Positions 1 to 33,240 of a DNA stretch of 33,240 nucleotides are shown here, in pieces. This stretch comes from Spirochaetales bacterium (GTDB lineage Bacteria; Spirochaetota; Spirochaetia; DSM-27196; SLAA01), in assembly GCA_007126415.1 (NCBI GenBank), contig SLBH01000308.1:1-33240 (forward strand). Reading direction: 5' to 3'. The notes below the pieces were generated by a model. That model worked only from the letters and a program-made list of their open reading frames with translations, searched no databases and was not told the origin of the DNA. A program made the translations under genes and the position numbers. How positions within the stretch are numbered: the first letter of the stretch is position 1; each line of letters opens with the position of its first letter.

Positions 1-302
1 ATCTCGAGGTAGTTGTAGCCGCGCCGATTGAACGCCGCATTTATACCAAGCGAGCGCAGGGTTCGGTCTTCCGGCTCGGTTCGATACAGTGCCTGCGGCC
101 ACGCGCGAACATGCGTCCACTGCGGAAAGTCGTCGGCGATGAACTTGCTGCCTCTAACGATCCAGCGGCTTTCGTCGGGGTCGTTGAAGTCCTCAATAAC
201 CACCGTCTGGATATTGCGAACCGTGGTCTGCGCGAATGCCGGAGCCGCGAGTAGCAGCACCATAACAGCCAGGCATATCGCGAGCAGGCTGCGCTTTTTC
301 AT
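1..302 (-). CDS. Sec-exported protein, N-terminal ~100 codons (the rest lies left of the window); possibly a FlaA-family flagellar filament sheath protein
   Basis: It is absent from the ORF track because it runs off the window. The reverse-strand ATG at 302-300 is preceded by AAGGAG with 6-nt spacing. The translation MKKRSLLAICLAVMVLLLAAPAFA/QTTVRNIQTVVIEDFNDPDESRWIVRGSKF...SLGINAAFNRRGYNYLE has a classic signal peptide with an AFA-Q cleavage site. The W-x-V-x-GS and LG-x(4)-F-x-R-x-GYN patterns resemble spirochaetal FlaA-family proteins, but this is from memory only. The listed 28..306 (+) ORF is its antisense shadow. Confidence 0.7.
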   Translation of the reverse strand, partial: MKKRSLLAICLAVMVLLLAAPAFAQTTVRNIQTVVIEDFNDPDESRWIVRGSKFIADDFPQWTHVRAWPQALYRTEPEDRTLRSLGINAAFNRRGYNYLE

Positions 303-352
303 GTGAATCTCCTTAACCTCATACACTAACTACGCGCTTCTCGCTTTACGGA

Positions 353-381
353 ATTATATGGTCGGCCCATACCTTTGTCAA
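353..381 (-). promoter_or_regulatory. Perfect consensus sigma70 promoter (TTGACA-17-TATAAT) for the flaA-like gene
   Basis: The reverse strand reads TTGACA (381-376), a 17-nt spacer aaggtatgggccgacca, then TATAAT (358-353). This lies about 50 nt upstream of the ATG at 302. Confidence 0.7.
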
Positions 382-506
382 ATGACGGACCTAAAACTCT
401 CTAGTACCGATTCTCGGTAGATTGGGTACCGCAATTGAGTCGGTGCCGGCCGAAATCGGCCGTTGTTCGGGAAACTCCGGCGCCGCGCTTCGCGTAGCCG
501 CCGGCG

Positions 507-1172
507 TCACGCGGCGTGTCCGCGCGGTAACGATTGCAAGATGAGACGCAGATACACAATCACTGCAGCGACGAGCAACCCGACCGTAGCAACCAACGCC
601 CACTGCCGAAATCCAACTCGGTACAGAAGCGGAACCGCGCCGAGGAGAAACGGCAACGCGATGTTTGCGAGTATCATTGCGGCCTTCGGCATCCCTACCT
701 CACGCACCGCAGCAATTACGATGTAGGGCGCGAGCAGCAAGATCACGATCCGACCGGCCGGCATCAGAAACAACACGTACGGGTCGGTCCGGCCTATGTT
801 CACAACCGCATCGAAAATGCCGAACACCATATAGAAGCCTGAGAAGAACGACAGCACGGCCGTTGTAGCCGCGCCGAGATCGGTGCGAATTCCGCCCCGC
901 GTAACGATCAGCGCCCCCGCCACCGCCACCGCGAACGGCACAGCCTGCCGCAGTAAGGAGTAGCGCAGATACAACGGCCCGGGGTTGAACTGATTCGGGA
1001 CCGCGTACTCCAGCACCAAGACCGCAACCAGGACCGGGAGAAACAGGAGCGATCCTTTCACAAACGGGATCAACGTGACCTGCGCCGGCTGGTTTGTTTG
1101 CCCGGTCATACTCAGAAGGAGAAGGTAGGTAATGGGAACTGATACCAACAGAAACAGAAACATACGGCTCAT
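507..1172 (-). CDS. Polytopic integral membrane protein, function unknown
   Basis: 221-aa ORF with an ATG start. It is hydrophobic throughout, with about 6 predicted TM stretches (LFLLVSVPITYLLLL, LLFLPVLVAVLVL, AVPFAVAVAGALIV, ILLLAPYIVIAAV and others). I recognise no family motif. Confidence 0.7.
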   Translation of the reverse strand: MSRMFLFLLVSVPITYLLLLSMTGQTNQPAQVTLIPFVKGSLLFLPVLVAVLVLEYAVPNQFNPGPLYLRYSLLRQAVPFAVAVAGALIVTRGGIRTDLGAATTAVLSFFSGFYMVFGIFDAVVNIGRTDPYVLFLMPAGRIVILLLAPYIVIAAVREVGMPKAAMILANIALPFLLGAVPLLYRVGFRQWALVATVGLLVAAVIVYLRLILQSLPRGHAA

Positions 1173-1287
1173 CCTACGATGTTGTACGGTTGGAGCCGCG
1201 GCTCGGCATACCGACCGCGGTGAGCGCTAACGCTATCACGAACCCGGCGGCATAATCAAGCTGAACGATTCTCCCCAACAGGGCTCC

Positions 1288-1311
1288 CGCACGTGATTCG
1301 CGCACGTGATT
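1288..1311. repeat. Tandem direct repeat CGCACGTGATT x2 (2-nt gap), each copy containing the palindrome CACGTG; it overlaps the metX -35
   Basis: CGCACGTGATT occurs at 1288-1298 and again at 1301-1311, both copies exact. The second copy runs into TTGACA at 1310-1315. Confidence 0.9.
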
Positions 1312-1338
1312 GACAGGAACCGGGTTCGCGCCTAGGAT
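1310..1338 (+). promoter_or_regulatory. Putative sigma70 promoter of metX-metW (TTGACA-17-TAGGAT)
   Basis: TTGACA at 1310-1315, a 17-nt spacer, then TAGGAT at 1333-1338. The predicted TSS near 1345 lies only about 4 nt before the metX ATG at 1349. Confidence 0.5.
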
Positions 1339-1348
1339 CATCGCACTT

Positions 1349-2536
1349 ATGCACGGCGATTCAAGCAAGCCTAACCACACGGCGCGGGCCGAAGGACCCG
1401 GCAGTATCGGACCCGGCAGTATCGGGGTAGTCACGCCGCGTGAGTACACCTTCGGCGCCCCGGGCGAAGGGATCCTGCTGGAAAACGGCGCCGAGTTCGG
1501 TCCCATAACGGTCCGCTACGAGCTGTACGGCCGGCTGAACGCGGACCGCAGTAACGCGATTCTTGTAACGCACGCGTTCTCGGGAGACTCACACGCCGCC
1601 GGTTATCACGCCCCCACCGACCAACACGCGGGATGGTGGGACAGCATGATCGGTCCCGGAAAAGCGTTCGACACCAATCACTACTGCGTGATCTGCTCCA
1701 ACGTGCTCGGCGGTTGCCAGGGCACAACCGGGCCGGGCTCCGTTAACCCCGAGACCGGCAAGCCTTACGGCTTGAGCTTCCCGGTCATCACGATAGACGA
1801 CATGGTGAAGGTGCAGCGTGCGCTCATCGATCATCTCGGCATCGAGCAGCTGCACGCAGTCGCCGGAGGCTCGATGGGAGGCATGCAGGCGCTTGAGTGG
1901 GCGGTTCGCTACCCCGAGCGAACGCGATCGGTCATCATCATGGCGGCCACCTCCCGTTTATCAGCCCAGGCAATCGCATTCAACGCGGTAGGACGAAACG
2001 CGATCATCTCCGACGAGTTCTGGAACGGTGGAGACTACTACGACGGCCCCGCCCCGGCACGGGGGCTCGCGATCGCGCGCATGGTCGGTCACATCACCTA
2101 TCTCTCGGAACAGGCGATGGGAATGAAGTTCGGCCGTCGGCTCCAGGAGCGAGCCAGCTTCGGATTCGATTTCGAGGATCAATTTCAGGTCGAGAGCTAT
2201 CTCGAGCACCAAGGGGGCAAGTTCGTCGACCGCTTCGACGCCAACAGCTACATATACCTCAGCAAAGCGATGGACTACTACGACCTCGGCGCACGCTTCA
2301 ACGGCCTCGAGCACGCCGTCGCCGGCTGCCGCAGCAAGTTTCTGGTGGTTTCGTTCAGCTCCGACTGGCTCTATCCGCCGTATCAGTCAAAGGAGATCGT
2401 GTTCGCGATGATGCGCCAAAACATCGATGTCTCGTACGTGGAGCTCGAGAGTCCGTACGGTCACGACTCGTTCTTTCTCGAGATCGAACGCCAAACACCG
2501 CTGGTGGCCTCGTTCCTGGAAGGCCTCCATGAGTAA
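1349..2536 (+). CDS. metX: Homoserine O-acetyltransferase MetX
   Basis: Alpha/beta-hydrolase nucleophile elbow GGSMGGMQALEW, plus typical MetX blocks (LVTHAFSGDSHAAG, SNVLGGCQGTTGP, ESPYGHDSFL). The track start at 1310 is a TTG lying inside the predicted promoter, so the ATG at 1349 is preferred. Confidence 0.9.
   Translation: MHGDSSKPNHTARAEGPGSIGPGSIGVVTPREYTFGAPGEGILLENGAEFGPITVRYELYGRLNADRSNAILVTHAFSGDSHAAGYHAPTDQHAGWWDSMIGPGKAFDTNHYCVICSNVLGGCQGTTGPGSVNPETGKPYGLSFPVITIDDMVKVQRALIDHLGIEQLHAVAGGSMGGMQALEWAVRYPERTRSVIIMAATSRLSAQAIAFNAVGRNAIISDEFWNGGDYYDGPAPARGLAIARMVGHITYLSEQAMGMKFGRRLQERASFGFDFEDQFQVESYLEHQGGKFVDRFDANSYIYLSKAMDYYDLGARFNGLEHAVAGCRSKFLVVSFSSDWLYPPYQSKEIVFAMMRQNIDVSYVELESPYGHDSFFLEIERQTPLVASFLEGLHE
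1394..1425 (+). repeat. Perfect 15-bp in-frame tandem duplication (GGACCCGGCAGTATC x2, plus 2 nt) encoding GPGSI-GPGSI in the MetX N-terminal tail
   Basis: Positions 1394-1408 and 1409-1423 are identical. They lie upstream of the conserved MetX core. Confidence 0.95.
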
Positions 2537-3155
2537 CGCCGATATGAGTAGCAATATACCAACCCGCCAACACTTCAGCTATGAAGAGCTCTTGTCGCTC
2601 ATCGAGCCGGGAAGCACCGTGTTGGATCTTGGTTGCGGCTCGGGTGAGCTCCTCGATCGGTTGATCCACGAACGTAACGTCCGGGGCCGGGGGGTCGACA
2701 TCGAGGAAACGATGATTCGAACCTGCATCGGCCGTGGGTTGTCGGTCTTCCAAGGCGATCTCGATGAAGGCTTGAAGGACTACCTCACCAATAGCTACGA
2801 CTACGTTATCCTTAACCACACGCTGCAGGTAGTACACCGCCCCGACTTGCTCCTACAAGAAATGCTGCGCGTCGGTCGCTTCGGCATCGTCAACTTCCCA
2901 AACTTCGCGCACGTCGTGAACCGTCTGCAGCTCGCGGTAGGAGGGCGCATGCCGGTCAACCGCCGAATACCGTATGAGTGGTACGACACACCCAACATCC
3001 ATTTCTGTACTCGCAAGGACTTTCGAGTGTTGTGCCGCGAGATGGGATACGAGATCATCCGGATCATCGACACGAGCAACGGAAAGCGGCGTTTGCCGAT
3101 CCTGCCGAATCTCCTTTCGACCGAGGTCTGTTTCTTGCTCCGCGGGACATCCTGA
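2529..3155 (+). CDS. metW: Methionine biosynthesis protein MetW (methyltransferase-fold partner of MetX)
   Basis: The ATG at 2529 overlaps the metX stop (2534-2536) by 8 nt. It has a SAM-MTase-like VLDLGCGSGELL motif and MetW-typical DYVILNHTLQ and FPNFAH blocks. The longer track ORF from 2427 is an in-frame extension inside metX. Confidence 0.85.
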   Translation: MSNADMSSNIPTRQHFSYEELLSLIEPGSTVLDLGCGSGELLDRLIHERNVRGRGVDIEETMIRTCIGRGLSVFQGDLDEGLKDYLTNSYDYVILNHTLQVVHRPDLLLQEMLRVGRFGIVNFPNFAHVVNRLQLAVGGRMPVNRRIPYEWYDTPNIHFCTRKDFRVLCREMGYEIIRIIDTSNGKRRLPILPNLLSTEVCFLLRGTS

Positions 3156-3226
3156 GCGCAATTCCACGCTCAGCGCAAACCACGCTCGTCGGACCGGTCA
3201 CGCCCGTCGCCCACCCGGCCGCGCGC

Positions 3227-3670
3227 TCACATCTGCTCGAGCTCGAGACGCGACTTCACCAACCACAGCTGCTTGCGCTTGTCCTCGGCCAAGCGCTTCA
3301 ACGCGTACTGTGGAGCACGCTCCGAGATAACCGCCGCGAGGCGATCATAGAGGACCGCGACGTTTTCTTCACGTTCGCAGATCATCGCGAGAAAATCGGT
3401 GTACTCCATTCCGGCATCGACGATCTGTGCGATACGCAGATCGTCGACCTCGAGAGCGGCTTCCTTGTCGAGATCGGCGATGCCGTCGAGCCCGTACCGC
3501 TGCTCAAAGCCCGCGAGATCCGCAATCCGCGTGCGGCCGCCCTCGATCAGCGCGTCGAGCATGCGTTGAAGACTATGGTGTTCGGTCATTGCCTGATAGA
3601 TCTCGTACGTGTTAATACTTTCGCTCTCAAGCGTTTTCGCGAGCTCAACTCCGTCACGAACCGTACTCAT
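3227..3670 (-). CDS. Small acidic all-helical protein, function unknown (possibly ferritin/rubrerythrin-like fold)
   Basis: The ORF has high-GC3 coding character. The ATG at 3670 (MSTVRDG...) has GAGG 10 nt upstream; the track start at 3679 is a TTG. The E-rich helical pattern (EREENVAVLYDRLA...LAEDKRKQL) is only suggestive of a family. Confidence 0.6.
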   Translation of the reverse strand: MSTVRDGVELAKTLESESINTYEIYQAMTEHHSLQRMLDALIEGGRTRIADLAGFEQRYGLDGIADLDKEAALEVDDLRIAQIVDAGMEYTDFLAMICEREENVAVLYDRLAAVISERAPQYALKRLAEDKRKQLWLVKSRLELEQM

Positions 3671-3750
3671 CGGTATCAAACCTCAATAAGTGCCTGGACA
3701 TCGGTAATCGGCTATGTGTTTGCATGCGCAGAAAATTACCGTTTAGCCCT

Positions 3751-3779
3751 TTGACTCTTTCAAAGCGCGGTGATAAAGT
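3751..3779 (+). promoter_or_regulatory. Putative sigma70 promoter of infC-rpmI-rplT (TTGACT-17-TAAAGT, with TG at -15/-14)
   Basis: TTGACT at 3751-3756, a 17-nt spacer ending in tga, then TAAAGT at 3774-3779. It lies about 50 nt upstream of the infC start. Confidence 0.55.
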
Positions 3780-3828
3780 GTACGCTCTAAAACCTACACG
3801 TTAGGATTGAAGTGTTCAAGGAGGGCCA

Positions 3829-4380
3829 TTGTCAGGTAAAGAACTGCGCGCAAACGAACGGATCCGGGTGCGCGAGGTGCGACTCATCGACGACGAAGGT
3901 GGTCAGCGCGGAATCGTGCCGACCGTTGAAGCGCTTAACCTCGCTCGGGAGAAGGGCTTAGATCTGGTCGAGGTCGCCCCAAACTCGAATCCGCCGGTTT
4001 GTAAGCTCATAGATTACGGCAAGTACAAGTTCGAGCAAGAGAAGAAGCAACGCGACTCACGCAAGAAACAAAAGCAACTGAAGCTCAAAGAGGTGCGGAT
4101 GCAACCCAAGATCGAAGACCACGATCTTGAGTTCAAGACCAAAAACATTCGCAAGTTTCTCGATGAAGGGCAGAAGGTAAAGGTCACTATTCGGTTTCGC
4201 GGCCGTGAGCTCGCGCACACCGAGCTCGGACGCGACGTACTAAATAAGATTCTAGAGTTACTGGGAAATGACTGCCACGTAGACAAGGCCCCGGCGATGG
4301 AGGGGCGGTTTATGTCGATGATCGTCAGCTCTTCCGGAAAGAAGCAAGCGCAGGCGGAGCCTGAAGAGCAGTCGTCCTAA
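3829..4380 (+). CDS. infC: Translation initiation factor IF-3
   Basis: Typical IF-3 sequence ([64 protein letters not shown]). It uses a TTG start at 3829, with CAAGGAGGG 4 nt upstream. Confidence 0.92.
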
Positions 4381-4433
4381 CGGTACAGAACCAACTATGG
4401 TCTGAACTACTCAACCAAAGAGGGAGTGCATAT

Positions 4434-4631
4434 ATGCCCAAACAGAAAACGCGCAGGAGCGCCGCTAAGCGGTACCACCTGACCGGCAGCGGGAAAGTCA
4501 AGTACAAGCAGCAGGGGCTGCGTCACATTCTTACCAAGAAATCGGCGAAGCGGAAGCGCAAGCTGCGCAAGAACGGGATCTTGAGCCCGGCGGAAACCCA
4601 GCGAGCTAAGCGCCTGCTTCCCTACGGTTAA
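4434..4631 (+). CDS. rpmI: 50S ribosomal protein L35
   Basis: [35 protein letters not shown] is a canonical L35. GAGGGAG RBS upstream. Position is infC-rpmI-rplT. Confidence 0.95.
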
Positions 4632-4660
4632 CCGACCCACCTTTCCAAGGAGCAGATAGA

Positions 4661-5023
4661 ATGCCACGAGCAGTAGATGGTACACGACGTAAAGATCGAC
4701 GCAAAAAAATCCTCAATCAGGCCAAGGGATACTGGGGCCGCCGCAGCAAGCTTAACCGTACCGCCAAGGACGCGGTCCGCAAGGCCAACCAGTACGCATA
4801 TCGCGATCGCAAAGCGCGCAAGCGTGAGTTCCGTCAACTGTGGATTGCCCGGATCTCGGCCGGCGTCCAAGCGCACGGCATGAACTACTCGCGTTTCATG
4901 CACGGGCTACAACTGGCCGGTGTTGAGCTCAATCGCAAGACAATCTCGAACATGGCTATAGAGGATCCCAAGGCTTTTGAAGCTTTGGTGCAGACCGCCC
5001 GATCGGGCCTCGGGAACAACTAG
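4661..5023 (+). CDS. rplT: 50S ribosomal protein L20
   Basis: MPRA..GTRRKDRRKKILNQAKGYWGRRSKL...AYRDRKARKREFRQLWIARI is a canonical L20. AAGGAG RBS upstream. Confidence 0.95.
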   Translation: MPRAVDGTRRKDRRKKILNQAKGYWGRRSKLNRTAKDAVRKANQYAYRDRKARKREFRQLWIARISAGVQAHGMNYSRFMHGLQLAGVELNRKTISNMAIEDPKAFEALVQTARSGLGNN

Positions 5024-5028
5024 CTTCT

Positions 5029-5517
5029 ATGTTGAATCTGGAGCAAGTTCGGTTGCTGGAGCAGCGGGTTAACAAGGCCGTCGCCAAGATAACCGCGCTC
5101 CAGCAAGAGAACGCCACCTTACGCGAAGAGATCGGCGGCTATCAGAACCGTGTGGTTGAGCTCGAGCAAGAGATCGCCCGCATCAAGGACGACCAGACCG
5201 CTATCGAACAAGGAATTCTCTCGGCGCTCGGGCAGCTCGACCAGCTCGAGGACGAGTTCACCGAGAACGCCGATGACGAGACCCAATCTCACGAAAGCGA
5301 AGACGGTGAGGTTTTCGTCGGCGAGCGCGTCGGCCCAGACGAGGCGCCCGGCGCTCCCGGTGGAAACGATGCGCACGAGCAGCCGAAAAACGCCGCGGCT
5401 GAGACCTCCGGCACGCAATCTACCGCCGCTGAGTCAAGTTCGGAGTCCGAGTCCGATCAGCACGCATCCCCTACCCGGCAATCCGAGCGTGAATCAGGCG
5501 AGCTCGAGATCTTTTAG
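5029..5517 (+). CDS. Coiled-coil protein with an acidic low-complexity tail; ZapB-like cell-division protein (tentative)
   Basis: The N-terminal 75 aa are a heptad-like coiled coil (LEQRVNKAVAKITALQQENATLREEI...ELEQEIARIKDD). It lies directly upstream of zapA. The assignment rests on architecture and context only. Confidence 0.6.
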   Translation: MLNLEQVRLLEQRVNKAVAKITALQQENATLREEIGGYQNRVVELEQEIARIKDDQTAIEQGILSALGQLDQLEDEFTENADDETQSHESEDGEVFVGERVGPDEAPGAPGGNDAHEQPKNAAAETSGTQSTAAESSSESESDQHASPTRQSERESGELEIF

Positions 5518-5583
5518 GCCCCAATCGCTTTCAGCCCCAACCAACAGGGGCCGCGCAGTCGGAACGCGCGGAGAGACCTTACT

Positions 5584-5883
5584 ATGCGTATAGAGCTCCT
5601 CGGAACCGCTTTTAATCTCGAGACCGACCAGGACCCCGAGTACCTCGCAGACTGCGTTGATTACCTCCGCACAAAGGTACAGGAGGTGGAAGGATCGGTT
5701 CCTACCAGCGATCCGCTGAACCTCGCGATCCTCGCCGGGCTACTCAGCGTCGACGAGTTGTTTCAGGAGCGCAGCAAACAGGGATCGGAGGTTACCCCGG
5801 CGGCCGAGGCCGAGATTGAAACCATCACGCGACGTATGATCGAGAAGATCGACGCCGGGCTGAAGCAGCCCGGCGACGCGTAG
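5584..5883 (+). CDS. zapA: Cell division protein ZapA
   Basis: 99-aa ORF with the ZapA-like pattern (IELLGTAFNLETDQDPEYL...DYLRTKV...DPLNLAILAGLLSVDEL). GGAGAG RBS upstream. Confidence 0.7.
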   Translation: MRIELLGTAFNLETDQDPEYLADCVDYLRTKVQEVEGSVPTSDPLNLAILAGLLSVDELFQERSKQGSEVTPAAEAEIETITRRMIEKIDAGLKQPGDA

Positions 5884-5925
5884 TCACACCACACAACCTT
5901 TCGATTAGCGCCGATCGGCGTTGGA

Positions 5926-5954
5926 TTGACAACGCCACAGTGCTACCGTACTAT
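5926..5954 (+). promoter_or_regulatory. Strong sigma70-type promoter (TTGACA-17-TACTAT) for the plzA-like/TPR genes
   Basis: TTGACA at 5926-5931, a 17-nt spacer, then TACTAT at 5949-5954. The ATG is at 5972 and there is no Shine-Dalgarno between them. The 12-bp perfect palindrome CGCCGATCGGCG at 5909-5920 lies just upstream of the -35. Confidence 0.6.
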
Positions 5955-5971
5955 GATCTCACGCACACACT

Positions 5972-6829
5972 ATGCCGGTAACAACCAGCCAACAGATCGC
6001 CTATTACTATAATCAGTTTCACAATGTCGACGTCACCTTCACGCGCGAGGTGATACAGGCCACCGCACTGTTCCCGAAACAGGTGCACCTCAAGTGCCTC
6101 GGGCACCACTGGCCCTGCGTGATCTACTCGAGCTCAATGACCGGCGCAAAGATCATCGCCAACGTGAACGACGCGCTCACGGCCGCGTTGCGAAAATCGA
6201 ACAACCTCGTCTCGCTACGGTTTAGTTTCACGCAGCGCGACAAGGCCGACCCGCTTTCGTTCTTCGTGTCGGCGCGCGTCGCCGGCGTCAGCGCCTACAA
6301 CTCGGACAAAAAGCAGCTTCACTTCCTCACGCTGCAGTATACGCAACGCCCACCCGACGACCTAATAGAGATCCTCGGGTTGTTGCTTGAAGCCAACATC
6401 AATGCGAAGCGGCGACGAGAGGAGCGAATCGTGGTTACCGCCGACAGTCTGCGAAAACTCGGACTGAAGGGCAAGAACACGATCGCGGTCATCGAGGGCG
6501 TGCCACGCAAATGCATCATTCGCGACCTTTCGTTCGGCGGCGCCAAGCTGATCATTGTCGGCCTTGCGAAGTTTCTCGTGAACAAGAGCGTCACGTTGCG
6601 CATCGAGACTGAGGATCAGGAGGAGCCGCTTGAGATTTCGGGAACGGTGATCCGGTTTGAACCGGTTGAAGGACGTGAAGATATCTCAGCGTTCGCGATA
6701 CAGTACGACGACCAGTCGATCCCGGTACAGTACAAACTGCGCATCAACGGCTACTTGAAGGCATACGGCAAGACCCATCTCCATCAGCAGCAACAAGAAG
6801 AGCGGCCCGATTCGTCGAGCCCGCAGTAA
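5972..6829 (+). CDS. plzA: PlzA-like c-di-GMP receptor (N-terminal degenerate PilZ-like domain plus C-terminal canonical PilZ domain)
   Basis: C-terminal PilZ signatures are RRREER (RxxxR) and DLSFGGAKL (D-x-S-x-x-G). The N-terminal YYYNQFHNVDVTFTREV, the linker PPDDLIEILG and the C-terminal YKLRINGYL match my recollection of Borrelia PlzA. The size of 285 aa fits. Confidence 0.85.
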   Translation: MPVTTSQQIAYYYNQFHNVDVTFTREVIQATALFPKQVHLKCLGHHWPCVIYSSSMTGAKIIANVNDALTAALRKSNNLVSLRFSFTQRDKADPLSFFVSARVAGVSAYNSDKKQLHFLTLQYTQRPPDDLIEILGLLLEANINAKRRREERIVVTADSLRKLGLKGKNTIAVIEGVPRKCIIRDLSFGGAKLIIVGLAKFLVNKSVTLRIETEDQEEPLEISGTVIRFEPVEGREDISAFAIQYDDQSIPVQYKLRINGYLKAYGKTHLHQQQQEERPDSSSPQ

Positions 6830-6859
6830 CTCCAATTTAGGCCGGCTACAGGTAACACT

Positions 6860-7999
6860 ATGCAACATTCAGACCCCCTTGAGAACATCGTTTATATCTC
6901 TATTCCGTCGGATGCGGAGCGAACCATCGGTGAGTTTCGCCTTGACCCGGAGATCATGCTTCCGGTAGAGACCTCCGGAGCCGCCGAGGGCTACGACATA
7001 GGCTCATTGAGCTGGGAACAGATCATCTCGGCGATGCTGAAAATCCTTGCGTACCGCCCCGAGCACGAAGACGCCGCCTACTACCGAGAGTTCATCGGAG
7101 CAGTCAAGCCGGACCTCCCGGGAGAGCTTTCCGAGGCAGCGGTTCTTCAAGCGCGTAATCAAGGCTTCGAGCAAGCCGAAGAGATCTTTCTGGCGCTGCA
7201 TGGCCTCGTGCCGGAAGAACCCGGCCCGTTGCTCAACCTAGCGTTGCTGTACGAACAGCGCGCGCAGCACGCTGAGTCGCGCGGACAGCTCGAGAACAAG
7301 GAAGAGTGTCTCGAGCAGGCTCACGCGTACTATAAGCTACTGCTCACGCGCGACACCGTCCCGCCCGAGGCGGAGCTGAACGCGGGTTTCTTTTTCCTGC
7401 AGCGCCACAATTTTGCAAAGGCGCGCGAGCATCTCCAGCGCTTTGTGGATTCAGAACCCGAGGATGCCGAGCGCGTGGAGGAAGCTCGCAAAGTGATCGG
7501 CGAGATCGATTCGCAGAACTTGCTTGATGAGCTGTTTCAGGAAGCCTACGACGCGGTACAACTCGGCCGTGAGCACGAAGCGATCGAGAAGATGCAGACC
7601 TTTCTCGAGCGCGCGCCGGAGGTCTGGCGAGCCTGGTTTCTGCTCGGGTGGGCGCATCGGCGCTTACAGCAGTACCCCGAGGCCAAGACCGCATTCTTGA
7701 AGACGCTGGAGCTCGGGCCGCAGAAGCCGGACACCTTGAACGAGCTCGCGATCTGTCATATGGAACTCGGCGAGTTCCAGGAAGGTGAGCGGATGCTACG
7801 CGAGGCGATTCGCCTCGAGCCCGACAACACCAAAATCATCTCGAATATGGGCGTGCTGGCGTTAAAACGCGGTGACGCCGAGGAAGCGAAGGGCTTTTTC
7901 AAGACGGTTCTCACGATCGAGCCCTCCGACCCCGTAGCGCGCCGCTACCTGTCGGATATCGATCCCGACACGGACCCCGAAGCCGAGCTTCACACCTAG
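6860..7999 (+). CDS. Tetratricopeptide-repeat (TPR) protein
   Basis: 379 aa with repeated TPR-like A/L/Y/P helical pairs (WFLLGWAHRRLQQYPEAKTAFLKTLELGPQKPDTLNELAICHMELGEFQEGERMLREAIRLEPDN...). It starts 30 nt after the plzA-like gene, so it is probably co-transcribed. Confidence 0.8.
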   Translation: MQHSDPLENIVYISIPSDAERTIGEFRLDPEIMLPVETSGAAEGYDIGSLSWEQIISAMLKILAYRPEHEDAAYYREFIGAVKPDLPGELSEAAVLQARNQGFEQAEEIFLALHGLVPEEPGPLLNLALLYEQRAQHAESRGQLENKEECLEQAHAYYKLLLTRDTVPPEAELNAGFFFLQRHNFAKAREHLQRFVDSEPEDAERVEEARKVIGEIDSQNLLDELFQEAYDAVQLGREHEAIEKMQTFLERAPEVWRAWFLLGWAHRRLQQYPEAKTAFLKTLELGPQKPDTLNELAICHMELGEFQEGERMLREAIRLEPDNTKIISNMGVLALKRGDAEEAKGFFKTVLTIEPSDPVARRYLSDIDPDTDPEAELHT

Positions 8000-8019
8000 G
8001 CGCGCCGCCCCGGGCGCGC
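8000..8019 (+). terminator. GC-rich hairpin immediately after the TPR gene stop (possible terminator, no U-tract)
   Basis: GCGCGCC (8000-8006) pairs with GGCGCGC (8013-8019) around a 6-nt loop. No T-run follows. Confidence 0.3.
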
Positions 8020-8108
8020 TGCGTCCGCCGCTGCATATGCTCTGCCGAGCACTCACCCACAAAACTCGTTTCCGTACGGAAAAACTGGCATTTTTCGCCG
8101 AGTTTCGC

Positions 8109-8135
8109 TAAAGTTAATGCGTAGGTGGTCGATAC
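8109..8135 (+). promoter_or_regulatory. Sigma28 (FliA)-type promoter of flaB1: CTAAA-N15-GTCGATAC
   Basis: TAAA at 8109-8112, a 15-nt spacer, then GTCGATAC at 8128-8135, compared with the consensus TAAA-N15-GCCGATAA. This implies a 5' UTR of about 240 nt. Confidence 0.6.
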
Positions 8136-8250
8136 TCAGAATAAGGGGAAATCTTGGCCCGCGCACGCGGGCCGACAACGTTCTTCTCCCCCTATCTACA
8201 ATTGTCGGCGTGCAAATGAAGAGCTTGAGGTTTTTTAGCGCGATCTTGAC

Positions 8251-8291
8251 CCGGTTGTGGAACCAACCGGACGGAAGGAGGTGATACGGCA
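8251..8291 (+). promoter_or_regulatory. flaB1 leader element: hairpin with a TGGAAC loop, followed by ACGGAAGGAGGTGAT (perfect anti-SD complement with no start codon)
   Basis: CCGGTTG (8251-8257) pairs with CAACCGG (8264-8270), leaving the loop tGGAac. AAGGAGGTGAT at 8275-8285 is followed by no ATG, GTG or TTG at 4-12 nt. Confidence 0.4.
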
Positions 8292-8336
8292 GGCAAGCAT
8301 TCCACCAAGCCGCCGTCGGCGGCCTGAGTAACGGTA

Positions 8337-8377
8337 CAGAGCAAGGATGCTCTGAAACACAACTTTCACGGAGGAAC
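8337..8377 (+). promoter_or_regulatory. Putative CsrA binding pair in the flaB1 leader: GGA presented in a hairpin loop, plus GGA within the SD
   Basis: CAGAGCA (8337-8343) pairs perfectly with TGCTCTG (8348-8354) around an AGGA loop. The SD region is cacGGAGGAac at 8368-8378, and the ATG is at 8383. Confidence 0.55.
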
Positions 8378-8382
8378 AGGTT

Positions 8383-9240
8383 ATGATCATCAATCACAAC
8401 ACCAGTGCGGCCTTCGCAAACCGCCAGCTCGGAGTCAACGAGCGATCGGTCGTAGGCAACATGGAGAAGCTGTCGTCGGGCATGCGCATCAACCGTGCCG
8501 GCGACGACGCATCGGGTCTTGCAGTGTCCGAGAAAATGCGCTCGCAGATTCGAGGACTGCAGCAGGCGTCCCGAAACGCAGCCAACGGAATCTCGTTCAT
8601 TCAAACCACCGAGGGCTATCTGCAGGAGAGCCAGGACATCTTGCAACGCGTCCGCGAGCTCGCGATTCAGTCATCGAACGGCATCTACACCGATGAGGAT
8701 CGCATGCAGATTCAAGTCGAGATCTCGCAACTTGTAGCCGAGATCGACCGGGTTGCATCACACGCACAGTTCAACAACATGAATCTTCTCACCGGTCGTT
8801 TCGCGACCGACACCGGCGACAACGTAGTCACCGCCTCGATGTACTTCCACATCGGTGCCAACATGGATCAGCGGGAACGTGTCTACATCGGAACCATGAC
8901 CGCTGCGGCACTCGGCGTACGCGACCAAGCGAACGATATCATCTCGCTTTCAACACCCGACGCAGCCAACCAGGCAATCGGCGTTGTCGATTCGGCCCTT
9001 CAAATGGTCAGTAAGCAACGAGCGGATCTCGGCGCGTACCAAAACCGGCTCGAGATGGCGATTGAAGGCATCGATATCGGCGCCGAGAACATGGCGGCGG
9101 CGGAGTCCCGAATTCGCGATACCGATATGGCATCCGAGATGGTAGATTTCAGCAAGAACTCTATCTTGATGCAGTCGACCACCGCGATGCTCGCGCAGGC
9201 AAATATGCGCACGCAAAACGTATTGCAATTACTCCAATAG
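8383..9240 (+). CDS. flaB: Flagellar filament core protein FlaB (flagellin), copy 1
   Basis: [16 protein letters not shown]...[30 protein letters not shown] and the C-terminal [26 protein letters not shown] are canonical spirochaetal FlaB termini. 285 aa. Confidence 0.95.
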
Positions 9241-9279
9241 GGGAGTATGATTTAGTCTGACGTATAGTCGTGTTCTTTG

Positions 9280-9306
9280 AAAAAGCCCCTCCTTGGGTGC
9301 CGATAG
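9280..9306 (+). promoter_or_regulatory. Sigma28-type promoter of flaB2: (G)AAAA-N15-GCCGATAG
   Basis: GCCGATAG at 9299-9306 matches the GCCGATAA consensus at 7 of 8 positions. The A-rich -35 (gAAAA at 9279-9283) is only approximate. Confidence 0.55.
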
Positions 9307-9428
9307 CACTGAGGTTTCCCGGGCCGGGTAGGCCGGTTACGGTTCCTACCCGCCGGGAGAATCTCTGTGCTTATGAGTAGGCCGGACGCGGCGCGAGAGC
9401 GTCACGGTGAGCTCTATCGGCATCGGGT

Positions 9429-9470
9429 GAAAAGCTACGGATAGCTTTTCGTGCTCTATAACGCAAGGAG
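9429..9470 (+). promoter_or_regulatory. Putative CsrA binding pair in the flaB2 leader: GGA in a hairpin loop, plus GGA within the SD
   Basis: GAAAAGCTA (9429-9437) pairs perfectly with TAGCTTTTC (9442-9450) around a CGGA loop. The SD is CAAGGAGGG at 9464-9472, and the ATG is at 9476. Confidence 0.55.
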
Positions 9471-9475
9471 GGTTT

Positions 9476-10339
9476 ATGATCATTAACCACAACATGAGTT
9501 CGGCTTTTGCGAGCCGGCAGCTCGGCCAAACAACGGCTGAAACGCAAGGCAGCATCGAGCGACTGAGTTCCGGAATGCGGATCAACCGCGCCGGCGACGA
9601 CGCCTCGGGACTCGCGGTCTCGGAGAAGTTGCGCAGTCAAATTCGCGGGTTGAACCAGGCGGATCGCAACATCCAGAACGCGGTGTCGTTCATTCAGACA
9701 ACCGAGGGGTATCTGCAGAACACCCAGGATATTCTGCACCGGATTCGAGAGCTCTCGATCCAATCGGCTAACGGAATCTACACCGATGAAGACCGAATGC
9801 AGATCCAGGTGGAGGTGTCGCAGCTGGTGGCGGAGGTAAACCGCATAGCATCGCACGCACAGTTCAACACCATGAATATGCTAACCGGCGCGTTCGCGCA
9901 CGACAGCGCGATCGACCGTGTGATGCAGTTTCACATCGGCGCAAACATGGACCAAAACGAACAGGTTTACATTGGTACCATGACGGCGGCGGCGCTGGGG
10001 CTCGGCGGCATCCAGGGAGAAAACGGCGACAATGAAATCATTTCGCTGTCGACCCCGGACCTCGCCAACCAGGCCATCGGCATCGTCGACACCGCGCTGA
10101 GTCAGGTTTCCCGCCAGCGGGCAGACCTGGGAGCGTACCAAAACCGCTTCGAGATGGCTCAGTCGAGCGTGCAGATCGCGTCGGAAAACCTGGCGGCCGC
10201 CGAGTCGCAGATTCGTGACGCAAACATGGCCAACGAGATGGTGGATTTTGTGCGCAACCAGATTTTGACGCAGTCCACCACCGCGATGCTCGCACAGGCC
10301 AACACACAGCCACAGTCTGTGCTTCAATTGTTGGGTTAG
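9476..10339 (+). CDS. flaB: Flagellar filament core protein FlaB (flagellin), copy 2
   Basis: [16 protein letters not shown]...[30 protein letters not shown] and the C-terminal [20 protein letters not shown]. 287 aa; a paralogue of the previous gene. Confidence 0.95.
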
Positions 10340-10355
10340 CAGCACCAAACGAAAA

Positions 10356-10388
10356 TCGTCGCGGTACGCCCGACGAAACTCCGTTTTT
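10356..10388 (+). terminator. Possible intrinsic terminator after flaB2
   Basis: TCGTCG (10356-10361) pairs with CGACGA (10371-10376) around a 9-nt loop, and outer AAACG/CGTTT pairing is also possible. A T5 run lies at 10384-10388. Confidence 0.35.
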
Positions 10389-10494
10389 GTAGCAGGTTCC
10401 AAGAGATCTCTGGACGTCATTTCTTGGAGACCTATCAGACTCGTGGGAGGCTCGCGCCCTTCCCGGTCTGAGTTTCTTACACGGAGGTAAGAAG

Positions 10495-10824
10495 ATGTCG
10501 ATCGAAATTCGCGGGATTTCTCCCGGGTTCAACCCGACACGGATGTCGGCAAACCCGCACCCAGGATTACCCGGAGCTTCTGTACCGGCAGCCGGCGAGC
10601 GGAAGGCTGATATTCAAGGGCCGCTCGAAGAGTTAGAGACGCTTTCGTGGGCGTTCAATCGGCGCTTGAAGTTCACAATCAACCACGACCTCGACCGAGT
10701 GGTCGTCAAGGTGATCGACGGCGAGACCGATAAAGTGATTAAGGAGCTTCCGCCCGAAGCTTTGCAACGCGTCCACGCCCGAATTCGCGAGGCGATTGGT
10801 CTCTTGCTCGATGAAGAGATATAA
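10495..10824 (+). CDS. flaG: Flagellar protein FlaG
   Basis: 109 aa. The C-terminal block LKFTINHDLDRVVVKVIDGETDKVIKELPPEALQ is the typical FlaG signature. GGAGGTAAGAAG RBS upstream. Position between flaB and fliD. Confidence 0.8.
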   Translation: MSIEIRGISPGFNPTRMSANPHPGLPGASVPAAGERKADIQGPLEELETLSWAFNRRLKFTINHDLDRVVVKVIDGETDKVIKELPPEALQRVHARIREAIGLLLDEEI

Positions 10825-10869
10825 TTGCGGCAGGACGCTCGAGGAGATTTCGGAGACGGCTGCCCAATT

Positions 10870-12912
10870 ATGGTTAAGACACTAGTTCTCATCGCAATAT
10901 TCGCATCCCTTCCACCGATTGCGGGCTATGGCAACTCACGCTCGCTCGTGCCGGGTATAGACTCAGGCGTAGACTCTCAACGCATGATCGATGAGATCAT
11001 GGAACAGGAAGGTCGCCGCAAAGAACGGATGCACGACGACATCGAGCGCTTCGAGTTTCAGCGGCGGGTTTGGGGCGAGATCGCGCGCGATCTCAACAGC
11101 CTCCGTGACAGCGCTCGCAGACTCTACGGCTTCGAGAATCCCTTCAACCTTCGAACCGCCGAAAGCTCGGATTCACAGGTACTCACCGCAAGCGCATCAC
11201 GCCAAGCAGAGCGTGGACGCGCCGAGATAGAGGTGAAGCAAATAGCGCGTGCCGACGCCTTTCGTAGCGGCCGGATTCCCCTCGATCAACGGATAGAGGC
11301 CGGCACATATCGCTTCACCGTCGGCGAGCTGGAAGCCGAGTTTGAGTTCGACGGCGGTGACGTAGCCGCGTTTACGCGCGAGTTGAATCGCCGTATCGGC
11401 GATACGGTGCGCGCGCGAACGGTTCGCGACACACGCGAAAGCCAAGTCATTCTATTTGAGTCTCAGATCACCGGGGCCGAGAACCGGCTCGCGTTTCACG
11501 ATGCCGCCGAGCAGCTTGCCGAGGAGTTTCAGGTGCTCGAGCGTGCGCCCGAGAGCGCGCGTAGCGTAGAGGTAACCGACGACCCCGAACAACCTCTCAC
11601 GGTAGGCCCGCAAGACCAAGCAAGCTTGAGCCTTGAGCCGGTTTTCGCGCTCGCGGACGGCATGGTGCTCGAAATAGAGGTCGAGATCGTCGAGCATCCC
11701 GCCGATGCATGGGAACCGCCCGAGCCGCCGTCCGGCCCCCGGATTCCGGAGCTCGGCGAGGTTACGCTGGAGGACGTCACGGTGCAGGATGCCGAGTCGC
11801 GCGCCCCGCTTCCGGAGCGGCCCGAGCCCGAACCGCCCGAGGTTATCGAGGACGAGCGAGTGTTTTACGTGCTCGGAGACGGGCGTCGCATCCAGCTTCC
11901 GTCGCTCGGACCGACCGACGGCTACCGCACGTTGCGTATCCCGATCAGCGAGCAGCTGTCGGAGATGAGCGCACTCGAGATCGTGAACCGCAACACGCAT
12001 CGGGAGATCTTAATTCGGGCCGCCGAGATCTACGACCCCACAGCTCCCGGAGAGTTTCGGCCGCTCAACCCGGTGCAGATTGCGCAAGATGCGCGCATCA
12101 GCATCGACGGAATCGAGGTAACTCGCGACACCAACACTATAGACGATCTCATAGACGGCACCACGGTCTACCTCCATCGGCCGGGTCCCCATCCGATTGA
12201 ACTCGAGATCGACCATGACCGGGACGCCGCCAAGGACGCGATCATAGATTTCGTCGGTCGCTACAATCAGCTGATCCGCGATGTAAACATCCTCACGAGA
12301 ACCGAGGAGAGCGTTATAGATCAGATCGAGTACTTCGACGACGATGAGCGCCAGCAGGCCCACGAGCGTCTCGGCTTGCTGCAGGGCGACAGCATCCTGA
12401 ACCGGCTTCGGCGCACCCTCCAAAACATGATGATGGAGCCCTACCCTACTCGCGAGGGTGACAACCTAAGGCTCCTCGCGCAGATCGGAGTATCCTCAAA
12501 CGCAAGCGGTTTCGGAGGCGGAGTCGACGCGTCCCGACTGCGCGGATATCTCGAGATCAACGAGGCCACCCTCGATGAAGCGCTCGCGACCCGCTTCCAA
12601 GCAGTGCGCGATCTCTTTGGGTTCGACAGTAGCGGCAATCATGTGATCGACGCCGGCGCCGCGTACCGCGCGCACGAGATGATCGGGCCGTATACGCAGA
12701 GTGGCGGAATTATCGCCACCCGCACCGGCACGATCGACGGACGCGTAACGCGCACCGAAGACGATATCGAACGTGAAGAGGACCGGCTCGACCGCCGCGA
12801 ACAGAGTCTCCGGCAAGACTTTGGTCGAATGGAGGGCGCGATGCGCGAGCTCGAGGAGCAGCAACGCGCGATCGAGAACTTCAGCCGACAGAACGCGCCG
12901 CGGGGGCGCTGA
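10870..12912 (+). CDS. fliD: Flagellar filament capping protein FliD (hook-associated protein 2)
   Basis: FliD N-domain (PGIDSGVDSQRMIDEIMEQE...VWGEIARDLNSLRDSARRLYG...VLTASAS...IEVKQIA) and C-terminal coiled coil (IDGRVTRTEDDIEREEDRLDRREQSLRQDFGRMEGAMRELE). The start is ambiguous among TTG 10825, ATG 10870 (given here) and GTG 10948. Confidence 0.9.
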   Translation: MVKTLVLIAIFASLPPIAGYGNSRSLVPGIDSGVDSQRMIDEIMEQEGRRKERMHDDIERFEFQRRVWGEIARDLNSLRDSARRLYGFENPFNLRTAESSDSQVLTASASRQAERGRAEIEVKQIARADAFRSGRIPLDQRIEAGTYRFTVGELEAEFEFDGGDVAAFTRELNRRIGDTVRARTVRDTRESQVILFESQITGAENRLAFHDAAEQLAEEFQVLERAPESARSVEVTDDPEQPLTVGPQDQASLSLEPVFALADGMVLEIEVEIVEHPADAWEPPEPPSGPRIPELGEVTLEDVTVQDAESRAPLPERPEPEPPEVIEDERVFYVLGDGRRIQLPSLGPTDGYRTLRIPISEQLSEMSALEIVNRNTHREILIRAAEIYDPTAPGEFRPLNPVQIAQDARISIDGIEVTRDTNTIDDLIDGTTVYLHRPGPHPIELEIDHDRDAAKDAIIDFVGRYNQLIRDVNILTRTEESVIDQIEYFDDDERQQAHERLGLLQGDSILNRLRRTLQNMMMEPYPTREGDNLRLLAQIGVSSNASGFGGGVDASRLRGYLEINEATLDEALATRFQAVRDLFGFDSSGNHVIDAGAAYRAHEMIGPYTQSGGIIATRTGTIDGRVTRTEDDIEREEDRLDRREQSLRQDFGRMEGAMRELEEQQRAIENFSRQNAPRGR

Positions 12913-12968
12913 TCGCTGATCGTTCGGGCCGCGCGGCGCGACTGCAAAGCGCCGGCAACAAGGAGGTT

Positions 12969-13928
12969 GTGGTGGACATCAAGATCGACCATAACAGTAT
13001 TGATTTCACGCTGGAGCGGGAACGCACCGTCGGCGAGGTCATCGCCGAACTCCGGCCCTTCATCGAAAGCCACGCGCGCACAATCGCCACGCTCGCTGTG
13101 GACGACGAGCCGCTCGCGATAGAAGATCCCGGAACGTGGCAAGATCGCGAGTTAGACCCTATAGAGCGCATTCAGATCGAGACCGTGGGACCGTTCGACC
13201 GCCAGGTTGAGGATCTCGGCACCCTGATCGAGTACTTCGAGCTACTACGTTCCGCGCTGCATGAGCGCAGCAGCGAAGCGATCCGCGAAATCCTCGAGGA
13301 GCTGCCGCATATCCGAAGCGCAGTCGGGCCGCTCACCGGTGAAGCTCCGTCGGACGACCAACCTCGGCTTCTCGCTGAGCTCGACGGCTTAATGGGGCTT
13401 ACCGGCGGCGAACGATCGCCGGCCTCCGCACTCGCGGCGATGCCGGCGGCGAGGCAACTGGCTGAGGTCTCTCAAGAGCAGCTTGAAGCGCTCAGCGCCG
13501 CGATCGACCGCATCCGGGTAGTGCTCCACACGCGTAGACGCGAACTCGCCGATCCGCTTCGCGAGCTCGGCCACACCGCTGAAGCGCTTCACGGGTACAG
13601 CGATTCAATGACCGAGGTCCCGGTACTCCTACAAACCGGTCGCGATCGCGAAGCGATGGAACGTATCGCGCGGTTCTCGGAGTTGACCGGTAAGCTCATG
13701 CGGCTCTGTTCGCTCGCGATAACGCACCGCGAACGGTTGCTGCCCGCCGACTGGGACTCGAACAACCTCGAATCACAGGCCGAACAACTGTACGCCATGC
13801 TTAACGAGCTGGTGGAGGCCTTCTCGGCCGGCGACTCGGTTCTGATCGGCGACTTGGTTGAGTATGAGCTTGTTCCGGGGCTACAAGAGTTGCTGCAGCA
13901 CATCCCGGTTACCGGCGACGAGTCGTGA
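12969..13928 (+). CDS. Hypothetical acidic protein (orf319) in the position usually held by fliS
   Basis: AGGAGG at 12961-12966 is followed by GTG GTG (12969/12972). The 319-aa ORF has coding-like GC3. Its stop overlaps the next start (GTGA at 13925-13928). I recognise no family. The C-terminal half is helical (LQTGRDREAMERIARFSELTGKL...GDSVLIGDLVEYELVPGLQELL). Confidence 0.75.
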   Translation: MVDIKIDHNSIDFTLERERTVGEVIAELRPFIESHARTIATLAVDDEPLAIEDPGTWQDRELDPIERIQIETVGPFDRQVEDLGTLIEYFELLRSALHERSSEAIREILEELPHIRSAVGPLTGEAPSDDQPRLLAELDGLMGLTGGERSPASALAAMPAARQLAEVSQEQLEALSAAIDRIRVVLHTRRRELADPLRELGHTAEALHGYSDSMTEVPVLLQTGRDREAMERIARFSELTGKLMRLCSLAITHRERLLPADWDSNNLESQAEQLYAMLNELVEAFSAGDSVLIGDLVEYELVPGLQELLQHIPVTGDES

Positions 13929-15022
13929 TTCCGCTTCTGCAGCAACGCGAGATGCCGGTCACCGGCTTCGGTGAGTTCGACCCTCGAATCACCGCCATTC
14001 TCATCGGTGCGGTAGCGCTCGTGATTATCGCCGGCGTCGTTAACTCGGTGCTGACCGGCGGCGGTAGTAGCAGATCCAGAACGCAACGCTTCTCGAAACG
14101 CGGCTTCATCCGGGGCGCCAAGCGCGCCGGCCTCTCCCGCGTACAGGCTGTAACGCTACTGACCGTCGCGCGCAACCAAGGCATCGCCGCCCCGATGCGT
14201 CTGTTGCAGGACGGCCCGCTGCTCGATAAGGCGATCCGTGACGGACTCTACGACATAGATGAATCGGTGCGCGACGAGCCGGAGCGCGAGCGACGAAAGA
14301 GCGAGTTGTTCCAGATTCGAAACCTCATTGCGGTCTACAGTCAGAGCACTCGGAGCGTGCGCTCGAGTAAGACTTTGCGAATCGGTCAGGACCTCGATTT
14401 CAGCACCGACGGCCGTACCTGGCACACAACGCGCGTGAGCTCGCAAACCGGTGAGCGCTTCGGCGTTGAGACGCCGTACGACGACGCCAACCGTGAGGTC
14501 CGCCCCGGGAAAGGCGCGAAGGTGCGCTTGCGTTTCCGAACCGAGTCGGGCAACCTCTACAGCGTCACCACCACGGTGCTCGGCTACGGGATCGCACGGC
14601 GCATGCCGACCCTCTTCTTGGCGCATTCGGATCAGATCAGCCGCGTACAGCACCGGAAGTATCCGCGCCGTGAGTTTCACCATCCGTGCTATTACTATCC
14701 CGTCTCGGTGGTGACCAGCGGTCGCGGCCGTCGCGCCAAGCGACAGGCGGTCGTAAACCATAACGATCGTAGATTTGGGCGCTTCGAGGATCTCTCGGCC
14801 GGCGGCGCTGCGGTGCGCACACAGCGTCCGCTCCCGGCAAAGTCTCTGCTCAAGATCGAGTTTGAGACCGCCGACGGTGTGCCGGTCTCGGTTTTCGGCA
14901 AGATACGCTCGGTCGAGAAAGCGACATACCGGTCCGGGTTGATGCATATCATGTTCGCGGGTGCCTCTCGCAAGCACCTAAACGCGATTCAGAGCTACGT
15001 CTACGGGTACGTCGACGAGTGA
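13925..15022 (+). CDS. Membrane-anchored YcgR-like PilZ-domain protein (putative c-di-GMP receptor)
   Basis: One N-terminal TM helix (ITAILIGAVALVIIAGVVNSVL), a beta-rich middle region, then PilZ motifs HRKYPRR (RxxxR; an alternative is RRAKR) and DLSAGGAAV (D-x-S-x-x-G). The start is GTG 13925 (4-nt overlap with orf319) or ATG 13952. Confidence 0.85.
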   Translation: MIPLLQQREMPVTGFGEFDPRITAILIGAVALVIIAGVVNSVLTGGGSSRSRTQRFSKRGFIRGAKRAGLSRVQAVTLLTVARNQGIAAPMRLLQDGPLLDKAIRDGLYDIDESVRDEPERERRKSELFQIRNLIAVYSQSTRSVRSSKTLRIGQDLDFSTDGRTWHTTRVSSQTGERFGVETPYDDANREVRPGKGAKVRLRFRTESGNLYSVTTTVLGYGIARRMPTLFLAHSDQISRVQHRKYPRREFHHPCYYYPVSVVTSGRGRRAKRQAVVNHNDRRFGRFEDLSAGGAAVRTQRPLPAKSLLKIEFETADGVPVSVFGKIRSVEKATYRSGLMHIMFAGASRKHLNAIQSYVYGYVDE

Positions 15023-15080
15023 AGCGCTCGCTCCGCGCGCGATTGATGCTTGGCTCACGACGTGCTACTATTCGCGCCGG

Positions 15081-15344
15081 ATGCGGCTCCTGACGCTTTC
15101 GAACATCACGCGTAACGACTCACCCATTCATTATCGGCGCACGTTCCAGGCTGCTGCTCGTTTCGACGTGCCGGGAAACGACACCGCCGAGGTATCGGTG
15201 GAGTTCGTTCTGGAGTCTCTGCCGACCGGAGAAACCTCGGTCACGGCGAGGTTTGTTGAGCACCCTCCGTTTCCGACGGTACCGGCGCTGCGCCTGCTGA
15301 AGCGGCATATCAGCGAGCTCAACCGCACCGGGCGGTTACCGTAG
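15081..15344 (+). CDS. Hypothetical protein (orf87)
   Basis: 87-aa ORF with coding-like third-position GC. It ends 6 nt before the tsaE ATG. There is no clear SD and no recognisable motif. Confidence 0.5.
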   Translation: MRLLTLSNITRNDSPIHYRRTFQAAARFDVPGNDTAEVSVEFVLESLPTGETSVTARFVEHPPFPTVPALRLLKRHISELNRTGRLP

Positions 15345-15350
15345 GTAGTT

Positions 15351-15812
15351 ATGGCAACCACCGCTACCATAACACTCCACGAGCAAGACACCACACGCAT
15401 CGCCGCAGAACTCGCCGAGCGCCTTGAGCCCGGCTCGGTCGTTGGCCTGCAAGGCGGGCTTGGACTCGGCAAGACCGTGTTCGCCAAAGCGCTTGCCGCC
15501 GCTCTTGGAGTCGAGGACACCGTTACCAGCCAGAGCTACACGATGGTCGCGGAGTACGAAGGCCGCCTCCCGTTCTTCCACGCCGATCTCTACCGTGTTC
15601 GCAGCGCTCCCGAGGTTGAAACCATCGGTCTCGAGGAGTACTTCGACCGAGGGGGTGTCACGGTTGTGGAGTGGTGCGACCGAGCACCGGAGATACTCCC
15701 GCCCGACGCCGTGGTCGTGAGCTTCGAGCTCACCGAAGGCGGCACGCGCCGAATTACCATCGAGGAACGCACAAGGAACGCGCATGACTCTCTTGAGCCT
15801 CGACAGCAGTAG
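15351..15812 (+). CDS. tsaE: tRNA threonylcarbamoyladenosine (t6A) biosynthesis ATPase TsaE
   Basis: P-loop LQGGLGLGKTVFAK, then TSQSYTMV and FHADLYR blocks typical of TsaE/YjeE. Confidence 0.9.
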   Translation: MATTATITLHEQDTTRIAAELAERLEPGSVVGLQGGLGLGKTVFAKALAAALGVEDTVTSQSYTMVAEYEGRLPFFHADLYRVRSAPEVETIGLEEYFDRGGVTVVEWCDRAPEILPPDAVVVSFELTEGGTRRITIEERTRNAHDSLEPRQQ

Positions 15813-16503
15813 CGAGATCCTAAGCGTGGCGCTCGCGGTCTACACCGCAGACCGCCGCGAGCACCTCGCCGAACGTAGCGTAGACGCCGGTCTCGGGCAC
15901 GCGCGTCGCGTCATGCCGATGATCCATGAGCTGCTTCACGCCTCGGGGCGTCGCCCGGGCGAGCTCGACGCAATCGTGGTCGGGGCCGGCCCCGGCTCGT
16001 TTACCGGCCTGCGGATCGCCTTTGCGACCGCGAAGGGCCTCGCGGCCGGTTCCGGTGCTCCGTATCTCGGCGTGAGCTCGCTCGAGGCGTTCGCAGCGCC
16101 GTATGCACAGCACCCGGGATTAGTGCTACCGGTACTCGACGCTCGCAAGCGCCGCTATTACGCCATGCTGATGCACCAAGGCCGGCGGCTGAGCGACGAG
16201 CTCGATCTCGGGGCAGGCGACCTTGCCCACGCCGCTCGCGAAGCCGCTCTGCGCCGCTCAGCGGCCTGCGCAGACACCCCGGTTCTGCTCACCGGCCCGG
16301 GGGCCGTGATGCTGTACAACGAGCTCGGGGACGACTCACGCTTCCTGCCGGCCTCCGACCCGCGGCGCCCGCCCGGCGCGGCTCTTATCGAGCTCGCGCT
16401 CCCGCTGATCGCGCGCGGCGCGTACGCCGGACCCGACGCGGGCCCGATCTACATCCGCAAGAGCGAGGCCGAGATCGGTATTCTTCGCAAGGCCGACGAC
16501 TGA
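15784..16503 (+). CDS. tsaB: tRNA t6A biosynthesis protein TsaB
   Basis: LSLDSSSEILSVALA and AIVVGAGPGSFTGLRIAFATAKGLA are YeaZ/TsaB hallmarks. It overlaps tsaE by 29 nt. Confidence 0.9.
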   Translation: MTLLSLDSSSEILSVALAVYTADRREHLAERSVDAGLGHARRVMPMIHELLHASGRRPGELDAIVVGAGPGSFTGLRIAFATAKGLAAGSGAPYLGVSSLEAFAAPYAQHPGLVLPVLDARKRRYYAMLMHQGRRLSDELDLGAGDLAHAAREAALRRSAACADTPVLLTGPGAVMLYNELGDDSRFLPASDPRRPPGAALIELALPLIARGAYAGPDAGPIYIRKSEAEIGILRKADD

Positions 16504-16504
16504 A

Positions 16505-16563
16505 CTCCGAAGCCCACGCGTGCGCGGGTAGCGCTGCTAATTGCCGATACCGGTGCTTCGGAG
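16505..16563. terminator. 9-bp inverted repeat (CTCCGAAGC ... GCTTCGGAG) in the convergent gap between tsaB and csrA; possible bidirectional terminator or structured element
   Basis: Positions 16505-16513 are the exact reverse complement of 16555-16563, with a 41-nt intervening segment. There is no obvious U-tract. Confidence 0.3.
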
Positions 16564-16618
16564 CAGTGCTACGGAGCAGCGGCGCGGTAGCTCGGCGCGA
16601 TACGTGGTGGAGGTTCCG

Positions 16619-16867
16619 TTACTTCGTGGAGTTCTTGGGAGGAGCGCTCAGCATTCCCTCGAGCGACGGGACGCGACTCGGCTCGGTGTCGGCGGCGCTC
16701 ACGTTCTCGCGCTGGATAGCGTCGTATACTTCTTGGCGATGGATAGTGACGCGCGACGGTGCCTTGATACCGAGCTTCACCTGGTCGCCTTTGATCTCGA
16801 CCACCGACACCTCGATCTCGTCGCCGATGCGGATCGATTCGTGGAGCTTACGCGCTAATACCAGCAT
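16619..16867 (-). CDS. csrA: Carbon storage regulator CsrA (flagellar-type, with C-terminal extension)
   Basis: [48 protein letters not shown] is a canonical CsrA core. 82 aa in total. It starts 3 nt after the fliW stop. Confidence 0.95.
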
Positions 16868-16870
16868 TGC

Positions 16871-17317
16871 TTACTGTGCTTCAACCGCTTGGGGTGTTTC
16901 TTCGAGAATACGGTGCTTGGTGTGCCAGTGCGGACTGAGGTGAATACACTGCTTCCCGACTCGACGGCGCCGATTAATCACGAGCGGTCCCTGTAGGTTT
17001 GCGGTGAGTTGTTCCGGGCGCTCCGGCACGGTAACAATAGCGAACACGAGAATCTCATCCTCGGGCGGGCTACCGAGCTCTTCAAAGTCGAGGTCGGGAA
17101 TGTCGAGCAGATAGTCGGGACGAAACAGATAGGGATTGATCAGCAGAAAAGCCGGATTGACCGCCCGCAGGCTCTGCAGCCACAAGAACGGGGGACTCCC
17201 GGCATCGAGCAACGCAAACTCGGTGTGTTGCTCGAACCCGAACACACCCTGCGGAAACGCGATGATCTGGCGCTCCTCTATCGAGATCGGCCCAAAAGGT
17301 TTGGTATCTATCTGCAT
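16871..17317 (-). CDS. fliW: Flagellar assembly factor FliW (CsrA antagonist / flagellin-binding protein)
   Basis: IAFPQGVFGFEQHTEF.LL......PFLWLQS......AFLLINPYLFRPDY and NLQGPLVIN match the FliW family. Position is flgL-fliW-csrA. Confidence 0.9.
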   Translation of the reverse strand: MQIDTKPFGPISIEERQIIAFPQGVFGFEQHTEFALLDAGSPPFLWLQSLRAVNPAFLLINPYLFRPDYLLDIPDLDFEELGSPPEDEILVFAIVTVPERPEQLTANLQGPLVINRRRRVGKQCIHLSPHWHTKHRILEETPQAVEAQ

Positions 17318-17348
17318 CTTCCCTACCCGCCTATGACTCTATCGTAAC

Positions 17349-18596
17349 CTATCGCAAGAAATCCAGCAACGTCGGTTGTATCGTGCGCGCGGCGACCGCT
17401 GTCGCGGCGCGGTGCGTATGTTCGAGCATTCTGAGATCGGTTATCGCCTCGGCCATATCAATGTCACGCTCGTTCGAGAGACGATCTTGGTAGACCGGTT
17501 TCTCGTGCGCAAGACGCCGGTAGGTATGCTCGAGCCGCGCGGTCTGCGCTCCGATACGACCGAGATTGCCGTTGAGGTTGTCGAAGCCCTGGTCGATCCC
17601 ACGCAAAACGCCGCTTCCGATCTGCTCTTGATCGCCTTCAAACAGGTTGTCGCGCAGTGCAATCACCATATCAAACAACGACCCGCCCGAGACGCGCGCA
17701 TCGGAGGCGTAGTTTTGCGGCGGCCGACCGCCCTGTTCATCGAGGATTCCAAGGTCGCCCATTACCGAGCTGTTTTCCCCATCTTCTACCCAGATCTGGT
17801 GCGGCGAGGTGCTCTCGAGCACGAGCGAGTCCATAACCGGATCGAGTCGCGCACGGACCGCCGCGCCCGAGTCGTTTATCTTGGCGATGATCGAGTTGAT
17901 GTTGTCGCCTTCGGTGAGCCGAATCTCCTCGTTGTCGATGTAAACCGTGCTGTCTTGTTGTACCTGATACCCGGTCGCCTCAACCTCCGAAGCCACGGTC
18001 TGGTTTTCGGCCCAGAACAAACGGTTCCCGGGATTGTTCAAGGAAACCAACGAGCCTTCGCTCACCTCGGCCATCTTGCTGTCGATGTTGCCGAGATACT
18101 CGACGTCGGTGATAAGCTCACGATCGGCGCCGGGAACGTTGCCGTACACCGCCCGGAAGGCCTGCGAGGCGGTGCGCGTACCTGCGAAGATCGCGGTACC
18201 GTCGCCGTCCTTCGCGTTCGCCACCTCTACCATCTCGCGCAGGAGCTCGTCGACCTCGGCCCCCATCGCGGCGAGGTCTTCGCGCGCGTAGGTCCCGTGC
18301 GCACCTTGCACCGCGAGCTCTCGAATGCGCTGCAGCATATCGAGCTGTTGTCTCACGTACCCCTCGGCGGTCTCGTGCTTGTCCTTGGCGTACTGCGCGT
18401 TGTCGGCGTAGCGCTCGAGCCTCGTTAGGTAGCTTTCGTAGCGCGTGCTGTGCGCAGCCGAGAGCGGCGCGTCGCGCAGGTTTTGGATACGCGACTGAGA
18501 CGCGATCTGCTCCTGCGTGTGGTTCATGCGATGCTCGCGCATACGCATATGGTACTGCGCGTTATCGTTGGTAAGGTTGCTGCTGATTCGATACAT
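17349..18596 (-). CDS. flgL: Flagellar hook-associated protein 3 FlgL
   Basis: Flagellin-like N- and C-terminal helices (MYRISSNL..., LQRIRELAVQGAHGTY, C-terminal DIDMAEAITDLRMLEHTHRAATAVAARTIQPTLLDFL). The start overlaps the flgK stop (TAATG). Confidence 0.9.
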   Translation of the reverse strand: MYRISSNLTNDNAQYHMRMREHRMNHTQEQIASQSRIQNLRDAPLSAAHSTRYESYLTRLERYADNAQYAKDKHETAEGYVRQQLDMLQRIRELAVQGAHGTYAREDLAAMGAEVDELLREMVEVANAKDGDGTAIFAGTRTASQAFRAVYGNVPGADRELITDVEYLGNIDSKMAEVSEGSLVSLNNPGNRLFWAENQTVASEVEATGYQVQQDSTVYIDNEEIRLTEGDNINSIIAKINDSGAAVRARLDPVMDSLVLESTSPHQIWVEDGENSSVMGDLGILDEQGGRPPQNYASDARVSGGSLFDMVIALRDNLFEGDQEQIGSGVLRGIDQGFDNLNGNLGRIGAQTARLEHTYRRLAHEKPVYQDRLSNERDIDMAEAITDLRMLEHTHRAATAVAARTIQPTLLDFLR

Positions 18597-20470
18597 TATA
18601 CGCCCATCCTGTTGATGATGGTATCGAGCATTCGATCGACCTGCGTAATATAGCGGGCCGCTGCGGTATACGCATGCTGAAACTTGATCATCTGTGCGAG
18701 TTCCTCATCGATATTTACGCCGCTGATTGAGTCTCGCAGATCGTGTAGGTTCTTTGTGATTGCGTTCTGGGTATCAAGCGTCTGACGCGCTTCCTGCGCC
18801 GCGAGGCCGGCCGAGGCGGCGCTGTCGGCGAAGTAGTCGTCAAAAGTGCTGTCGCGACCTACCATTACGGGACGGTGACGCAGCTGCGCAATCTCCTGCG
18901 CGGCGCTTCCGTCGCCCGGTTCACCCGGGCGTCCTGCGGTACCGAACGACGCCGCGATCTTGGAGACATCCTGCTCGATTTCGCGGTTCAGTCGCATCCA
19001 ACCTGAAGGGTTGTTCAACGGCGCCACCTGGAACCCACTTTCGGCGACAAGCATATCGGTCATGTTCGGCTCGTCGAAGCGATAGGCGTTGTCGGCGCCG
19101 GTTCCGGTCAAGAGCCCGGCGTACCCGGCAAGAAACTGCCCGCTGTCCTCGAGTTGACGGATGACGAAATCAGGGTTATCCATATCCGACGCCGCGGTCG
19201 CTTTGAGGCTCAGCCGATTGTCTCGGTCGAGCCGCGCGCCGAGCTCGGCCCCGCTGGTGTTGATCCGCGCGATTACGTCCTCAACGGTGTCGGTGGGATG
19301 ATACTCGATATCGATTGTGCCGTCGGGGCCGGCGAGCGTCATGGTGCCGTCGATACCGATCTGCTGTTGCGCATCGAGTTCATTGGTCCCGGTAACACGA
19401 AAGAGATAGGTATGATCGAAGGCGCCGTCACCGCTACGGTCGTAGTTACCGATCACGTTCAGTACGGCCGGATACTCCACGAAAAAGTCACGCCCCGACT
19501 CTCCGTCGAGGCCGTACCCGTCGCGGTGCGTGTCGTTGACCAGATCGATGAAGTTGATCGTCATGTTGTCGAGACTCTGTAACTCACCGCGCAGATCTTC
19601 GTCGCGCAGCTCAACGAGCGCACCGAGCGCGCCTGTGCGGAGCTCCACGTCCTCGCCGCTGTGACTCCAAACCACCCTCGAGAAGCCGTTGTTCGCCGGT
19701 TCCGGAACGGTCTCGAACTCGCGCACGATGCCGCCTTGAACGAAACGATGTCCGCCGGTATGAACCGTGAACTCGTGCGGGTTGCGCGTCTCGATCGATA
19801 CCTCGATGTACTCTGCAAGCTTGCCGACCAACAGGTCGCGCCGGTCGAGCAGGTCGTTGGGATTGTCGCCGGCTGCCTTTGACTTGGTGATCTCGAGGTT
19901 GAGCTCGGCAATCTCGCGCCCGAGCTCGTTCACTTCCCGCACCTTGCCGCGGACCTCGTCCTCGAGCATCGAACGGATCTCGTTCAGGCTCCGGTTGCGC
20001 TGCTTGATGCCCTCGATCAAAGACTCGGCTCGCTCGCGAACCTGCTCACGGGCCGCGGTTTGCTCCGGGTGTATCGAGAGCTCTTGCCATGAGTCCCAGA
20101 AGCGGTCCATGAGATCGCGCACCGAGTGCTCGGTCGGTTCGTTGTAGACCTGGTCTACCATGAGCGTGAAGCGCTCGCGCTGCGTCCAGTAGCCCTCGAG
20201 GCTACTCTGCGATACGATGCGCCCCTCGAGTAGCATGTCTTTCACGCGCTCGATGCGCGCCACCTCAACGCCCTGGCCGAGCTGCCCCGGCCGCTCGGGG
20301 CGGTTCAACTGCGCGCGCGCGAGCGGGTGGAAGGCCTGCAGGTCCACACGCTGGCGGCTGTAGCCCTCGGTTGAAGCGTTCGAGAGGTTGTGCCCAATTG
20401 TACTGAGCCCGCGGTTATGCGCGAGGAGGCTTCGTTTTCCGATCTCTATCCCTGCGAAGGTCGACTGCAT
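18596..20470 (-). CDS. flgK: Flagellar hook-associated protein 1 FlgK
   Basis: MQSTFAGIEIGKRSLLAHNRGLSTIGHNLSNASTEGYSRQRV and the C-terminal GVNIDEELAQMIKFQHAYTAAARYITQVDRMLDTIINRM are canonical FlgK termini. Confidence 0.95.
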   Translation of the reverse strand: MQSTFAGIEIGKRSLLAHNRGLSTIGHNLSNASTEGYSRQRVDLQAFHPLARAQLNRPERPGQLGQGVEVARIERVKDMLLEGRIVSQSSLEGYWTQRERFTLMVDQVYNEPTEHSVRDLMDRFWDSWQELSIHPEQTAAREQVRERAESLIEGIKQRNRSLNEIRSMLEDEVRGKVREVNELGREIAELNLEITKSKAAGDNPNDLLDRRDLLVGKLAEYIEVSIETRNPHEFTVHTGGHRFVQGGIVREFETVPEPANNGFSRVVWSHSGEDVELRTGALGALVELRDEDLRGELQSLDNMTINFIDLVNDTHRDGYGLDGESGRDFFVEYPAVLNVIGNYDRSGDGAFDHTYLFRVTGTNELDAQQQIGIDGTMTLAGPDGTIDIEYHPTDTVEDVIARINTSGAELGARLDRDNRLSLKATAASDMDNPDFVIRQLEDSGQFLAGYAGLLTGTGADNAYRFDEPNMTDMLVAESGFQVAPLNNPSGWMRLNREIEQDVSKIAASFGTAGRPGEPGDGSAAQEIAQLRHRPVMVGRDSTFDDYFADSAASAGLAAQEARQTLDTQNAITKNLHDLRDSISGVNIDEELAQMIKFQHAYTAAARYITQVDRMLDTIINRMGV

Positions 20471-20485
20471 GGCGAACTCCCGCTC

Positions 20486-20989
20486 TCAGAGCGTCTGATC
20501 GAGGATCAACGCGCGCTGCGCGCCGCGTTGCTTAACGCCGTCGCGGGCGTACTGGCCGTCGGTGTCGGTCGGAAACAACTCGTGCAAAACCTCACGCGTT
20601 GTGTCGATAGCCTCGGTTGCGTAGCTCTTGATGCCGCGAGCACCCGCCTGAACCTGCAGCACCGCGATCTTTAGCCGACGGTACGCGTCGTTGAGTGCAG
20701 CACGCTCCTCCGAGCCGGCACGACGCAGAATCGCCCGGATCCCCGGTTGCTGAGCCGCGGGATCGTGCGCCACAATAGCGTGCGCTAAGCTAACGCGGCG
20801 TTCTTCGATTTGTGCGACCTCGCCCGAAACGCGCTCTAAATCCTTGATCACGCGGTCCAGCTCCGGCCAGTTACGCTCGACAAGGTGTTTGCGCAGGTCG
20901 TTCTGGCGCGTTGCCACACACTCCAGTAGCGTGATCTCGGTTTCTATCGCCTCTCTGAACTCACGAATACGCCTCTGCAATGCCGCCAC
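20486..20989 (-). CDS. flgN: FlgN-like flagellar export chaperone (tentative)
   Basis: 167-aa helical protein directly upstream of flgK. GTG start with GAGGAGG 6 nt upstream. The N-terminal pattern (LQRRIREFREAIETEITLLECVATRQNDLRKHLVERNWPELDRVIKDLE) is FlgN-like. The call rests on context and general pattern. Confidence 0.55.
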   Translation of the reverse strand: MAALQRRIREFREAIETEITLLECVATRQNDLRKHLVERNWPELDRVIKDLERVSGEVAQIEERRVSLAHAIVAHDPAAQQPGIRAILRRAGSEERAALNDAYRRLKIAVLQVQAGARGIKSYATEAIDTTREVLHELFPTDTDGQYARDGVKQRGAQRALILDQTL

Positions 20990-21020
20990 CCACGACCTCC
21001 TCTACACCGTTTCGGTACTC

Positions 21021-21047
21021 TTATCGGCACAATTCACCCCCAAATAA
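21021..21047 (-). promoter_or_regulatory. Sigma28-type promoter for flgN-flgK-flgL-fliW-csrA: perfect -10 GCCGATAA, weak -35
   Basis: The reverse strand reads GCCGATAA at 21028-21021, 32 nt upstream of the flgN GTG. The -35 region reads CTTTAT rather than TAAA. Confidence 0.45.
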
Positions 21048-21160
21048 AGGCCAAGGACAGCGATAAGGTTGCTCTCGCACGCGTTCGAGACGGTATCTTG
21101 GGACGGCAACTCGGGGCGCGCGGGGTGGTTTGAAGGGGCGAATTTGTTTATAATTCGGGC

Positions 21161-23071
21161 GTGTCCGCAAAGCAACGATGGTTCTCACAGCGGCGGCCGC
21201 GTTCCTCCTGGACAAAAGCCGTGGTCGCGACAAAGACACGTCGAGCAGCGCTCCCGCTCGCTATCGTCATGCTGTTGAGTCTGACGGTTCTCGGCATTGG
21301 ATTAAGCGTAGACCTCGAGTCCGCAACGGCGGAGAGTTCCGGCAACGACGGCGATCACTCGGCGGCCCCTAAAGCGGCCCCCAAAGCGGCTCCCGGCTCC
21401 CCCGCTGTGCCCGCTCTGGTACGCGAGCGTGGGTCGGACGGCGATGCATTGCCGGGATTTTGGCGTTCGGATGAGGTATCCGCAGTGGTTTCGGAGCTCA
21501 TGGGGGCGATGAGCGATGAGGAACGCGTTGCCCAGGTCTTCTTGCTCGGCTGGCAAGGAGTAGAGCCGAGCGATCGCATCATGGACTGGATCACGCAGCG
21601 TGGGCTCGGCGGCGTCAAGATATTCGGTTGGAACGCCGAGGACCTCACGGTCTTGAACGAATCAATTCGCTCGATGCAGGCCGCCGCCCTCGCTACTGAA
21701 CACGCGGTCCCGCTGTTCACCGCTACCGATCAAGAAGGCGGGTGGATTCGACACGTACGCGGAACCACCTCGATGACACCGGGGAACATGGCGATCGGGG
21801 CCACCGGTCTGCCGGATGACGCCTACCTCAGCGGATACCACATTGGACGCGAGCTGCGGGCGCTTGGCATAAACATGAATTTTGCGCCTACGGTGGACGT
21901 ATACACCAACTTCGAGGCGCACGTAATCGGCTCGCGAGCCTTCTCGGACGACCCGTTACAGACAGCCATTCTCGGCAACGCCTTTTATCGCGGCCTGGAG
22001 CACAACCGCGTAATCGCCACCGCTAAGCATTTCCCCGGTCATGGGAACGCATCCGAGGATTCCCACGGCGTGTTGCCGGTACTCGACGAAACAATCGAGG
22101 ACCTGCGTGATCGCGACCTTGTGCCGTACGAGTACTTGATCCGGGAGGGAATTCCCGCGGTCATGAGCGGTCACCTGAGTTTTCCCGAGATAATCGAGCC
22201 CGGGCTGCCGGCTTCGCTTTCGCGATACTTCAACACTACGCTGCTCCGCGAGGAGTTCGGGTTCGAAGGGCTCATGATCACCGACGATCTACAGATGAGC
22301 GGCGCGCGCGTTTACGAGCGCCGCCGGGGGCTGAGCTTCGGCCGTCTCGCGCTCGAGGCGCTCAAAGCCGGTGCCGATATGGTGATGCTGTCGCAGACCC
22401 CGGCGCTCAACGGCGAAGTATGGCGAACCGTGTTCGGCGAGTATCGGAATAACGACGAGTTTAGAGCCGAGGTCGATGCCTCTGTGGAGCGCATCCTGCG
22501 CACCAAGCTGGATTATCTTCGCGATGCGCAGCGCGTGACACTGCAACCTCGCGACGATCAGCTCGCCTTACACATATCCAATCAACCCGGACAAGAGTTC
22601 TTTTTCGACCATGCCGCGCGCAGCGTCTCGGTTATCAAGGACAACGCGCTCCCGCTCAGCAGCGATCGTGCAACCGACGTGCTTCTGGTAGGCGGAAACC
22701 GGTGGTTTCTTTCGGAAGGCCGCTCACGACTCCCCGGAGCCGACACTCTGCGGCTGCGCTCATCGTTCTACGACGTCTCTGCCGCCGATCGTAGCGCGAT
22801 CGAACGTGCAAGATCCAACTACGACGTGATCGTGTTTTCCCTGACCAGCCCGGCGACGCAAGAGCTCCTGGAGTTGTTGCGCGAGCACAACGGGAGCGTG
22901 ATCGTGCTCTCAACGCTGACGCCGGCCTATCTCGCGGAGCACAAATGGGTAGACGCAGCGGTTGCGGTTTACGGTATCGGGCGCAAGTCATTCGAGACCG
23001 GATTTGCAACACTGCTTGGTGAGATCAAACCTTCCGGACGCGTGCCGTTCCGTCTGCCCACCGGATGGTGA
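21161..23071 (+). CDS. Glycoside hydrolase family 3 protein (beta-N-acetylhexosaminidase/NagZ-like) with N-terminal signal or anchor and an extra C-terminal domain
   Basis: GH3 blocks GLGGVKIFGWN, KHFPGHGNASEDSHG, MSGHLSFPE and ITDDLQMSGA. Hydrophobic N-terminus RRAALPLAIVMLLSLTVLGIGLSV. The start is uncertain (GTG 21161 as listed; in-frame GTG and ATG lie further downstream). Confidence 0.85.
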   Translation: MSAKQRWFSQRRPRSSWTKAVVATKTRRAALPLAIVMLLSLTVLGIGLSVDLESATAESSGNDGDHSAAPKAAPKAAPGSPAVPALVRERGSDGDALPGFWRSDEVSAVVSELMGAMSDEERVAQVFLLGWQGVEPSDRIMDWITQRGLGGVKIFGWNAEDLTVLNESIRSMQAAALATEHAVPLFTATDQEGGWIRHVRGTTSMTPGNMAIGATGLPDDAYLSGYHIGRELRALGINMNFAPTVDVYTNFEAHVIGSRAFSDDPLQTAILGNAFYRGLEHNRVIATAKHFPGHGNASEDSHGVLPVLDETIEDLRDRDLVPYEYLIREGIPAVMSGHLSFPEIIEPGLPASLSRYFNTTLLREEFGFEGLMITDDLQMSGARVYERRRGLSFGRLALEALKAGADMVMLSQTPALNGEVWRTVFGEYRNNDEFRAEVDASVERILRTKLDYLRDAQRVTLQPRDDQLALHISNQPGQEFFFDHAARSVSVIKDNALPLSSDRATDVLLVGGNRWFLSEGRSRLPGADTLRLRSSFYDVSAADRSAIERARSNYDVIVFSLTSPATQELLELLREHNGSVIVLSTLTPAYLAEHKWVDAAVAVYGIGRKSFETGFATLLGEIKPSGRVPFRLPTGW

Positions 23072-23077
23072 GTCGCG

Positions 23078-23950
23078 ATGCCGTGGTACAGCGCCGGAAC
23101 CGCCGACCTCGATCGCGTGCTCGCGTTCTTGCTGTCACAAGAGTGGAGCTGCGTTGGGTTCACCTCACAGCTGCGCGACGGCCGGCGCGCGCGCCTGCCG
23201 AACCGCCGCGCCGCGGTGGTACATTTCTACACCGAGCGAGACCTCGTTGATCCGATTTGCGCGGCGGTTCTGGAAACGACACACGGCTTCTGTTACCCTG
23301 TCCTCGCAGGGTTGAGTTCCCGGCAGCGCGAGCCGGTAGTCCGCGAGCTCGCGCCCCGGCTCGAGACCGCGTTAGGGCGCTATCCCACCTTTATGGGGCT
23401 CGCCGAGGATGTTGAGGCGCTCGAGCGAACGATTGGGCGGCCGCCTCGCCATCGCGTGGAGTATTACATGATGCAGGCTGTTGCCCCGCCCGGTTCGCGT
23501 CAACCACCGCGGCTGAGTCGCGAGCCGCTCGTGAGGGAGGCCGGACCGGCCGATACGCGACGGCTTCTGCCGCTACAAGCGAAATACGAGCGTGAGGAGG
23601 TCTTGTTGCCGAATCGCGCTCTGAATATGGAGGCCACCCGGAGGCAGCTCCGCAGCGACCTAAAACAACAGGTTGTGTATCTCGCAGAACTCAACGGTGT
23701 CCCGATCGCAAAGGCCGGAACAAACGCGCGGGGATTCCGCTACGATCAAATCGGAGGCGTGTTTACCGAGCCCGAGTACCGCGGTTGCGGCGTCGGCGGG
23801 CATCTCATGGAGATACTGATGCGTAGGGTGCGCCGGGAGGGCAAAGCCGTCTCGTTATTTGTGAAGACGCAGAATCACGCCGCGCGTCGCATGTACCGAA
23901 ATCTCGGGTTCACCGACGGCCGGTTCTTTGTTATCAGCTACTATCATTAA
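23078..23950 (+). CDS. GNAT-family N-acetyltransferase
   Basis: C-terminal acetyl-CoA motif A (TEPEYRGCGVGGHLMEILM....EGK.VSLFV...N..ARRMYRNLGF). The ATG is 7 nt after the GH3 stop. Confidence 0.8.
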   Translation: MPWYSAGTADLDRVLAFLLSQEWSCVGFTSQLRDGRRARLPNRRAAVVHFYTERDLVDPICAAVLETTHGFCYPVLAGLSSRQREPVVRELAPRLETALGRYPTFMGLAEDVEALERTIGRPPRHRVEYYMMQAVAPPGSRQPPRLSREPLVREAGPADTRRLLPLQAKYEREEVLLPNRALNMEATRRQLRSDLKQQVVYLAELNGVPIAKAGTNARGFRYDQIGGVFTEPEYRGCGVGGHLMEILMRRVRREGKAVSLFVKTQNHAARRMYRNLGFTDGRFFVISYYH

Positions 23951-23972
23951 CGCAATAGTACAGGGTTTGAAA

Positions 23973-25493
23973 ATGGCACACGGAATCGGAGCAACGTCGA
24001 CAAGCGCGCCCCCGCTGCGAATCATGATGGTTACCAGCGAAGCGGTACCGTTCGCGAAGGTCGGCGGTCTCGCCGATGTGGTTCCGGCGTTAGCGGCTAA
24101 GCTCGCCCGCCGCGGCCACGACGTCCGGATCGTGATGCCGCGCTACGCCGATGCGGCGAGGAACGGCGCCGCGCCTCTGTCCGGCGCTCTCGGAGTTCCT
24201 ATGGCACACGAGGAGTTCTGGACCGAGGTGCTCGAGAGTCGCCTCGAGAATGCGGGCTATCCGGTTACGGTTTACCTCGTTGAGCACCTCGAACTGTTCG
24301 GCAAAAGCGCAATATACGCGCGCCCCGGCGACGGCGGCTCAAACGAGGACCTGTTACGCTTCGCGGTACTCTCGCGAGCCGCGTTTCAGATCTGCCGCAA
24401 GCTGAACTGGAGCCCGGATATCATGCACGCACACGACTGGCCTACCGCACTCGTTCCCGTCTACCTTCGCACGGTGGAGACGAAGCCCCCGTTCACCGAA
24501 ACCGCCGGTGTGTTCAGCATTCACAACCTCGGATATCAAGGCGTCTTTGAGCTCGGTCAGCTCCATCGCCTCGCGCTGGACACCGGCGATCGCGGCCGCG
24601 AGGCGCTCGAGTTTTACGGCAGAATCAACTCGCTCAAAGGCGGCATTCTCTGCGCCGATATGGTCACGACGGTCTCGCCGAGTTACGCTGAAGAGATACA
24701 GCAGCCCGAGTTTGGGTTCGGTCTCGACGGAGTGCTGCGTTCACGCTCGAACGAACTGTACGGAATCCTGAACGGTATCGACAAGGAGCTCTGGGATCCG
24801 TCGACCGATCCACTACTGCCCGCAAACTTCAATGCCGATGACCTCTCGGGCAAGCTCGCGTGCAAGACCGCGCTACAGCAGCGTTTTGAGTTCCCGGCTA
24901 ACCCCAAAACACCTCTGGTCGGCATGATTGCGCGGTTGGTCGACCAAAAGGGGCTCGCTGAGCTGCTCGAGCCGCACTACGGCTGCCTGCCCGGAGTCCT
25001 CGCCGAGCCGGATGTACAGATGGTGGTTCTCGGGACCGGAGATCCACGACATGAGCAACGCCTCCAGGAGCTCGCGCAGCGATATCCGAACCTCGCCTAC
25101 GAAAGCGCATTCGACGAGCCGCTTGCACATCTCATCGAAGCCGGGAGCGATTTTTTCCTGATGCCTTCTCGCTACGAGCCGTGCGGATTGAACCAGATGT
25201 ACAGCCTGCGATACGGCAGCATCCCGGTCGCAACTCACACCGGAGGCCTTCGCGACACGGTCATAGATGCCGACGATCCCTCCGGTGAGGGCACCGGCTT
25301 CCTGTTCGCAAGCAGTACCCCGACCGAGATCTACCACGCGGTGGAACGCGCGGTGCGGGTGTACCGCACGCAACCACAACGGTTCGCCGAGATGCGCTTG
25401 CGCGGCATGCGCACCGAGTTTGGATGGGATCGGGCGGCGCAGAGCTACGAACAGCTCTATATGCGCGCGCTGCAGCGCCGCATGCGACACTAG
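23973..25493 (+). CDS. glgA: Glycogen synthase GlgA
   Basis: IMMVTSEAVPFAKVGGLADVV (the KVGGL motif), HAHDWPTAL, PSRYEPCGLNQMYSLRYG. ATG 23973 is preferred over the track start 23928, which overlaps the GNAT gene. Confidence 0.9.
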   Translation: MAHGIGATSTSAPPLRIMMVTSEAVPFAKVGGLADVVPALAAKLARRGHDVRIVMPRYADAARNGAAPLSGALGVPMAHEEFWTEVLESRLENAGYPVTVYLVEHLELFGKSAIYARPGDGGSNEDLLRFAVLSRAAFQICRKLNWSPDIMHAHDWPTALVPVYLRTVETKPPFTETAGVFSIHNLGYQGVFELGQLHRLALDTGDRGREALEFYGRINSLKGGILCADMVTTVSPSYAEEIQQPEFGFGLDGVLRSRSNELYGILNGIDKELWDPSTDPLLPANFNADDLSGKLACKTALQQRFEFPANPKTPLVGMIARLVDQKGLAELLEPHYGCLPGVLAEPDVQMVVLGTGDPRHEQRLQELAQRYPNLAYESAFDEPLAHLIEAGSDFFLMPSRYEPCGLNQMYSLRYGSIPVATHTGGLRDTVIDADDPSGEGTGFLFASSTPTEIYHAVERAVRVYRTQPQRFAEMRLRGMRTEFGWDRAAQSYEQLYMRALQRRMRH

Positions 25494-25549
25494 ACCGTGC
25501 GCCAGTTCGTCGATTAATCTATCTCGTCGTGTAACCTGCGCGGTGCAAG

Positions 25550-26794
25550 TCAGTCGGCCGCACGCGCGAGCTTACGTCGTAGGCGCGCGCCCCGGTGCTC
25601 AAGCTCCGCGCGCAGCGCGCGCGAACAGCGCGCCGAGTCTGCCGACTCAACCAGCTCGAGCGCCTCGCCGACGGCACCGCGCTGATGCTCGAGAATCTTG
25701 GCGAGCTCAACCGCGAGGCGCGGATCACAGCTTGCGTTCACAGCTGAGCGATAGAGCGCTTCGGCATCGCTGTAGCGGCCGGCGCGCTTCCACTCAGCCC
25801 CCAGCACCAGCGCAGCGCGGGCGAGTTCTTCCGAGTTTGCCCCGCCTTCGGACAGGAGCGTCGATAGGAGGCGCTCGGCGTTGCGCCGCAACGCGACGGT
25901 CCCGCCCTCGTCGGCCGCCGCATCGAGCCTGTCGGCCGACGACCGACGTAGCATCCAGAGCGCCGCTTGAAGCGTATCAAAGCGGGGGCGCCCACGCTCG
26001 AGACATCCGAGCGGATCGCTGAAAACCTCGTGTATCGTAAGCAGTAGAGCGCTGAGGCTCAGGATATCGTGGTAGTGGTGCGCGACCACCGGTGCGAGTA
26101 GCGCGGGATCACGGCGGTCGAGAAACTCGAAGTAGCGCTCCGGAACCTCGAAGCTCGGCAGGTCGTCTTCGCGCTCGATCTCGAGCACCTGCCGCTCGAG
26201 CTCGGAGAGGCCACAGCTCGGCAGCAGACTCCGCCACAACCGGCGCGCCGGGTAGAGCAAGTCGAGGTGGTATCGCAAGACATGCTGACGGCGGTGCATC
26301 AAGAAGCGTGTCTTGAGCTGATGGGCGTCGAAGGCCTTGCCGTTATACGAGACATACAACGCATCCTGCGGAAACCGTTCCGCGATCAACTCCAGAAACG
26401 CCGACTCGGCACCGTACTCGGTCAAGAGCCACTGCTCGAGTACGAGTTCGCGCTCCTCGAGAAACGCCACTCCGGCGAGAAACACCTTGGTACCGGCACC
26501 ACCGCTCAATCCGGTGGTCTCGAGGTCGAAGAAGCGCAGGTTCTCGCGACCGAATCCGCTCGGCAGGAGCGGAGAGCCGCGCTCGAGCAGCTCGGCGAGT
26601 TTAGGCGCCGGCTCCCGTACAACCCGGAAACACACACCGGCCTCCGCCGCTACGAAGCCGGAAAGGCCCGGAGCCTGCCCACCGCCGGGCCCTGCGCCTC
26701 TCGGGCTACGCGACGCGCCGGCGCGTTCCCCACCCGCCGCGCCGCCGCGTATCCGCTTGAGAAGCTCGAGCCTTTGGTAGAGGTCCGCGCTCAT
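25550..26794 (-). CDS. YprB/MrfB-like RNase H-fold (DEDD-type) exonuclease with C-terminal TPR-like tail
   Basis: LRFFDLETTGLSGGAGTKVFLAGV, VSYNGKAFD and HHYHDILSL match the YprB-type exonuclease layout. The C-terminal 130 aa are helical-repeat. The ATG at 26794 forms an ATGA overlap with the helicase stop. The track start at 26935 would overlap the helicase by 145 nt. Confidence 0.8.
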   Translation of the reverse strand: MSADLYQRLELLKRIRGGAAGGERAGASRSPRGAGPGGGQAPGLSGFVAAEAGVCFRVVREPAPKLAELLERGSPLLPSGFGRENLRFFDLETTGLSGGAGTKVFLAGVAFLEERELVLEQWLLTEYGAESAFLELIAERFPQDALYVSYNGKAFDAHQLKTRFLMHRRQHVLRYHLDLLYPARRLWRSLLPSCGLSELERQVLEIEREDDLPSFEVPERYFEFLDRRDPALLAPVVAHHYHDILSLSALLLTIHEVFSDPLGCLERGRPRFDTLQAALWMLRRSSADRLDAAADEGGTVALRRNAERLLSTLLSEGGANSEELARAALVLGAEWKRAGRYSDAEALYRSAVNASCDPRLAVELAKILEHQRGAVGEALELVESADSARCSRALRAELEHRGARLRRKLARAAD

Positions 26795-29118
26795 TGGAGC
26801 GCTTGTTCCGCCGCCGCGGTTGCGGCGGCGCCGAGCCACCCCGAAAGGAACGCGATCACCGCTTCCTTCGGATTGCCGTCGACCTCTTCCTGCGGGTCGC
26901 GCGGGCCCACGCACGACGGGCAGCCCTCGCCACAATCACACGAGCGCACCAGCGAGAGCGCCGCCTGCAGAATGGTGTCCAGCTTGTAACCGAACGCCTC
27001 GGCGAGCCCGATACCGCCGGGATATCCGTCGTAGATATAGAGGCACGGCCTGCCGAAATGCGGATCTCGCAGCCGCTCGGCCGCCCGCAGATCCGAGCTC
27101 TCGCACAACAGAAACACCGGAGCGACGTTCTTCGCCAACGCGCCGATGCGCACCACCGCCGGTACGCGCATCGCCGGGTCGAGCTCTTGCAGCGCGTCTC
27201 CGGCGCGCGAGCCACGCTCGAACACGATCGCCAACGCGCGCGTGTGCATCTCTTCCTCCGGCACCGCAACCTCACCGTAGCCCACGTTCTCGTGCGACTG
27301 AAAGCGGATCTTCTTGAACTTCGCGACCTGCGTGCGCACCAGGATATCTCCGAGAACAAGCCGTGCGCCTCCGGCGTCAAAGCTTTCGTCTTCATGCAGC
27401 ACCTTGATATCGCGCTTCACGAGTGCCTCGGTGTAGTAGTTCACCTCGGTGCGCTCAACCACGCACTTGCGGTTCTCGAGATCGAGCTGCGTAACGACGT
27501 ACTGTTCGCCGCGGTGCAGATAGATTGCGTTGTCGAACAGGACCTCTTTGGCCGACGGGCGGTCGGTCTCGCCGATTACGCTGTGCTCGCCGTTTGTGGT
27601 GTCGACGATCACGACGTTGTCGGAGGTTGCGCTGCGAAGGCTTACGCCCTCGGCCGGGTACGAGCGGTCGGACCAGTGGTAGGCTCCTCCGCTGAACCGG
27701 ACCGTGCCCTGTTCCTCGAGGTGCTGCAGGTAGATCTCGCTCTGCGGTGCAAACTGCTCCTCCGGTTGCATCGGCAACTCGAACGCCGCGCAGCGCAGGT
27801 GAGACATGAGAATGTGCAGGTTATCGGGGTCTACGAAGCCCTGCTCCGGCGGGCGGCCAAGAAAGTACTCGGGGTGCTTCACCATGTACTGATCGAGCGG
27901 GGCCGAGGACGCGACCATAACGGCAACCGAGAGGTTTTGCGTCCGCCCTGCGCGCCCGGCCTGTTGCCATGACGATGAGATCGAACCTGGGAACCCCGCC
28001 ATCACGGCGGCGTCGAGACCGCCGATATCTATGCCGAGCTCGAGCGCGTTGGTAGAGACCACACCCTGCACCGTACCGTCGCGAAGCCCGGCCTCGATCG
28101 CACGCCGTTCGCTCGGCAGGTACCCGCCTCGGTACGCCTCTACCCGGATGCGCCCGTCGTCGGTGTAGACGTTTGCAAGGCTTTTACGAATATAGTCTGC
28201 GATCAACTCGGTTCGCAGACGCGATCGCGCAAACACAATCGTCTTGACCCCGGCCTTCAAGAACCGCAGCGCCAAGGAGCGCGCCTCCTGCACCACCCCG
28301 CGCCGAATTCCCTGAACGCGGTCTACGAAGGGAGGATTGTAGAGAATGAGTTGCTTAGCGCCCGCCGGCGCGCCGTTGTTGTCGATCAACTCTACCGGGC
28401 GCTCCACGATGCGCTCGGCGAGCTCGCGTGGATTGCCGATAGTAGCGGAGCAACAGATGAAGGTGGGGTCGGCACCGTAGAACTGCGCTACGCGCCGCAG
28501 CCGCCGTACCACGTTGGTCATGTGCGAACCGAACACCCCGCGATAGGTGTGTATCTCGTCTATCACCACGAACGCGAGGTTACCGAGAAACTTGATCCAT
28601 TTCGGGTGATTGGGGAGAATGCCGGCGTGCAGCATATCGGGGTTTGAGATGATGATTCGCCCGGTATCTCGCGCCGCGGCACGTACCGAGTCGGGTGTGT
28701 CGCCGTCGTAGGTGGCGACCTTGATGCCGAGTTCGCCGCTCTCCACCGATAGATTCAACGCCGCCTGCTGATCCTGGCTCAGTGCCTTGGTAGGAAACAG
28801 GTACAGCGCGCGCGCTTCGGGGGCGCTCAGGAGTTCCTGCAGCACCGGTAAGTTGTAGCTCAGCGTCTTGCCCGACGCTGTGGGGGTAACAACCACCACG
28901 TCGCGCCCGGAGCGCACCGCGCGATAGCTCTCGGCCTGGTGGCTGTAGAGTTGCTCGACTCCGGCGCTAACAAGCGCGCCGCGGAGCTTTGGATGCAGAT
29001 CTGCCGGAAGGTCGGCGTAACGGCCTTCACGCGCCGGTATTTCTTCCCAGCGGGTGACGTTCCCGGTGAACACCGGGTCGTTGCGTAGCTCGGTAAGCAC
29101 GCGCTCGATCACACTCAT
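26791..29118 (-). CDS. YprA/MrfA-like DExH-box helicase with C-terminal DUF1998-type Cys4 domain
   Basis: Motif I VVVTPTASGKTLSYNLP, motif II VIDEIHTYRGVFGSH, motif III CSATIGNP, motif VI QQAGRAGR, and C-terminal CDCGEGCPSC. ATG 29118 (MSVIERVL...) has GGAGAG 4 nt upstream and is preferred to the track start at 29187. Confidence 0.85.
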   Translation of the reverse strand: MSVIERVLTELRNDPVFTGNVTRWEEIPAREGRYADLPADLHPKLRGALVSAGVEQLYSHQAESYRAVRSGRDVVVVTPTASGKTLSYNLPVLQELLSAPEARALYLFPTKALSQDQQAALNLSVESGELGIKVATYDGDTPDSVRAAARDTGRIIISNPDMLHAGILPNHPKWIKFLGNLAFVVIDEIHTYRGVFGSHMTNVVRRLRRVAQFYGADPTFICCSATIGNPRELAERIVERPVELIDNNGAPAGAKQLILYNPPFVDRVQGIRRGVVQEARSLALRFLKAGVKTIVFARSRLRTELIADYIRKSLANVYTDDGRIRVEAYRGGYLPSERRAIEAGLRDGTVQGVVSTNALELGIDIGGLDAAVMAGFPGSISSSWQQAGRAGRTQNLSVAVMVASSAPLDQYMVKHPEYFLGRPPEQGFVDPDNLHILMSHLRCAAFELPMQPEEQFAPQSEIYLQHLEEQGTVRFSGGAYHWSDRSYPAEGVSLRSATSDNVVIVDTTNGEHSVIGETDRPSAKEVLFDNAIYLHRGEQYVVTQLDLENRKCVVERTEVNYYTEALVKRDIKVLHEDESFDAGGARLVLGDILVRTQVAKFKKIRFQSHENVGYGEVAVPEEEMHTRALAIVFERGSRAGDALQELDPAMRVPAVVRIGALAKNVAPVFLLCESSDLRAAERLRDPHFGRPCLYIYDGYPGGIGLAEAFGYKLDTILQAALSLVRSCDCGEGCPSCVGPRDPQEEVDGNPKEAVIAFLSGWLGAAATAAAEQALQ

Positions 29119-29191
29119 AAGCTCTCCGGCACCGATGGTAGCATGTTTTGCGCAGAAAGCGGAATATCGATCTGCCGCGATCGGCATTCGC

Positions 29192-29221
29192 TTGACGGCA
29201 GCAGGAATTGGCGCCTAGAAT
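29192..29221 (+). promoter_or_regulatory. Putative sigma70 promoter of glgC (TTGACG-18-TAGAAT)
   Basis: TTGACG at 29192-29197, an 18-nt spacer, then TAGAAT at 29216-29221. AAGAGGA RBS at 29235-29241 and ATG at 29248. Confidence 0.55.
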
Positions 29222-29247
29222 GCACCAACTACTCAAGAGGATGAACC

Positions 29248-30531
29248 ATGAATAACGTATTATCAATTGTGATGGGCGGAGGTAAAGGCACCCGGCTATA
29301 TCCCCTAACCGCTGAGCGCGCAAAGCCGGCGGTGCCGTTCGGCGCAAAGTATCGCATCGTCGATATTCCGCTTTCAAACAGCATCAACTCGGGGTTTAAG
29401 AAGATCTACGTCTTGACGCAGTTCAACTCAGCCTCGCTTCATCTACACATCCTCAACACTTACATCTTCGATTCCTTCTCTCGGGGGTTCGTCGAGATAC
29501 TCGCCGCGGAGCAGACCTTTGAGCATAGCGGCTGGTACGAAGGCACCGCCGACGCGGTACGCAAGAACCTCGTGCATTTCCGCACACAGGAGCCGTCGCA
29601 CTACCTCATTCTCTCGGGCGATCAGCTCTACCGTATGGATCTCGCCGAGTTCTATCGCAGTCACGTTGAGAGCGACGCCGAGATCACGGTTGCCGCTACC
29701 CCGGTAACCCGCGAGCAGGCAACCGGGTTCGGTATTCTCGTTGCCGATTCCAAATCTCGCGTCACCGAGTTCGTTGAGAAGCCGCCGATCGAGCGAGACA
29801 TCTCGCATCTGCAGATTCCGTCCGAGATTCACCCCGACCCGGCGCTCAAGTCCGCCGGCAAGGAGTACTTGGGCTCGATGGGCATCTATTGCTTCAATGC
29901 CTCGGCGCTTGAGCGTGCGCTCGACAACAACCTAGACGACTTCGGCAAAGAGATTCTCCCGATGCTGATCGGGAAGGTGCAGATCAATACCCATATCTTC
30001 ACCGGGTTCTGGGAAGACATCGGAACAATCCGCTCGTTCTACGACACCAACCTCAACTTGACCTCGATCTCGCCGGATTTCAACTTCTACGACGAAGACA
30101 TGCCGATCTACACACATCGGCGCGACCTACCCGCTACCAAGGTCAACCGGTGCACCATGTCGGAGAGCATTACCGCCGACGGTTCCATCATTACCGACGC
30201 CACGCTGCACCGTTCAATCATCGGCGTGCGCTCCACCATCAACAAAGGGGCGTCGCTCGACGGGGTGATCTGCATGGGTGCCGACTACTACGAAAGCGCC
30301 GAAACACGTGCGGAGAACGCGGCAAACGGTGTGCCGGATATCGGTGTCGGCGAAGGAAGTCGCATCGCGCATACCATCATCGACAAGAACGCCCGCATCG
30401 GGGCGAACTGCCGCATTGGGCTAGATGATCCAAACCCGCCCGACGGCGACTACCCAACGCACTACGCCCGCGACGGTATCATCATCATTCCGAAGAACGG
30501 TGTAGTTCCACCCGGGACGGTGATCCCGTAG
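29248..30531 (+). CDS. glgC: Glucose-1-phosphate adenylyltransferase GlgC
   Basis: SIVMGGGKGTRLYPLTAERAKPAVPFGAKYRIVDIPLSN, YVLTQFNSASL and FWEDIGTIRSFY are canonical GlgC blocks. Confidence 0.95.
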   Translation: MNNVLSIVMGGGKGTRLYPLTAERAKPAVPFGAKYRIVDIPLSNSINSGFKKIYVLTQFNSASLHLHILNTYIFDSFSRGFVEILAAEQTFEHSGWYEGTADAVRKNLVHFRTQEPSHYLILSGDQLYRMDLAEFYRSHVESDAEITVAATPVTREQATGFGILVADSKSRVTEFVEKPPIERDISHLQIPSEIHPDPALKSAGKEYLGSMGIYCFNASALERALDNNLDDFGKEILPMLIGKVQINTHIFTGFWEDIGTIRSFYDTNLNLTSISPDFNFYDEDMPIYTHRRDLPATKVNRCTMSESITADGSIITDATLHRSIIGVRSTINKGASLDGVICMGADYYESAETRAENAANGVPDIGVGEGSRIAHTIIDKNARIGANCRIGLDDPNPPDGDYPTHYARDGIIIIPKNGVVPPGTVIP

Positions 30532-30919
30532 GGGGCATCCCGGACAGCAAATCCGGAAGCAGGCGCCGGTCGGACTCGGCGAGGTCGTACGCCGCCAGGC
30601 CGTTGGGGTCAACCCACTCTACTCGCTCGTGCTCACGGAGCTGCAGTCGGTGTGAGAGAAGTGTAACCGCGTAGGCCTCGAGCAGAAACGGAACACCCTT
30701 GTGCGCGAACTCCGCCGCGGCAAGGCGGGGCCCCACCGCAATATCGACCGCGAGCTCCTCTCGGAACTCACGCTGCAGCCCGGTCTCAACCGCCTCGCCG
30801 CACTCCAACTTCCCGCCCGGGAACTCCCATTTGCGACTAAGACTTCCTCCGGCCTTGCGCTTGCCGATCAAGACTCGGCCTTGATCGTCAACCGCAACAC
30901 CGGCTACCGACCGCTGCAT
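30485..30919 (-). CDS. NUDIX hydrolase (MutT-like)
   Basis: Nudix box GGKLECGEAVETGLQREFREELAV (GX5EX7REUXEEXGU). ATG 30919 (MQRSVAGVAV...) is preferred to the track start at 30997, which overlaps the upstream gene. Confidence 0.85.
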   Translation of the reverse strand: MQRSVAGVAVDDQGRVLIGKRKAGGSLSRKWEFPGGKLECGEAVETGLQREFREELAVDIAVGPRLAAAEFAHKGVPFLLEAYAVTLLSHRLQLREHERVEWVDPNGLAAYDLAESDRRLLPDLLSGMPPTGSPSRVELHRSSE

Positions 30920-30947
30920 AGACCTAACTCCATCTCTGCAGAACTCG

Positions 30948-31358
30948 CTACAGAAAAAGGATGCGCGGGAAGAGAAAGTGCACGAGCGCAACCACAATAC
31001 CTACGATGCCGACCGCCGTCTTGTTCGCGACGAACACCTTCTCGAGCGTTACTACCGCGTCGGGAACCACGTCGGCACGACTGCGGTAGAACTGTACCAA
31101 CAGAGTCATACCCATCATGAGCCCGGCGATTGCAGGCAGCAGATCGCCGATGACCGGCATCTCGGCCACTCCAGAGAGGAGCTTGAGGAACCCTACAATG
31201 AAGCTCACCGACCCCAGCCCGAACCAGAACCTCGGCTGCTCAAATAATTCGCCGTTGAGTGCGCTGCTCAAAGGCAGGCGCGTATCGAGAAACCCGTACG
31301 CCAGGGTGATACCGGCAAGTAGGTTAACGACAACCGATACTAAGTAAATCTGGATCAT
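30948..31358 (-). CDS. Small integral membrane protein (4 predicted TM helices), function unknown
   Basis: 136 aa and hydrophobic (IYLVSVVVNLLAGITLAYGF, FGLGSVSFIVGFLKLL, LLPAIAGLMMGMTLLV, AVGIVGIVVALVHFLF). Strong RBS GAGGAGAGG 3 nt upstream of the ATG. Confidence 0.75.
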   Translation of the reverse strand: MIQIYLVSVVVNLLAGITLAYGFLDTRLPLSSALNGELFEQPRFWFGLGSVSFIVGFLKLLSGVAEMPVIGDLLPAIAGLMMGMTLLVQFYRSRADVVPDAVVTLEKVFVANKTAVGIVGIVVALVHFLFPRILFL

Positions 31359-31408
31359 AGCCTCTCCTCGTTTTCGTTCGCTTGTCTTGTTGCGACGTTC
31401 AGTTTAAG

Positions 31409-31436
31409 AGTATCGTAGCATCCGGTGAGCGGTCAA
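31409..31436 (-). promoter_or_regulatory. Weak candidate sigma70 promoter (TTGACC-16-GATACT) for the membrane-protein/NUDIX pair
   Basis: The reverse strand reads TTGACC (31436-31431), a 16-nt spacer, then GATACT (31414-31409). It lies about 50 nt upstream of the ATG at 31358. Confidence 0.3.
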
Positions 31437-31586
31437 CTGAAAGCGAGAAGCGCGCCGGAAGCGCGTTAGGATGGCGCTCGGCTGTGCCGGGTGGTGCGCT
31501 GGGCGGTACGTGGCGCCGCGGTGCCGGGCGGTTGGGCGGTGCTGGAAACGCGGCAGCCGCATCTAAGCTCGCGCGCGCCTGCGCCG

Positions 31587-32183
31587 TCATCGCGGTAGGC
31601 GCGTTGAGAGAGTGACTTCTTGCTCGTCCATAATCACGCGCGCAGTGACGGTATCGGAAGCCACCGCGTCACGGGCGAGGCGCTCTTCGTGAATTCTCGG
31701 CCGCTCTCCGGTGGGAAGAAGATCGACGAAGCCCACGAGCTCGGGCTGCTCGGGATCGGCAGGAACCCGAACCTCGAAGATTCCGGAACGCGCAGTATCG
31801 GGGCGCTCCTCGCGCGCATCGGCTTCAGACCGCCGCACGACGCGCATGCGCAGCACGAGCTCATCTTGATCCGCAACCGCCTGCAGCTCGAACTCGTAGC
31901 CTCCAAGGACCTCTTTGTGCGGCTCGGGCATCAGAAAGCTGCGGAACACCACAAACACCACCGCGATGATCATGAGATCAAACAGCAGAATTACGGTGCC
32001 GCGGTGTCTCGAGAAGAACGACCCCGGCTTATCAGGGACTCTGCGCCCGGCACGCGCCTCGCGCTCCTCGCGACTGTAGTTGAAGCGATAACGCGCATCG
32101 TAGGACTCGCGGCCGGCGCCCCTGCGGTGCGCGTCGTCGGAGGCGCCGTGAATCTCGAACCCGCGACGCTTACTCATCTCCAC
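31587..32183 (-). CDS. Hypothetical single-pass membrane protein with Arg-rich cytoplasmic N-terminus
   Basis: 198-aa ORF with one TM (TVILLFDLMIIAVVFVVF). The start is GTG 32183 or ATG 32177; the ATGAGTAA arrangement overlaps the nnr stop. I recognise no family. Confidence 0.65.
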   Translation of the reverse strand: MEMSKRRGFEIHGASDDAHRRGAGRESYDARYRFNYSREEREARAGRRVPDKPGSFFSRHRGTVILLFDLMIIAVVFVVFRSFLMPEPHKEVLGGYEFELQAVADQDELVLRMRVVRRSEADAREERPDTARSGIFEVRVPADPEQPELVGFVDLLPTGERPRIHEERLARDAVASDTVTARVIMDEQEVTLSTRLPR

Positions 32184-33240
32184 CGTTCCACTGACCGGCG
32201 ACGGCGGAACGCCCGAGATAGGACAGCACCTGTTCGGCGTCGTACCAGCCTAGCTCTCGAGCAGCCCCGGCTCCGGCGTGCTGGTGTATCAAAACCCCGA
32301 GGCAGGCTGCGCGCGACGGGCTCAAACCGTGCGCCAACAATCCCGCGATGACGCCGGCCAAGACGTCGCCGCTACCGGCGGTCCCGAGCGCGGGGTTCAT
32401 CCCGTCGATCACATACACGCATTCATCGGCGGGATCGGCGACGTAGGTGACATGCGCCTTGAGCACCACAACCGAGTCGTAGGTTTCGGCAAGCTCACGG
32501 ACCGTCTCAACCGGACGCTCCAGCAGCTCTCCGGCCCTATGCCCGGTGAGAAGCGCCGCCTCGCCCGGATGCGGTGTGAGCACCCAGCGGCCGCCGAGCT
32601 CCGGCGCGTTGTCGTCGGCGCGAAGCCGCGCGAGCACCCGGAGGCCGTCGGCGTCGAGAACCCCCGGCAGCCCCGACTCCAGCAGTTTCGCAAGCAGCTC
32701 ATCGCGGTTTGATGCGCTTCCCCACCCCGGACCGCACAAGAGCGCGTCGGCGGGCGGCGACAACGGCGTCTCGAGCACGCCGCCGGCGGCAAGCGTGCGA
32801 ATAACCAGCGAAGGATAGCGTCCGGATACCGCGTTGTAGAGCTCGGCGTCGATGTATGCGGTTACGTAGCCGCACGGCCCGCGTGAGGCCGCACCGGCGG
32901 CCAGCAGCAGCGCCCCGCCGGTTTCCGGTGCACCGGCGAACACCGCGAGCACTCCGCGCGCGCCCTTATGCGCCGCCGCAACCGGCGGCGGCAGGAGCGC
33001 CTCGCGGTCGCGATCCGAGAGCGCAACCACGCCGCTTTCAAGCCGGTGCAGGAGCTGCGGGGGGAACCCAATCGAGACGGCCTCGATCTCCCCGCAGAAC
33101 GGGCGCGCGTACGGCAGATAGAGCGCCTGCTTCGGAAGTTCCACCGTGAGCGTTAGCGAGGCGTGCACCGCGGCGTACCCGCGGCGAAAGCCGTCACCCA
33201 CTCCGCTCGGCACATCGATCGCGATCACCGTGGCGCTACA
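32170..33240 (-). CDS. nnr: Bifunctional NAD(P)H-hydrate repair enzyme Nnr (YjeF family), 3' portion; the 5' end lies beyond the window
   Basis: C-terminal ADP-dependent dehydratase domain motifs (AHKGARGVLAVFAG, VLTPHPGEAALL, LGTAGSGDVLAGVIAGLLA). The reading frame stays open to the right-hand window edge, where IAIDVPSG marks the end of the YjeF_N epimerase domain. Confidence 0.85.
   Translation of the reverse strand, partial: CSATVIAIDVPSGVGDGFRRGYAAVHASLTLTVELPKQALYLPYARPFCGEIEAVSIGFPPQLLHRLESGVVALSDRDREALLPPPVAAAHKGARGVLAVFAGAPETGGALLLAAGAASRGPCGYVTAYIDAELYNAVSGRYPSLVIRTLAAGGVLETPLSPPADALLCGPGWGSASNRDELLAKLLESGLPGVLDADGLRVLARLRADDNAPELGGRWVLTPHPGEAALLTGHRAGELLERPVETVRELAETYDSVVVLKAHVTYVADPADECVYVIDGMNPALGTAGSGDVLAGVIAGLLAHGLSPSRAACLGVLIHQHAGAGAARELGWYDAEQVLSYLGRSAVAGQWNGGDE

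Follow-up and report, generated by a model that had tools for sequence, protein, structure and literature searches.

A conserved gene trio downstream of fliD in Spirochaetota pairs a TP0873-family protein with a predicted membrane-anchored YcgR-like PilZ protein

Introduction

Which genes follow the filament cap gene fliD in spirochaetes, and do they take part in controlling the periplasmic flagellum? In a Spirochaetales bacterium, three ORFs lie directly downstream of the genes flaB-flaB-flaG-fliD. The original prediction, made from the DNA letters alone, described this position as the slot where fliS is expected, could not assign the first ORF (orf319) to any family, and read the second as a membrane-anchored YcgR-like PilZ protein. 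In this study, we analysed the three ORFs, their products and their neighbourhood in related genomes. Coordinates refer to the window, that is, the whole stretch of 33,240 nucleotides under analysis, and the features described from fliD to tsaB are on the plus strand.

Results

The locus opens with fliD (10825..12912), which has matches to FliD_N (E 6e-19) and FliD_C (E 7e-48) and likely starts at the ATG at 10870. The 56 nt that separate it from orf319 contain, by direct reading of the sequence, the Shine-Dalgarno motif AAGGAGG (12960..12966). The ORF itself extends from a GTG at 12969 to a TGA at 13928 (12969..13928). Its frame and stop stand as first described, and its start probably has to be moved to the second GTG, at 12972, because this codon is 5 nt from the ribosome-binding site and agrees with the N-termini of the homologues. 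A GTGA overlap at 13925-13928 joins orf319 to the 365-codon PilZ ORF (13925..15022). The third ORF, orf87 (87 codons, 15081..15344), starts 58 nt past the PilZ gene and stops 6 nt before tsaE. The housekeeping genes tsaE and tsaB, identified by Pfam TsaE and TsaD matches, follow in the same direction (15351..16503). The three ORFs, their spacings and the overlap were thus found at the positions originally given. No terminator-like site was found between genes from fliD to tsaB, and the only plus-strand match in this interval (15184-15201) lies within orf87. This last gene belongs to an unnamed family, recognised by its conservation in related loci, with members of 84-90 aa and invariant Y18, E45, P65 and G84 in an alignment of 26 sequences; searches of Pfam and the PDB gave no match for it.

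The absence of a FliS-like ORF from the window was borne out, as none of the 36 window ORFs scanned matched PF02561. However, the notion of a fliS slot does not apply to this locus. In spirochaetes, fliS and a gene designated fliT have other locations, so that fliD would not be expected to have fliS as its neighbour. In Treponema denticola, TDE0119 sits apart from flaB1/flaB3 (TDE1477/1475), and in Borrelia burgdorferi fliS lies beside the gene designated fliT (bb0550-bb0549, bb0549 being fliT). We also considered whether orf319 itself could be FliS, FliT or FlgN, and this was ruled out by Pfam, NCBIfam, hhalign and Foldseek. The hhalign probability was 0.5% against Escherichia coli FliS, 0.1% against FliT and 0.1% against the FlgN of the window, and no flagellar chaperone was present among the top 50 Foldseek PDB matches listed or at E ≤ 1e-3.

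Although the original prediction left orf319 without a family, this view is now out of date. The Pfam models PF27299 (TP0873_N) and PF26154 (DUF8042) are both recorded in 98 of 101 homologues, including P0001 (318 aa, 97% identical) and P0002 (80%); the remaining three have PF26154 alone. This call was made through the precomputed Pfam records of the homologues; orf319 itself gave no match against the local Pfam copy, which does not contain these two models. Judged by its homologues, orf319 is a member of the uncharacterised spirochaete family TP0873_N + DUF8042, which comprises 453 clusters at E ≤ 1e-30. The protein is cytoplasmic and strongly acidic (net charge -33). Its AF2 model (pLDDT 91) consists of an α/β domain (residues 1-73) and two helical bundles within residues 77-309, and two motifs are invariant in the family, LLQTGxDREAM (220-230) and DSVLIGDLxEYExxP (289-303). 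Foldseek found no structural relatives in the PDB at E ≤ 1e-3, its matches being generic tandem four-helix bundles such as α-catenin and vinculin (TM 0.32 or lower). A PDB profile search returned de novo bundles only, and the N-terminal domain gave no match when searched on its own. We found no papers on TP0873, TP0874, TDE1470-1473, DUF8042 or PF26154. Treponema pallidum is reported to have PilZN3-PilZ only, yet the Pfam family is named for its protein TP0873; therefore, an independent function of orf319 is probable.

The product of the second ORF matches PF07238 at residues 243-361 (E 2.2e-10, 41.2 bits against a gathering cut-off of 22.5), and both PilZ motifs are invariant or nearly so in alignments of 25-37 homologues. 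The RxxxR motif (R244-K-Y-P-R248, 14654..14668) lies in the linker between two barrels and is invariant. In the [D/N]hSxxG motif (D289-L-S-A-G-G294, 14789..14806), S291, G293 and G294 show no variation, and at least 90% of the sequences have D289. Between the motifs lies the Arg-rich insert that had been singled out as unusual, GRGRRAKRQ (residues 266-274, 14720..14746). It is conserved as GRGRKAKKQ and stretches the spacing from RxxxR to DxSxxG to 41 residues. In the model it caps an extended β-hairpin, with strand 254-265 before it, strand 272-277 after it and a local pLDDT of about 90. The whole protein has a net charge of about +26.

Upstream of the PilZ domain, the single N-terminal TM helix of the original prediction was located at residues 25-43 (13997..14053; KD19 2.67, family mean 2.93), where the model has a helix at 20-43. 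It is preceded by a short peptide, LLQQ..F..PD (13925..13996), in which L4, L5, Q6, Q7, F15 and D19 are conserved. Ahead of the TM helix the K+R count is 1.4, compared with 7.2 behind it (37 homologues), and the predicted topology is N-out/C-in in all 37, which would place the peptide in the periplasm. The AF2 model (pLDDT 84) continues with an NpzN-like helical subdomain (residues 58-141, 14096..14347; helices 58-67, 72-84, 90-94, 97-114 and 118-141) and an N-terminal PilZ-like β-barrel without c-di-GMP motifs (strands within residues 156-241, 14390..14647). The canonical PilZ barrel is six-stranded (strands within 254-344) and ends in a C-terminal helix (349-360). This barrel matches isolated PilZ domains (e.g., 4i86, TMt 0.68), and Foldseek aligns the N-terminal one with the corresponding domains of MotI, PlzD and YcgR. 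The best structural matches (MotI, PlzD, MrkH and YcgR) span about 220 columns and cover both barrels, and the 16 full-length Foldseek matches at E ≤ 1e-3 are all MotI, PlzD, MrkH, YcgR or PP4397. No PF07317 or PF12945 match was obtained for the window protein at E ≤ 1; the records of about half of its homologues list PF12945 (PilZNR). According to its profile match, motifs, model and Foldseek relatives, the second ORF encodes a YcgR-like PilZ protein that has two barrels, a predicted membrane anchor and intact c-di-GMP motifs, in line with the original prediction of a membrane-anchored YcgR-like PilZ protein.

The order fliD–orf319–PilZ–orf87–tsaE–tsaB was found again in 83 related Spirochaetota loci, over which all three ORFs are conserved at the protein level (26-80% identity). 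The predicted synteny of the trio with fliD was confirmed, with fliD preceding the orf319 homologue in 82 of the 83 loci. Of the 80 loci that could be evaluated for a PilZ gene, 78 have one downstream, and 63 of the 76 loci that extend to tsaE contain orf87. Hence, the trio is a set of real genes conserved far beyond chance. Among the best 80 of 369 genomes, the orf319 family is confined to Spirochaetota. Since tsaE (76/83) and tsaB (75/83) are as syntenic as the trio, gene order alone is no proof of a flagellar role. Three loci (L066, L077 and L085) have an orf319 homologue with no adjacent PilZ gene, and in L085 orf319 is still beside fliD although the downstream genes differ. In some lineages FliD has a signal-peptide-like N-terminus, and orf319 is equally conserved there. 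An apparent fusion of TP0873_N and PilZ (P0140, 649 aa) was rejected as a frameshift artefact of an error-prone assembly that also splits fliD and flgK.

Two features of the pair are new. The genes are tightly coupled, with a median gap of 3 nt and an overlap in 22 of 78 pairs, and the two families are oppositely charged, with a net charge of -25.8 for orf319 (n=83) versus +33.6 for PilZ (n=75). No compensating covariation of these charges was found (r = +0.25). In a mirror-tree comparison, the FliD, orf319 and PilZ distance matrices correlate mutually at r ~0.81, more than with FlaB, TsaE or TsaB. Protein length is a confounder here, and the result fails to tell FliD from PilZ as the partner of orf319.

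Discussion

Our tentative preference, held with somewhat less than even confidence, is that the module acts as a c-di-GMP brake of the MotI/YcgR kind, tethered to the membrane and accompanied by an acidic partner. In this reading, flaB-flaB-flaG-fliD is a late flagellar operon, and the three ORFs are its conserved end, specific to spirochaetes. The short periplasmic peptide and the TM helix would hold the PilZ receptor in the inner membrane, with the helical domain, the PilZN-like barrel and the canonical PilZ barrel on the cytoplasmic side. By analogy with MotI and YcgR, we infer that c-di-GMP would bind the RxxxR linker and the DxSxxG site and that the two barrels would then close, so that the receptor, held in the membrane beside the motor, may engage the stator (MotA) or the rotor and the periplasmic flagellum may be slowed or disengaged. 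The strongly acidic orf319 product, made in step with a strongly basic receptor, would most likely be its stoichiometric partner or adaptor, and orf87 may be a further small accessory protein. The brake is supported by the PilZ profile match, the motifs, the two-barrel model, the predicted topology and the architecture already published for Spirochaetales, as well as by the gene linkage, the short gap, the charges and the parallel of E. coli ycgR, which is likewise a late flagellar gene. In addition, T. denticola TDE1318, a very low-abundance protein likened to the window ORF by description, is undetectable in both motB and flgE deletion mutants. On the other hand, the brake reading is weakened by the orf319 homologues with no adjacent PilZ gene, by the lack of compensating charge covariation, by the equal synteny of tsaE/tsaB, by the low abundance of TDE1318 and by the case of T. 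pallidum, which points to a separate function of orf319.

The original prediction offered two readings, a c-di-GMP-gated checkpoint of filament assembly or export and, second, a brake adapted to periplasmic flagella. The near-constant place of orf319 after fliD and its persistence where the PilZ gene is absent fit the former, with a role of its product in cap/filament assembly or export. The tethered PilZ protein, product of the optional and tightly coupled downstream gene, would then sequester and release the orf319 protein in response to c-di-GMP, comparable to the action of MapZ on CheR1, and the controlled step would be filament growth rather than rotation. The opposite charges and the correlated FliD, orf319 and PilZ matrices point the same way, but the length effect and the failure to separate FliD from PilZ as partner blunt the latter argument. 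Moreover, profile and structure searches revealed no similarity of orf319 to any export chaperone or gate component, and no known YcgR-type protein controls export. We regard such gating of assembly as unlikely. A more elaborate arrangement, which seems to us a long shot, would unite the acidic TP0873-family protein, the basic, membrane-tethered YcgR^NpzN receptor and orf87 in a single complex that is switched by c-di-GMP and peculiar to periplasmic flagella. Here, the stator, FliL or the collar would be the docking site for the conserved periplasmic peptide of the receptor, and the TP0873-family protein would be bound or let go by its cytoplasmic part. If true, such a complex would couple the level of the second messenger to cap/filament assembly as well as to rotation.

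Two further readings dispense with the partnership. The invariant place directly after fliD, which follows the same logic as flgN-flgK-flgL in the window, would suit a FliD-specific export chaperone analogous, not homologous, to FliT and unrelated to the PilZ protein. Like flagellar chaperones, orf319 is acidic and has all-helical bundles, and there is an invariant Tyr in its C-terminal motif. The enterobacterial fliD-fliS-fliT operon offers the same likeness, a helical, acidic protein encoded directly downstream of fliD. In contrast, at 300 aa orf319 is 2.5 times the size of FliT, has an extra α/β domain and shows no sequence, profile or structural similarity to FliS or FliT, the hhalign probabilities being below 1% for both as well as for FlgN. 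B. burgdorferi already has its designated fliT beside fliS, and the equal conservation of orf319 where FliD bears a signal-peptide-like N-terminus also argues against this function, which we hold to be decidedly improbable. Finally, at least one of the three genes may have no flagellar function and merely be co-transcribed, which also seems to be the case for tsaE and tsaB. These two genes of tRNA t6A synthesis match the trio in synteny, and no family evidence from Pfam, NCBIfam or the PDB ties orf319 or orf87 to flagella. Nevertheless, the restriction of the family to Spirochaetota among the best 80 genomes, the retention of orf319 by fliD in L085 and the position of the PilZ protein in a flagellar-regulator clade in Foldseek count against hitch-hiking, which we consider quite improbable.

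So far, what is understood of c-di-GMP control of spirochaete motility comes from PlzA-type receptors alone. In many free-living Spirochaetales, the filament operon now appears to encode a second receptor, which is YcgR-like and anchored in the membrane. Its gene forms a close pair with a member of a large uncharacterised family that takes its name from TP0873 of the syphilis agent and almost always follows fliD. The PilZ receptor and the TP0873 family are thus two concrete candidates for missing parts of periplasmic-flagellum regulation. Altogether, the trio is a reasonable experimental lead, neither a new kind of system nor a demonstrated mechanism.

The membrane-anchored YcgR variant is itself not new. 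The same architecture was described from sequence analysis as YcgR^NpzN (ACS Omega 2025, PMC11800159) and as PilZN4-PilZ, with T. denticola TDE1318 as type (Galperin & Chou, bioRxiv 10.1101/814665), and it is by these published descriptions of architecture and taxonomy that we place the window protein in the group. They share a long TM helix, a subdomain of 4-5 helices, a PilZN-like barrel, a canonical PilZ domain and the occurrence in Spirochaetales. Both papers are descriptive only, and neither reports the neighbourhood of fliD and the TP0873 family, the hairpin insert with its basic residues, the conserved peptide predicted in the periplasm or the extremely high positive charge. Among characterised spirochaete c-di-GMP receptors, PlzA and TDE0214 (PilZN3-PilZ) also carry PilZ and affect motility, but they have another N-terminal domain and no membrane anchor; a separate PilZN3-PilZ gene lies in the same cluster of the window (5972-6829). 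E. coli ycgR is a late (class 3) flagellar gene, encoded with other late flagellar genes. Its product, a PilZN-PilZ flagellar brake that targets MotA, FliG and FliM, has the same two-barrel architecture (5y6f, E 2e-7), whereas the window protein lacks a PF07317 match and is predicted to be membrane-tethered. The best two-barrel structural matches are Bacillus subtilis MotI/DgrA (5vx6, E 5e-10) and Vibrio cholerae PlzD/VCA0042 (2rde, E 9e-9), both PilZNR-PilZ proteins with RxxxR in the inter-domain linker, as in the window protein. Identity to them is 13-18%, and TM-scores are 0.23-0.41, low because the domain orientation differs. MotI and PlzD are soluble proteins of about 210-225 aa, to which the window protein adds about 145 N-terminal residues, comprising the peptide, the TM helix and the helical domain, and a 14-residue basic hairpin.

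Results

On re-reading the sequence, the coordinates and features originally predicted for the stretch from fliD to orf87 proved correct. Genes of this spirochaete fragment (GC content 57-65%) follow the order PilZN3-PilZ, TPR protein, flaB, flaB, flaG, fliD, orf319, PilZ, orf87, tsaE and tsaB, with csrA, fliW, flgL, flgK and flgN after tsaB on the opposite strand. The stop codon of fliD (FliD_N/FliD_C match) at 12912 is separated by 56 nt, containing an AAGGAGG ribosome-binding site (12960-12966), from orf319, which runs from a GTG at 12969 to a TGA at 13928. A second GTG at 12972 offers better spacing from this site and agrees with the N-termini of homologues, so the product probably has 318 aa. 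The end of orf319 overlaps the start of the 365-codon PilZ gene (GTGA, 13925-13928), and orf87 begins 58 nt past the latter and ends 6 nt short of tsaE. Between fliD and tsaB there is no intergenic terminator-like site; the sole plus-strand match (15184-15201) lies within orf87. A scan of 36 window ORFs gave no match to FliS, as predicted.

Several neighbouring features were also recorded. The housekeeping genes tsaE and tsaB (15351-16503; t6A tRNA modification) are placed between two flagellar gene blocks. Directly 5' of the two flaB genes lie a PlzA-type PilZN3-PilZ gene (5972-6829; E 2e-61) and the TPR gene (6860-7999), a pair also kept in related loci L001, L002, L084, L085 and L087. Hence, the filament genes are flanked by two different PilZ receptors. 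Glycogen synthesis genes (23928-25493 and 29248-30531; GlgA-like starch synthase and GlgC-like nucleotidyl transferase) and a GH3 hydrolase gene (21161-23071) flank the flagellar cluster. An overlapping minus-strand pair unrelated to the trio (25550-26935 and 26791-29187) encodes a DEAD/Helicase_C/MZB (MrfA-type) helicase and an RNase_H_2-superfamily protein, and resembles the MrfA/MrfB repair pair of B. subtilis.

A pattern scan found orf319 relatives in 369 of 185,579 species genomes. The best 80 of these are all Spirochaetota MAGs, the closest originating from soda-lake sediment. By tblastn over 83 loci, fliD is directly upstream of the orf319 homologue in 82, the remaining locus ending at a contig edge. 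The PilZ gene comes after it in 78 of the 80 evaluable loci, and orf87 is found in 63 of the 76 that extend to tsaE. The neighbourhood beside fliD is thus conserved. Of note, tsaE (76/83) and tsaB (75/83) show a synteny equal to that of the flagellar genes, which cautions against using gene order alone to infer function. In three loci the orf319 homologue still follows fliD although no PilZ gene is present: in L066 (4730-5915) and L077 (5001-6221) orf87 follows it directly, and in the more distant L085 (7001-7927) convergent unrelated genes come next. In many relatives, tsaB is followed by an HD/HD_5 gene for a putative HD-GYP-type c-di-GMP phosphodiesterase (L002 11252-12328; L003 11411-12526; L086 6435-7529; L087 10184-11272). 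This gene is missing from the window and its closest relative, L001, where csrA directly follows tsaB.

Our local Pfam and NCBIfam copies gave no match to orf319. Precomputed records, in turn, place PF26154 (DUF8042) on 101/101 homologues and PF27299 (TP0873_N) on 98/101. The statement that orf319 fits no family is therefore out of date: it belongs to a DUF family already on record, itself uncharacterised. Searching 1.8 billion representatives with a profile returned 453 clusters at E<=1e-30, the best 150 of which are all single-architecture (262-357 aa). The AF2 model, which is confident (pLDDT 91, pTM 0.83), predicts a ββαβββ domain over residues 1-73, whose only β-grasp-like feature is its strand order, and then a pair of helical bundles spanning 77-309. 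The motifs LLQTGxDREAM and DSVLIGDLxEYExxP, both invariant, are modelled in the helix 1-2 and 3-4 loops of the second bundle; we infer that they share one bundle end and form a single polar, acidic site. Generic bundles were all that Foldseek and profile searches against the PDB yielded. No hydrophobic segment is present in the protein, whose net charge is -33 (family mean, -25.8).

In the PilZ protein, PF07238 covers residues 243-361. R244 and R248 of the RxxxR motif are invariant in homologues, as are S291, G293 and G294 of DLSAGG, and D289 occurs in at least 90% of sequences. The AF2 model (pLDDT 84) comprises a TM helix (20-43), five helices (58-141), a first barrel (156-241), the RxxxR linker, and the PilZ barrel (254-344) with a C-terminal helix; it places the GRGRRAKRQ insert at the tip of a lengthened hairpin. 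A single TM segment occurs in all 37 homologues, preceded by few basic residues and followed by about seven, a distribution that predicts a periplasmic location for the conserved N-terminal LLQQ..F..PD peptide and cytoplasmic barrels. The family is strongly basic (mean net charge, +33.6).

The third product, orf87, belongs to a real family of uniform size (84-90 aa) with invariant Y18, E45, P65 and G84, and matches nothing in Pfam or the PDB.

The usual FliD N-terminus reads MSDISIPGV. In the window (10825-10950), and also in at least five further lineages, no start codon occupies that canonical site, and the reading frame is extended at its N-terminus by a stretch resembling a Sec signal peptide. 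From ATG 10870, the window FliD reads MVKTLVLIAIFASLPPIAGYG followed by NSRSLVPGI, and that of L068 reads MRRIFYAFVVFLLFTVAGIDGIAA followed by SDVSIPGV. Loci with the extension are L007, L019, L025, L031/L042, L067 and L068, and probably L022/L032/L047/L055. It could mean that these bacteria, whose flagella are periplasmic, route their cap protein through Sec; the titles and abstracts searched gave no report of such an extension.

Discussion

Our results indicate that orf319 and the PilZ gene are closely linked. The gap between them has a median of 3 nt, with overlap in 22/78 loci, against medians of 25 nt for fliD-orf319 and 53 nt for PilZ-orf87. This spacing, combined with the opposite charges, suggests that the two proteins are co-produced and form a complex. 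The charges of the two families show no compensating covariation (r = +0.25), and mirror-tree correlations, which protein length confounds, are about 0.81 among FliD, orf319 and PilZ alike, favouring neither FliD nor PilZ as the partner. An apparent orf319-PilZ fusion (P0140, 649 aa, TP0873_N plus PilZ; L084 8001-9950) was discarded as a frameshift artefact, since fliD and flgK of that long contig are split as well. What is new here, namely the linkage, the coupling and the complementary charges, is circumstantial.

The original prediction was sound as an observation and partly right in its interpretation; its premise that fliS should occupy this slot does not apply to spirochaetes. In T. denticola fliS is TDE0119, distant from flaB1/flaB3 (TDE1477/1475), and in B. 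burgdorferi fliS (bb0550) pairs with a gene designated fliT (bb0549), apart from fliD. The latter pair also makes it less likely that orf319 stands in for an absent FliT, and profile comparisons of orf319 with E. coli FliS, E. coli FliT and the window FlgN gave match probabilities below 1%. We therefore regard a FliT-like chaperone as quite improbable. Operon hitch-hiking, for which the equal synteny of tsaE and tsaB speaks, is improbable too. Persistence of orf319 where the PilZ gene is absent argues for a function of its own. An assembly factor sequestered under c-di-GMP control is unlikely, if somewhat less so. The best-supported reading, still tentative, takes the PilZ protein for a brake or clutch of periplasmic flagella that responds to c-di-GMP, is tethered to the membrane and resembles MotI/YcgR, with the TP0873-family protein as acidic partner. 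The PilZ protein would be expressed alongside the late flagellar genes and act with this partner.

Foldseek gave 16 significant matches to the PilZ protein, all two-domain receptors, namely MotI/DgrA (E 5e-10), PlzD, MrkH, YcgR and PP4397. The overall novelty of the module is modest, and the PilZ protein is a further member of an architecture already described from sequence analysis. One such protein, TDE1318 of T. denticola, is of very low abundance. It was described as a PilZ domain that follows a pentahelical subdomain, with a putative membrane anchor as its first helix, and an xPilZ barrel (class PilZN4-PilZ); T. pallidum and Borrelia are stated to have PilZN3-PilZ only (Galperin & Chou, bioRxiv 10.1101/814665). 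A 2025 paper, also working from sequence, named the TDE1318-type architecture YcgR^NpzN and described it in Treponema, Salinispira and Spirochaeta (PMC11800159).
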